Notes: generated by a model from the sequence alone, not told the origin. Positions 1 through 64,000 are shown, numbered from the stretch's first letter. The stretch: DNA of 64,000 nt from Botryllus schlosseri (GCA_051294905.1 CM119371.1:17796001-17860000); one strand, 5' to 3'. Program-made: numbers and translations.

Positions 1-1197
1 TGTCAGCCGAAATTATTCGGGGTCATTTGAATATGAATAAATAATATTCGATTGTAAGGCACATCTAATACGAATTGCTTTTGCCAAACGCCGATAAGAT
101 GAGGTACGATGATGACATGTGTCTTTATTACGTTGTAAATAAGAGCTAACGGACGCACGGAGATGGATTAGCGCGCAGGTTGAGGACGACGTAAAGTCTT
201 CGTACTAAAGCGGATTAGTACCGATTTAAAATATGATTAAATCCAAAGATATATCAACCTAGTGCAAGGAAGATAACGGTGGAAATATTGTGAAAAGTAG
301 GATTCGTGATGCTGGGGTATGCCGTATATATGAAATTGAACTTTGAAAATGTAACTGGTCTCAACATTTATAAAGAAATCAACGCGAAACAGTGTTCTAA
401 AATTTTTGTCTTCAATCTTTTGAGTGATGTGATACTATTCGAAATCGTGTTGATCTTTCATGCTAGATCAAGTGCTTCGGATTTCTGTCACGAAAAGGTA
501 ATACCAGATATATTATTAAATGATATTTTATCCCTTTCTAATCTATCAGATAATGCATCCGGACATATGTTTAGCGAATGTGAAGTAAGGTCGTAAAACC
601 TATCCGATCTGTTTGTCTGTCGCTCTTCCGTTAAGTTTCAGACGCAGGTCAGATTCGAAATTCGCGCCGCTAACGACACTTTGTCAGCATAATATCCGCG
701 AGTTTTTGTACATCTGAATAACTAACAGTAAACTTTCCAAAGGGCACTGAAGACGGGTAATAAGTCCGTGGAACAAGCTTCCTTCAGGAACTTGATTTGC
801 GCAAAAGCAGAGGGGAAATTATCTATTGTAAATATCGGCAATTCAAGATGCCAAGATTACAAGCAATATGATATATGGTATGGACGTGCGCCTTCACCAT
901 GATGCTAATTTATCAGCGATGGCTGTGGCTCAACGTGCTTGGTACTAGCGTTGGTAAGTCCGGATAAAATTTGAAATCCCAGGATCGGGTAGTATTCCCG
1001 GGATTCTTGGGGATAAGCGAAGTAGAAACATAGACATGCAAGCAACATATTGCAGTACTGACCAAAGTATAGGCTACTACAGCTGCACATGAACGTTCAC
1101 TATAGGGTTGTCCAAAATTCACAAAATGCTGTGTTGTAGAGGCTCGATATGTAGAATATAAATAAAAATAACATTGACCGCGCAGGAAGCTCACAGA

Positions 1198-1477
1198 AAG
1201 GTGGCGAGATAGCGCAGTGGTATAATCCGCGACTGCAACACTAATGGCTGCGGGTTAGAGTCCGACCGAGCTCGACTTCAGAATTCCGATACCTAAGTGT
1301 TGGAGGTTTACCTAGGCTCCTCCTCGCCGCGTATGCGGTGTCTTACAAAAAGTTTAGAGGTGGGCCGTGCTATAAGTAGGCAGTTACGCAAAATAATGAA
1401 GAATATCGGCCTGGTGTAAATGACCAATGACCATAGTAGTCGACAAACACCATGAATACCCCAAAACAAACATACAA
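1198..1477 (+). mobile_element. tRNA-derived SINE (tRNA-Cys-like head)
   Basis: Pol III A-box TAGCGCAGTGG (1210-1220) and B-box-like GGTTAGAGTCC (1253-1263), with a GCA anticodon-like loop between them. A non-tRNA body and A-rich tail (ccaaaacaaacatacaaaa) follow. Flanked by the direct repeat AAGCTCACAGA (1187-1197 and 1478-1488). Confidence 0.75.
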
Positions 1478-1916
1478 AAGCTCACAGAGAAGTGGTTCAC
1501 ACTAATTACGATCAGCTAGAGCCTGTAATAAAATGCATTGTTGCTGCCAGAGTGATTTTTTAATCATTGCATGTAATTTTGTTCTGTTATTTCTGTATTG
1601 GTTTGCAGCCCGTTCTTCTGATTGGACATCGGATATGTAACGTCAACATTGTTAATGGTGTCATCGAGTGTCCATAACACAGCATAGCAAGTTCGTGAGT
1701 TATCTTTTATAGTTGCAAATGTGTATCACAGGGTCTTTATATATTGCACAGATGCTACTGACCAATTTGGATTAAAATGTAGTAACATGCAAGCAGCATG
1801 CTACCATGAATCTTTCAGTTTTCCTTCACAAAAGGTTAGGCCAGAATTACCAGAGACCGGGTTAGAATCCTGGTATGCTGTGTCAATGAACTGCGTGATG
1901 GGAGATGGGTCCCAGT

Positions 1917-4635
1917 CAGACATGGGGTAATCGTGATTAGTAATCGTAATCGATTACGACGATTACAGCATTTCCAAGTAATCGTAATCGCAATCGATTA
2001 CATTCGAAAAAAATCCGAAGTAATCGTAATCGACTACTTCACATATCTAATCGATTTCTTTATGAAAGAACGATTACTTTTCATTTGTGCAATGCCCATG
2101 ACATAAACTGAACAGTGAACATTCGTGAACAATGAAGAGTGCGATTTAAAACAGGTTTTGGATAGCAGAAATGCCGGATTTTCAAACGCCTCTGCCAATT
2201 ATTGCGTCACAAGTATTGGTTCTTCATTGCGCAACGAATTATCCGCACATAGTACATAGATATTCGATATACATGTAGTACTGTGATTGTAAGAACACCC
2301 GCTATGCATTATGTCAGGTTATCAATACGCTGCAGACGCCACTACCTCGCAGCAGCATAATAATCACCACTATGCCTAGTTTCGAATAGTAACGTATGTA
2401 GGCCTACTATGTATTGATGTTTTGTTATGCTTTTAGGTAAACGCAGTTTGACCATTGCTGATTGGCGAGCGGTAGACCTATCTACGTATACACCGGGCAA
2501 AGATTTGAAATTTTTTACACGTCAAATTAAATATGACAACTTCTACATCGAAGCATTAAAAACCAACGGCTGCTGATAAAAAATGATAATGGAGCCGTTA
2601 TTCTCCGTTACTCGTATAACTCCTATAACGGCAGGATTGTAGGCAGAAGTATATGTTTACCTCATAATATTCTCATCCGGCCCTACTTGAATCGGGCAAT
2701 AATTTCTTTTTCGCAATTTTATACTCAACATTTGGATCTGCCACTATATCCATCCGCTTACACACCATGTTAGCGTGGATTGCAGCTAGAATCAGTACCG
2801 TAATCGTAATCGTAATCGCGTGATTCAGAAGTAATCGTAATCAGACATGGGGTGATTACTTCATGAATGTAATCGATTGCGATTACGATTACTTCTGAAT
2901 CACGCGATTACGATTACGATTACGATTATAGCAAAATCCGCAAGTAGTCGATTACGATTACGATCACTTTGGAAAAGTAATCACGATTACTCACGATTAC
3001 ATTTATTTTGGTTCTTAGAAGTTATCTTTGGAAGACAGCAATGCGATGAAAAGGTCTCATGAGAGAAGGTATTTCTTTTTAAATGAGATGTCATACCGTC
3101 ATTTCCTGTATATGACATAGTATACCATTGCATGATTTACAGAAATAGGCATTTCGGTGCCGGCCAATACCGCGCCGCGACACACCAAGACATGCCACCT
3201 TGGCCGAAACATTGTGTACTTTTCCATTGTCCATAGCCGCGCTGGATGGTTGCGTCGTACAGTATTCTCAATCTCAGCACCACAATAGAAATGCCACGTG
3301 GGTCACCCACTGAGGAAAATGTTGAACCCGTGTAGAAATGACAATTTATGAGTGCGACTCGCGAAAGTTTCTCCTTTAGTTTTCTTATCGTCTGCTACGT
3401 TAAGGCGACTCCAATATCTTTTTACTATATAGCAGAAAGGAGGTCATGAATCAACAACATACAATACAGTTATGGTTGTAAATTACGTGATTAAATATTC
3501 GTCTTGGCTCGACTTGACAGCAAATACACAGCGAATCCATATCGCATCAAATCGTGTTTTCCAGTTCTTGTGAAAAAGCCCGGTCGTTAAAGGGGGGTCT
3601 GGGGTACTTCGCCCGCCAGAAGTTTTATTGATCGTCTTATGGGGGGCCAAAGATCACCATTTTTGAGAAGGGGGGTGGCGAAATGCTATTTCGGTACTGA
3701 TTCTAGCTGCAATCCACGCTAACATGGTGTGTAAGCGGATGGATATAGTGGCAGATCCAAATGTTGAGTATAAAATTGCGAAAAAGATATTGTTGCCCGA
3801 TTCAAGTAGGGCCGGATGAGAATATTATGAGGTAAACATATAGGCCTACTTCTGCCTACAATCCTGCCGTTATAGGAGTTATGCGAGTAACGGAGAATAT
3901 CGGCTCAATTATGAATTTTTATCAGCAGTCGTTGGTTTTTAATGCTTCGATGTAGAAGTTGTCATATTTAATTTGACGTGTAAAACATTTCAAATCTTTG
4001 CCCGGTGTATACGTAGATAGGTCTACCGCTCGCCGATCAGCAATGGTCAAACTGCGTTTACCTAAAAGCATAACAAAACATCAATACATAGTAGGCCTAC
4101 ATACGTTACTATTCGAAACTAGGCATAGTGGTGATTATCATGCCGCTGCGAGGTAGTGGCGTCTGCAGCGTATTGATAACCCGACATAATGCATAGCGGG
4201 TGTTCTTACAATCACAGTACTACATGTATATCGAATATCTATGTACTATGTGCGGATAATTCGTTGCGCAATGAAGAACCAATACTTGTGACGCAATAAT
4301 TGGCAGAGGCGTTTGACAATCCGGCATTTCTGCTATCCAAAACCTGTTTTAAATCGCACTCTTCATTGTTCACGAATGTTCACTGTTCAGTTTATGTCAT
4401 GGGCATTGCACAAATGAAAAGTAATCGTTCTTTCATAAAGAAATCGATTAGATATGTGAAGTAGTCGATTACGATTACGATTACTTCGGATTTTTTTCGA
4501 ATGTAATCGATTGCGATTACGATTACTTGGAAATGCTGTAATCGTCGTAATCGATTACGATTACTAATCACGATTACCCCATGTCTGATCGTAATCGCAA
4601 TCGATTACATTCATGAAGAAATCACCCCACGTCTG
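1917..4635 (+). mobile_element. Non-autonomous hAT element (outer copy) with (GATTAC)n subterminal repeats
   Basis: Termini CAGACATGGGGT.. / ..ATCACCCCACGTCTG. Perfect 8-bp TSD GTCCCAGT at 1909-1916 and 4636-4643. Confidence 0.88.
2842..4587 (-). mobile_element. Second copy of the same hAT family, inserted inverted inside the first
   Basis: Termini CAGACATGGGGTGAT (2842) / ATTACCCCATGTCTG (4587). 8-bp TSD ATCGTAAT at 2834-2841 and 4588-4595. 3692-4587 is the near-identical reverse complement of 1917-2800. Confidence 0.88.
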
Positions 4636-5725
4636 GTCCCAGTGTGTTACGGTATGTGCCAATCTGGTCAAATTTATAAAATTCCTGAGGCAATTCACCA
4701 AGTAAGCCGCATGAGTCGCGACTTTCAGGCTACGAATTGCATCTAATTTACCAAAATTAGAATAATTGGATATTTGTTTGTCCCATGCTAGCCACGAGAA
4801 AAGGGATGGCTTCTCGCGGAAGATTGGCAGTTTGGAATCATTTGATCACGAATTATTTGATAATATTCCTGACTTCTAACCTATATACTCTTCATAGGTA
4901 GCCTACGAATCACAACAGGTATATAGCTGAGTTATTACAGTTGTCCGTGCCAGTGAAGGATATTGACTACTTCATTAGTGTTTCATAGTAGGTATTGTTA
5001 TTATCACAGTGTTCCAAACAATCAGCTGTTTCCGTAAAGTTGATTAGAAACGATGGAAAACGGTACAGCGCTGCATCGGCTTTTGTATATGTTTTGTAGT
5101 GATTCATTGATCATAATAGGATTCATCCCGAGATCGGAATTTTCAAGGGTCCCAACGGTAGGCATACAAAAATGAATGTGGGTCTATAACTCCGCTCGAA
5201 TAAGCATGCAGTGTATACACACTATGTATTGCACAGCTCCGTGGTAAAACACTTTCAGAGTGGTCATTTCAAAATCAACTCCTATGAAGGACCGCACTTC
5301 CAAATTGGTAACGTCAAGTGTAATTTCCCAGGTTGTAATTTTTCGCGCAGACACAGCGAGAGCTGCTTATATTGCTTCGTATATCGGAGGACTGAGAACA
5401 AAATGCATTACATCCTGCTTTGTAATGAACTAGTTCACAAGCTGTCGGTTGTCAATGTCCGGTAGAAGAGTTTTAGTCCTACTTGGCTCAGTCGTTTATT
5501 CGGGGAATCAGAAAACCTCAGTATAACAAAAGAGGCGTCTATTTTAATATTGCTAGTGCAGAGAAAATCAAGGGATGATAATAGTTCCAATTCACGATAT
5601 GATTTCAGATTAGCCTGTATGTATAGATCAGTTACACTTTCTTCCTCGCAGACTATTACTAATTTTACATAACTTAAAGATCGCGATCCCGAAACATAAT
5701 GAACAAGCGATTCTCATTTCTCAAG

Positions 5726-8300
5726 ATTCTACTCACTGGATGCGTTGGATGTCTGCTTAATTTGCACCAGAATACCGCTGGCAAGTTGCGAACCTTTTCC
5801 GACCTGTTCAAATTGTAAACGAATGTTTTATTGCGCAGAATCAGCTTCGACACAAAGTCATACACAACCATCCTCTCGCCTGTGCGATGGTAACAGCGTG
5901 GAGCACGGGAGCGATTGTGGGATGGATAACATATTTGAAGACCAGGGTGGCGATCCCGCATATTGCGTTTCCAGTTCAAGGCGACTACCTATGAGACTCG
6001 TGTGTAACGGCAAATTCAACTGCAGAGACCTCTCCGATGAATATCTTTGCGCGTTCACTTATCAGGAATCCAGCGGAAGAATGCCAATAGACGATGAACC
6101 AAACATATCCACATCATTAAACGGACCAACGGGATCAACTACCAAAACACTACGGTCAACAACGCGAAACGTGCGCTTGATCTTGCAGTTTTTCAACAAG
6201 CCAGAGAATGCATTTGATTTGATAAGAAGAGCGTGCGTGCCCGGACTGAATGACAAGGTAACGCTAACCGACGGTCGGCAAAGTCTCCCTTGTGACATGT
6301 GTAAACCGAATGAGATACTTTGCTCTTCGTCAATCGCACATTTGGACGAAGAATCGGTAAATTCATCCACCAAGTATCAAACGTGCGTGAGGCCAGCGCA
6401 GGTCTGTGATGGCGTTCAGCAATGCCGCGATGGCGACGATGAGAGGTATTGCGAAATATGGACTGTGGACATGGCGAACCGTAAACTTAGCGAGCAGAAA
6501 GTTAATCACTCTGTACTGCCACTCACGTGTGAAGTGTTAAGAGTTGGGATTAATACGGTCATCGACGCGGCAAGAATACGACACGACGAAACCGCAACCG
6601 ACACAGGTCCCCTTATCAATGATTATGAGTCAGAGAGATACCGAGACAAACCACTTCCCCGTCAATTCCACGGAGTATCCCCGACTCTGATTTCATCGAA
6701 GTCCGTTCAATATTTACGCGAAAGATCCAGTAACGCTTCGCTGATTTTAACCATGATTTGCGACGGAAAATTCGACTGCCCCGGTGGGATTGATGAAATG
6801 GTATGTTCGAACCGGTTTTACTGTCAGTCGGGGTATCCTCTTTACGTGGAAACGTCTGTTATGTCCAACGGTGTCAACGACTGCATCGACGGAAGTGACG
6901 AATGGTTTATGGAGAATAACCGGAAGTGGTCTTTTGCCTCTAAGGATAGAATGGTAAAAGATTGGTACGTGGTTGCGATCATGTTGACAGTTGGGATATT
7001 AGCAATATTCGGAAACGGAATCGTAATCCTCAAATCGCTTCCTCTATTACTAAATCTATGCGACATTCATCTTGGACGTAAATTCCGGGTGCTAGTATGT
7101 CTCACTTCAATTAGGAAAGGTCGGCTGGAGGAGAATGCAAACAGTAGTAGGAAAAAAGATATGTCGCATAAATTTCAAACGAGACTTATTCCAACAGGAC
7201 GGAAGAAGGGCGTTCGCATTTGGAATAGTGTGTTTATCCTCAATCTGGCGATGGCCGACCTTCTATTGGGTATTTACCTGGGGATTCTTGGGGTTGTGTC
7301 CTTGACAAATGCATCAAACTATTGGGAATATGACGTGGTGTGGAGAACGGGATTTCTATGTCAATCGCTTGGTGTTACTGTGGTTTTATCAAGTCAAGCA
7401 TCAGTGCTGACCTTGGTATGCTTGACCACCCTTCGTCTTGGTACCGTTATCAAGCCGTTCGGACTGAGAATTTTGAAGAGATTGAAGATTCTGTCAGTGC
7501 TATGCATCAGTATATGGGTCGTCTCATTCGCAATAGCAGCGTTACCGATTTTACCAACCACGAAGCATTTCTACACCACGGAAGCGTGGGTACCATTCCC
7601 ACATCTTCGCCCTTCTGTGATTAATCAAACTGAAGTGAACCAAATTTTGTCTCGGTCCATTGCCTTCTCCCAAAATGCTACTGAACCTATTCGCTCTGAA
7701 CACGAATTGTCTTGGTATGAGTTGGAAACGTTATCACTTAGCTTATTCCCTTTGTACTCGGAATGGAGATTCTTCGGGTTTTACAGCGCACACAGTGTTT
7801 GCCTTCCGAAACTCTTTGTGTCGATAGGGGATGCAGCCTGGGAGCACACCGTCGTAGTTTTATCGCTAAACCTGGCTGCCTTTGTTTATATACTTTTGGC
7901 ATACCTCATGATATATCGACTGTCGACGAAAAGTACCATTATTAAGCGGAACTGTTCTGAAGTTTATGTTACGGACAACGGAATACCAACTGAAAGCGTA
8001 AAACGATTACCTCGTTCACATGCTCGAAATCCCAATGAGACTGAGCGCAAAACACCGTCCAGGAGATATTCCATACCACGAAAAATGCAATTTCGTATTT
8101 TTGTCTTGGTTGCCACCGACTTTGTATGTTGGGTTCCTATATGTATTCTCGGCGTTATGCATTTGCTGAGCTTCGACATTTCAAATACTGCGTACGTTGT
8201 GTCCGCTGTTGGATTGCTACCTATCAACAGCGCTTTGAATCCTATGCTTTATTCCAATTGTCTGTGCATATTCCCAAAACTATTTTTTCGCCGGAAGTAA
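5726..8300 (+). CDS. LDL-receptor class A repeat-containing rhodopsin-family GPCR (GRL101/RXFP-related 7TM); large terminal coding exon, 5' exons not resolved
   Basis: 851-aa ORF. LDLa-type motifs CNGKFNCRDLSDEYLC, CDGVQQCRDGDDERYC, CDGKFDCPGGIDEMVC and NGVNDCIDGSDE. 7TM motifs GN (TM1), NLAMAD (TM2), C-x-P in ECL2, TDFVCWVP (TM6), PINSALNPMLY (TM7). The ORF-track start is TTG and there is an in-frame TGA at 5700, so a splice acceptor (ttctcatttctcaag, ending 5725) is inferred. Confidence 0.9.
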
Positions 8301-9049
8301 AAAATCCGTCAAGCCTCATCCTCCCAGTGTGGAAAAGACCAGAGTCACCACGCAAAAATGACTTGACTTACGTTTTAGAAATGTGAACTGACTCGTGTGA
8401 AATTTCCGAGTCAATTTCATGTTATCGAGTCATCGCTGTTGGCTGAATCGCAGTACTTGTACGTAGTTATGGGTCTACATTCTTTCCGCACGCTGGGTTG
8501 AGCTGTGGAACCAATTGTTGTGCACTTGTGCAGCCACGTTTTACTGAACCAACATTGTTTTGTCGTTAATAAATTGAACGTAAACAATGTGATTAGATCA
8601 TCAGATCTGAGACGTAGACCAGCCGACTGCGGCTAGACCGCTTGTCACTTGACAAATGTACGAAGTTGCGATTCGAATGGTGTAATAGTCAGTAAACTGT
8701 ACAGTACACACGAAGCGAGCAAATAATTTCCCCGAATTGCTCCAGTCCAGTTTTTCCACATGCTATAGGATCATGCTGAAAGTTAGGCTGTTGTTGTTGT
8801 TTATTTTACAAGATTATTTGGGAATGATCGCCTGACGGCCTTAAGGTACAACAATGCATACTTAAGATTCCGTTTCTTCATTGTAGGCCTACAACGATTA
8901 CTACATCCCTGAATTTACCAACTATATCCCGTTTTTATGCCGTAGCATTTGGCCAAGATGCAACAATACAATGCGCTCATGCTGTATCTGTGCAAAACAG
9001 ACGAAGACCTTGCAGAAGGCTACTGTGTTATGATAATTAGTATTGGCCT

Positions 9050-9376
9050 TATGGTTGCATTTAAAACAAACGGTGTTTTAAAGAAAGGTATGTTTGAGAA
9101 AAAATTGCGTTTTTTCAAGTTGTAAAATTATGGCATAATTGTGTAAATACTTTCCAAAAAACATCTTGTATGAGAAATTATCACCTAATATACCCGACGT
9201 ATATGGATATGGGATGGTTGATATTTTCAATTGTCAATGTAAATCCACTTTGACGTCACAATTGAATATTCGTGACGTCATGGCGTAACAAAAAACATTA
9301 AAAAACATGTTTTAAATTAAGGCCTTGTTTTAAACATGTTTGTTTTAAATTGATTTTTGTTTCAATTGCAACCCTA
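9050..9376. mobile_element. MITE with TAGGGTTGCA-type TIRs
   Basis: Starts TATGGTTGCATTTAAAACAAA and ends TTTCAATTGCAACCCTA. A homologous copy lies at 16171-16580. Confidence 0.65.
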
Positions 9377-10214
9377 ATTGGCCTACGCAGCATATGCACT
9401 AGGATTGTTAAGATTTTAAAAATTATCAGGAGACTGCGATTTGAACTTTCGAATGCTGGTTTAGTACGTGAAATCAAACCGTAAAAGGGTGCCGTGGTGC
9501 CGGTTGATCTATTCTAAAAAAGCACAATATTTGTGCATCTTAAAGCTCCTTAAAGCTACACCCAGAACCAGAACGTGGAAATCGGCACATCTTTTACTCC
9601 GGTTGTTGGTTTGAGTTTCGAGATGACCGCGGGGTGGCGGTATTTGCTTGTAAATCACGCACTGCTTGCATGGGTACACTCGTACATCTCCCGCACACGC
9701 TATCCGGTGAATTGCATTTCCTTCCGCTTTCTGTGAAGCAGGATACTTTTTTCAATAAATTATTTGACGCAGAGATTCGGATACTATTTATTAGGGGGAT
9801 AACACCTTGACTGATGATCGGACTATTACCTTAATTTTAGATCTTCATGGTTCTCGCAAACATTTTTAACTACCATAAAACTTGTTTATGGTAATCCAGT
9901 ACGTTCATGGAGATCCATGTCGAAAAGCCCTGATTCAATAATGCAATGAGCACACAGTTTTCCACTTTTGGTACATCAGTCAACGACGATGTTAAACGTA
10001 GGACGTAACAACATGAAGTTCAAGCTGGTGTTCCATATAGGCCTGCGTGAACCATCTAAATTTCAATTTTCTGTCACAATAGCTTTGCTAGGTTTTTCAA
10101 ATGCCGACATGCGAAATACATACAGCATTTGTTATGCCAGCATCAACAATCATTCTCACCCGACATCGCCAACGCATCATTCGGACAGCATGAAGACAAA
10201 TTCGTCATATTTGG

Positions 10215-10805
10215 ACATGTACTATCATCATCGTCATTGGTTTACAAGACACCACAAAATTGCGATACACTGAAAAGATAGGAAGGTGTCGACGCGACTT
10301 GGAGTAGCCTATGGAATCAGACACCCACCCTGGCCTAGGTGATGTCAAGAGGAGGCATGCACACTTAATGAAAAGTAGAAGAAGATAGTATAGAAAAAAG
10401 CAAGCGACAAAAATCGGGTGGCATGTTATGGTAGGCGAGATCTATAGGTCAGGTCGTGGTCCGGTATTATTGAGGATGGAGTAGTATTTATTTAGTAGTA
10501 ATTGCTTGTATTTCGACGTGAATGTGGTCATGCTTGTCGACTGTCGGATGACTGGCGGGATACTGTTCCCCTCGTCAGGTCCGGCATACTTGATAGAGCG
10601 ATGGTCCTTTCAGTGGATCATATGATATTTGGATGACGTGGACGTGCGTGTGTAGTACTTGTCCGCTTTGGATTCCGAGGTAAAGAAGTCATTGAAATAT
10701 TGGGGCCAATGACCGCATTGGAAATGATACATAAACTTGGCGATTTCTAGTTTCCACATATCTTCTATATTTGGTACAGCGAATCTCTTCAACAGCGACT
10801 TGTTG
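10215..10805 (-). mobile_element. 3' fragment of a CR1/L2-clade LINE (ORF2 C-terminus plus 3'UTR)
   Basis: Minus-strand translation KLEIAKFMY..YYTR..RSIKYAGP..NSIPPVIRQSTS..F.SKYKQ resembles CR1/L2 ORF2 C-termini. It ends in an (ATG)n-like tail. Homologous to 34690-34931 + 48022-48378 and to 63590-63740. Confidence 0.75.
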
Positions 10806-10997
10806 GATGAACAACCATGACTCGAGTCAAGTTGAGTCACCAAAAATAGCGACTCGAGTATGATTCGTGTCAATACTACCCATACGGGGATGAATGCAAG
10901 AGTCAGCTACATCGTTGCTGTGCGCTTTCGATTTGAATATTCCTCCATCCTGTGCAAGCAATCACAATGTAAACTCCAAGTTTAACACCATCTAATC

Positions 10998-12046
10998 CAG
11001 GGGTGGGCAAACTTTTGAGCTCGCGGGCCGCATTCAACATCTAAATCCATTCGCGGGCCGCAGTTTATAAAATTGGGATTATAAACCAAAACGCAATATT
11101 GGTATTGGATAATATAGTGAGGACATGGAGATAATATATGAGCTTATTTAAAACAAACCAAACAATGCTTTGATGATATCGTACTCGCGTCAGAAACATA
11201 GTGGCGAGATTTCATCGGCTGGTCGACCTCAATTACCAATTTGTCAAAACTATAGAGCTGAAAGTCGGTTGTCCCGATTCTTAGAACCGGATTGAAATTT
11301 AAATCTGTGAGCAGCGATCTGATGCTGACAGCATCATAATCATGCTAGCCTCAAACACACTTCTACTATGTGTAGATAAAATATAAATACACCAATTCTA
11401 CGCATACCGAGGACGAATCTGCCTAAGACACGCGCGAATCATTTTTTATAAGCACATCACTGAGATAATTAAAGCTGGGGTGGCCATTCTGAAATCACAC
11501 TCGTGATCCGAATTATGTCAATCTCGTTTAGGATTTCTGTGATGTTTAGCAGTTGAAACCTTTCAAACTACGTGGGCCTTGAGAACGGGCTGTCGCGCCA
11601 GAAATTAAACATAAAACTTTTTATAGGAAGTATTTACCTTAGAACAGTGGTTCCCCAACTTTTTAAGTCATACGCCCTACCCCTTTATGATGATGAAACG
11701 CAACCAGGATGATAGCAGACCTAACGGTTAATCTGCTGGCATCGAAGGTGACGACTGTTGATGAGAGATTTTTAACTATGAAATTGAGAGTCAATACAGA
11801 GCAATAATTATGTAGTGAGTCACAATCGCGCGGAGCGCGAAATTTGTTTTCAGTTGAGCTCAGCTTCGCGCCCCCTTCAGATGCCTTCACACCCGCACGG
11901 GGGGCGTGCACCCCAGTTTGGGAACCATTGTCTTAAAATTATCATGGTGAAATATACTAAGAAAAAGTTTTTTTGACTCTCGCGGGCCGGACAGAACGGT
12001 GTTGCGGGCCGCATGCGGCCTGCGGGCCGTAGTTTGCCCATTCCTG
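10998..12046 (+). mobile_element. Non-autonomous hAT element
   Basis: TIR CAGGGGTGGGCAAACT / AGTTTGCCCATTCCTG with GCGGGCCG subterminal motifs. Perfect TSD ATCTAATC (10990-10997, 12047-12054). Related fragments lie near 13620-13920 and 23999-24243. Confidence 0.88.
11645..11930. mobile_element. hAT MITE nested in the element above
   Basis: TIR CAGTGGTTCCCCAACT / AGTTTGGGAACCATTG. TSD CCTTAGAA / TCTTAAAA (6/8 match). Confidence 0.75.
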
Positions 12047-15000
12047 ATCTAATCGCACCAATGCGTAGGAATTCATACTAACCCGAAGCTGTGGAGTGGG
12101 AGTTTCGTTAAATTCTCTCTTGATGGAGTTGAAGTCACCTAAATTTTGTAGTACTCCTTGAAGTCCGGAAACAGATATTGAGTTTTATAGTAAATATACC
12201 TATAATTGGATTTGCGTCCCAATCGAGTCATATCGCTTAGTCAACAATAATTCGAAAGGATATTCAACAGGAAGCGAGAATCCAATGAAGCGTCCTACCT
12301 GTATTTCCAAAGTCTCCGCACTCAATTATTCTCGACATGTTTTGATTAACGTACATCACCATGATAATTCATGACAGTGACCACGCAATAGTATGGATGC
12401 CCACAAAAACGGATATACGGTCCCTATATCAGGGTGTTCGATATAATTGGGGTTAAGCGCCTTGATATACTACCACTCACTCACTACCACTCGAAGCAAT
12501 ATTGAGATTGAAGATGCCAAATATGTTGAATTTCAAGTAAGTCGCTAATCGGATTGCGAACTTACACCATATCGACCTATAATGTCGACGTATAATGAAT
12601 ATATTGCCTGAAGCATCATCAGTGACGTTTTAAATTGCAAATGAGCGCCATATAGAGGAACTTGCGACTTCCGTCTTTATAAATTTAATACCTACAGATC
12701 CATCGCTAGAGCCTTGATATTCTTTCGGGGCGCTTTGTTTGCAATCATGTGAAGGCGTAATTATATACAGGTAGGTAGGCAACATTGTATAAGCGCGAGG
12801 AGCATGATTCGTCTGCAACCGTATTTTGTACAATTTTGTGGCAGTCGGGTGGGATAGGGATTCTATTTCAGAATTTGTTTCGGATAATTCCGGGCTAGTT
12901 GCAAAAGCAGTGAGCGAATCGGTTTTTCTTCTCGCTGTTATATAACACAGAGTAGATACTGCTCTTTTTTCGTTTGATTTGATTGACCAAGGGAAAGAAT
13001 TTTACGTGGTAATCTGGGTATTCAAATATGAATTCATGGCGATACCAGAATGGCCAAAAATAAAATCTCATAACGTAAACAATAAGCTATTTTTGGTCTT
13101 TTTGGCATATGACATAATATTCATGCCTTATGGCTCTGGCCCATGTAGTAGTGGGGATGACCCTGTTTTCAATGGGCCAAAAACATACAGCAGTGGTTTC
13201 TAACCAGGAGTTAAACCGGGGGTTGGTTTCCTTTATGCTTGTAGCCTCGAATGTGTTGACCTTTTTTTTTAGATATCAGCCCAACAAAGTTAAGGGTAGG
13301 ACACGGAATATTTGCAAATCGGAAATTGGGCTGTAAATATTTAAAAAAATGGTTTGGAACCAATGGATAGACAGTAAGTCTGATATGCTTTGATTGAACG
13401 TGAATTATTTCAGACTATCGTTATTTATGTATGGCAGGAATTCCCGAACACCCAGCGGTACGCCAGAGAAATTTTAGGAATACTCGAACAACTTCATTTT
13501 TGCGGCATTGTGACAAATATCTGCAACAGCGGTTTTTACGTTAGTGAGAAAAGCGAAAAAGAGGTGTATGTTTACTAAAGGTATGTAGCGTTTAGGGCTT
13601 ATACCACTATTGAACAAACTATCTCGACGGCCGCATTCAACCTCTGAATCCAATCGCGGGTCGCTGGTCGCACTAAAGGAAAACTGGGATTGAACGCAAT
13701 ATTTTATTTAAAAATAAAGTGACCGTAGACATGTAAACAATATATATATATATATTTGAAACGAATCAAATATTTATTAATGGTAGCGCACGCCGTCGGA
13801 ATATTAGCATTAGCTATATTGGGCCTATGTAACTTGGTCTTCAATATCTGAAGGTCTGTGCCGATTGTCGGAAAAATATGGAAATTTCCATCCATGAGCA
13901 GCGATCTGTTGATAAATCTGCTACTACTGCTGTCTTCAGCAAATGTTTTACTGTGCTAATGTGCTACCTGCCGGTCCGAGGTCAGGCTATTGCCCCAGCA
14001 ATGGAATGAAAACAATCCTACAGTTAATAATATCACGGTGAAACTTTTTAAAATCAAATTTAATCAACTCGAAGCTGTATCAACATAATTACTACGCATC
14101 TTATCAATATTTCTCTAATTTGTCTTGAGGCCTTCACAGGCCGCACAAATTATTGTCGAGCGACGCATGCGGCCGGCTTATACCAACATGTTTTTCGATT
14201 GCTCCACTTACAGTTCGGAGAAAGGTTTTCCAAGCATTCCATGATGAAATGCCATATTTTCGGTTGAACGCAATTGACCAATGTGTCTTTACAAAACAAT
14301 TCCAAAAATAGGTTTTCTCGTTGAGAAGCGCCAAGCTGCATGGGCTGTGGCATAAATGTACGGAAATAAGTTTGAAAGCGAAAATATGCCTACGTAGAGT
14401 CTGTGTTTTTCTTTAGTTGTACGTTATTCATGCAGATAAATGGAAATACTTTAAGGGCATCTGATGTTGGCTAGTTGAACCTATTTCCATCGACATTTAG
14501 CTAACCGACACATAAAAAAGAAAGAAATATTTCCGTCCGAAATGCATTAAACTGTGCGAAAATCATCTGACCGAATCACCAAACGTTGTAAACTCCACCG
14601 GAGTGTGGCATATTCATGATAGGGCCAAGTCCGTCTTAGCTTGTTCCGGTCATTATTTGATTGCCAATGGATACCAGTCCTGCAACCCGTCTGCATCAAA
14701 GTCGCGAAATTGGCGGGTCGCTCGAGCAATCCTGACAGTTGGTCCATCTACAATGACCTTGAATTCCGAATACTAATATTTTTAATTGATAAATGATTAC
14801 GAAAAAAATGATTCCGAGAGCTCGGAGTTCGGTTGGAGTTATAGTTATGGGATAATCTTTCATTCGAATTCGATGTCCGATAACAAAACATCGGCAGCGA
14901 TCTGAGTAGCGAAGATTGTTCACATAACTTCAACCGGAAGTATAATCACCGCAGAGCATGTCAGCAAAATCACAATTGCAATTTTAAAATCTCTCATCGA

Positions 15001-16170
15001 TCCGTTTGCAATCAACATATTCGCCCCACGACACATTATATAGTAGTATAGCTCTAATTCGCTAATTTGATAATTTAATTTGATAATCGCATAACGAAAT
15101 GCTCCCGTTTCATGTATATACTTGTCACCACAGTTGGTATTTGCGCCATGAGCCGATCATTATGCTCGGTTCGACTCAAATACCGAAAATCTTCACAAAA
15201 TGATATAAACATCTTCTTGGAGGCCAATGTACATTTGAATAGTATATTCATGACGAAATGAACCAAAATATTTTCGGCTGACACTCGTCAGGGGTAATCG
15301 TCAGCAATTAGTCGAGAATTCAAAAGAACATAGTATATCAACAATCGTATCACAAAATATGACGATATAAATAAGGATTACTATTCATCGACGACGTATC
15401 AGTCACAAACAACGTGCCTGGGGCCAGAGACATTGAATTCAACTTGAATGTCTTCAACAAAGCAGCGATCGTTCGCGTACTTCATATGTCTTCCGATAAT
15501 TTTGAATATACCGCCCCCGGCCGCGGCGTATCGATTGACGAAGGACGACGCATCTTTTCGGGTATCCCCTAGTTTTGGTAATCGAATAGTAAACAAACCA
15601 CACCGTCTGAAGGTGCCGCTATAGCGACGCTTAATTGCCTGCGAACGAAATCGAAATTTCAGATAAATTCCATTGACGTTAATGCTACTACTTGATAGTG
15701 ACGATACTGCTACGCATAACCTGACCAATTCGTATAGTACTCGAGCGTCCGACCGCCAAGACAGTCACTGCATTCCGACGTCGAAGAATAGTGTAAAGTT
15801 ACCACATAATTGATAGTTCGTTTATCACCGTTAGTTTATCATTATTAGGAAGTAGGGCCTAAAACTGTGAAGCGAGTGAGGAAAATTCGTTATGAATGTG
15901 GGTGAAGCAGTACTGTTAAAAGTGGGTTGAACATGACATGAACTAGAAAATGAACACGAAACACAACACCTTGAACGACTAACGACAAAAATCAAATACC
16001 TAATAGTTTTTCGCGGGGTTTGAACAAATTACTGCTGCCTGCTTTCTTATTAAGCCTATGCATATATAACGGATTTCAGAGGCTCTGTTCTCCAACACAT
16101 TTACTTGCCAACTACATAATTCTCAAAAATAAGATGATTGGCCTATGAAATTCGGTTATAGACCGCCACC

Positions 16171-16580
16171 TAGGATTGCATTTAAAACAAACGGTGTTTT
16201 AAAACACTTTGTATTTGAAAAAAATTGTTTTTTTAAGTTGTAAGTTTATGCCGTAATTGTGTAAATACTTTACAAAAAACATGTTGTATGAGCCTACGGA
16301 CAATTGCCACCCAATGTAGCCGACGTATATCGATATGGGATGCATGGTTGGAACCCTCAAAATAGTCGGTTCAACAGCAATATTACATACATTTCGTCAA
16401 AGGAGCTATTTTTACCCTATATTTTCAATTGTCAATGTCAGTTCACTATGGCGTCACAATTGAATATCCGTGAGATCATGGATTAAAAGAATATAAAAAA
16501 CAATGAAAAACATATTTAAATCAGGGCCTTATTTTAAACATGTTTGTTTTAAATTGATTTTTGTTTTAAATGCAACCCCA
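16171..16580. mobile_element. MITE, paralogue of 9050-9376
   Basis: TAGGATTGCATTTAAAACAAA ... TTTTAAATGCAACCCCA; the internal sequence aligns with 9050-9376. Confidence 0.65.
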
Positions 16581-17143
16581 CCGCCACCACAGGGACTCTA
16601 ACGACGATGTAAGTTGGGATCTTTCAATGCTCTATTTTCCTTAGTCGTGGTGCAGCGTTGGTTCTGAGTATGACTTCAACGTTCAATTCAACTGTATTCG
16701 CAGTCGTTGGAATTAGATTCGTTGTTATTGAATGACCTTGCGGGTTGTAACTTCTAAATTGCGTGCAGCGGTTTCGCATTATCGTTTTTGTCCCTGTGAA
16801 TAACAATCGTTTGATTCATTTCTCCCAAAAAAACTGTAAACTGAGTGTGGAAATTTTAGCCATCTCTGAATTTTGTTACTAATGTCTCCGACAAGTTCCC
16901 AATGGTGACAAGAATGGAAACGCAACACTGTGATCGGATGGTTATTTAAGGTGGCCCATGAACATTGAACATGGTCGAAATTTGCTGGCTTGGAGATCAT
17001 TAAGATGAAAGTATATCTCAACTTTTACTGGAAAAGATCTGGAAAATGGATAGACCCAAATATTTTCTCATTTACTCAAAATTTCTTCGCGGGCAGGATG
17101 AAATCGTGTGGCGGCTGTTCTAAACTGTAATATTGCATTTCAG

Positions 17144-19362
17144 GATAATGCGAGTATTCTGATAATCCAAATAACTCTGTACCATGACAAGCCGATTCTT
17201 CGTCACCGACATTTTCCTCCTCCAGTTCGCATTTTTCAGTCTTCAGCAGTCAGCGGTAGGCATTGTGCATGATATAGTGAAAATCACAATCCTAACAACA
17301 CTACGTTAATCGTTACAGTGTCAAAACCAATGAGCCGCGTAGGAATACCGCCGACTCCCGTTAGCGAAAACAACAACCAAACGTCCAGATGGCAGTCTCG
17401 TGATGATGACAGAGATATCACGATTAACGGTGCTGGCGCCGCGTATTGTATCTCAACTCTAAAGCCTATTACGAAAACGCACGGATGCGATGGAACATTC
17501 AATTGTCGCGATCTATCCGACGAATACCTATGCACGATGACACATCCAGAAATGAATATCTGGGGTACCATGGTTATGAACTCGAGACCCCGTTCTCTGC
17601 CCCAAAACATGACTTTTCCTGAAAGGGATAGACATCGTACAGCGCAGAGCTTACGGGATATATTGTCACACTCGCAAACTCCGGAAAGCGCATTAGATTT
17701 CCTATACAGAGCTTGCATACCAGGGATAAACAACGAGGTGTTGCGGGAAGATGGTACAATGGCATCACCTTGCGATTTTTGCAAACATAAAGAAATTTTA
17801 TGCTCAACATCCCTCTCAAGTCAGGATGACGGGGTCGCTAATGATCAATTTAACAAACATAAAATGTGCGTGAGCTCGCTTGAGGTTTGCGACCGTGTTC
17901 AGCAATGCCCAGGGGGCGAGGACGAGATGTACTGCGAAATAGGCATGAAGGATGGACATCGCAGTCGTGCAGAAATATCCAAGAAGTACAAGTCCGATAA
18001 CGGTAGCAAAGTTGTAGCGACATGCGAATCTTTAAGAATTGGGATCCAATCATTTCTCGAGACCGTCAAGTCAAAGGCACTTCATCACAGCACTGGAGGA
18101 ACCATGAACCAGCGATCGATCGATCTCGAATATAAGCGACACCGAATTGAACATTGGCCGGGTGAGGTACACCATATTTTGCCGCCCCTCTTCTCATCGA
18201 AATCAATTCTCCTCTTGGACACCCAATCTAGCAATCAATCCCTAACCATGTCCAGTTTATGCGACCACATAATCGACTGCCCCGGTGGCATTGACGAGAT
18301 GGTGTGCCCGCGGAGGTTTTATTGTCAATCTGGCTGTCCACTCTACGTGAATTCGTCTGTAACATCGGACGGTGTCAGCGATTGCGAAGACGGTAGTGAC
18401 GAATGGTTCGAGATGAGACAGCGGAAATGGGCTTTCGCGTCCAAGGACAGAATGGTGAAAGATTGGTACGTTCTGGCGTTTATGTGGCTGGTCGGAGTAT
18501 TCGCGGTTATCGGAAACTCGATGGTCATCGTCAAAACGCTGCAGTCGTTGTTATCGCTCCATCACATTCACCCCTGCACTAAGTTAAGGACTCTGGCTAT
18601 GTCTCTAAGATTATCAAATAGACCACGATTAGCCACATGTTAGGGGCGCTTCAAGGTTCAAGATATCTCACGCAAAGTTAAGACTAGAAGCGTACCGGAT
18701 GGGCGGACAAAGTCGATTCGTATTTGGCACAACGTGTTCATTTTGAGGAGTTATTCGCCGAATTGCTTCCCTCGTATTCGCGTTGGAAGTACTTTGGCTT
18801 TTACAGTACGCATAGCGTTTGCCTGCCAAAGCTTTTCGTTTCGGTTGGAAACGCAACATGGAAGCACGCGGCCGCGTTTCTATCGCTGAATCTGACCGCT
18901 TTCGTGTACATTCTCGTGACTTATCTCATCATATACAGATGGTCGAAAATAAGCAGGATTATTCAACGCAACCATGCTGAGAGGTGTCCCGAAAGTGTCA
19001 CCGAAACACCCGCTCATAAAAACAAAATACTTCCCTCTATCGGTTGGCAGAAGCTTCGAAAATTGCGGAAAGACACTCGCTTCGCGAAAAGCGAAACCTT
19101 GAACGTCAGTAACACCAGTATACAAAAACGTAACGAAATGCAAAAGATGCGGGTCCGCATCTTTTTCCTGGTATCCACCGATTTCATATGCTGGGTTCCG
19201 ATATGCGTACTTGGGTTCATGCATCTGTTCGGGTTTGATATATCGGACACCGCGTACATTGTGTCGGCCGTCGGCCTTCTCCCGATTAACAGCGCTCTGA
19301 ATCCGATTCTTTATTCGAACTGTTTGTGCGTGTTTCCTAAAATGTTTCGTTGTCGGAAGTGA
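17144..19362 (+). pseudogene. LDLa-GPCR paralogue, disrupted
   Basis: ORF 17318-18643 matches the LDLa region and TM1 of copy 1 and ends at an in-frame TAG (18641). The same frame continues as ..RTKSIRIWHNVFIL (copy 1: RKKGVRIWNSVFIL). At ~18745 it jumps, with a frameshift, to ECL2 (ELFAELLPSYSRWK vs ETLSLSLFPLYSEWR), so most of TM2-TM4 (~480 bp) is deleted. TM5-TM7 are intact to 19362. Candidate acceptor tttcag ends at 17143. Confidence 0.85.
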
Positions 19363-19612
19363 ATTCTAGAGGTCGACAGTAACCAAGCACTTGTACCTTT
19401 TCGAAGTAGGTGTTGCTTACTCTCACTATACTTGTTGCTGTTGTTTCGTTATTCCTGGTGTTTTTCGACTGCAATCTTCATTTACAACATACCGGTATTC
19501 CGTGTCTGCCCACTTTGAAGCATGGCCCACCTCTACTGAACTTTCAAGACACCGCTTCCGTGAATTGGAGGGCGAAGAAGAGTCTTGAACTACTTAACGA
19601 ATTGGTTATGAC

Positions 19613-20154
19613 TAGGGCGATTTTTTGACATGTCGAAATGAGTAAAAATTTTGTCAAATTTGTAGCGTTAGGTCAAAAAATTGTCAAAATTGTTTGCAAA
19701 GTCTAAAAAATTTGACCCCTGCATTTTGTTTGTATCGTAGATTTTGCACAGTCGATGAACTTGGCATTTGATAGTTTACAGCTTGTGGCCTACTTTAAAG
19801 GCCTACCGTTGTAGATGGCCCATTGTCTGCTCACTGAGAATCATGAACGGTCAAATGAAACAACTAGGTTGACATGGTGTTATAGTCAACGTACCGTAAT
19901 ATCCTAACTGAAGCAAGACTGTTTGGACATTGCATAGTTCTTATATCAAGAAGCGCATGATGAAAAATTGAGACGTAGACAACATTGTCAAAATGAAGCA
20001 CAACTTCGGTATTTTTAGCCAACAGCTGCTGCTGTTGAACGTTCTTTATCCATTTTTGGCAAGCTACTTAGTAAGGACAGATAATTTTTAGCAGAGAATG
20101 TAGGAAAATATCTTTCGTTGTACTACAACAGATTTTAATTATTTCCACCATAAT
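19613..20154 (+). mobile_element. Partial TIR element (TAGGGCGATTTT family)
   Basis: Begins TAGGGCGATTTTTTGACA and aligns with 57730-58589 and 63740-64000. Interrupted by the hAT insertion at 20155. Confidence 0.6.
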
Positions 20155-21382
20155 CCGTGTTGCCAACTCCGGATGGAAGAAAATCGCTAAAACTGGTGTC
20201 AAAAATCGCTAGATGTCGCTAAATATTGATAAAAAAGCGCTAAAAAATAGCGCTAAATCTACATTAATTGCTAAAGGTGTTAAATTTAACCATTATTTCA
20301 ATACATTCTTCTAAGCTATATTTCTCTCGTCTGAGGCCAAACTCACTTACCATATTTCTAGTTCATAATCCGTAATAGTCATCTCTAAGCGGGACAAAAC
20401 GTGCAGAGCATTTTGATAAAGCAGATCGCTTTGCGCAATGATCGCTATACGTGACTACTGACCAGGTTTGCAGGCATAACCGCTCACTATATATGCGCGT
20501 GCCTTGCTCGATGCGTCCGTAAATACGTGATGCGATGTACCGCGGAAATGCGCTTGACTTCTTCTCTAAACTGTGTTGGAGTACTTGAACACGACATGCG
20601 ACTTGACACACGTGTACACGACATTGGACTTGACCCGACACAACGCGACTTGAACCGGGTTTGCCAGCCACTATAAGTAGAAACATTAGGAAAATAATCT
20701 GAGGACCAACCCGGGGTATGAATTGTAATTAATCTGGTCTTAAACAAAAGCCAGTGTCACACTGATTCCGACAATACGAACAAAATTCTTGTCAAGACAA
20801 TGGAACGACCTCAAAACAGCCCCCAAAGTCTGAAAATCGGCATTGATCAGAACAATCGCTGGATTAAATTGGTCATTGTTATGTTCATTGTGTTGCGGCG
20901 GTGCCATTGTTGGAGCAATGCCGGTTTTCAAACTTTGAGGGCTGTTTCGGGGTGCATGGTTCCATTGTCCGGACGAGATTTTATTTTGTATTTTCGAAAT
21001 CACTGCGACAACTATCTTTCGATCATGGCCAATTATATTAAATTTCAGCGCTCAGGTCGCCAGATGTACTCAGCAAGAAGAGACACTGTTTACCCATGCG
21101 TAACCGCCAGGAGTTGCGTATCTCTACTATCCAAAGTCACTCAACTATGACAAATCGTCCAAACGTATTTTCATGGAGCGAGAAATGTTGCACAACTTGA
21201 TGTTATGCTAGCCAAAACTGATCTTTATTGGTTATTTTCGGTAAAAAAGCGCTAAATAATCGCTAAATACTTTTTCAAAAATCGCTAGATTTATGGCTAG
21301 GCGCTAGATCCATATTTTTTGGCGCTAAACCGGATGAAAAATCGCTAGATCTAGCGCGAAAATCGCTAAATTGGCAACACTG
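20155..21382. mobile_element. Non-autonomous hAT element with ATCGCTA subterminal motifs
   Basis: TIR CCGTGTTGCCAA / TTGGCAACACTG. Perfect TSD ACCATAAT (20147-20154, 21383-21390). Confidence 0.85.
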
Positions 21383-22792
21383 ACCATAATAAGTTTTTTT
21401 TTAGGTTAACATAATTCAAATACGTACTTTGAATTCGCCACTTCCACATCTAGTCTACTGGCCGTTACCATTGCTTCAACATAGGATCTATGACGACTTT
21501 GACTGCCTCTGCTCAATTTATCTTTGACATGCATCGATAGTTGCTCGACGAGGGGTGGGCAATTATTTTCCCCGCGGGCAAAATGTAAACCCGAAAATAC
21601 GTAGCGAGCCAAGACAAAAGAGACTATATTCTGCGACATACAGCTTTATTTTTAAATCTAATGCAAAATTTGTTAACACATGCTTCTGAGTGGACTGAAC
21701 GTGTTAGTGGCTTGGTAAAACAGCCTTACTGTTTTGCTAGATTCGCTGGAAGCTCTTTCACAGCGATCGAGTGCACGTGTTTCACAGCATGATTTTTTCT
21801 CATAATGCCGACTCAATTATATTCCTCAAACACGAAGAACTGCTTGGTGCTCATCATAAACTTAAAGAACGCTTCTCGGCTGACTTATTCAGTGCTCAAA
21901 ATGTTGTTGAAATGTCGGCCATTCAGCCGCATGTTTTATTGCTTGACATAACATCGTTTGTAAGTGAGGATGACCGCGAATCACATGCATTGATTGAATT
22001 AATTTATGAATTAGGATCTGGAAAGGTAGCCTATAACGTAACAGTTTGAAGCGCAGACCTTGTAAATCTTAATGTAACAATTTCGTAACTAGCAAGATTT
22101 GACCTTGAATATTCATTTATAACTTTATTTGTTACGGCATACTATATCTGCTTTATTTTGAAGCTGAATACGACACACAATGTAGGTATCGGTTACGTTA
22201 TCACGTTACATATACAAACTACAGACTTCAAAGTAAACGCATGTCTGGTTCAGTTTGTACAGACGATGGATTTAGTCAACGCATTAACATTATAAAGTAC
22301 ATTTTATAATCTAAATTCCTAGGAACTTTAGCGGCTAGTCTGAATCGAGTCGAGGGCCTCACATTGCCTAGGTGTGGTATATGTACTGTCGCTGCGATTT
22401 CGAAAATATAAGTTTAAATATGATCAGGCACTGATCCACCTAGAATCCGCCCTCCAAGTCTGAAATATCGGCATTGTCCGAACAATCGGAGCGCCGCAAC
22501 GGGTCCTTTTTATGGTCATTGTTTTGCGGTTGTCATATTGCTCTGAACAATGCACATTTCAGATGTCAGAGCCTGACCACATTTTAATATATATTTTTGG
22601 AATAAGTGCAACAGTAGATTTCGATCAAGACCAGATTCAGTATATTCTGCGTACTATAAGAAAACTTTTGGATTGCCAGAAATCCTACTGTCGCTAACGC
22701 AGAACAATTCTGATTCCAGCCTCAGCGAAGCGGAACGAAGCCGTAAAATCGGTCATTGCCATTTCGTATTACATTCTCTAGTTACTATAGGG

Positions 22793-23516
22793 CAGGGCCG
22801 GCCAACCCGTGACCCGCGGGCCACATGGGGCCCGCGAGAAGGTTTTGAGTGGCCCGCGAGGTAATTTCCGAAATTTCTAATATCATCAAAAGTGGATTGC
22901 ACAGATCGTGAACTTGCAAGACCAACCAAAAATTTGATTAGTCTGGCCGCAACACTTGAGATGTGATGACTAAAATATCAGTTTCGACTCATTGACAGAT
23001 CCATCAACCATTCATATATTGGTATATCTTCGTACACTACAATAAAGCAGAATAATTTGCGATAGATTTATCAAAGATACAAATTTTCTACAAGCTTAGC
23101 GCAATATGTTGTCACTCGATTTCTTGTTCTTAATATTGTTGCCCTTTTGTGAAAATTGAAGAACAGCCAATGTATCAGATTGAGTCTAACTATATTAGCG
23201 ATTACGAGACAAAGTGTCGTTCAACATATGCGACCTTGCGTTTGCGCTCGCAATGAGACCGTCAACTATGAATCCTAGGCACGAAATGATTGACGCATGT
23301 TGGTCGCAGCTTTCGATATCAATATGTCCATGCGCCGAATAGCCCAGTCCTCGCAAACTTAGCCCAGCGATATACAGCAGGCCCGCAATATAGTCAAGTG
23401 ACAATATTATTGACCTATGAACTTCAAAAAATGTTCGCGCTTCGCGCGGATAGTGGCCCGCGCAAAAGTTCGTCAATCGAATGTGGCCCTTTGGCTGAAA
23501 AGGTTGGCCAGCCCTG
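22793..23516. mobile_element. Non-autonomous hAT element
   Basis: TIR CAGGGCCGGCCAACC / GGTTGGCCAGCCCTG. Perfect TSD CTATAGGG (22785-22792, 23517-23524). A related end lies near 30020-30350 in the opposite orientation. Confidence 0.88.
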
Positions 23517-26108
23517 CTATAGGGATATACCATTCCTTCACAGAGGCGAATACAGATAAATTTCATTTCTGTAAATTCCAAGTATTCAAAAATATGGGGT
23601 TCTGCATTTACTGCATTTTCTGCATTTTCCCCTCCTCTACCCTGCCTGAGTATTAACCGCGCAAGCAGAAGCTTTTCAGAGACGCCAATCTCGGAAAAAT
23701 CTTATGATAACATCAAACCAATTTGTAGAATACAAACATCGGCACATTTCCATGATCAAGCCTTATCGTCGCAACCACTTTTCTGCATCCATAGTTTATC
23801 GGATTTAGTACCCAGCACAGTGACTTAGAACATAAACAAACTAACCACAGGAGATTGCGCGAAGCGCGAAAAAGTGGTAACGAGAAATTCAGCAAATATC
23901 ACATGCTTATCAACAGATCGCTCGGGTGCAGTCGCGACCCTGACTTATACCCATGGCGCCATGTTTGGTCGCGACCTATACTTTAAGAACCCCTAGTGCA
24001 GGGGTGGGCGAACTTCTGAGCTCGCGGGCCGCATTTAACATCTGAATCCGTTCGCGGGCCGCACTATATAAATTGGGATTATAGACCAAAATGCAATCCT
24101 GGTATTTGATTATATAGTGAGGACATATGGAGATACGCGAGACACGGGTCAGAAAGACAATGAGATGAAAGTATGAGAGATGAAAGTCGGTTGTCCCGAT
24201 TCTTAGAACAGGATTGAAATTTAGATCTGTGAGCAGCGATCTGTTCATAAGGACTGGTTACATGTTCGACTCGACCAGGCGTTCAAGTCGTCTCCGGTAA
24301 CGTCACGCCTCATCTCCGAGCTGACTCGTAAATTGCCCTGTTTACATGATCCTTCCGGAAGCTGTATCGTGGGCGACCGCTTCACCCCTTACATATATAT
24401 ATATATTCGTAGTAAGTCTGGTGGACAAAGGTACAACGACAATGTGTGTTTGGTCGTCCTCTGAAACGTTTCTTATCCTCGTAATTAACGAGAATGATGA
24501 GATACTCATAATATCGGTATTTGTAGAGGAAAATAATCTTGTTCATATCATGATTGTAGAGAAAAACAACAAGTAGCCTATAAGTTATCAGCTAGCTTTT
24601 TCGGCGTCAACGAAGATTGGCCGTGGAGTAGGCGGGAGTAAAGACTGTTTTGATATTTCCATCACTTGTCGATGTGATTAAAATAAGGTCATTACCACTC
24701 AAGTGACCCACTTGCAAACCCCATGTTCTAAAACACAGTTTGTTTTGTCTACGCCAAAAAATTATTCCGTGAGCGTTGAATTTTCATTACGAAAATAGAA
24801 TCGCAATGGAGCTTTGTAACGGTCGGTTTCAGTTATCATTATGAAAGAATCTGGCATTGTCATGCTTACAGTTGCGGAGCATTCCAACGCCCTGCGGATT
24901 ATCCTACGTAAGAACGGGTCGGTTATCCGATCCGCGTAAGCGTTATCTTAAACCAGACCGGAAGTCGGCTGCGGTACAAGTCAGTAGCTATACGGAATCA
25001 TATTAGAGAGTGTCGGCCTAGTATAAATGACGAAGCAACATTGCAAGATTCAGTATGCAATCACCTTTGTAATCGGAAAATACCATGATTAGGACAAACA
25101 ACAACAAATGGCCGCGTGAGCTACTCGAAACGGTGGTACCGAGTTCGCCGTCCGAAATAACGACAGCGATCCGCGTAGGGTAGCTTATTCGAGTATAACT
25201 TCAAGCACATCAGTTATATTGCGATAGCAATATTCAAATCTTTCATTTTGTCATTTATCCATTTGAATTCGACTTGGTATTCCGAGTGCACAGTGTAGAA
25301 AAGGCTCGAATTGGATAGTCTGTCAATTGCCGCACCGATAGCAAATCCGTCTACTACTGATCTCGCCTGATTCCCTTCAGTCAATGGCCACTGCCGAGTT
25401 ATCAGGAATTATATTGGTCACGTGCAAGATTCTAACCAAGTAACAAAGTCCCGAGTCACAAATCAAACTTACTTTTATAATTATGACTCGAGAGTCAAAT
25501 TGAGTCATTTCAAATCACCACCGAGTCAAGTCCGAATACAAGTCAACGAGAAAATGATCTAGTCTGAGTCACAGTGTTAAGACTCAAGTCCGAGACCACG
25601 TCATAGTGTCAATATTCTTATCGAGTTCAAGTCAGGCTCAACTCACTATTTTTAAAACTGTTGGGTGATATCTAACGCCTTGCATTCATAATATACCCAT
25701 TTCAGTCATTCTGAGCACAGTGTCTTCACCTTGTTTCCAAATATTGGTCGTGATACACGAGACTTCAATCAATTCATATATATTAGAATATCCAGAGTGA
25801 AATGACTCGGTCGAGTCATGGGCAATGACTGGAGTACAAGTCGGTTCTATGCAGAAAATGACTCGTAGACTCAACAAAAATTTGCGACTCGTGTCGAATC
25901 ATGACTCCTTTAAATCCCAGTTAAGAACGTCTGGTAATGATATACAGCGTGTGATATGGATTTTTTCCACGGATTCCGATGTACATTTGCCATGCCTACC
26001 TAAACTCGAACATGCGTACCGCGCCTAAAGGACTCCTCATGAACGCTTGCATTTCTATGCTATAGCTGATTAGGAACAAACCTTATAAACTGAAATGTCG
26101 CATTACAG

Positions 26109-27290
26109 GATAATACGAGTTGTTCTGATATAATCGAAATAACTCCGTGATGACTCGCTGACTCTTACCTGTCCAAACCAAGATCTAATCCAGTGTTCCC
26201 CAACCTTTTTTCCATTCATCAACCCTTATCAAGCTTGACACATAACCCCCCCCCCCATATTTACGGATTCGAAAAAGAGGACCTATAGACGGGAAGTGCA
26301 TTTAACTAACTTTGATCGCTGGTGGGTTTACTAAAAATTGGCCATAGATTCCATAAAACCGGTTTACGGGACTATTTTTGGTTAATAAAACCGTTTTTAG
26401 TCAACTCTGGCGTCATATGCAAAATAAACCGTCTTCTCGTGGATCTTTGGCGGTGGTAAATAAATATATCTCATTGGACCTTCTAACATTTTCGCAACTT
26501 TATCGACCCATTGTTCATTAAAATCGCCCACGTTGAGAACCACTGATCGAACACGTAACCCTAACCTGAATGTATTGATGCAGATCAACATACTATCGAA
26601 TTCAACACAATTCTAGCTCATATTTATTGAAACATTTATTTTTGAATTTATGTGTACAATATCGATGCATTGCTTTCATATTAACAAATACAGGTATTGC
26701 ATTTCTAATGCCAAATTTACCAAGTGCCTAAATAATTGTAAACCAGTGAGAATTGCATTCTTAACAACACTGTCGATCGATCGTTACAGAGTCGAGGCCA
26801 ATGAACCTAGTCGGAATATTGGCGGTGCCGATTTACAAAAACAGTCAAACGTTCAAATGCCACCGAGCGAGGATGAGGAAGCCACCACGAATGAAGTGGC
26901 TGACGCAGTGTATTGCATCTCGCGTCAGACCCCCATACCGAAAAGTCAGTTATACGATGGGACATTCAATTGTCGCGACCTAATAGACGAATACCTATGC
27001 GCGATGACTAATCCAGAAATGGATACCTGGAGGTACGAGAACGTGGACTCGCAGCCCCTCTCCCTGCCCTCGAACGTCACTTTTCTTGAATGGTAGAAAC
27101 GCAGCAAAGCGGAGAGCGTGCGAGAAATCTTACAAAGCCCGAAGAACGCTTTAGATTTTTCAGCAGAGCTTGCAAATCGGGAATAAACAACGAGCTGTTG
27201 CTGGAGGATGGCACAACTGCATCGCCGTGCGATGTGTGCCAGCGCGAAAAATTCCTTTGCTCCACATCAGGGTCACCAACACGCGGCACG
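26109..27290 (+). pseudogene. Third LDLa-GPCR paralogue, N-terminal fragment only
   Basis: Reads AVYCISRQTP..DGTFNCRDLIDEYLCAMTNPEM, then a stop and frameshift, then RACKSGINNELLLEDGTTASPCDVCQREKFLCSTS, matching copy 2. The exon start cattacag|gataatacgagt matches copy 2 (17144). Interrupted by a MITE at 26191-26545. No 7TM follows. Confidence 0.8.
26191..26545. mobile_element. hAT-like MITE inside GPCR fragment 3
   Basis: CAGTGTTCCCCAACC / CGTTGAGAACCACTG termini. The TSD is degenerate (ATCTAATC / ATCGAACA). Confidence 0.55.
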
Positions 27291-28004
27291 CGACCTGATT
27301 TGAGATTTCGGAAGAATACTTATAGTAAAGCATTTTAAAATGTTGAAATTGATTTCAGTTTAAACTGTTATTGTTGTTCAAAGTAAGCTTTCACTAGTCC
27401 TCACTTGCTGATATGGCTTCGTCGATCATTCCATGGAGGAAAAATTTGTTGACATGAATGGCCATATTGCCTTGACGTGCAATGGCCCGCACCACTGCCA
27501 GGACCGAGACGCTTAGAAAACGACTTCGGGCTCGCCAAAAGACTAAGCTTTACGAAGAGATAGCTTTCCACCAAGTAGCCTACCGTGTCTACAGTTAATC
27601 CCATTATCGATTCTGTAGTTCAGGGGTGGCCAATCTGCGGCAGTAGAAGGACAATTATGCGGCTGTCGACACTTAATTCGATTAGGGTGTGTTGGCAGCC
27701 GTCAATATGCAAATTGAATTTACGAATTGACTCTCAAATTAATGAGAGGCTTGAATTATTCTTGAAATTTTCTTAGCTCTATGCGCGGTTCAATGCGAGT
27801 TGATATTCAATTTAAATATAGTAGCGTGCTTTGTAATCTGAGCCCCACAGTAGGCCTGCAGATGCGAACAACAGAGGAAAATTATGCGCCCCGTAAATAA
27901 ACAACTATTTCTAATCGTGTTCTCATCACGAAGGAAATTTGTTTCTGCTCGGCCTACGTTTGGGCGAATCCAATATTGTTCTCGAAACGCTGGTGTAACC
28001 GGTG

Positions 28005-28710
28005 CGACCAATCATTCAACGATCGTGCGTTTTACTGAGCTTCCATTGTTCTCTCACAGACAAATTGACAGCAAACGAAGTGATCGAGGCTTACAGCTTA
28101 CGTTGTCTTAAACTAGTTTAGTAAAGTAATTTAATAGCAAAATGTCTATTTATGTTCTCTGTTCTTAGCTTAACCAAACCTCTTGTTTTATTGAAATTGA
28201 ATTCGAATATACTTTATATATTCCTCAACCATTGGCACAGGCTCGAATTGTATCATATCAATTTGTAAATGTGTAATGTATTGCATATAATCAATTCGTT
28301 TCTCTTTTCTCTCTTTTGACTGGTAACTATAAACTGAGGCCATGCAATTACTTGCTTTGTTTAGCAGTTCTACGTATATGTGAGCGATACAGCGCCTTCT
28401 TGCGTGTATATTTAACTCTACATTCGTTCACCGGCTCTGAATCAATGACCACTCAATCAGTATTTCAGACAGTTAGCAAAATGCAATGACTTAATCACGC
28501 CACATACTTTTAAAAGGCAACTTGACTTGAATTGTGACTTGACTCGTGACTTGACTTGACTTGACTCGACTTGACTTGAGCCACCTCCTAATATAAAGTG
28601 ATTTGACTTAACTCGAGTGACCTTTGAAAATCGATTGACTTGACTTGACTCCAGTCAAAATGACTCGAAATGACTCGTTACTCGAAGGTAATGACTTGAT
28701 CCCAACACTG
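28005..28710. repeat. Dispersed repeat ending in a (GACTT)n array and a TIR-like GATCCCAACACTG
   Basis: Aligns with 61093-61722. Both copies end in GACTTGACTT arrays followed by TGACTTGATCCC(A/G)ACACTG. Confidence 0.7.
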
Positions 28711-30351
28711 TCAAGGATGTGTGCTACATGTTTCCAATAATGCAGTGGTTTATTATATTTTATGAGCGTACTTTTAGATCGTCCCTTCCTTGTTAAAACA
28801 CTCTCATCATGCTAGCTCATGTTATTTTTCAAAAAATGTTTCGAACTATGTATTGTATCCCGCAGCGCACAGCATGTCGAAATCGGAAAAAGGGGCACTG
28901 TACCACTTTTGAGGCAGTTAAGATGCTTTGAATCTTTTGTCCAAAATCATGAACTAAATATACTTCTATTTGCGAGCTACAAAATTAAATAATCAGAAGT
29001 TTTCTTCATCGTATCATCAAGCATGATACTGTTTAATGTTGTGACCCACAACCATCACGAACGGTGTATAATGTGGGTCGCTTTGTTCGGAAGAGGCTAC
29101 ACTCATGCTAAGTTTAATAACTGGCTACAATACCACGTTCACTGTGAGCAAAGATATCTACCACATTCTCAGTTGATTTACCAGTCACACAAAGCAATGA
29201 GACAGAACCCAATACAATTTATTCCTCGTATTGCCAATCGCAAAGATGAATTGGAGATGTTTACATCGGGCTGGCAGATGCTATGAGCCCATTATCGATG
29301 GTCGTTATAACAACCTTGATTTTATCCCGAATTTAGCACACACAGATATTATATCGGTAACTAGTCGAGTGGTCGATGGGATCGATGCGATGCAAGCACG
29401 AAATATTTCCAATACTATAGCCCAACCCGAAAAAACCGACCGGACTTTGACCTTTTACCCATTAGGAGGCGCCTGATCTAAGCAATTTTGAATAGGGGAC
29501 GCTGGAGGGAAAAGGTTACCAACCACTGTTCTAGTCAAATACCTTTATTTATCAATCAGTTTAAAATATTGTTAATGAACGAATATATATGGGATCAATT
29601 CTCCAATAGTAAAACTTCACGTTGGAATTATATTTTTAGCAAATGGAAATATGTACGTATAGGAATCGTAATAATCTCTATATATTCAGCCAGTATGTCA
29701 AATTGGTCGTAAGATTTTGACTATAACTTTTTTTCGTTTAATGCGACTTGTAGAGTTAGTGTTGAGGCCAATTTAGCTGGAATAGGGTATTACGAATTTT
29801 GTAAGAAGTTTCGCGAATATCTCAAATGACGCCCACATATTCTGTGCCGTTTGAAAATTACTATTTCTTCGCGGCACGCGAAATTATCTGGATGCGACTG
29901 TAGACGCAGAAACCTGCTTAATGTCGAGGTTCAGGTGACACCGGTGTTAATCAAACACGGTGTTTTGATCCAAGTGATTGAATATAAGCAGAAATGGAAA
30001 CGGAATATTGTAAGGTCTAGTCCCTGGGTTGCCAACCTTTTTGGCTAAAAGGCCACATGCGATTGGCGAAGGAGTACGCGGGCCACTGGCCGCGCCGAGC
30101 GCAAAATATTGTACAGTTTATAAATGAACTAGGTCAATAATATTAATACTTGAGTATAATGCGGGCCTACGGTATACCGCCAGCTCGGCTCAGTTTGCAA
30201 GGACAAGAGTATTCGACATCTGGACATATCGATATCTGAGGTTACCGCTAATTTGCGATAATCATTTTGTGCCTGCGTTTCATCGTCGACGATCGTTCTC
30301 CGAGCGAAAACGCGAAAATACTTTCTCTCGTAATTGCAGATATAGCTAGAC

Positions 30352-32850
30352 CAGTGGTTCTCAACCTTTTTCACCTCGCGGACCGGTAGAATTTCAAAAA
30401 ATATTCGGCGGACCGGTGGACTTTCAAAAATGGAAATCAACTCAAAGCGTGCCTCATGTAACTTTTTTTTATGTAAGTATATGGTGCTAGAGCAGGGACG
30501 GGCAGCATACGGACCGCGAAGTGTTTTTGTCCGGCCCACTGACAGTTTCCCGTCTTAGTTCATAATGTGGCCCGCCGGCCGGTGTCCGGCCTATACCGAG
30601 AAAGCCATTACCGAGAATGGATACCACCCAGAATGGACATTACCGAGAATGCCATGTAGGAAATGCTGGCATGTTATGCATATATATACAGGTCGTGTAT
30701 TTGTGCATGACGGCGTAAGTTGAATTCCTGGCATTGGCCGTTCTCGGCAATGTCCGTTCTCGGTAATGGTTTTCTCGGTGTTGGTATGGAACCGTAAATG
30801 TCGCACGCTGTGCACACACGCATATAATACCACACAGTCACTAAAATTTGACGTAGTAAACAAGTAGTGGGGTATCTCAGCAGACTAGGGCCGCGGGGGT
30901 TCTGTACCAATACCGAGAAAGCCATTACAGAGAATGGACATTACCGAGAATGCGGGCGAGAGTTGAGCTTACGCGTAAGTTCGTAGAGGCGAGAAGAAGT
31001 TGCATTGTATCGGCATGTACGATGTACGCAACCCTAATGAATTGATATCTTGGTAAATTCGGGGTACGGGCTTATCCAACGCCTTGAAATCTTAATTGAG
31101 GATTGCACCATGTGTTTATTGATCAGAGAGAAGCATACATGGCGGCGCATGTCTGACAACGGTGTTCTCAAATCCACATTGTCTTCGTCATTATCGGCGA
31201 GAAATGGCTTTGAAAGGGCATTGCTGTCGTTACAATACATTCATTACATGCGATTTATTCCTTGAATATGTGGATAAATGGGCGAATAATGTATTGATTT
31301 AGCTATCCAGCACGCGAAGTACCTATAATCTTCCTATATCCTGCCCGCCGACTGGAGAAGTTGCCCGCCCCTGTGCTAGGGAGTGACATTTTGAGGGTTT
31401 TGATCGTAATTAATGATGCTCATGATGGCATCCATCAGATTTTACCGTGGTAAGTTCGTTAAGTCGAGGTAAAATTGCCTTGCCAAGATAAACGTGCCGT
31501 GAGTCGCTTACAGTCTTTCGCACCGAGGGGCATGAATTTAACCGACCACGCTAACTCGAATATTAATATTCTCTTCGACAATATCGAGATAACAAGCGTT
31601 TCGGAGTCAACCCAAGCACCTTGTGCTACCTTGCTCATTGCCCACTACCATCAGTCGTAGGCTACTTTGGATAATATGAATTAGGGATGGTGTTAACGTA
31701 AGATTAACGTCCGCGCTCTGTGTGTCCACCTTAAAAATTTAGAGGTTCACGTTCACGAACGAACCTTCGTAGGTTCTGCACTGTGAACCTTTTTCATTAC
31801 ATTACAATTTTTCACATCTTTAACGTCATTGGTTGAAATTCTTTGCTTTTAAACTCAGGGCCACTATGCATGACGCTGGTAATATAAAAAAAACACTAAC
31901 CGAGCATGCACCTTGCCAATTTATAAAATTTTACTTGCTTTGTTACAATAATTTGCTCGAAATATCCAGCATTCCGTTTGTGGATATAATTGACTCTCTA
32001 CTTTGAGCTTGACCCGCAATTGCACAACATCAAGAGCGAAATACGCTATAGGTGGATAGCGAATCATGCTTCATTCCACTAATCAATAAAATTGATATAA
32101 AGAATACATCGCTGTCTGCTGTAAAAAATCCAACAAGCGTTTGGGATCCATCTTGATTTTATATGTTTATTGTATCGTAAAAACCAAATCCGTGCAATTG
32201 GGGTGCCGGCCACTGCATAACGTGTTGATGGGGTAATATCGGAAGCAAGTATACAAACCCGTTTTACACTCAGCTCAATATCAATATATCAATAGTCAGA
32301 CGCCGACTACGATGTCCAGTCTGGCACGTACCGTTAATGCGTATGCTTGTATTCCCTTGCAAGACCTCGTCTAAGTTGTTGGCAAAGTGATTGAAGATTG
32401 ATTTTATTGGAATATTATATCATTTGATTGCTCTAGTTGATACATTTGGTGACTAAAAAGTCAGCATGTACTTCAGCATTGTGGCATAATGAGGCCTCAG
32501 TTGTCGCTGTACATTGAAATATGTAAGGCTGGAATTTGCAATATGAGGTCACGTAACGTCACAGGTTCACGTTCGCGTTCACACAGAATCTTACCAGATT
32601 TCTATGTTAGCCGAAACTTCATAATGTGATGGCGCGTCGTGATGGGGTATGGCCGGACGCCGAAGTGCCTATTTCAATAATTCGTGAGTATTTCTTGGGT
32701 GGAAGGACGCCTAATAATCAAGACTTTCAAGACATTTAGTGGCGCTAAACCTTGCAAAATTAGTTATAAAATTGCAAAATACCTCGCGGACCGGCTGGAA
32801 AGTCGTCGCGGACCGGCACCGGTCCGCGGACCGGCGGTTGAGAACCACTG
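30352..32850. mobile_element. Non-autonomous hAT element carrying nested insertions
   Basis: TIR CAGTGGTTCTCAACC / GGTTGAGAACCACTG with GCGGACCGG subterminal motifs. Perfect TSD AGCTAGAC (30344-30351, 32851-32858). Confidence 0.88.
30493..31373. mobile_element. hAT MITE nested in 30352-32850
   Basis: TIR CAGGGACGGGCAGC / GTTGCCCGCCCCTG. TSD TGCTAGAG / TGCTAGGG. Contains a further TACCGAGAA-motif repeat at ~30590-30950. Confidence 0.78.
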
Positions 32851-33027
32851 AGCTAGACCATAGTTTCCTATATGGTGTCAATACAAGCAAATCTCACGGA
32901 TCGGTGAAATTGGACGACGACGCATTTCCCATTTGGTCAAGGGCAAATAGACAAATGTACAAAAATATTATTTATCCTGCGTAATTATTCAAAACAGTGA
33001 CAAACAAGAAACGTGGTTAACTCTTTT

Positions 33028-33306
33028 TTGCAGCAAACAATACGCTCATATTGTTCAATTTATTCCACTGGAAGATTTTCGACAGCTAATTTTTACAGCT
33101 GATTTTGTGTGTGCTGTACCGTAACCGTGCGCTGTTTACTGCCGTTCGCGACTTGTGTACTTGTCATTATTACGTCACAACGACAAAATTCTTTCTATAT
33201 TTCGAACTTGGTTAACCCCATTTACTGGCGTTCACAGCTGAAGAGAGCCAGTCGAAAAGCTTCCAGTGGAATAAATTTAACAATATGAACGTATTGTTTG
33301 CTGCAA
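33028..33306. repeat. Short foldback/MITE with ~55-bp inverted arms
   Basis: 33028-33083 (TTGCAGCAAACAATACG..GGAAGATTTTCGAC) is the reverse complement of 33251-33306 with a few mismatches. Confidence 0.7.
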
Positions 33307-33899
33307 TATTGAAGTTCTGTACTTCGAAAAGCCTATTAACTCTTTTTAATCACACCAACCTTAAAACACGTCCCTCTATTAGGACGTCAAAATGTATGAT
33401 ATTACAGCTTGTTCACTACATCCTGAGCGGTGTGTAGCTTGGTGGAATGACAACATCGTGTTATTAGTTTCGCTGACAGGTTTTCCGAAATTCGCCTTCT
33501 CGTGGCCTCAGCCGAGTGATTGCGTGTTTTGTCATAATTACAACTTAAATTAACATGTTATATCACTGTTATTTTGAATCTAGATTACACTTACGACGAA
33601 CGTAGGCTACGTAACCACGGTGCATGAATAAACACTAAACAGTCTTCGAAATAAACGGTTCAATTTATACAGTCCATGGTTCTAGTACCCATTCAAATGT
33701 CCAGTTGAAGATTCCAGGCCACCTTTAGTGTCCGGCTTTGGCCCGTGGGTGGTGTGCCCTATACGCTAATCTGCGAGCCTTCGGGGAACCACTAACTTTC
33801 AGTGAGTCATAAAAAAAATCTCCCACAATAAACTTCAACTACGCATTTATTACATTACTTACATTGTGCGTCCGGAAACACCGGTCAAGAACCACTGAT

Positions 33900-34090
33900 C
33901 TAGTGAGTTGTGTTTTAGTTAGTTGCGGATTTTTGAAGGTCTTTAGTTCTAGTTCTAGTTCTAGTTGCGGGTTTTGAAAATTGAGTAGTTCCAGTTCTAA
34001 ATGCAAGTAGTTGTATTTTTATTTTTAGTTGCTAGTTTTAAAAATTGAGTAGTTCTAGTTTTTGTTCTAGTTCTAGTTCTAGTTCTAGAA
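33900..34090. repeat. (TTCTAG)n / TAGTT low-complexity array
   Basis: Repeated TAGTTC units are directly visible. Confidence 0.7.
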
Positions 34091-34689
34091 AATCAATTTA
34101 ATACTTGCACATTTCAACTTATCAGAAGCAAAACTATCTGTGATGCATTTTTCAATCATTTCCAGTTCAGAGGACTTTCTTCACGGTTCGATCGTGTTTA
34201 TTGAACCTTATTGTTGTCAGAACTACATTCATTGCAGAAGAATGCCACAACTGGAAGACTTTTGTGTGTCCCTGAACTAGCATGACGTAAACCGAGTTAT
34301 CTAAAACATAACCGATCAAGTATGACAACACAACGGTGCACTGTTGTACAGTGCGACACGAGATTATACTTCATTTATGATATTCTAAAAGTCTTGGCTC
34401 AAAAGCATAATAATCACGGTGTCATTGGCTAAAATATAGATTCGTCAAAATCAGGACACATCTGAGATGTCAGAGCAATCTAGTTTTATCAGACATCGCC
34501 CTTCAAAATAAGAAACAAATCTAATAGCCCTGGCTATATAATATAATCATTGGTTTCAAGTAAACTAAATGGTATCGTTACCAGTGCAAAATGTTAAACA
34601 AATTCAGCGAGATCAACCGAAATTTAAAAACAACTTAGTCTAGTAGCCTACGTCGTCATGTGAGCGTATGGGGCCTGGCTGCCCATCCA

Positions 34690-34931
34690 ATAAGTCGCTG
34701 CTGAAGAGATTCGGCGTCCTAAACATATAAGATATGCGGAAACTAGAAATCGCCAAGTTTATGTATCAGTTTCACTGCGGTCGTTGCCCCGAATATTTCA
34801 ATGACTTCTTTACCTCTGAATCAAAAGCGCACAAGTACAACACACGCGCGTCCACGTCGTCCAAATATCATATGATCGACCGAAAAGATCATCGCTCCAT
34901 CAAATATGCCGGACCTGATGTGTGGAACAGT
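34690..34931 (+). mobile_element. CR1/L2-type LINE 3' fragment, left part (split by the Polinton-like insertion)
   Basis: Encodes KLEIAKFMYQFHCG..RSIKYAGPDVWNS. It resumes at 48022 (NSIPPAIRQSTSMSTFKSKYKQ), colinear with the copy at 10215-10805. Confidence 0.85.
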
Positions 34932-34984
34932 AGTAGTATATATGATCGGTCGCGAACTAACGTTTTTTTGCATGGGGTAGTATA

Positions 34985-35753
34985 GGCGGGGTGGTGAGCG
35001 GCTGGGAAAGCGGGGGTGGTGAGCGGCTCTTATTTCTTATGGCGGGGGCGGTGAGCGGCTATTGCGTCTTATGGCGGGGGTGGTGAGCGGCTCTTATTTC
35101 TTATGGCGGGGTCGTGAGCGGCTGGAAAACCAGGGGTGGTGAGCGGCTTTTATGTCTTATGGCGGGGGTCGTGAGCGGCTATTACGTCTTATGGGCGGGG
35201 TGGCGATTCGCCTTTTTTGCTATAGGCCGCGGTCGTGATTCGCCGTGAAAACCCGGGGTGGTGACTCGCCTTTTTTCTATAGGCGGCGGCGGCGATTCAC
35301 CTATCGTGTATTCTTACGGGTTCTGTGGTGATTCGCCATGTGTTCTTATGGGCGCGGTCGTGATTCGCACTTTCAGACATCTCTCGCGTGGTGTTGAATA
35401 GTCACCAACAATAACCGCACAAACGGAAACGTGGTTTGTTGTGAGGATTAAGCAGTGCGACCTATATTTCGAATGACCTGCGCGCTGAATTGTTTCACAG
35501 CCAACCGCGGTGGTCGTGACTCGCCTTTTTTACTATAGGTGGTGACGGTGATTCGCCTGTCGTGTATTCTTACGGGATCTGTGGTGACTCGCCATGTGTT
35601 CTTATGGACGCGGTCGCATGCGGCTATTGCGTCTTATGGCGGGGGTGGTGAGCGGCTATTGATGCTAACACGAAACCCGGGGTGGCGAGCGGCACTTATT
35701 TCTTATGGCGGCGGGTCTTATTTCTTATGGGTGCGGTCGTGATTCGTACTTTC
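34985..35753. repeat. GC-rich subterminal tandem repeats (left end)
   Basis: Degenerate ~25-31-bp units built on GGCGGGGTGGTGAGCGGCT / GTGATTCGCC / TCTTATGG. Mirrored at 47585-48005. Confidence 0.85.
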
Positions 35754-36843
35754 GGTATAGACTGCGGGCGGCATGTCGTACTTTCAGCAAAAAAGGTGTG
35801 AAATAGTTTGCCAAGTCTAGGAATCACTTCCAAGGTAATATTTTGGTATTTAGTTTACCGCAGAGCCGGCGTAGACGGCGATTCGAATATCAACAATAAC
35901 AACGCTCACGAATTAACACTTCAAATAGCTGTGAAATAGTTTGCAAAACCCCGCGATCGCTGACAAGATAATGTCTCGGTCATAACCATCTTTCACGACT
36001 TGGTGTCATAACCATACCGATCGCTCACGCGGTGAAATTTTAGTAATCAGTTTGTCACAGAACTTGATATCGCTGGTAAGATTTAACAAGTAACGAATAA
36101 CAGACCGCGGTAACTTGAATAGCGACAAATTGTCACTTATTTCCGCTCCAACCCTAATCCTTTGTGAAGTGAACGCTTATTCAAAAGGGTGTGATATAAT
36201 TTTAAAATCCAACGACCACTCACCGGATAATACTTCAGACATGGCAATTCCCTCATACCCGCCCACAAGGTAATATTTCGGTAATTAGTTTGTCACAGAA
36301 CCGTCGCAGGTGGTGATTGGAAAACCGACAATTTGTCACGCGCCCGCGATCGCTATATGTTTCACGCCTCCAGAATAGTGTCTGACTTTAGTTGCGTGAT
36401 AAGATCCATGAAAATATTCAATCAATGTGTTAGTTTATCAACTTGAAATGAAACTCACTACACAAATCAAGTCGATTCGTATCTGAATGTTTTAAATCGG
36501 TACAACTCTAATCCTTTGACAAATCCCTTAACGCGTTTTTGTTGAATCGAACGTAACCCGAATATTACTGACGCCGACTTTCAGCCGCATCGAATTATTC
36601 GCACATTCCGCGCCACTGTTTTCACACTTATAGAATCGTTACCAACTATAACTCTACAAGAATCAAGAATCACAAGTGTGTGCATTACACAGTTATTGTC
36701 TTTATTAACTTGACATCAAACACTTAACAAAAACACGCAACTACTCATTTGGCAACTCTAGCATTACCAAAAAATTCCAGTATTGTTGATTGAAAATCCT
36801 TGAGTCATTATTATCAAAAATGTTATAGTACCGCATCGGGATC

Positions 36844-36960
36844 CATTCGCGGGATGTACTAAAGGTAAATCCAAATAATCCACATTCGCGGGATGTACTA
36901 AAGGTAAATCCAAATAATCCACATTCGCGGGATGTACTAAAGGTAAATCCAAATAATCCA
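36844..36960. repeat. 3 x 39-bp perfect tandem repeat
   Basis: Unit CATTCGCGGGATGTACTAAAGGTAAATCCAAATAATCCA; mirrored at 46378-46494. Confidence 0.92.
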
Positions 36961-39844
36961 GAATGAAATATTTGGACTTTGACATAGTGTGAATTGAAAT
37001 AGGATTGACAAACACGACTACCAACTTTGATCCAGCCACATTTCAAGATCATACTTTGAAACAAGTAATGTAACATTACAACTCTATTCCCGATCCCGCT
37101 TTCCATTTGTCAAAGAGATATTTTAACATCTTACCATACTCAGAAGAATTATTCACGACATTAACAATTGTTAAAAATCTAGTTTTCACTTACTTGATTA
37201 TATCACTGCAACTCATAAATTTGAATTAATTCATCCTGGTTGTATTCGTATGCTCGGTCTTTTTTATTCAATTGTAAAGGTTGTTACTATTCTGAAGACA
37301 AAGTATTTACTAATCGGTGCATATACGATTTGACTTGGACATATTATATTTTGAGTATACGAGATTTGAATGTCTGAACAATAACTGAGAAATAATTTAT
37401 CACAATTATATCCGTAATATTACAGCGTAAAAGATATTGGAATGTCAGCAACTCTGTAAGGTCATAGTTACTACCACTAATTTACCCGACCAACTCGTCA
37501 TGATCATTCCTGAAATCAACACAAACGTGACCACTGACTTGAGTTAACCACAAAACAGCATCAAGTTTTAAATCCACTTGTAGCTTACGACTTATTTGAA
37601 TGCGGGTTATGTTTTGTTGTAATTGAGTGTACGGAAATAGTATTACGTCTCGACATATCACCATGTCGGAATTTGTGACAGAGAATTGAAACATATGCAC
37701 TTTACAGAGTGTGAAAATATCACTTTGAGTATCGAGTACCGTTCGAAGCTAGCGATCAATTCTTAATCATTTCAGTAACTCCCCATTGTGTGTGCTAAAT
37801 GAAAAATATCGCGAGGTTATACACTCTAAGACTTTGATCATTACAAAAGTAAATTGTGATATGTTTGTTAGATGCATCCAATTCAACTAGAAGTGTCTAG
37901 TGCCCAACACTCGTAATATCAAAAAAGTACTTGCTACACTGTTATTTGCTACGTGTTATGCATTGTTGTTCATTTGTAGTATTGAATGAAATTGTTCTTG
38001 AACCCTCAAATAATAATTCCCGACATGAAACCAAGCCACTGAAAGTCGTTACCATCACGAAGATACAATGTGTACGATGTTTGTCAAATGTGTCCTACCT
38101 GGCCAACAGAAAACAATTTTCACTAGCTTGGTAATGAAACCGAAGTCTCCATTCGATATATTATTTGCGTCAAATACTTTACAACGAACACATTTGCGTG
38201 GTTGAGCTTTACATCATCAGACTGTCATCTGTACATCAAGAATACACCCGACTTGTAACTGGATCGTTTACCTAACCGAGTTGTATGCACAGTTTGATAT
38301 TTTTGTCATTTAGTGATTGCTGAACATACCACTTCGAAATACTGCGTTGATCTTAATTTCCATCATCGTGATAAGTGAAGTACATTTGTTTTGAATTTAT
38401 AACAATAGGCTTTTCTACGACATGATAAATTATTGACAAGTTCTGCTTAGAAGATTGGTTGCATATCACGAAAAATAATATACCACACATATTATTACTG
38501 TTACTCCATTCATCGGTATTTTTTCCGTTGTCGATTTTCAAACGAGTAAAATTTATTACTTGAGTTGCTCTGCTTAATGTAAATGTAAACTCACCCGTCT
38601 TTCAACAACAAACAATGTTAAAAAAGTATGCAATCAAACACAACAAGTTTTACGATACTAATTATTATCCCACATAACCCATTTCTTACCGAAGACATAT
38701 GAAATATATTCATGTTACACGAAAATATTCGCTCATGCTACAAACCTGTACAATGATTGGTGGTGCTTTCAAACTGTTTCGATACCTCAAAAACTTTATT
38801 GTCTGAACGGTTGTTCATGTATCGTAATAATCAAGTAGTTCAACATAAAACTAGTATTAACAGAAACACCAGAGTTGTTTACACAAAAGTTTGTGTGTGT
38901 ACAGTATACGAATACCATTTGTAAATCCAGCACAATTGTGGTATCCATACGAGTTTAGTTAACGCAATTTACGACACCGAGGTCGCGTCATCTTTCGTAA
39001 GACAACAAACCAAGGCTCCAGGATATGTCCATGTCATAGCAATAAATCAGCTACTCCAACAACAGAGTGCATATGTTTCTAGTTACGGCGCTTACATCTT
39101 ACACACAAATCAATCTACTTTGCTAACGAAAAGTGGTGAGTCATCATATGGTTGTCCTCACAACTAAAACATACTATCATACAAAATGGTCGTTATAGTT
39201 TGCACACCAACGGTACATCGTACAAGTAACAAGTCTCGAGAATACAGTTATTCAAAAAACGTGAAAGTATTTCTACACCAAGTCGTTATGTTGACGAAAG
39301 CGTATATTGTAATATCATGATCGATTTGCATTCGTTGGTCACAAACTGTCACTACTCTAAATAATTCTTTTTCACTCAAACACAAACGCATACTTGTCAC
39401 CATTCGTTTTCATCAAGCACGAGTTCAAGAAACTTACTTACTACGATATGAATTTTTATTTTTATGTTGTGTAAATAGGTAATAATTAATTCAAGTAACA
39501 CTATATCAACATCATCGAGTTGTGCTAATAGATTTACATGTGATCTTGTGGTTTTCGTCGGGACATACAGCACGAACTAACTGTAGACTCCTCTCTGTTG
39601 TACAGCTACTCGGTAATCGAAATGCATTAACATGTAAACAACGATCTTGTTTCGTCACACCAAAAATATGTTCACTGTCGCGATACTCCGCACAAGACGT
39701 GCATAGCCTTTTCACACTCGTAATAGTATACCAACGTCAAGCGATAACGTTTAACAACACCGACGACACTAAACCCACGACGTTTACCTATGTCAAATTA
39801 CCACTTTCACTTGTCAGTCCATCGTTTACCTGACTAAACATATT

Positions 39845-40445
39845 ATTTTCCTTTGGAGATCTGACGTTTACCCAGAGTAAGAAACCATTTTCACTTGTAA
39901 ATATTTTTTTTCCTCGGCTAACAAACCTTTTTTCACTTGGAAATATATTTTTTCTCTGGGTAACAAACCTTTTTCACTTGGAAATATATTTTTTCTCTGG
40001 TTAACAAACCTTTTTCACTTGGAAATATATTTTTTCTCTGGTTAACAAACCTTTTTCACTTGGAAATATATTTTTTCTCTGGGCAACAAATCTTTTTCAC
40101 TTGGAAATATTTTTTTTCCCCGGGTAACAAACCTTTTTCCCTGAGCAACAAACCATTTTCACTTGGTGGTCCGTCGTTTACCCGAGTAAAAATATCATTT
40201 TCTTTTGGAGATCAGGCGTTTACCCCGTGTAACAATACATTTTCACTTGGAAAAATACTTTTACCTAGAGTAACTAATCATTTTCTCCTGGGTAACAAAC
40301 CCTTTTCCCTTGGAAATATATTTTTTCCCTGGGTACTAAACCATTTTCGTTTGGAAATATATTTTTTTCCCTGAGTAACAACGCCATTTTCTCTTGGAGA
40401 TGTGATGTTTACCTAAGTAAAAATATCATTTTCGTTTTGAAATCT
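39845..40445. repeat. ~41-bp minisatellite array (~14 degenerate units)
   Basis: Core unit TTTTCACTTGGAAATATATTTTTTCTCTGGTTAACAAACCT; mirrored at ~42893-43493. Confidence 0.88.
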
Positions 40446-41230
40446 GACAACCACACGCATCAATTTGGTATTTGTTGTATTGGCGACAGTTTGAAATTGA
40501 TTACAACGAACAGTGACGAAAATATAAACCGACAACCGGTTTCAGAGTATACCCGCATCGATCGCATCGCATCTATATCATCGGTTAACCACATGAAATA
40601 ACAGCATACCATTGGATATCGAAATGTATGTTTTGGAAATCGACGGATATTGTATGTCCTGGTGTGTGTGTGTCTGTGTGTGTGTCCGGGTTCGTGCTTT
40701 AGATTTTCCAGAGTCAAAATGTCTGAATAAAACACCTCCTCGACTTTGGTAGCTGGTTGATACACGGATAATGGTGTTCGGAAAACGAATGAATTTATGT
40801 TCCCCATGGCGCTAACAACTCCGGGTTACTTGTGAGTTTCCTCAGGTTTGTTTACTATATTGTGTCTTTACTGATCAATACATGTCGCTCCAGTCAGCTG
40901 AAACCGGATCACTAATACGAGAAAGTGTGTGGGGGCCTGATCTGGATATTCACTCATGAACCAACGACCAATATTCAAGTAAACATGGTACAGACAGTGT
41001 TTTGTCTCCATGAAAAATACCAACCATCACATACAAGTAACGTCGCGATTGTTCACAAGTATTCGCGTAAACGAGGTGTACATACAATGTGTCGGTGTAC
41101 AAACATCATGGAAAACAGATTCATGTTCTCAAGTATCATCATGCGACGACTCTGTACATTCAATGTGGGCATAGATGACACACGACATGATACAATGAAC
41201 AGTGCATTATGCATACCGATATATTCTCAG

Positions 41231-41506
41231 TCAAATATGCGAACCGTGTACTATCACGCATCCCGATTTTCGCTGAATATCCACAACACCAACAAATCTG
41301 TACATTTCTTTTCCCTCAACCTTGACGATAGAGTTGTCCTCCCAATGTACCAATCGAGTGTATGGTTCATCAGGTGTAAAATCCAAATCAAATGTCACCA
41401 AGGTATCGTTTTTCATTTTTAATATTTCCACTGCTGCATCTTGTCTGTGTCGTAAAACCACGGTGTGGGGCCAGAGGAATCTATGGATAGTTACGCGTAG
41501 TCCCAT
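41231..41506 (-). CDS. Hypothetical 91-aa protein in the palindrome spacer
   Basis: ATG-initiated ORF with protein-like composition (..DTLVTFDLDFTPDEPYTRLVHWEDNSIVKVEGKEMYRFVGVVDI..). No family recognised. Confidence 0.3.
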   Translation of the reverse strand: MGLRVTIHRFLWPHTVVLRHRQDAAVEILKMKNDTLVTFDLDFTPDEPYTRLVHWEDNSIVKVEGKEMYRFVGVVDIQRKSGCVIVHGSHI

Positions 41507-42158
41507 ATTTACTCGTGGATATGGCTAGGTAACGACGACGTTTTCTCAGTGGTCTGCGTGAGTGAACTGTTTCAATACGTAGCTGGATCAACTAGACCAA
41601 AAGTTTCCAACCACGTTTTATAACGACATGTAGAATTACGAGTCAGCGCCCTCTTGCGGAGTGGTTAACATGAAATCAGTCTTCAACCGCAGAGACACAC
41701 CTTGGATTACATTATCTAATCGTAATCGAACTCGAGATTCACACACACACACACAGAGTCCCTGTTTACGATTTCAATCCGGAGTCACTGCTCACGATGT
41801 TTATCTGTAGTCGTTATGTGGGAGTAGCGACATCTGACATATTCATCGCGTGAAAGATTGATAACGATGGTGATCGCCAAATACATTACACCGGGTGAAA
41901 CACTGCGGCCTCAGCAAAAAAGTTCGCAGGTTAGGACGAACAATACGTGGAGGGATTGAGCGAGTTACGCAACCCGATTATGTCGAAGTCTGTATCACGA
42001 TACAAGTCTACTTGAGAATCCGAACAATCTTACAAAATCAAGCTGTGAACCCGTGAAAGGGCTGTACTCGTGTGAGATTCATTTTTCACAAGTTGGGTGG
42101 AGGTCGGTTCATACTGAGACCGTGTTACGTCCAAATATGGCTGCTTGTCTGTCTCCAA

Positions 42159-45100
42159 GTCATCTATACCCACATTGAATGTACAGAGTCGTCGCATGAT
42201 GATACTTGAGAACATGAATCTGTTTTCCATGATGTTTGTACACCGACACATTGTATGTACACCTCGTTTACGCGAATACTTGTGAACAATCGCGACGTTA
42301 CTTGTATGTGATGGTTGGTATTTTTCATGGAGACAAAACACTGTCTGTACCATGTTTACTTGAATATTGGTCGTTGGTTCATGAGTGAATATCCAGATCA
42401 GGCCCCCACACACTTTCTCGTATTAGTGATCCGGTTTCAGCTGACTGGAGCGACATGTATTGATCAGTAAAGACACAATATAGTAAACAAACCTGAGGAA
42501 ACTCACAAGTAACCCGGAGTTGTTAGCGCCATGGGGAACATAAATTCATCCGTTTTCCGAACACCATTATCCGTGTATCAACCAGCTACCAAAGTCGAGG
42601 AGGTGTTTTATTCAGACATTTTGACTCTGGAAAATCTAAAGCACGAACCCGGACACACACACAGACACACACACACCAGGACATACAATATCCGTCGATT
42701 TCCAAAACATACATTTCGATATCCAATGGTATGCTGTTATTTCATGTGGTTAACCGATGATATAGATGCGATGCGATCGATGCGGGTATACTCTGAAACC
42801 GGTTGTCGGTTTATATTTTCGTCACTGTTCGTTGTAATCAATTTCAAACTGTCGCCAATACAACAAATACCAAATTGATGCGTGTGGTTGTCAGATTTCA
42901 AAACGAAAATGATATTTTTACTTAGGTAAACATCACATCTCCAAGAGAAAATGGCGTTGTTACTCAGGGAAAAAAATATATTTCCAAACGAAAATGGTTT
43001 AGTACCCAGGGAAAAAATATATTTCCAAGGGAAAAGGGTTTGTTACCCAGGAGAAAATGATTAGTTACTCTAGGTAAAAGTATTTTTCCAAGTGAAAATG
43101 TATTGTTACACGGGGTAAACGCCTGATCTCCAAAAGAAAATGATATTTTTACTCGGGTAAACGACGGACCACCAAGTGAAAATGGTTTGTTGCTCAGGGA
43201 AAAAGGTTTGTTACCCGGGGAAAAAAAATATTTCCAAGTGAAAAAGATTTGTTGCCCAGAGAAAAAATATATTTCCAAGTGAAAAAGGTTTGTTAACCAG
43301 AGAAAAAATATATTTCCAAGTGAAAAAGGTTTGTTAACCAGAGAAAAAATATATTTCCAAGTGAAAAAGGTTTGTTACCCAGAGAAAAAATATATTTCCA
43401 AGTGAAAAAAGGTTTGTTAGCCGAGGAAAAAAAATATTTACAAGTGAAAATGGTTTCTTACTCTGGGTAAACGTCAGATCTCCAAAGGAAAATAATATGT
43501 TTAGTCAGGTAAACGATGGACTGACAAGTGAAAGTGGTAATTTGACATAGGTAAACGTCGTGGGTTTAGTGTCGTCGGTGTTGTTAAACGTTATCGCTTG
43601 ACGTTGGTATACTATTACGAGTGTGAAAAGGCTATGCACATCTTGTGCGGAGTATCGCGACAGTGAACATATTTTTGGTGTGACGAAACAAGATCGTTGT
43701 TTACATGTTAATGCATTTCGATTACCGAGTAGCTGTACAACAGAGAGGAGTCTACAGTTAGTTCGTGCTGTATGTCCCGACGAAAACCACAAGATCACAT
43801 GTAAATCTATTAGCACAACTCGATGATGTTGATATAGTGTTACTTGAATTAATTATTACCTATTTACACAACATAAAAATAAAAATTCATATCGTAGTAA
43901 GTAAGTTTCTTGAACTCGTGCTTGATGAAAACGAATGGTGACAAGTATGCGTTTGTGTTTGAGTGAAAAAGAATTATTTAGAGTAGTGACAGTTTGTGAC
44001 CAACGAATGCAAATCGATCATGATATTACAATATACGCTTTCGTCAACATAACGACTTGGTGTAGAAATACTTTCACGTTTTTTGAATAACTGTATTCTC
44101 GAGACTTGTTACTTGTACGATGTACCGTTGGTGTGCAAACTATAACGACCATTTTGTATGATAGTATGTTTTAGTTGTGAGGACAACCATATGATGACTC
44201 ACCACTTTTCGTTAGCAAAGTAGATTGATTTGTGTGTAAGATGTAAGCGCCGTAACTAGAAACATATGCACTCTGTTGTTGGAGTAGCTGATTTATTGCT
44301 ATGACATGGACATATCCTGGAGCCTTGGTTTGTTGTCTTACGAAAGATGACGCGACCTCGGTGTCGTAAATTGCGTTAACTAAACTCGTATGGATACCAC
44401 AATTGTGCTGGATTTACAAATGGTATTCGTATACTGTACACACACAAACTTTTGTGTAAACAACTCTGGTGTTTCTGTTAATACTAGTTTTATGTTGAAC
44501 TACTTGATTATTACGATACATGAACAACCGTTCAGACAATAAAGTTCTTGAGGTATCGAAACAGTTTGAAAGCACCACCAATCATTGTACAGGTTTGTAG
44601 CATGAGCGAATATTTTCGTGTAACATGAATATATTTCATATGTCTTCGGTAAGAAATGGGTTATGTGGGATAATAATTAGTATCGTAAAACTTGTTGTGT
44701 TTGATTGCATACTTTTTTAACATTGTTTGTTGTTGAAAGACGGGTGAGTTTACATTTACATTAAGCAGAGCAACTCAAGTAATAAATTTTACTCGTTTGA
44801 AAATCGACAACGGAAAAAATACCGATGAATGGAGTAACAGTAATAATATGTGTGGTATATTATTTTTCGTGATATGCAACCAATCTTCTAAGCAGAACTT
44901 GTCAATAATTTATCATGTCGTAGAAAAGCCTATTGTTATAAATTCAAAACAAATGTACTTCACTTATCACGATGATGGAAATTAAGATCAACGCAGTATT
45001 TCGAAGTGGTATGTTCAGCAATCACTAAATGACAAAAATATCAAACTGTGCATACAACTCGGTTAGGTAAACGATCCAGTTACAAGTCGGGTGTATTCTT

Positions 45101-47792
45101 GATGTACAGATGACAGTCTGATGATGTAAAGCTCAACCACGCAAATGTGTTCGTTGTAAAGTATTTGACGCAAATAATATATCGAATGGAGACTTCGGTT
45201 TCATTACCAAGCTAGTGAAAATTGTTTTCTGTTGGCAAGGTAGGACACATTTGACAAACATCGTACACATTGTATCTTCGTGATGGTAACGACTTTCAGT
45301 GGCTTGGTTTCATGTCGGGAATTATTATTTGAGGGTTCAAGAACAATTTCATTCAATACTACAAATGAACAACAATGCATAACACGTAGCAAATAACAGT
45401 GTAGCAAGTACTTTTTTGATATTACGAGTGTTGGGCACTAGACACTTCTAGTTGAATTGGATGCATCTAACAAACATATCACAATTTACTTTTGTAATGA
45501 TCAAAGTCTTAGAGTGTATAACCTCGCGATATTTTTCATTTAGCACACACAATGGGGAGTTACTGAAATGATTAAGAATTGATCGCTAGCTTCGAACGGT
45601 ACTCGATACTCAAAGTGATATTTTCACACTCTGTAAAGTGCATATGTTTCAATTCTCTGTCACAAATTCCGACATGGTGATATGTCGAGACGTAATACTA
45701 TTTCCGTACACTCAATTACAACAAAACATAACCCGCATTCAAATAAGCCGTAAGCTACAAGTGGATTTAAAACTTGATGCTGTTTTGTGGTTAACTCAAG
45801 TCAGTGGTCACGTTTGTGTTGATTTCAGGAATGATCATGACGAGTTGGTCGGGTAAATTAGTGGTAGTAACTATGACCTTACAGAGTTGCTGACATTCCA
45901 ATATCTTTTACGCTGTAATATTACGGATATAATTGTGATAAATTATTTCTCAGTTATTGTTCAGACATTCAAATCTCGTATACTCAAAATATAATATGTC
46001 CAAGTCAAATCGTATATGCACCGATTAGTAAATACTTTGTCTTCAGAATAGTAACAACCTTTACAATTGAATAAAAAAGACCGAGCATACGAATACAACC
46101 AGGATGAATTAATTCAAATTTATGAGTTGCAGTGATATAATCAAGTAAGTGAAAACTAGATTTTTAACAATTGTTAATGTCGTGAATAATTCTTCTGAGT
46201 ATGGTAAGATGTTAAAATATCTCTTTGACAAATGGAAAGCGGGATCGGGAATAGAGTTGTAATGTTACATTACTTGTTTCAAAGTATGATCTTGAAATGT
46301 GGCTGGATCAAAGTTGGTAGTCGTGTTTGTCAATCCTATTTCAATTCACACTATGTCAAAGTCCAAATATTTCATTCTGGATTATTTGGATTTACCTTTA
46401 GTACATCCCGCGAATGTGGATTATTTGGATTTACCTTTAGTACATCCCGCGAATGTGGATTATTTGGATTTACCTTTAGTACATCCCGCGAATGGATCCC
46501 GATGCGGTACTATAACATTTTTGATAATAATGACTCAAGGATTTTCAATCAACAATACTGGAATTTTTTGGTAATGCTAGAGTTGCCAAATGAGTAGTTG
46601 CGTGTTTTTGTTAAGTGTTTGATGTCAAGTTAATAAAGACAATAACTGTGTAATGCACATACTTGTGATTCTTGATTCTTGTAGAGTTATAGTTGGTAAC
46701 GATTCTATAAGTGTGAAAACAGTGGCGCGGAATGTGCGAATAATTCGATGCGGCTGAAAGTCGGCGTCAGTAATATTCGGGTTACGTTCGATTCAACAAA
46801 AACGCGTTAAGGGATTTGTCAAAGGATTAGAGTTGTACCGATTTAAAACATTCAGATACGAATCGACTTGATTTGTGTAGTGAGTTTCATTTCAAGTTGA
46901 TAAACTAACACATTGATTGAATATTTTCATGGATCTTATCACGCAACTAAAGTCAGCCACTATTCTGGAGGCGTGAAACATATAGCGATCGCGGGCGCGT
47001 GACAAATTGTCGGTTTTCCAATCACCACCTGCGACGGTTCTGTGACAAACTAATTACCGAAATATTACCTTGTGGGCGGGTATGAGGGAATTGCCATGTC
47101 TGAAGTATTATCCGGTGAGTGGTCGTTGGATTTTAAAATTATATCACACCCTTTTGAATAAGCGTTCACTTCACAAAGGATTAGGGTTGGAGCGGAAATA
47201 AGTGACAATTTGTCGCTATTCAAGTTACCGCGGTCTGTTATTCGTTACTTGTTAAATCTTACCAGCGATATCAAGTTCTGTGACAAACTGATTACTAAAA
47301 TTTCACCGCGTGAGCGATCGGTATGGTTATGACACCAAGTCGTGAAAGATGGTTATGACCGAGACATTATCTTGTCAGCGATCGCGGGGTTTTGCAAACT
47401 ATTTCACAGCTATTTGAAGTGTTAATTCGTGAGCGTTGTTATTGTTGATATTCGAATCGCCGTCTACGCCGGCTCTGCGGTAAACTAAATACCAAAATAT
47501 TACCTTGGAAGTGATTCCTAGACTTGGCAAACTATTTCACACCTTTTTTGCTGAAAGTACGACATGCCGCCCGCAGTCTATACCGAAAGTACGAATCACG
47601 ACCGCACCCATAAGAAATAAGACCCGCCGCCATAAGAAATAAGTGCCGCTCGCCACCCCGGGTTTCGTGTTAGCATCAATAGCCGCTCACCACCCCCGCC
47701 ATAAGACGCAATAGCCGCATGCGACCGCGTCCATAAGAACACATGGCGAGTCACCACAGATCCCGTAAGAATACACGACAGGCGAATCACCG
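42159..47792. repeat. Right arm of giant inverted repeat
   Basis: Reverse complement of 35546-41179. The inner match ends at 41179/42159. Confidence 0.97.
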
Positions 47793-48021
47793 CCACCGCC
47801 TATAGCAAAAAAGGCGAGTCACCACCCCGGGTTTTCAGGCACCTCACCGCCGCAGCCTATACCCGAAAAGGCGAATCACGACCGCACCCATAAGAACACA
47901 TGGCGAATCGCGGCCCAGAGGGGGGTCTAAAAAGGCGAATCGCCACCCCGGGTTTCCAGGCGAATCGCCACCCCGCCCATAAGAACCCCATAGCCGCTCA
48001 CGACCGATCGACTATACTACT

Positions 48022-48378
48022 AACAGTATCCCGCCGGCCATTCGACAGTCGACGAGCATGTCCACATTCAAGTCGAAATACAAGCAATTACTACTAAATA
48101 AATACAGTCCATCCTCAAGATTACCGGACCACGACTGACCTATCGATCTCGCTTCCCATGGCATGCCGCCCTATTTCTTGTCGCATTCTTTTTCTATACT
48201 ATCTTCTTTACTTTCATTCAGTGTGCATGCCTCCTCTTTACATCGCCTAGGCCAAGGTGGGTGTCATATTCCATAGACTACTCCTTGTCGCTTCGACATC
48301 TTCCTGTCTTTTCATTGTATCGCATTTTTGTGGTGTATTGAACTGATAAAAATTGCTAATAAACCAATGATGATGATA
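48022..48378 (+). mobile_element. CR1/L2-type LINE 3' fragment, right part with 3'UTR and (ATG)n tail
   Basis: Continues 34690-34931 and ends AATAAACCAATGATGATGAT. Aligns to the reverse complement of 10215-10567. Confidence 0.85.
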
Positions 48379-48386
48379 GTCTAAAT

Positions 48387-50591
48387 CAGTGCTCTTCAAC
48401 CTTTTTCGGAGTGGTACACCCTTTTAACGTTTGCTCAAAACTCGTACACCCCTGTTCATTAGGGGTCTTCAAAAATGACTTTTTTTCTCAAATCGTACTG
48501 GCTACTTGATAAAATTGTTAGGTTACCTAATTTAAGCCTACACACCAAATTTGGTTCGATTCCAACCAGTAGCCGCATTGCTACGGGAAAAATAAATAAC
48601 GAAAAATTTGAAATTTTTCTGTTCACCCGATGAAAGTATTAGGTTGTCTATAAAAACGATGTTCTTCAAATTTGGTTCAATTCCAACCAGTAGAAGCGGA
48701 GTTATTGCCGTCAAAAATTTGGATTTGAATAAAATCGTATTTGGTCACAGAGTCTATTCGCCGCCAGTTAGGCCGCCTATCACGCAAATTGGAATTTATT
48801 TCGTGTCAGCCCCAAAACAGCATGACATTACGAACGATAATCAACCTAAATGTAACAGTATTGGGGAGAGAATAGGTAAAGCTACTGCTGCAGAAGCGGT
48901 GATTCAGATCAGCGATGATAGCAGGCGCACCAGCTTACTGCGTATCAGGCCTGCCCCACACCACCCACAGTCGACAGAAGCACATGGGCTGCATGAGATG
49001 TCAGTAACCTCAGATTCTATGTCGCTATACACAGTCTATTGTCGCTAATTTGAATCACTAGTAACAAAATATTAAATTACAAATGTATGGCGAAATATTG
49101 GACATAACATCGGCATTTTAAAACAAAAGGGTTTCGATTTCATCATGGATGCTGTTTCGACCCTGGCTGGCTACGTCACTTTTTTTATTTTCATTGCGGT
49201 ATTTATTAACGTCGGGTATGAAGTACCGATTCAAGAAGTCTGAGCTATCGCGGCGGTTTCCTCAAAAATCACTAAAAGACAAATGACTAGCTGAACACAT
49301 GTTTGTTAACTGCATACTTTCCAACATCAAACGGAGCCATTGGTCTATTGCCGACGGCTAAATGATTACGGGAGATCTGTGCTTATGACATCACAATCAA
49401 ACGGTGTACTGTATTACACTTGAGATAACATCGTACCATGCTCACAGGGCCGTAACAGCACTTCGTCAGCCCCCCCCCAAATCGTTGGCCTAGGGCCCCC
49501 CATGGGATGATAAACTTAACTTACGGGGGGCTTCGCCCCCCAGACCCTCCCTTGGCTATCCGCTTTTTGATGCTATTTCACATCTCCACTGGGTGTACGT
49601 TATGTGAGGCCGCTTTTCCCGCCTAGACGCGCGAAGCGCGAAAAATTTCAGTAATTCGATAATTCATGATACAATCGGCCAATAAGATTGCATTGCATAT
49701 ATATTGCTATCAATATCTTGTCCTCTCTGCTCATGTTATCAGATTTACCGGAAACTGTAGGGCCCATAAATAATAATTAAACATTTTCGGGTGGGCGGAC
49801 CCGTTGGTATGACTTCGTTACATGATTTTATTTCGTGACCTCCTGTCTGCTATACCAAAAATATAGAATTGCTCTAACGTACTAAACTAAAAGACGTACA
49901 CGATTTCAAATTGGTATTTCTTCACTGGCATATCTTTTTTCTCGCTGGATGGTATTTGTCTTCTGAGGTTCAGATTGCCAAGACAGGAACATATGGCGCC
50001 AGTCATTTAGGCGCCTATGGACAATTAAACCTATTATTTGGTATATATAACGAAGTTTTCGGTCTGCGTAAGGGCAGTCCGTTTCGGCCAAGCTTTTCGC
50101 GCTGCCGATCGTTCTGGCACACTTCTTGGAGTCGCATGTAATAAGTACTAAATCATTATATATCTTGGTGCGTGGTGGCGTGTTAATGGCCAACGCCGAT
50201 ATGTCCATTTCTATAAATGTTGCGTGTTTTTTCTTGGGGGAAGAGTACCAAATAATGAACATAATTGGCAACTTTAAATTTTGGAAAAAATTGCATAAAT
50301 TTTCAAAAAATACGCTATAATTTATGTTGATTCACGAAATAATTTGGGCCCCCCTTCGAGCTCACCCCCCTCCCCAATTTGGGGGTTTGGGGTGTGGCAG
50401 TTACGGTGCTGCATGGTCATTAACCTGTGAGTCAACCTGTCCTGACCCATAAACCTCCCTTTGTGATAGCTAGCCATCGGCTCATTGTAATTCGGATCTG
50501 GTACACCCCTGTACACCCCATCCGAGTGGTACACCCTTTGCAAATTCTGGTACACCCTAGGGTGTACGACCACCCCGGTTGAAGAGCACTG
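48387..50591 (+). mobile_element. Non-autonomous hAT element (GTACACCC family), copy A
   Basis: TIR CAGTGCTCTTCAACC / GGTTGAAGAGCACTG. Perfect TSD GTCTAAAT (48379-48386, 50592-50599). Near-identical to 53233-55855 outside the nested inserts. Confidence 0.9.
49445..50411. mobile_element. hAT MITE nested in copy A
   Basis: TIR CAGGGCCGTAAC / GTTACGGTGCTG. TSD CATGCTCA / CATGGTCA. Absent from copy B. Confidence 0.82.
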
Positions 50592-50750
50592 GTCTAAATA
50601 GCGATATTTGGTCTCTTTCGTCACAGATCATGAATGACCATATCATTTGAAGGGCTCCATTCTAATTATAGCTCTCATTGTCCTTTCAATACAAGGATAT
50701 TGCTTATTGCAGTTGCAAAGCATTACGTCAGCTTTATTGCTCGTTTTATG

Positions 50751-51280
50751 TTATGTGGTTCACAAATATCCCTTCCATGGCCACATGCGGGTTTGGTTTA
50801 TGAAACATCACAAGAACGATATCGTGGGAATTTACGCACAACAACACTCTTGAAATTTCTTGAGGTCGCATATTCTCCTTCGTGCGAGTGCATTGACCTC
50901 AACATGAATGGGGGCCATTGTTTTCTGCACCTAGCTATGTGATAACACTCGTGTATAGATACGAGGCTACCTCTAAGATCCATTGGGCAATTCTCGATCA
51001 CGTTTCATGGGATTTATTATGTGTTTCACAAATATCCCTTCCATGGCCCCATGCGGGTTTGGTTTATGAAACATCACAAGAGCGATATCGTGGGAACTTA
51101 CGCACAAGAACACTCTTGAAATTTCTTGAGGTCGCATATTCTCCTTCAGGCGGGTGCATTGCCTCAACATGAATAGGGGCCATTGTGTTCTGCACCTAGC
51201 TATGTGATGACATTCGTGTATAGATACGAGGCTACCTGAAAGATCTATTGGGCAATTCTCGATCAAGTTTCTGGGGATTT
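50751..51280. repeat. Direct tandem duplication, ~266-bp period
   Basis: 50751-51016 and 51017-51280 are highly similar (TTATGTG.TTCACAAATATCCCTTCCATGGCC.. to ..TTCTCGATCA.GTTTC..GGGATTT). Confidence 0.85.
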
Positions 51281-51993
51281 CAAATGGAACACAAGTAGTT
51301 CTATTTATGCGTCACAAACTGTCACGCGATATCTTCGCCATCTATCTATATTAGGCGCTGCAGTCGGATTACTTTTCACATAACAGAGTAGCAAACTTAC
51401 AGTTACAGCATGAGTCTATGGTTGTAAGGACAGAGGTATTCGGGTGATTCAATTACCTTTTAGTTGATGAGGTGGATGATAATTGTTTATCTTCCGATTT
51501 CTCAGAGTAATTGCGCAGCTTTGAAGCATGATATGCTCGCGTCCTTTTGTCATGAGATGAAAACTTTCATTGTAATGATGATTTTTGCATTTAAAACAAC
51601 AACAACGAAAAGAACAATTTAAAACAAACATGTTTAATACATACATCAGTCGTCATGCAGTCATAAGTGGGACAAGTTCTTTTGCAAGAAAATCACGAGA
51701 AAATTACTCTTAACAAAACTCGCAGTAAAAGTGGCATTTATGTATAATCAACACTGTACTAGGCTATTAAGTAATTTGGGTTCACTTGGCGAAGCACCAC
51801 TTCTATTCGTAATCGAGGAGAATTCTGCTCTTCTACTTATAACCGAATTGCCTTCGTAATTACTTCAGCCACCTCTTGCTCACGTATAGGCCAATTTCAT
51901 TCCCTGGTAAAAACTGTTTCGCAGGGTCTTCATTGCAGATTCGTGATTTGAACCATTTTTGTTTTCCAGATCAGTTTTAGTCTTTGTTGCATC

Positions 51994-54900
51994 ATGTCGA
52001 AATCCATCTCGATGTTGATTCCTGTTCTCGCATTGTTCTGGTGCGTGGTGTCGAGTAGCCAACAACATTTGGTTTGCAAGAACATCGAAGATGTTTTTAC
52101 TGATGATGGGCTAGCTGAAACTCGATTACGTCACATAGGAATCCAAGGCCCTCCGGGCAAAATGGGTTCAAAAGGCGAACGTGGAATTCGTGGATTACCC
52201 GGGACCGAAGGTAGTCCAGGTAGGGTGGACTACGACCGAGTTGATGACGTCATCGACGAGAAAATAGCGAATTGTAAGTCGTTCATGAAAATATTCCAAA
52301 CTCGCATCCGACCAGTAAAGTTCCTATATTTTCTTGACAGCCATGAGTGTAATGAACTCGACCATATCCGAACTGAAGAGAAATCTATCAACTCTGTTGT
52401 CAGGTATGCATTTGCTTTGTACTTCAATTCATATTTCAGTAAGATATATGTCAACGGATATGAAATATCCAAAATAGTTTCAATATTAAAGAAATAGTAT
52501 AAAGCAAAGGGTATCGTTGTTGCCACCTCTTCCAAACTTTCTGTATTTATTTATTTTGTCTGTATACGATTTCGCTCACCTAAACCCAAGATGCCCGCAC
52601 AGACTTTATATCTTCGTTGCAAATGATATTGCCAAAGCTTACAATCAAAACTTATACCCATACCAAAGTTCGGGCAACTAGAATTCAACTCCATGCAACA
52701 CACCACTTACACATAATTTCCACGAATTGTAGCCTACCTCCTTCCAAAGACATGGAGCTGCAAGAAATGTTCCCTCTGATGTTTGACGAGTCTGCGCACA
52801 CTGACCAATTCACTGCGCAGACCCTTGGACAACAGTGCGTAACAACTAAACAAAAAGGCCATCATTTTGGATTTTTTGTGCGCATCTTAAATTTTCTGTG
52901 CCCAGATACCGTGTCAGCACTGTGCATTTGCGCACGTGCGCAGCTTAGAGGGAACATTGGCGGCGAGTATACACCATGGGGTCAAATATGTTGATATGCC
53001 GGATTGTTCATTGTGACTTTGGCCTACTTTGGCGACATACTTATCGTTGTGGTACGGTTGGCTAATTTTATGGAATCGAATCCTAATTTCTATGCTGTAT
53101 CGTGGAAGGTATGAGTGTAATCTTACCACAATGAATGGAATCAATTTGTTAAAGTAGTAGATATTTGAGGGTTCTTTGTTGATGTTATTATTCATCCAAT
53201 TCGCTATCTTCCTTTTCGCGGATCATATAGATCAGTGCTCTTCAACCTTTTTCGACGTGGTACACCCTTTTATCGTTTGCTCAAAACTCGTACACCCCTG
53301 TTCATTAGGAGTCTTCAAAAATGACTTTTTTTCTCAAATCGTACTGGCTACTTGATAAAATTGTTAGGTTACCTAACTTAAGCCTACACACCAAATTTGG
53401 TTCAATTCCAACCGGTAGCCGCATTGCTACGGGAGAAGAAAGTTTCTATTTATTATATAAAATAAATATCGAAAAATTTGAAATTTTACTGTTCACCCAT
53501 GAAAGTATTAGGTTGTCTGTAAAAACGATGTTCTTCAAATTTGGTTCAATTCCGACCAGTAGAAGCGGAGTTATTGCCGTCAAAAAATTTGGATTTGAAT
53601 AAAATAGTATTTGGTCACAGAGTCTATTCGCAGCCAGTTAAGCCACCCGCCACGCAAATTGGAATTTATTTCGTGTCAGCCCCAAAACAGCATGACATTA
53701 CGAACGATAATCAACCTAAATGTAACAGTATTGGGGAGAGAGTAGGTAAAGTTACTGCTGCAGAAGCGGTAATTCAGATCAGCGATGATAGCAGGCGCAC
53801 CAGCCTACTGCGTATCAGGCCTGCCCCACACCACACACAGTCGATAGTAGCACTTGGGCTGCAAGAGATGTCAGTAACCTCAGATCGTATGCCGCTATAC
53901 ACAGTCTATTGTCGTTAATTTGCATCAATAATAACAAAATACTAAATTGCAAATGTATGGCGAAATATTGGACATAAAATCGGCATTTTAAAACAAAAGG
54001 TTTTCGATTTCAACATGGAAGCTGTTTCGACCCTGGCTGGCTACGTCACTTCATTTATGTGCATTGCGGTATTTATTAACGTCGGGTAGGAAGTACCGAT
54101 TCAAGAAGTCTGAGCTATCGCGGCGGTTCCCTCAAAAATCACTAAAAGACAAATGACTAGCTGAAAACATGTTTGTTAACTGCATACTTTCCTACACCAA
54201 ACGGATCCATTGGTCTATTGCCGACGGCTAAATAAATAGGAGAAATGCTTATGACATCACAGTCAAGCGGTGTACAGTATTACACTTGAGATAACATCGT
54301 ACTATATTGCCAGGCCGTGTTATTTTTGGCATATGCCAAAACTGCCAAAAATAACTTATTTTTGGCATTTTTCGATTTTTATTTTTGGCAGTTTTGGCAT
54401 CGTCCTCTAAATAGATAGTTTCAGCCTCGAATTAGTCACAAAAACGTTTTATTTGGGCTAGTTTGTCAAAAGACACCACATAATGTGCAGCATCCACGTA
54501 TAATCAGTGCCAACAAACAATAATAAGAAGAAAAAACCTAACGATTTCATAGGTTAATAATATCAAACGAAACCACAAAATGTGCAGTATCCATCGTAAT
54601 CGGTGCCAATAAGCAACAAAAAAAGAAAGAAAAGCCAAACAAACACGCTCAACAGCTGATTGTTACAGCTGTTGAATAGACTTAAATCGTTTGCACTGTA
54701 ACAGTGCTTCCAAACTCAGGTCAGCTAAGTTTCTCCCAAATTCATTTCTCGCCCAGCGAATCTGGGAAATATCGGCTTCAACAGTAGCCGTTGAGGGAAA
54801 GAATGTTGCCAGTCATCCACAAAAGGTTTTGAGAGCTTCAAAATCTTTGGAGGGCCGAACCGGCTTCCATGCATCATGAAAAGAGATCACTTCACCAGTG

Positions 54901-56197
54901 CCATCGATCTCATCGCGGAAAGAATTTTCTTCCCGATCCATTTCCAGGAGTTTCCTGTGTTGTCTATCTCAACGCATTCTATTTAGTAGCCCGACTATCA
55001 TTTCTCCTTTAGTCTACCGATATATTTTCGGAGGACTTTTGTCACTTCAGGTGGCTTTAATATTACCAACTCGCATGGAAGAGTCCTGGGAAGGTTAGCT
55101 TGTTTAAGAACATTGACGCAACAAGACTGTCTGGCAAAACGAGACTATGCAGCTCAGAAATAGCCAGACAGTTTGTTGCGTCACAATGTTCAACTCGATC
55201 ACAATGCAAAAATCGTGGTTGATTTTGGGGGTTCCAGTTCCATGAGCAGAATATAATCTATATTTTAATAATCAGTACTGCGGCAGCTTCTCATTGATAC
55301 CCGTTTTATCAAATTTAGCGCTCGACAAGCCGGTCAAAAATGGTCGTAAAATTGCCTTTGGACAAATGGAAAGTATGACGTAAACCAAATGCAGTCAGCC
55401 GTTCAATCTCGCTGTGCCCACACCATTTAGGACACCATGCTTTCACCCCTAATGGGTGGGCTGAACCCAGATTAAGAAACCTGCCTTTCACAAACGCTCT
55501 TCTCGCCTGTAACGCGGTCCTGTTAACACTACACCATGAACGAAATACAAAATTTGGCAGGCCGTGTTATTTTTGGCATATGCCAAAAATTGCTTATTTT
55601 TGGCATTTTGAAATTTTTATTTTTGGCAGTTTTGGCATCTGGCTCCTGAAATGCCAAAAATAACACGGCCTGTATATTGCTCATTAACCTGTGCGTCAAC
55701 CTGTACTGGCCCATAAACCTGCCTTTGTGATAGCTAGCCATCGGCTCATTGTAATTCGGATCTGGTACACCCCTGTACACCCCATCCGAGTGGTACACCC
55801 TTTGCAAATTCTGGTACACCCCAGGGTGTACGACCACCCCGGTTGAAGAGCACTGATATAGATAACCTAGATTCATGGATTGCTTGTTCCTTTTTTATCG
55901 TTATTTCGTCATCTTCTAACAATATAGCAGGCCGATTTCGAACATAATTTCGAGACTTACATTATTTTGCTGCAAGGAATTCGCTCAGCTTTTTCAAATA
56001 CTGAATTGGTGCTTCAATGATATGCTTTCTTGAAACATCGAAATGAATCAACCTTTGACGTGGAATGATGAAACTCCAACTCCGATCAGGGTTCATCCAA
56101 TGTGCGGACACATTTCCTCCAACTTATTTTAAAAGTCTGAATTTGAATTTAGAATGGAAAGAATTGAAGCCAATATTTACCGCAATGAAAAGAAAAG

Positions 56198-56259
<62 letters not shown>

Positions 56260-59200
56260 CGAGTAGCAGGTTAAAATTTAAACCACGCTTTGGGTTTTAG
56301 CTTCCTTATACCTATTTGTGAACAATTCTGAATCATTGAAATCGAGCTCTAACGGTAATGATGCCAAATTCCGTTCACAATGTGTGCTGGCCCTATTGGC
56401 AGCCTACATATGTCGATGTCGCGTGTACTGTAAATCGAGTCACTTAACAATAGCCTACAATTATTTCAGGAAGATATACTACTATATTTGCAACACGGTT
56501 CATCCAAGTTGCTTCTGGAAATTTGCTGTGACATCACATCATGGAGTCGAAGAATGACCACTTTCGATCGATAAAAATTAACACGTGAATAAAAACATGT
56601 CGAAATGAAGAAAATCGGGATTGAACTCACTGGGGCACTTAAAATGATGACGATGCCAAACTATTACATCGCCTGGTCTGATCGCCTCATGGTATTCGAG
56701 CAATACGAACGACACCAATCGCAAGCGCATTGTTATAAAACTACATTTAAACTAATTCACTTTTCTGCACATGCATGAAATCGAATGTAAAGACTCAAAA
56801 TTTGACTTAGTGCCGTAAGGCGCAGTTCTGTGAACGGAGTTATAGCACACGTAAAATATTCGGATTATTTTGAATTACGAGCAACATCAGTTACTTCATC
56901 TTAATTTCCGAAATACGATTTGCGCCGTCGAGATCAGTCTCCCATTGCGGACTAAGGTTGCGGCCTTTTACGATGGCGAGGAAATGAACCAAGCCGGAAT
57001 TTCGCAGCAAATATTCTCTCAGACCTGTTACTTAACTTTGACGTTAATCATTAATGTTGAAAACTAGTCATTGTTCATTGTATATTGTACATCCTCTGCA
57101 TTCGAAAGCTTTCTATGACTTAAGTCGGACCATTTTAAAGTCTTTTGTTGCTACGCTACCCGATTTTTAAAGCAAAAATTTGAATGACCCTAAAGTAGCC
57201 TTTACATTGCTAGTCTCTGTGATGCAGTTTCAATCTTACACAGCTTAACCTCACAAACTCTCTCTTCCTTGTTTCCCTATGGCCAGGCTAGCGCTTTTGC
57301 GAAAACGAAATCCGGCAAACCGTTCTGTGACAGCGAACAAAATTGCGTAATAAGGGCTAGCACACGATCTATGTTCATTGTTCACACCCTATTTTCGTTA
57401 CAACTCATACACAAAATGACCATAGTAATATAGTTGGACGAATCTCACGAAGTGTGAATAATATGTGGCATCAGTATATTTAATGCAACCCATTAGGCAC
57501 AATTGATCCAAATGAACCAAAAAGATTTTACCCTCAGATATTTCTTATACCGTCTTCGGTGCGGAAGTTACGACTCTAGATATTTTAATTGGCAATGTGA
57601 CGTATAGCTAGATTGGTGGTGCAAAACCCCAAAACAGGGACATCCAACCTATGATAGATCAAAGGACCACAGGTGGTTCACCAATGATTGCACGGGCCAC
57701 TTGAGTATTGATGACTTCTGTTAAGCAATTAGTTGCGCGACTTTTTTGACATGACAAAATAAGTCAAAAATTTGTCAAAATTGTGGCGTTAAATGAAAAA
57801 ATTGTCCAATTTGTCGGCGAAGTCAATTTTTTTGCAAACTGAATATCGTTTATATCGTTGATGCTTGCACCGTTGCTGACCTTATCATTTGATATTTTAC
57901 AGCTTGTAGTCTGCTTTCTAGGCCTGCCGTTGTAGACAGTCCGTTGTCTGTTTATTGTGAATCATGAACGGTAAAACGAAACAAATAGTTGGACATGGTG
58001 TTATGCTCAACGTACCGCAATATCATAACTGAAGCAAGACTGCGTGGGCATAGTTCCTATATCAAGAAGCGCATGATGAAAAATTGTGATGTAGACAACA
58101 TCGTCAGAATGAAGCAACACGGTGTGTCACCAACAGTGTACGCACAACCTCAGTATTGTCAGCCAACAACTGCTGCTGTTCTTTCCCAATTCTTGGCAAG
58201 CTACTCCCTACATTCTACCCGAGAATGTAGGAAAGTATCTATTGTTGTGCTTCAATAAATTTTATTTATTTCTGCCATAATGCGTGATGTAATCACTGGA
58301 ATTCTTCATGGGTCAAGATTTCGTTAAAATAAAGTTCATTTCGTGTAAAAAATTGTTTGTTTTTTAGTCAAAAAAGTTTTTATCGGGGCAAACTACTAGA
58401 TAAAGATAGTCAGTTCTAACCAGAAATGAAGATAAGTATTACAATTCCAACATTTTGTGGGAAAACATCTAATTTACGTAAATGCGGGCAAAATATGCTC
58501 AAAATCAATTTTTTTTTTCAGTCAAAAATGTAAAAAGTTTCCTTTTTTTGGTCAAAGTCTTCCGTTTGTTAGGTAACAAAATCGCCCTAGTCATTAACTA
58601 GACTCTAAGGATACAATTGGTAATATGGCCATGGACTGGATGTAAAAAATGGATCGACCTCGTCTGACTCGTCATGACTTTACAATATACGACGTCGCTA
58701 ACGAGAAAACCTTGCCACTACTACAATCGGCATTATAAACACTATACAACATTCTTTTATTGATCGTAATTTTTGTTTTGTCACATAATGTTTTGGAAAA
58801 TAGGGCGCTTCGAAGAGAACTGACTATCCCAGAAATATGAATAATATTTTTCGATCCTGAGTAAAATGACAAAACCTGATATAATCCTCTTTGTACCTAT
58901 TAATATCAGGGAGGAATGCAAATGTTTGTCGGTATTGACGAGAAGCTACTCCCGATTCTCGGAAGTTGCCTTATCACGACTATGACTCTGGTTAACGAAT
59001 GCACAAACGCATATACGTTATATCAATGGATAGAATGGATCGTTGTCGTGTAAATGAGCTTGGCTCAGTGTGACGTAACATATGATGTTACTTGTGCGGC
59101 TGACTACAATCACTCTCTATTGTGTCAATGATCTTTGTGACGATATTGCCATTCAAGAGCTGGACTATACTCTTCATTGCAGACTGCAGAAGACGAGAAG

Positions 59201-62200
59201 GACTGCCATATTCTGGAAAATGTTTTACTCTTCCTCATTTGTCATCATCAAAGGATGTGACTTATGATCAAGCAGTTGCAGAATGCGCAAAACACGGATC
59301 TCTGCTGGCTGAAATTCATGATAGAGATCAACAAACATCGTTGAACGATTTCGCTCTCAGGAAGATGCCAGCTGGTAGATCGGTCTTCGAAGTCTGGTTG
59401 GGAATGGAATATAAAATCTCGGTAGTTGCATAAATTTCTTACTAAGCAATGCAGTTTCTGACTAAGTCGCTACGTTAGTGATGAGACTCACTGCAATTTT
59501 TATCTCGTGATAAATCAAGTCATCTCCAATCATGCAATTTCGAGTCAATTTCAAGAAGGCGAAAAAATTCGTGACAATCTTAATGACCGATTGTGTCACT
59601 CCGTCTATGCATAAATCACGCCTTGTATTTAGAGTTGAGGCTACACGGGTAAGAGCTCGGTGTCTGATTTGTCCGTTTCATGGTAATCGGAGCTCCACGC
59701 TCACAATGAATAATTAAGAAAGCCCTATGTAGAGAACAAAATTTGTGTAAAGCTGACGTGGCTTATTGGGTTATGTTGGCAGCATAAAGAGCAATTCACT
59801 GCAATAGCGATGCCGATTCAACCCCCGTGTTCACGCGTCTAAATTCAAATTTTCTGCCTATAACATTTTGGAAATTTGCGATTGTGCAATCTGTGATGAA
59901 CACCGTTAAACGCCATCGCATACGCTATGCAAAGTATTTGCCTAGAAACTCGTTGTCGAAAAGTTGAAGGCAGATATTGGGACGCTTTTAGCACATCTTG
60001 CTACATTTGCACTCTGCTAACATACTAATCTGCTAAATGGCAAGCAACAATTACTTTGAATTGCTTAAAGGTCTACATCTGCATGAGTGTAGCTTTACTG
60101 GAGAGGTCAATATCCACATTTGCGTAAAATATGGAATTTTACATCAATCTTATCGAATATCACTAGAAAATCCAAACGTGGGTGAAGTTTGATGGGTTCG
60201 TCCAACATCAAATAATCGAGACCATACATAAGATAAGAGGTTATGGGGATGGCTCTATTTTTCTCAAATTGGGATATTCGGACCAATTGTCATGAATAGG
60301 GTATAGCAACGATCGACGGGTTAGAAAGCTACTATTTTCACATTTTGTACTCATGGTAAAATTATCATTTTATTTATTCGTTGTAGAATCATTACCGTAT
60401 AAAAATGTTGCGGTTAAAATAATGTGAGAGTTGGTTTTGTTGCATATGATTTTACTGTTAGTGGTTGGTTCTCATTTCGTTAGAAACACTAATAATACGT
60501 GTTTTAAAGTCGTATTGTAGCATTTAGCACCGCTATCAAGTTACGAAATTCGACAAGTGGAGGCAGGTATGGGGTGATGGGTGGGTGATTTGTTATCGTA
60601 ATCGATTACGGCTATTACAGAGCATTCAAATAATCATAGTCGCAATCGATTAACTATTATAACAATCGACAGAAGCGTAATCCTAAACGTTTTGCGTATA
60701 GGCCTATTGAGCACTGGTCTACAAATTTCAAAAATAATTCTCGTCAAAAATTTTGTTGCTTCATACATAGGCTACTTTTTGGTTGCTGAATCTAATTATG
60801 AGCTCATAATTGTTGGAATGTAGCGGTCGAAGTGAGGTAAAATTTGGTCATATTGCATTTGTCGGCTGGTACTATTTTCGGAAGATACGCAGGCATTATT
60901 GGCGTTTTAGAGTCGCTGCACGACTTCAAACTGACATGAAAGTATGATATACGTCGAGTTACGGCAGGCATGGGTAGTCGTGATTAGCAAAATTCACGAG
61001 TCAATTCCAAGTCATCAACTAATCAGTGTCGATAAAAATCACTGTATCTTGCGTATGTTCGGATTGTTCGCGAAACACTAACCCGTGAGAGTGACCAATC
61101 ATTCAATGATCGTGCGTTTTACTGAGTAATGGATGAATTTGGTCAATAATATTTTACCGAGCCTCCATTGTTCTCTCACAAATAAATTGACCACAAACGA
61201 ATTGATCGAAGCATTCAGCTTATGTTGTCGAAAACTACTAGTAGGGTGAATTAATAGAAACTTGATGTTTCTGTTCTCCGTTCTTATTTTACCCGAACCT
61301 CTTTTTTTATTAAAATTGAAATCGAATATACTTTATATACTCCTCAACCATTGGTGCAGACTTGAAGTGTATCATAGCAATGTGTCTAAATGGGTAATGT
61401 ATTGCATCTTATCAATTCGTTTCTCTATTCTCTATTCTCTATTCTCTGTATATTTAACTCCACATTCGTTCATCGGTACAAAATCAATGACCCCTCAATC
61501 TGTAATTCAGACAGCTAGCAAAATGCAATGATGTAATTATGCTTCATGGTTCGAAAAGGCAACTTGACTTGAATTGTGACTTGACTCCTGACTTGACTTG
61601 ACTTGACTCGTCTTGACTCGAGTCACCTCCAAAAATCGAGTGACTTGACTTGACTCGAGTCAAAACGTGCAATGACTCGAAATGACTTGTGACTCGAAGG
61701 TAGTGACTTGATCCCGACACTGGTTGCCATGTGTCGTAGTTGGAACGAAAATTTATAATGAAGGTGTCAAACTGGAAGCGATAAACTTGTGCGATTGATA
61801 TATTTTTCGGGACAAGCAAATGACGTCACAATTTTCAAAACCAGGATTTCGCACCATCACCCATTTCCATCTACTGGTCATCGTAACCGACAACTGTGCA
61901 GAGATGAGCGGATTGGAAATTTCCAGATACTAGTTAAATTTAAATCCGAATACTCAAATCCAAATCGAGAAATAATTTCGCCCCATGCCTGCATACCAGC
62001 TCAACACTGGGATTGACTGAACATTGTTCAGAAGTCGCATGAAAATGTAAAAGTATCAAGGATCTTATATCCAAGTCCAAATCCAGGTTAAAAATAACTC
62101 TAAATCCATATCCTTTCCAAATCCATGCTCATCTCTGCAACTGTGACATATTGCTCCAACCGTGATCGGTTTCATAAATAATCGCGCTAAATATTTATGC

Positions 62201-62403
62201 TTTGACAGACTTCAACTCTGCTGTACCGATCAGGAATGGAAAAACATTCGAATCAATTTCAATGGTATCCAACATATCCAGAATCTACGTCGTCATACAA
62301 CTACATTTGCATGCTCATACGTGACGGAGATAGTTCAAACGGATTATTTAATTACTATAAATCCTACCCAACGTATGGAGTGATGTGCGAGGAAGCAACC
62401 TGA
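51994..62403 (+). CDS. Collectin-like secreted protein (signal peptide, 10 Gly-X-Y, neck, C-type lectin-like domain); exons 51994-52273, 52341-52403, 59183-59421, 62209-62403; 258 aa
   Basis: All introns are GT-AG with compatible phases (1,1,0); total 777 nt. Exon 1: MSKSISMLIPVLALFWCVVSS..GIQGPPGKMGSKGERGIRGLPGTEGSPGRV. Exon 2: amphipathic neck SMSVMNSTISELKRNLSTLLS. Exon 3: CRRREGLPYSGKCF..TYDQAVAECAKHGSLLAEI..VWLGM. Exon 4: ..WYPTYP..YICM..GLFN..GVMCEEAT*. Confidence 0.85.
53233..55855 (+). mobile_element. Non-autonomous hAT element (GTACACCC family), copy B, in collectin intron 2
   Basis: Same TIRs as copy A. Perfect TSD ATATAGAT (53225-53232, 55856-55863). Confidence 0.9.
54311..55672. 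mobile_element. hAT MITE (TTTTGGCA motifs) nested in copy B
   Basis: TIR CAGGCCGTGTTATTTTTGGCA / TGCCAAAAATAACACGGCCTG. Perfect TSD TATATTGC (54303-54310, 55673-55680). An internal repeat of the left end starts at ~55558. Confidence 0.87.
56200..56259. repeat. (GCA)20 microsatellite, intronic
   Basis: Perfect trinucleotide run. Confidence 0.95.
57730..58589 (+). mobile_element. TIR element of the TAGGGCGATTTT family
   Basis: Ends AAAATCGCCCTA (reverse complement of the 19613 terminus). The body aligns with 19613-20154. Confidence 0.65.
61093..61722. repeat. Paralogue of the 28005-28710 repeat
   Basis: Shared body and (GACTT)n end. Confidence 0.7.
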
Positions 62404-63584
62404 TCATTCGTTGCAATAACTGGATAAATGCCGCCGACGAAACGTTGATCGGAGACAGTTGACCTAAATATTAACATATTGGTAATTATTAATACGGTCT
62501 CGATGCAGAAATTGAAATGTTGTAGAGAGCACATGTCATAACGTCGAACAAATGACTTGAGCTTCAAATTGTTCCAATTGCTTAATGTGTACTTCTATTT
62601 AGTAATCAGAGGTGGTCGGTAGCGAAGTGCTTCTATTTTTCCAAGTACTCAAGTAATTTGTCTCTACTTACAGTATACTTACTCAATAAAATCTAATTTC
62701 CGCTACTTCTACTTCTGCCTCGTCATAAATTGTTATTTACTTACTTACTTTTTGCTTGTCAAATAAAAGTAATATTTTCTTCTAGTGAGAGAGAGAGATG
62801 AAGAGAGACTGAGATTGAGAAATTTATATAGGCTTCAGATTTTCACTGATTACCGACCAGAATTGTATTTCTAAAAACGTGAAGTGGTATTCCAGAATCC
62901 TTTCAAATGTGTTATACGGGGTGACAGTTGTCTTCTCACGAAGGTATCGCTCAACATAATTTATGTAGCTTGTTTCGAGGTTCCTTTCTCAACGCACTGC
63001 CGTCCATTTGACATGTTTCGTCGCAGTAAATATGGCCCGGTAAAACGCTGGTTCGACAGGTATCGTCATCTAGCAGGCATGGCGTGTCCTGGAAAAAAAG
63101 GTCCTTGACTTTTGATCATTAACATTGTATTAGCATAACACCATTTAATTTTTAAAAAAGTATTTGCATTTATCTGTGTACAGTACACGGTATTATTAGC
63201 TTGAGTTCTTTTGTCCGACGCACATACATGTTGAAGTATAAATGCATATGCCAGGGTTCTCAAACTCAAATGTGCTCGCGAGCCAACATCCTAGTGTTTG
63301 ATGACGCCGTAGCTCGCAGCATCGAATATGGGTTTTATATATATTTCCAGGTAAGCCTTGTTTCACTGACCTTGCAGACAATACCATATACATCGTTATT
63401 AATTTGATTGTCAATATTTATAGCCTATTCACGCTTGCAACGAAAAGTCATATTTTTGAATATTTGAATAAAATTGTTATTGACTGGGCATAAGTTGTCA
63501 TAATAATGAGTTATACACACCATGCGAGAAGACAAATATATCATGACATCAGGAAAGCTATTACGTTTCAATTTTGCAGCTTTC

Positions 63585-63740
63585 AATCAATCAATCAGTT
63601 TTATTAATATTTTCATCATTTCAAAAAAACCACAAAACCGAGATACAATGAAAAGATAGGAGGGTGTCGAAACGACTTGGAGTCATCTTTCGGGTCAGAC
63701 ACACACCTAGGCCAAGGCGAAGTGAAGAAGAGGCATGGAG
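63585..63740 (-). mobile_element. LINE 3'UTR fragment
   Basis: Aligns with 10250-10360 and has a (TCAA)n tail. Confidence 0.6.
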
Positions 63741-64000
63741 TCAAAATAAGTCAAAATTTTGCGTTAGGTCAAAAAATTATTTACAAAGTCAACATTTTTT
63801 GTGACCCCTGCATTTCCTTTGTATCGTAGATTTTGCGCTGTCGGTAAACTGATCATTTGATATTATACAGCTTGTAGCTTACTTTATAGCCCTACCGTTG
63901 TAGACGGCCCATTGTCTGCATATTTTTTTCAATACAAAATCCATTGTTGTGAAATATTTATTCAACTAGAACACTCATTTTGAATCATAAACGGTCAAAT

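Follow-up and report, generated by a model that had tools for sequence, protein, structure and literature searches.

A 13-kb palindromic insertion, probably a non-autonomous Maverick/Polinton derivative, and the abundant family sharing its architecture

The end motifs (AGT)2//(ACT)2 in combination with a perfect 6-bp target site duplication (TSD) are given as the hallmark of Mavericks (Polintons) in the sections of a published account on which we draw (PMC8097293), where the motif, either 5'-(AGT)2...(ACT)2-3' or (AG)3...(CT)3, is described as serving jumping-back in protein priming. Vertebrate Mavericks are presented there as being of constrained size, with (AGT)2 ends for this jumping-back (PMC8097293, Barreat & Katzourakis 2021). 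In adenovirus, another protein-primed linear replicon, helper-dependent genomes below ~75% of wild-type length are reported to rearrange, and a 15-kb vector to be packaged as direct and inverted dimers (PMC4189039, as far as the part cited extends). For transpovirons and Tlr1-like elements, a descent from polinton-like viruses that lost the morphogenesis module is assumed; as portrayed in the portion of PMC5499653 referred to here, they are ~7 kb long, associated with giant viruses of protists, and equipped with further ORFs besides a gene of helicase/polymerase derivation. Foldback-like elements (FB; Galileo) are characterized by very extended terminal inverted repeats (TIRs) that are repetitive internally, by copies that are mostly non-coding, and by the existence of chimeric-ended copies, with Galileo having a 7-bp TSD, TIRs of at most ~1.25 kb, and a P-type transposase partner (PMC3573991, in the passages concerned). 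The literature searched contained no earlier account of Mavericks that are palindromic or non-autonomous, Repbase and Dfam being outside its scope.

The window analyzed here, a stretch of 64,000 nucleotides, contains an insertion at positions 34932-48021 (13,090 bp) that starts with AGTAGT and finishes with ACTACT. It shares with the autonomous Mavericks of PMC8097293, as depicted in the sections cited, the end motif at both ends, the 6-bp TSD, a size in the 12-25-kb range, and the possession of TIRs, these being far longer than described. Its left terminus, AGTAGTATATATGATCGGTCG, and its reverse-complemented right terminus, AGTAGTATAGTCGATCGGTCG, are identical at 18 of 21 bases, and the TSD AACAGT is read from the sequence at 34926-34931 on the left and at 48022-48027 on the right. 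In search of empty sites, the left flank (TSD last) and the right flank (TSD first) were queried separately against the genome. Three uninterrupted paralogues of the target repeat were obtained in which the two flanks adjoin each other with an overlap of exactly 6 bp (C7:6759977-6760238 for one flank with 6760233-6760511 for the other, likewise C6:26972018-26972279 with 26972274-26972552, and C1:4983704-4983965 with 4983960-4984238); the 13,090 bp therefore represent one precise insertion with a 6-bp duplication. The target repeat holding it is 100% identical to its paralogues.

The outermost 580 nt on the left and 195 nt on the right represent two distinct end types. The left terminal region (34932-35511, plus strand) consists of the (AGT)2 motif, GC-rich subterminal repeats of ~32 nt and a 140-nt unique stretch, and has no mirror at the right end; its subterminal array, with a 32-nt/120-nt period, was located at 34985-35203, with more units following to about 35368. 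The GC content amounts to 0.518 (35001-36000) and 0.485 (47001-48000) near the ends vs 0.34-0.43 inside the element. Since four other copies (L037, L038, L043, and L007) contain the left layout (34981-36300) without interruption at 86-90% identity, it is a normal end type of the family. The right terminal region (47827-48021, minus strand), ending in ...ACTACT, is found together with its junction contiguously at 95-96% in other elements, e.g., at both ends of a C25 pair. Direct reading in combination with the GC and tandem-repeat scans bore out what the preliminary description of this DNA had reported for the termini, i.e., the 18-of-21 match, the exact AACAGT TSD, and the GC-rich ends.

Between these ends, inverted-repeat detection revealed a palindrome with a left arm at 35512-41179 (plus strand) and, as its reverse complement, a right arm at 42159-47826 (minus strand), each 5,668 nt long and differing from one another by 12 mismatches (99.8% identity). 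They flank a single-copy central loop of 979 nt (41180-42158, without strand assignment), bounded by the inverted repeat and aligning end to end with the loop of copy L035 at 92.8%. The preliminary description had spoken of TIRs of several hundred bp; an inverted repeat is indeed present, with its length understated, and at 5.7-6.8 kb in this family it compares with the 46-1,447 bp (mean 402) given for vertebrate Mavericks in the cited sections of PMC8097293. Neither the palindrome nor the loop gene figured in that description. Tandem-repeat scanning of the arm yielded a 39-nt repeat in three copies (36844-36960, plus strand, mirrored at 46378-46494) and, at its inner end, arrays of ~41-nt units (39877-40398, plus strand, mirrored at 42940-43461). 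The latter also occur in a PolB-bearing deletion derivative, L049, with window positions 39779-40536 aligning to L049 6558-6068. Neither the remainder of the 64-kb window nor L051 showed similarity to the arm, which is devoid of Pfam matches and of conserved unique ORFs.

Regarding the coding content, Pfam analysis of 70 ORFs (stop to stop, minimum 45 aa) from 34932-42300 gave no significant match and sub-threshold noise only, and the family's own PolB and capsid-like ORFs used as tblastn queries did not match within the element. A PolB gene was found neither among the 70 ORFs by Pfam nor by tblastn with the family PolB pieces, and the Pfam and tblastn searches were equally negative for major and minor capsid, packaging ATPase, and maturation protease genes. 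For the rve integrase, there was no Pfam match in the element, and none of the 150 scored integrase places is located inside C1:17830932-17844021. Rfam and tRNA scans over the element found none. The absence of Polinton genes asserted earlier was hence confirmed. Autonomous Mavericks carry PolB, integrase, and capsid genes, whereas the palindromic element is without all three; it is not an autonomous member of this group.

On genome level, the terminus pattern AGTAGTNNNNNNGATCGNTC was found at 1156 forward and 1143 reverse sites (2,299 termini), while the reversed control gave 6 and 14. From the first 100 of the termini, which cover contig 1 from 0.1 to 23.5 Mb, 40 pairs were formed, 22 of them 12.5-15.5 kb and eight 16-21.5 kb in length. 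The preliminary reading had been made dependent on other copies showing 6-bp TSDs: 12 script-read terminus pairs have identical 6-bp flanks in 11 cases and a match in 5 of 6 bases in the remaining one. Among ten other copies examined, eight are palindromic with arms of 4.0-6.8 kb and 98.8-100% arm identity, while one, L049, has TIRs of 1.86 kb (98.65% identical) instead of long arms; two copies carry an insertion in a single arm. A candidate 18-kb copy assembled from L043/L044 (L012/L023) was dropped as a pair, its end motifs and flanks differing and thus representing two elements. Seven of nine loops align end to end, and two loop types can be distinguished. The arm identity of 98.8-100% within a copy contrasts with 68-94% between copies, the latter in a mosaic pattern, and the 98.8% identical arms of L037/L038 show some decay. 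Sister copies are 99-100% identical across the arm interior, which, along with the 100%-identical target repeat and the 12 differences in 5,668 arm positions, is an indirect sign of recent activity. Elements of the same architecture make up most of the ~1,150 pairs of such termini, resulting in a family size from hundreds up to about one thousand copies, compared with a median of eight Maverick copies per vertebrate genome in the part of PMC8097293 cited. Taking ~55% of ~1,150 elements at ~13.8 kb, we estimate the share of the genome at roughly 2%. As each genome search scored 40-150 of 1,200-2,800 candidates, all counts are lower bounds.

The same ends are also found on elements with a recognizable gene set. 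An ORF of L049, which has the ends and TSD of the palindromic family, matches PF03175 with E=1.9e-5 and 24.2 bits, i.e., below the curated cut-off of 25.8 bits; among its 99 longer homologues (best E=8.5e-113), many are precomputed as PF03175. It matches at least 106 genomic places with open frames of up to 1,306 aa. A PF03175 profile search of the genome yielded 0 matches and was uninformative, its control likewise matching nowhere. On contig 1, three of the PolB places are enclosed by AGTAGT terminus pairs (17.3, 18.3, and 20.9 kb), the 18.3-kb element being flanked by the TSD GCCGAG and having TIRs of ~0.6-0.8 kb. The integrase was located by protein query, replacing a PF00665 profile search for the Maverick integrase that had been of no use due to 150 hits with mostly long retrotransposon-type frames. 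With this rve-type query, a place within 6 kb was obtained for 84 of the 106 PolB places, mostly as 359-aa open frames, including all three contig-1 elements and a PolB-bearing element on contig 118. The TIR of the latter is 82.7% identical to that of the window over 537 nt, and its 432-aa ORF has as nearest Atlas clusters those with the double-jelly-roll-like PF21738 in 14-30% of members, a weak lead toward a capsid-like protein. Pfam and PHROGs analysis of the ORFs of an autonomous-element end (L050) found nothing. Full-length elements of 17-21 kb with the same end motif and 6-bp TSD carry predicted protein-primed PolB and rve-type integrase genes. The termini of the palindromic family are therefore those of PolB- and integrase-bearing elements in the same genome, as expected of a non-autonomous derivative; this supports the large non-autonomous Polinton proposed earlier, for which a different transposase class at these termini would have spoken against the assignment.

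The loop contains one gene, ORF91 (41231-41506, minus strand; 91 codons plus stop), recognized by its conserved open frame and by dN/dS and predicted to encode an orphan protein of ~10.6 kDa. This frame is open in all eight copies with loops of ~0.9-1.0 kb, the other five in none of them, dN/dS amounts to 0.17-0.33 between subfamilies, and 293 of 300 scored genomic copies are stop-free. Judged by these codon comparisons, ORF91 is under purifying selection. Beyond it, a conserved-ORF scan over arms and loops of eight copies revealed only frames made by the 39- and 41-nt tandem repeats. ORF91 sits at the center of plus/minus terminus pairs 12.5-15.5 kb apart and is absent from the PolB-bearing elements among scored places, no ORF91 place out of 300 having one of the 106 PolB places nearer than 11 kb; this non-overlap covers scored places only, with co-residence possible in unscored copies. 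Searches against Pfam, Atlas, and PDB (the latter with a profile) detected no similarity to a nuclease, integrase, or polymerase, and a search for longer homologues found none. Against 1.84 billion representatives, ORF91 retrieved its own family and a single WD40-repeat protein, the latter being spurious, with a score summed from weak repeat matches (best domain 10.6 bits). The ORF91 profile did not match the PolBs or the six-frame ORFs of the sampled autonomous-element pieces, and an AlphaFold model had a mean pLDDT of 37.3, too low for use. Candidate expression signals were discarded as not conserved: of eight copies, only that of the window has a TATA-like motif upstream, and a polyA signal ~445-470 nt downstream is restricted to the six type-1 copies. 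RNA reads over 41080-42258 were very few (10 of 12.9 million in bulk RNA, all partial; 9 and 23 of 22.2 million each in single-cell RNA), so neither expression nor silence can be called.

We consider it likely that the 13-kb element is a non-autonomous Maverick/Polinton derivative, belonging to a satellite-like lineage that arose by inverted duplication of a non-PolB end and is mobilized in trans. Trans-mobilization would follow from the combination of shared ends and missing genes. Concerning the origin, window positions 34969-36656 match the TIR of L049 at up to 91%, and 36922-40835 are colinear with L049 7489-5792, the side facing away from PolB. The arm-loop-arm build is observed, as is the colinearity of the arm with L049, and a full-length parent with the whole arm interior and ORF91 was not among the elements sampled; most of the arm interior (~4 kb) is unmatched in the 8-kb portion of one autonomous element, and its Maverick origin is therefore read from L049 alone, which could itself be a recombinant. 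The preliminary description had postulated unrecognized cargo only. This holds insofar as no known Polinton gene is present; the interior corresponds not to captured host DNA but to the inverted duplication of one Maverick end with a single conserved 91-aa gene.

The lineage would have started with the duplication of ~7 kb of a non-PolB Maverick end in inverted orientation. As the likeliest route, the protein-primed polymerase may have switched strands onto its own product, generating a snap-back or copy-back defective genome, with the stretch between the break and rejoin points left behind as the loop; the same structure would arise from an inverted dimer followed by deletion or from an ancestral inverted duplication in the chromosome. 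Replication of the copies would then start at their two identical origins, with PolB and integrase for replication and integration provided in trans from >100 autonomous copies, and ORF91 would serve the propagation of the element itself. By analogy, the undersized adenovirus genomes (PMC4189039, part cited) may be comparable as gene-stripped protein-primed linear replicons that keep their ends, depend on a helper, and are lengthened by inverted duplication. Their minimum of ~75% of the helper genome in that source is paralleled here by palindromes of 12.5-15.5 kb beside helpers of 17-21 kb, a narrow range of ~2/3 to 3/4 that suggests a packaging or replication length constraint. In contrast, the adenovirus case is a laboratory phenomenon of an episomal virus, whereas the family described here is germline-integrated, diversified, and an ancient lineage with its own conserved gene.

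Arms that are ~99-100% alike in each copy, though copies differ by 6-30%, could be explained by the displaced strand folding into a 6-kb hairpin in which mismatches would be repaired in each cycle. Alternatively, arm-to-arm gene conversion in the chromosome could account for this likeness, a process well known for large genomic palindromes. In its strict form, according to which the elements are Maverick derivatives whose arm identity is kept solely by such conversion after insertion, with no role in a replication cycle and no packaging length constraint, this is an explanation that we regard as possible while leaning against it. The far higher similarity of arms within than between copies is in line with it. 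On the other hand, the arm decay in some copies (98.8% in L037/L038, 98.65% in the TIRs of L049) would be expected from an identity established upon insertion and eroding thereafter, and the length is narrow despite 6-30% divergence and segment turnover, neither observation being decisive.

That ORF91 is itself the mobilizing protein, making the family autonomous via a new and very small transposase or recruiter, appears very unlikely to us. It is the only conserved gene, under apparent purifying selection and in nearly every copy, but at 91 aa it has no nuclease, integrase, or polymerase similarity detectable in any of the resources searched, and the ends and TSD are those used by the Maverick integrase and PolB. 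Even less probable, and contradicted by the present data, is a Foldback-type cut-and-paste DNA transposon (Drosophila FB/Galileo, P superfamily) resembling Mavericks at its tips only. The TSD of the FB element is 9 bp, and in place of the 7-9-bp TSDs and the P/MULE-type transposase of full-length Foldback members, we found 6-bp TSDs and PolB with integrase. Long arms with internal tandem repeats and a coding capacity of almost nil would suit such an element, as would the facts that the longest TIRs belong to non-autonomous Galileo copies and that chimeric-end copies exist there too (PMC3573991, passages cited). However, the chimeric Galileo copies of that source have non-matching flanks, whereas the insertion studied here is bounded by a perfect TSD and paralogues of its empty site exist; a TSD of 6 bp in 11 of 12 pairs stands against 7 bp, and arms of ~6 kb against the much shorter Galileo TIRs. 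Moreover, the ends are the published (AGT)2 Maverick motif (PMC8097293, sections cited), they also bound the PolB and integrase elements, and the subterminal 537 nt are shared at 82.7% with one of these. Least credible is an assembly artefact such as a long-read foldback chimera of a real insertion of ~7 kb. In its favor, near-perfect inverted duplications are a known artefact class, and the arms are 99.8% identical. Against it, eight other loci on different contigs share the architecture with differing sequences, TSDs, and arm identities (98.8-100%), two copies have one-arm-only insertions, the window copy has 12 arm differences and two end types, and plus/minus termini recur 12.5-15.5 kb apart in 22 of 40 pairs with ORF91 centered in such pairs.

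Building on the trans-mobilized Maverick derivative as the preferred reading, we tentatively propose, as conceivable rather than probable, that the family parasitizes endogenous Maverick viruses in the manner of a satellite. Its palindromic, gene-poor genome would be copied by the protein-primed polymerase of the helper, the self-annealing 6-kb hairpin would allow one arm to be re-copied or repaired from the other at each cycle, and packaging in helper capsids would hold the product at ~2/3-3/4 of the helper length, with helpers outnumbered several-fold by palindromic copies. ORF91 would be the factor by which the satellite hijacks the helper or interferes with it, perhaps through the ~41-nt or the GC-rich repeat arrays; both packaging and this role are what we infer. 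In being linear, TIR-bounded, gene-reduced, and presumably reliant on the machinery of another virus, the family resembles the transpovirons and Tlr1-like elements (PMC5499653, portion cited). In contrast to these, it is palindromic, has retained a single 91-aa orphan gene, and is located in an animal-like genome.

Mavericks/Polintons are regarded as viruses that live as transposons, and their replication, packaging, and mobilization have hardly been observed. A gene-stripped lineage with hundreds to about a thousand young copies could mark the cis parts sufficient for propagation, i.e., the (AGT)2 ends together with the subterminal repeats and perhaps internal arrays, and it would be missed by homology-based annotation of transposable elements. 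The palindromic build and narrow length are signatures expected of protein-primed replication and capsid packaging, which thereby become testable in a natural system. ORF91, a conserved orphan gene seen only in the parasite lineage, may offer a handle on helper-parasite conflict within the genome. If true, the satellite parasite would represent a type of entity so far undescribed in the Maverick virus group.

The 13,090-bp insertion at positions 34932-48021 begins on its left with AGTAGTATATATGATCGGTCG and, read from the other side, on its right with AGTAGTATAGTCGATCGGTCG, the two ends being identical at 18 of 21 positions. It is bordered by a target site duplication (TSD), AACAGT, at 34926-34931 and 48022-48027. 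Two flank queries, the left one ending and the right one beginning with the TSD, were searched independently in the host genome, a eukaryotic assembly of 495.5 Mb in 219 contigs in which the window occupies C1:17796001-17860000. In three paralogues of the target repeat (99-100% identical), the two flank matches join without a gap and share exactly six bases, so that the 13,090 bp constitute one precise insertion accompanied by a 6-bp duplication. Removal of the insert and one TSD copy leaves the ORF of the target repeat open across the site. The near-identical ends and exact duplication reported in the preliminary description were thus confirmed, as were the GC-rich repeats at both ends, which are subterminal units of ~32 nt in terminal kilobases with a GC content of 0.52 and 0.49 versus 0.34-0.43 in the interior. 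The reported lack of Polinton genes was also borne out: a Pfam search of the segment 34932-42300, with 70 stop-to-stop ORFs of 45 aa or more, returned no significant match, and the element matched none of the proteins from the pieces of autonomous elements. The target itself (34650-34931 and 48022-48300) belongs to the 3' portion of a retrotransposon-like repeat that is both very young and very abundant, its flanks giving 1,778 and 974 first-look candidates, with all other scored places (39 per flank) being 99-100% identical. At C1:18712493-18743032, 11 right-flank matches follow one another at intervals of about 1.9-2.2 kb, resembling a tandem array.

Most of the insertion is a palindrome. 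The arms at 35512-41179 and 42159-47826 are reverse complements over 5,668 nt with 12 mismatches, of which four fall within the outermost 34 nt, and enclose a loop of 979 nt. Hence, the Polinton-type inverted termini proposed earlier hold in kind but not in length, the inverted repeat consisting of the whole 5,668-nt arms around this loop. The same build was found in 8 of 10 other copies examined, whose arms are 4.0-6.8 kb long and 98.8-100% identical; of the remaining two, L049, a deletion derivative, carries terminal inverted repeats (TIRs) of 1.86 kb, and L043/L044 is not one element. Compared between copies, the arms are only 68-94% alike and form a mosaic of segments, and a scan of the arms for conserved ORFs revealed no unique one. 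Seven of nine loops could be aligned end to end and fall into two types, type 1 being represented by L033, L037, L039, L045, and L047 (85-92% identical) and type 2 by the window and L035 (92.8%). Only about 250 nt are common to both types, at about 75% identity.

This common part is ORF91, located at 41506-41234 on the minus strand and comprising 91 codons delimited by a Met and a stop that are both conserved. All eight copies with loops of ~0.9-1.0 kb have this frame open, the other five frames being open in none of them. The dN/dS ratio amounts to 0.20-0.33 between loop types (dS about 1) and to 0.17 between the window and L035, with differences by codon position of 28.5, 14.5, and 39.1. Searching the genome with the type-2 protein gave 1,201 candidate places, 150 of which were scored; all are at least 89% identical and 145 are free of stops. 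The type-1 protein gave 1,197 candidate places, with 148 of 150 scored ones free of stops. The ORF91 places of contig 1 are situated close to the center of terminus pairs spaced 12.9-14.5 kb apart, and none of the 300 scored places comes closer than 11 kb to any of the 106 places encoding protein-primed DNA polymerase (PolB). Nine pairs of PolB and ORF91 places less than 25 kb apart (eight at 14.7-24 kb, one at 11.7 kb) suggest that palindromic and autonomous elements are often adjacent. Outside the host genome, only three ORF91 relatives of 91 aa were found (69-91% identity), and the searches returned no protein family, fold, or longer homologue. Public assemblies contain two relatives of this length at 69-74% identity. 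RNA reads covering ORF91 are very sparse. At the level of sequence comparison, ORF91 is shown to be under constraint and specific to the palindromic family; regarding its role, we commit only to a benefit for the element. Two palindromic copies are devoid of ORF91: L031/L032, whose loop is much shortened (332 nt), and L041/L042, whose 4,411-nt loop holds single-copy arm-like sequence, suggestive of a partial deletion of one arm.

Extension of the analysis to the family level used the terminal 469 nt as query and revealed, on many contigs, plus and minus matches paired at distances of 9-18 kb. The end pattern AGTAGTNNNNNNGATCGNTC occurs at 1156 forward and 1143 reverse sites, the reversed control giving 6 and 14. 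Since the genome searches scored 40-150 of up to 2,800 candidates, all counts represent lower bounds. Sizes were surveyed for the first 100 terminus places listed, covering 0.1-23.5 Mb of contig 1 only, and these resolved into 40 pairs and 20 solo ends. Among the 40 pairs, 22 measure 12.5-15.5 kb and 8 measure 16-21.5 kb; the rest comprise 4 shorter pairs and 6 that are longer or nested. The 6-bp flanks, read by script, are identical in 11 of 12 terminus pairs and agree at five of six positions in the other, as anticipated for further copies. A thirteenth candidate pair, L012/L023, was dropped, its ends belonging to two different elements. In 23 distinct termini from the genome stretches L001-L051, TSD positions 3-4 read CG in 13, CA in 7, TG in 2, and GG in 1 case, i.e., a pyrimidine-purine step at the center in 22 of 23 and a purine at position 4 in all 23. 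The family shows a target-site preference, with CG looking strongly enriched given a genome of ~40% GC. Family members insert into each other: terminus pairs at C1:16768420-16810257 are nested as 14.7 kb within 28.7 kb within 41.8 kb, and one palindromic copy sits within the capsid-like gene of another Maverick (L047:3-162).

Mavericks are characterized in PMC8097293 by (AGT)2//(ACT)2 ends flanked by perfect 6-bp TSDs, by TIRs measuring 46-1,447 bp, and by a size confined to about 17 kb. Elements in which the end motif of the insertion bounds PolB and integrase genes were found in the same genome. L049 (C5:20946700-20956483) is 8.8 kb long with the TSD AACGTA and TIRs 98.65% identical; its 389-aa ORF matches PF03175 (protein-primed PolB) with E=1.9e-5 at 24.2 bits, just below the cut-off of 25.8. 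Its PolB is split into four separate open pieces (169, 147, 389, and 216 aa) adjoining arm-like repeat sequence. The 389-aa ORF has 99 longer homologues of 700-1,800 aa (best E=8.5e-113), many with precomputed PF03175 assignments and the named ones from marine invertebrates. The outer 1.7 kb of the arms match the L049 TIR at up to 91%, and further inward the arms run colinear, with gaps, with that part of the L049 interior which lies away from PolB. L049 is the only link between PolB and arm interior in the data analyzed. A genome search with the PF03175 family itself gave no match; the model is too distant, and the control of this search likewise gave none.

As protein query, the 389-aa ORF gave 106 places among 262 candidates, with open frames of up to 1,306 aa. 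Three of them lie inside AGTAGT terminus pairs on contig 1 (17.3, 18.3, and 20.9 kb). In the 18.3-kb element, both ends of which were read, the TSD is GCCGAG and the TIR consists of 443 nt (99.5% identical) and a further 196 nt (96%). The rve-bearing, Pfam-located part of P0084, a database relative, yielded 150 scored places. An integrase place lies within 6 kb of 84 of the 106 PolB places (median 3.2 kb, mostly 359-aa open frames), including all three contig-1 elements, which thereby join both genes to the ends in question, and an element on contig 118. Integrase-like places with no PolB place within 6 kb number 66 of 150; the best-scoring group among them (45-47% identity to the query in open frames of 339 aa) may represent either another class of elements with an integrase or a lineage of Mavericks whose PolB has diverged. 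The contig-118 element is the closest partner, being 82.7% identical to the insertion over 537 subterminal nt, and its 432-aa ORF is 99% identical to one in L050, an end piece of an autonomous element. The nearest Atlas clusters of this ORF carry PF21738 (double-jelly-roll-like) in 14-30% of members, a weak lead toward a putative capsid gene; a Pfam search of the L050 ORFs gave no match to the capsid-like ORF.

The element is a chimera of two different end types. The layout of its left outer 580 nt is contiguous in other copies too, and the right outer 195 nt with the arm junction are contiguous at 95-96% in yet other copies. Considering the perfect TSD and the clean empty-site paralogues, the end chimera predates integration. 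Chimeric Galileo copies have non-matching flanks (PMC3573991), in contrast to the perfect TSD found here. The arm interior has sister copies at 99-100% identity, e.g., on contig 6, whereas neither end matched above 90% over its full length or above 96% over a part among the genome matches scored; the subterminal arrays therefore reshuffle much faster than the interior.

In total, the data show Maverick cis ends and TSD in an element free of any known Maverick gene, a diversified high-copy family of palindromic build, and co-resident PolB- and integrase-bearing elements with the same ends. Because Maverick gene content was tested for and not found, the element is a member of the Mavericks/Polintons only as a non-autonomous derivative. 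The preliminary reading as a large non-autonomous Polinton stands with regard to ends, TSD, gene loss, and partners, while mobilization in trans is inferred. A full-text literature search revealed no palindromic Maverick derivative or Maverick-specific satellite gene; curation in Repbase or Dfam is possible. The family could have originated from a single ancient inverted duplication of about 7 kb of a non-PolB Maverick end, most likely by the protein-primed polymerase switching onto its own nascent strand. Propagation would proceed by replication from two identical origins and integration, with PolB and integrase supplied in trans. The arms may be homogenized when the displaced strand self-anneals into a hairpin, or by conversion in the chromosome; arm identities of 98.7-98.8% in some copies suggest, not decisively, that identity is set at insertion and decays afterwards. 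Length would be constrained to roughly two-thirds to three-quarters of that of the helpers. According to PMC4189039, adenovirus genomes below about 75% of wild-type length rearrange into inverted dimers, and the putative length constraint of the palindrome family recalls these dimers of undersized genomes. In its mode of working, the element would resemble a protein-primed virus genome of the helper-dependent, defective, or satellite kind.

Follow-up and report, generated by a model that had tools for sequence, protein, structure and literature searches.

The stretch of Botryllus schlosseri DNA analysed here (GCA_051294905.1 CM119371.1:17796001-17860000; 64,000 nucleotides, called the window below) carries a mobile element built around a near-perfect palindrome, and this element is one member of a large palindrome family, not a one-off. 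The family is probably a satellite with Polinton ends that uses the enzymes of a helper Polinton, and its arms would be re-copied from each other during extrachromosomal replication. The putative helper dependence is read from the ends that the integrated copies share with the helper.

The palindrome and its insertion site

The palindrome is organised about the axis i+j=83338, on which positions 35546-41179 (left arm, plus strand) are complementary to 47792-42159 (right arm, minus strand) at 5626 of 5634 positions with no indel; the neighbouring registers pair only 1560-1641 of 5635 positions (<30%). The first-pass annotation had described two arms of about 5.6 kb around a 979-bp loop, and the exact arm comparison gives arms of 5634 bp and places the unpaired loop at 41180-42158. 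Its eight substitutions, namely 36381/46957, 36678/46660, 37590/45748, 38101/45237, 38791/44547, 39698/43640, 40788/42550 and 41170/42168, were all recovered, and none was additional within 35546-41179/42159-47792. Outward of the arms a loose pairing extends to 35512/47826, adding 4 mismatches. The tandem arrays are mirrored between the arms, as had also been noticed: a perfect 39-bp x 3 repeat lies at 36844-36960 (plus strand) with its mirror at 46378-46494, and a 21/41-bp array of A/T tracts lies close to the loop at 39800-40444 (plus strand) with its mirror at about 42894-43538. The loop junction, which directly follows ...GATGAC, is common to 12 others among the 35 copies listed.

The mobile unit exceeds the palindrome. 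It spans 34932-48021 (13,090 bp), begins with AGTAGT, ends with ACTACT, and is bordered on both sides by AACAGT, the left 6-bp TSD copy (34926-34931, plus strand) matching the right one (48022-48027, plus strand); the bases beyond the TSD differ between the two flanks. Measured against these borders, the palindrome arms make up 86% of the whole element, the proportion that had been estimated for them. The outer 614 bp on the left (34932-35545, plus strand) and 229 bp on the right (47793-48021, minus strand) have no mirror symmetry, and their agreement is limited to the first 9 bases. In the left terminal region the (AGT)2 end is combined with subterminal repeat modules rich in GC. The region has a normal length for its arm type and shares sequence with helper TIRs; positions 34969-35197 are 93.5% identical to the helper L058. 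The right terminal region is a foreign end, to which we return below.

The insertion has split a host repeat (34676-34931), which resumes at 48022-48340. An unbroken paralog of this repeat, on the minus strand at 10245-10817, contains AACAGT once, at the place that corresponds to the insertion, and is the equivalent of an empty site. Loose ends at 34932 in contigs X1 and X22 also continue into sequence like the right flank, but they are no proof of an allelic empty site because the flank is a high-copy repeat.

The palindrome family, its helper and its loop gene

In the 495-Mb genome, the degenerate end motif was found 1,202 times in forward and 1,199 times in reverse orientation, compared with 13 and 16 for the control. 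About 1,200 elements carry the common ends; about 90 of them have the helper integrase, and about 1,100 are related to the window element. Whether other copies have the same palindromic layout was a question raised by the first-pass annotation, and such copies were found both by similarity and by position. The copies retrieved by similarity, 20 in number, all have inverted arms of at least 2.7 kb; both ends are visible in 17 of these, and all 17 have a perfect 6-bp TSD. The positional sample consists of 30 terminus pairs chosen by position among the 100 that head the C1 list; the window copy, copies fetched beforehand and four pairs that were nested or very long had been set aside. Arms of at least 4 kb occur in 21 of these 30, and a perfect 6-bp TSD in 28, so the suggestion that a self-complementary element with Polinton ends could integrate with a clean TSD holds well beyond the window copy. 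Four elements of the positional sample bear an integrase and have TIRs of 478-810 bp within the 2.5 kb fetched per end.

The copies are mosaics of subfamilies, as the left arm of the window element is, and are pairwise 73-99% alike. Their lengths range from 12,888 to 14,741 bp in 46 uninterrupted, hand-picked copies, and their loops from about 300 to 980 bp, clustering near 330, 900 or 980 bp, with junctions that are fixed inside subfamilies. The source from which the arm DNA originated was not found.

The helper Polinton was located through long terminus pairs, which were then fetched. A genome search with the PF03175 profile gave no match, its positive control being likewise silent, and the PF04665 search gave a single weak match. 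Two such pairs are helpers: L058/59, with TIRs of about 800 bp, and L068/69, with TIRs of about 660 bp. Both contain long ORFs, and they measure 15.3-16.2 kb. Their genes include a pPolB (PF03175), an integrase with a chromodomain, and an A32-like ATPase, whose match lies under its curated cut-off. A 423-aa protein has a predicted fold with a pLDDT of 93.5 and a Foldseek match to double-jelly-roll capsids (E 5e-17). Genome-wide, 92 of 113 integrase matches are at least 90% identical, and the palindrome family is about tenfold commoner than the helper.

In the window element itself, no pPolB, integrase, ATPase or capsid was found; the longest stop-to-stop frame is 168 aa, a Pfam search of 5 frames of the element gave no match, and tblastn of the helper genes against the window arms gave none either. 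Helper-like DNA in the window arms amounts to one 70% match, at 36664-36828, to the stretch just inside the helper TIR. Other copies contain helper DNA that lies past the TIR, either in mirrored form in the two arms (L033/34, L052/53, L138/39, L152/53 and L164/65) or on one side (L116/17), and the terminal modules of the helpers recur in palindromic elements. From the shared ends and the captured helper DNA we infer that the palindromes are mobilised in trans by the helper proteins.

The loop of the window element encodes, on the minus strand at 41506-41231, a predicted orphan protein of 91 aa. In the sampled loci, tblastn gave 65 entries, 41 of them with a complete open frame; the other 24 ran off the edge of the fetched sequence or had a truncation, a frameshift, a changed start or a stop codon (4 entries). 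In none of the 41 sequences, a set selected for its open loop ORF, is any of the other five frames open. Genome-wide there are 1,201 candidates, with a stop codon in 5 of the best 150. Two subfamilies of the gene differ by a dS of about 1.0 and a dN of 0.27 (dN/dS 0.27), and the loop ORF is, as judged from these comparisons, under purifying selection. Since the subfamilies stand at a dS of about 1.0, the palindromic layout is old. Only three outside homologs were found, all of them close and none longer. The protein has no match in PHROGs, Pfam or PDB sequences and no usable match in the Atlas, tblastn against four helper stretches gave no match to the ORF, and the AlphaFold model has a pLDDT of 40.6. 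As a guess, the product might be a small, beta-rich accessory protein that aids competition for the replication or packaging machinery of the helper. Apart from the tandem array and the loop ORF, no stop-free frame was conserved in a tblastx comparison of the window half with 10 diverged left halves. A 168-aa frame at 40916-41422 and its 130-aa mirror were considered as genes and rejected for want of a conserved frame in this comparison, and no gene was found in the left arm.

Homogenised arms and shuffled ends

Within a copy the two arms are nearly alike, with a median mismatch of 0.17% in 67 copies. A four-way comparison of arms was made for 45 of 50 copies (281 pairs, which are not independent, and 606,028 columns), leaving out the two helpers, one armless stretch, one unlike-armed copy and one nested copy. 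It was found that 11,507 between-copy differences occupy both arms, compared with only 16 shared arm mismatches, of which 6 fall in a single pair and none involves the window copy; the sample covers 45 of about 1,100 copies (about 4%), so that parent copies may lie outside it. These counts agree with the active homogenisation of the arms that the first-pass annotation had suggested in the form of gene conversion. The 8 arm mismatches of the window copy are private new alleles, 5 in the left arm and 3 in the right, and another 14 private substitutions are present in both of its arms.

Copies with a one-sided segment of at least 150 bp have a median arm mismatch of 0.55% (n=15) compared with 0.13% (n=52; p=0.0009, a contrast inflated by hybrid tracts), and therefore the arms age after insertion. 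For 255 of 597 arm mismatches both alleles are found in other copies, and some copies contain internal discordant tracts; therefore ectopic exchange is not restricted to the ends, and homogenisation need not take place. Arm discordance shows no clear polarity, being elevated in two places, the terminus and the tandem array. Transitions account for 0.51 of one-arm and 0.61 of both-arm changes, spectra that are similar and do not discriminate. The simplest reading of these alignments is that the arms are made alike at about the time of transposition and diverge afterwards. In a symmetric element the loop and the element as a whole have one and the same orientation, and spacer flip-flop isomers, which the first-pass annotation proposed to look for, would not stand out on this basis.

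The ends of the elements are both individual and modular. The first 60 nt are distinct in 74 of 75 elements. Over the first 30 nt the two ends of one element are identical in 62 of 73 cases, compared with 11 of 2,628 between-element pairs; clearly unlike ends occur in 6 of 73 elements. The ends are assembled from modules of 5-8 nt that are shuffled among elements, and the helpers use the same modules. Module 7-12 is statistically unlinked from 13-20 (p=0.10) and from 21-25 (p=0.21); the modules at 21-25 and 26-30 are linked, and linkage was found for the module pairs C-D (p<0.001) and B-D (p=0.009). The window copy, L074, L076, L099, L054 and L146 have terminus-anchored foreign tracts and an intact TSD; the tracts range from 3 bases within the first 12 (L074) through 229 bp (window) to >1 kb (L076). 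They begin at the terminus, as would be expected if strands primed there had switched templates.

In the window copy the distance from the terminus to the inner anchor is 303 bp on the right, compared with 688 bp on the left and 554-933 bp in 38 other ends. Both ends of other copies match this right end at 95-97% identity. Its junction falls in a repeated 109-bp block and is out of register, which leaves the end about 385 bp short with the TSD intact. We had also considered the left end as the foreign, helper-derived one, and this was rejected as the left length is normal and the right end is the short one.

A replication model, its rivals and their meaning

The standing model both of protein-primed replication and of the restoration of end homology is the panhandle, for which direct evidence is said to be lacking (PMC11886824). 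In the model that we propose, the protein-primed polymerase of the helper would start at the (AGT)2 end and displace one strand, which would snap back into a stem of about 6 kb with a loop of 0.3-1 kb, the end of the stem serving as a duplex origin. One arm would then be templated by the opposite arm, most likely by a nascent strand that folds back after crossing the loop, or alternatively through mismatch repair of the stem; in either case the daughters would integrate with identical arms. Near the ends, nascent strands may switch between molecules and so generate hybrids such as the window copy as well as shuffled terminal modules, and the product would be inserted by the helper integrase. 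In L035 and L138 the arm reaches about 37 and 25 nt further into the loop, respectively, and this growth fits fold-back copying. Doubling of a half of about 6.5 kb would bring the element near the helper length and may suit the helper capsid. The narrow length range, somewhat under the 15.3-16.2 kb of the two helpers, may reflect packaging; for packaging in helper capsids, the narrow length and the capsid gene of the helper are only suggestive.

Arm-to-arm gene conversion occurs in mammalian Y palindromes, and in the same Polinton-dependent family the arms could instead be kept alike mainly after insertion, by such chromosomal conversion or by cruciform repair. Private substitutions present in both arms outnumber those in one arm (844 versus 342 across the sample, 14 versus 9 in the window copy); post-insertion conversion would also yield the 14 of the window copy, and the internal discordant tracts make a chromosomal style of exchange possible. 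However, one-sided insertions persist and are accompanied by greater arm divergence, terminal modules are shuffled at a scale of <15 bp, and foreign ends reach within 6-9 bases of the terminus with an intact TSD, which is hard to achieve by conversion without outer homology. With about 4% of the copies compared, we regard maintenance mainly after insertion as unlikely but possible. The first-pass annotation had read the window copy as a candidate snap-back defective genome, perhaps of recent origin, with decayed cargo in its arms. The Polinton ends, the self-complementarity and the TSD in that proposal stand, and the 70% helper match at 36664-36828 and the helper fragments in some copies speak in the same direction; a recent helper copy with decayed cargo is not supported, as the window arms have no helper protein match, about 1,100 elements are related to it, the subfamilies are deep (dS about 1.0) and the family has its own selected gene. 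The size and age of the family largely refute a recent one-off origin from a resident Polinton, which we consider highly improbable, and a remote fold-back origin is possible. The lack of helper genes in the arms, the old layout and the selected loop gene therefore describe an established satellite lineage instead of a newly arisen defective genome.

Foldback elements, too, are built of long inverted arms that contain tandem arrays, so that a cut-and-paste transposase of the FB/Mutator or Galileo type could have produced an element that merely resembles Polintons. Foldback elements have TSDs of 7-9 bp or more and a partner with a DDE transposase and the same ends. In the present family the TSD is 6 bp in 28 of 30 elements of the positional sample, the TIR sequence and terminal modules are common to gene-carrying Polintons, and the (AGT)2//(ACT)2 ends are as in the Mavericks treated in the excerpt of PMC8097293; a foldback origin is accordingly a little more doubtful still than the one-off defective genome. 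No long read across the locus was seen, and the arms are fully identical in 4 of 67 copies, which could be assembly consensus; both facts would fit a fold-back artefact of assembly or sequencing. Against this, the different flanks with their TSD rejoin into the host repeat that is unbroken at 10245-10817, the arm/loop junctions are fixed among unlinked copies, and other copies have one-sided insertions. The two ends of the window copy differ and each of its arms has private alleles, which makes an artefact very improbable; of all the explanations it is the one to which we give the least credence.

The Polinton-ended satellite can also be placed among known systems. Ends of the form (AGT)2//(ACT)2 or (AG)3//(CT)3, a 6-bp TSD and a length of 12.7-24.6 kb are given as Polinton/Maverick traits in the excerpts of PMC8097293 and of the review PMC6431247, and the window element has the end motif, the TSD and a length inside that range. 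It lies outside the autonomous Polintons, however, having no helper-type genes and arms that are too long: the arms measure 5,634 bp, compared with TIRs of 46-1,447 bp in intact vertebrate Mavericks (PMC8097293, excerpt), and instead of pPolB, integrase, ATPase and capsid it has one orphan gene in the loop. Like non-autonomous Polintons, the family probably depends on a helper and has the ends of a resident gene-carrying Polinton and dispersed young copies with their own TSDs, but it differs in being palindromic, in not being a deletion derivative of the helper, in its own selected gene and in its shuffled ends. A helper-derived defective genome is different again, since the window element has helper sequence only in its terminal region and in one weak match of 165 bp. 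Snap-back or copy-back defective genomes and self-complementary parvovirus genomes are likewise self-complementary and in need of a helper, whereas the present family is long-lived, unrelated to the helper genes, integrates with a TSD and has open Polinton termini at both ends. With viral satellites it shares a sequence and a gene of its own that are unrelated to the helper. The foldback transposons (Drosophila FB, sea-urchin TU, Galileo) have long inverted arms, tandem subrepeats and a variable loop in common with the window element, which differs in TSD length, end motif and partner and has arms several times longer. Adenovirus work reportedly includes hybrids with unlike ends. Panhandle formation and end repair in adenovirus and PRD1 also involve inverted repeats with restored homology, but those repeats are about 0.1 kb according to the excerpt of PMC11886824, whereas the repeat of the window element is 86% of the genome and its products are fixed in the host as hundreds of snapshots.

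A literature search over titles and abstract openings found no account of palindromic Polinton derivatives; the founding Polinton paper, Repbase entries and supplements lay outside its scope and may describe such elements. Non-autonomous Polintons are described in Repbase, and those of zebrafish are said to have been described by Kapitonov and Jurka in 2006. If these have multi-kb TIRs, the palindromic layout would not be new, and a prior description of non-autonomous Polintons with long TIRs is possible. As far as the excerpts go, non-autonomous Polintons were apparently absent in a survey of the anole (PMC3014272), and a C. elegans paper reports 744-bp TIRs (PMC11414722).

Taken at its widest, and held tentatively, the proposal is that the family is an integrating satellite of an animal polintovirus, with a self-complementary genome sized for the helper capsid and a selected loop gene of its own. 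Every round of replication would rewrite its arms from one another and reshuffle its ends between molecules, and the thousand or so genomic copies may then be a record of the panhandle intermediate. At about 13.7 kb per copy, the family would occupy about 3% of the genome as an upper estimate. Multi-kb near-perfect palindromes, which are usually deemed unstable, can be a successful mode of existence, and the divergence of their arms could date insertions in the way that LTR divergence does. The replication of Polintons has so far been modelled and not observed, and about 1,100 copies with 6-kb stems, end signatures and hybrids make the panhandle model testable from sequence and population data.

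Array and neighboring features in the window

Near the loop of the window copy of the palindrome family lies a tandem array (39800-40444) with periods of 21 and 41-42 bp. Since its A/T tracts are phased with the helical turn, the array suggests bent DNA or nucleosome positioning next to the loop. The window also contains a second, smaller foldback (1916-4588), whose inverted arms of 900 bp are 97% identical. It carries GATTAC-type tandem repeats, and its ends are different.

Clustered GPCR genes, apparently intronless and with an LDLa domain plus 7TM, are located at 5703-8300, 17273-19362 and 26617-27096; one is a single 865-aa frame, while the others are split or partial. A direct duplication of 1.06 kb (48382-49439 versus 53228-54305, 92%) was also observed, with frames bearing collagen repeats (51952-52497) between and near its copies.

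Layout and cargo of other family copies

The 20-kb family copy L052/L053 (G000:C2:3706474-3726514) consists of full arms and two loops oriented alike, with partial arms between the loops, and its mirrored parts are all 100% identical. This double-loop copy looks like a replication concatemer. The layout of L054/55 is similar, but its two outer arms are unlike each other. Family members are also nested inside one another, apparently three deep at G000:C1:16768420-16810257; in another nested case, L060/L061, a separate TSD flanks the inner copy.

Some copies carry open reading frames. In the palindromic copy L033/L034, a 217-aa ORF of the helper, the gene-carrying Polinton with the same ends, is open in both arms (L033:2471-3121 and L034:5390-6040) and is about 90% identical to the helper ORF. 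The family copy L070/L071 (G000:C3:2481513-2491596) has a 2.4-kb arm and, on one side, two related ORFs of 263 and 271 aa with a weak zinc-finger match.

Other integrase groups in the genome

Beyond the helper group, the integrase matches in the same genome form two more groups, at 66-68% identity (12 matches) and 53-54% identity (8 matches). These groups are putatively assigned to other Polinton-like families.
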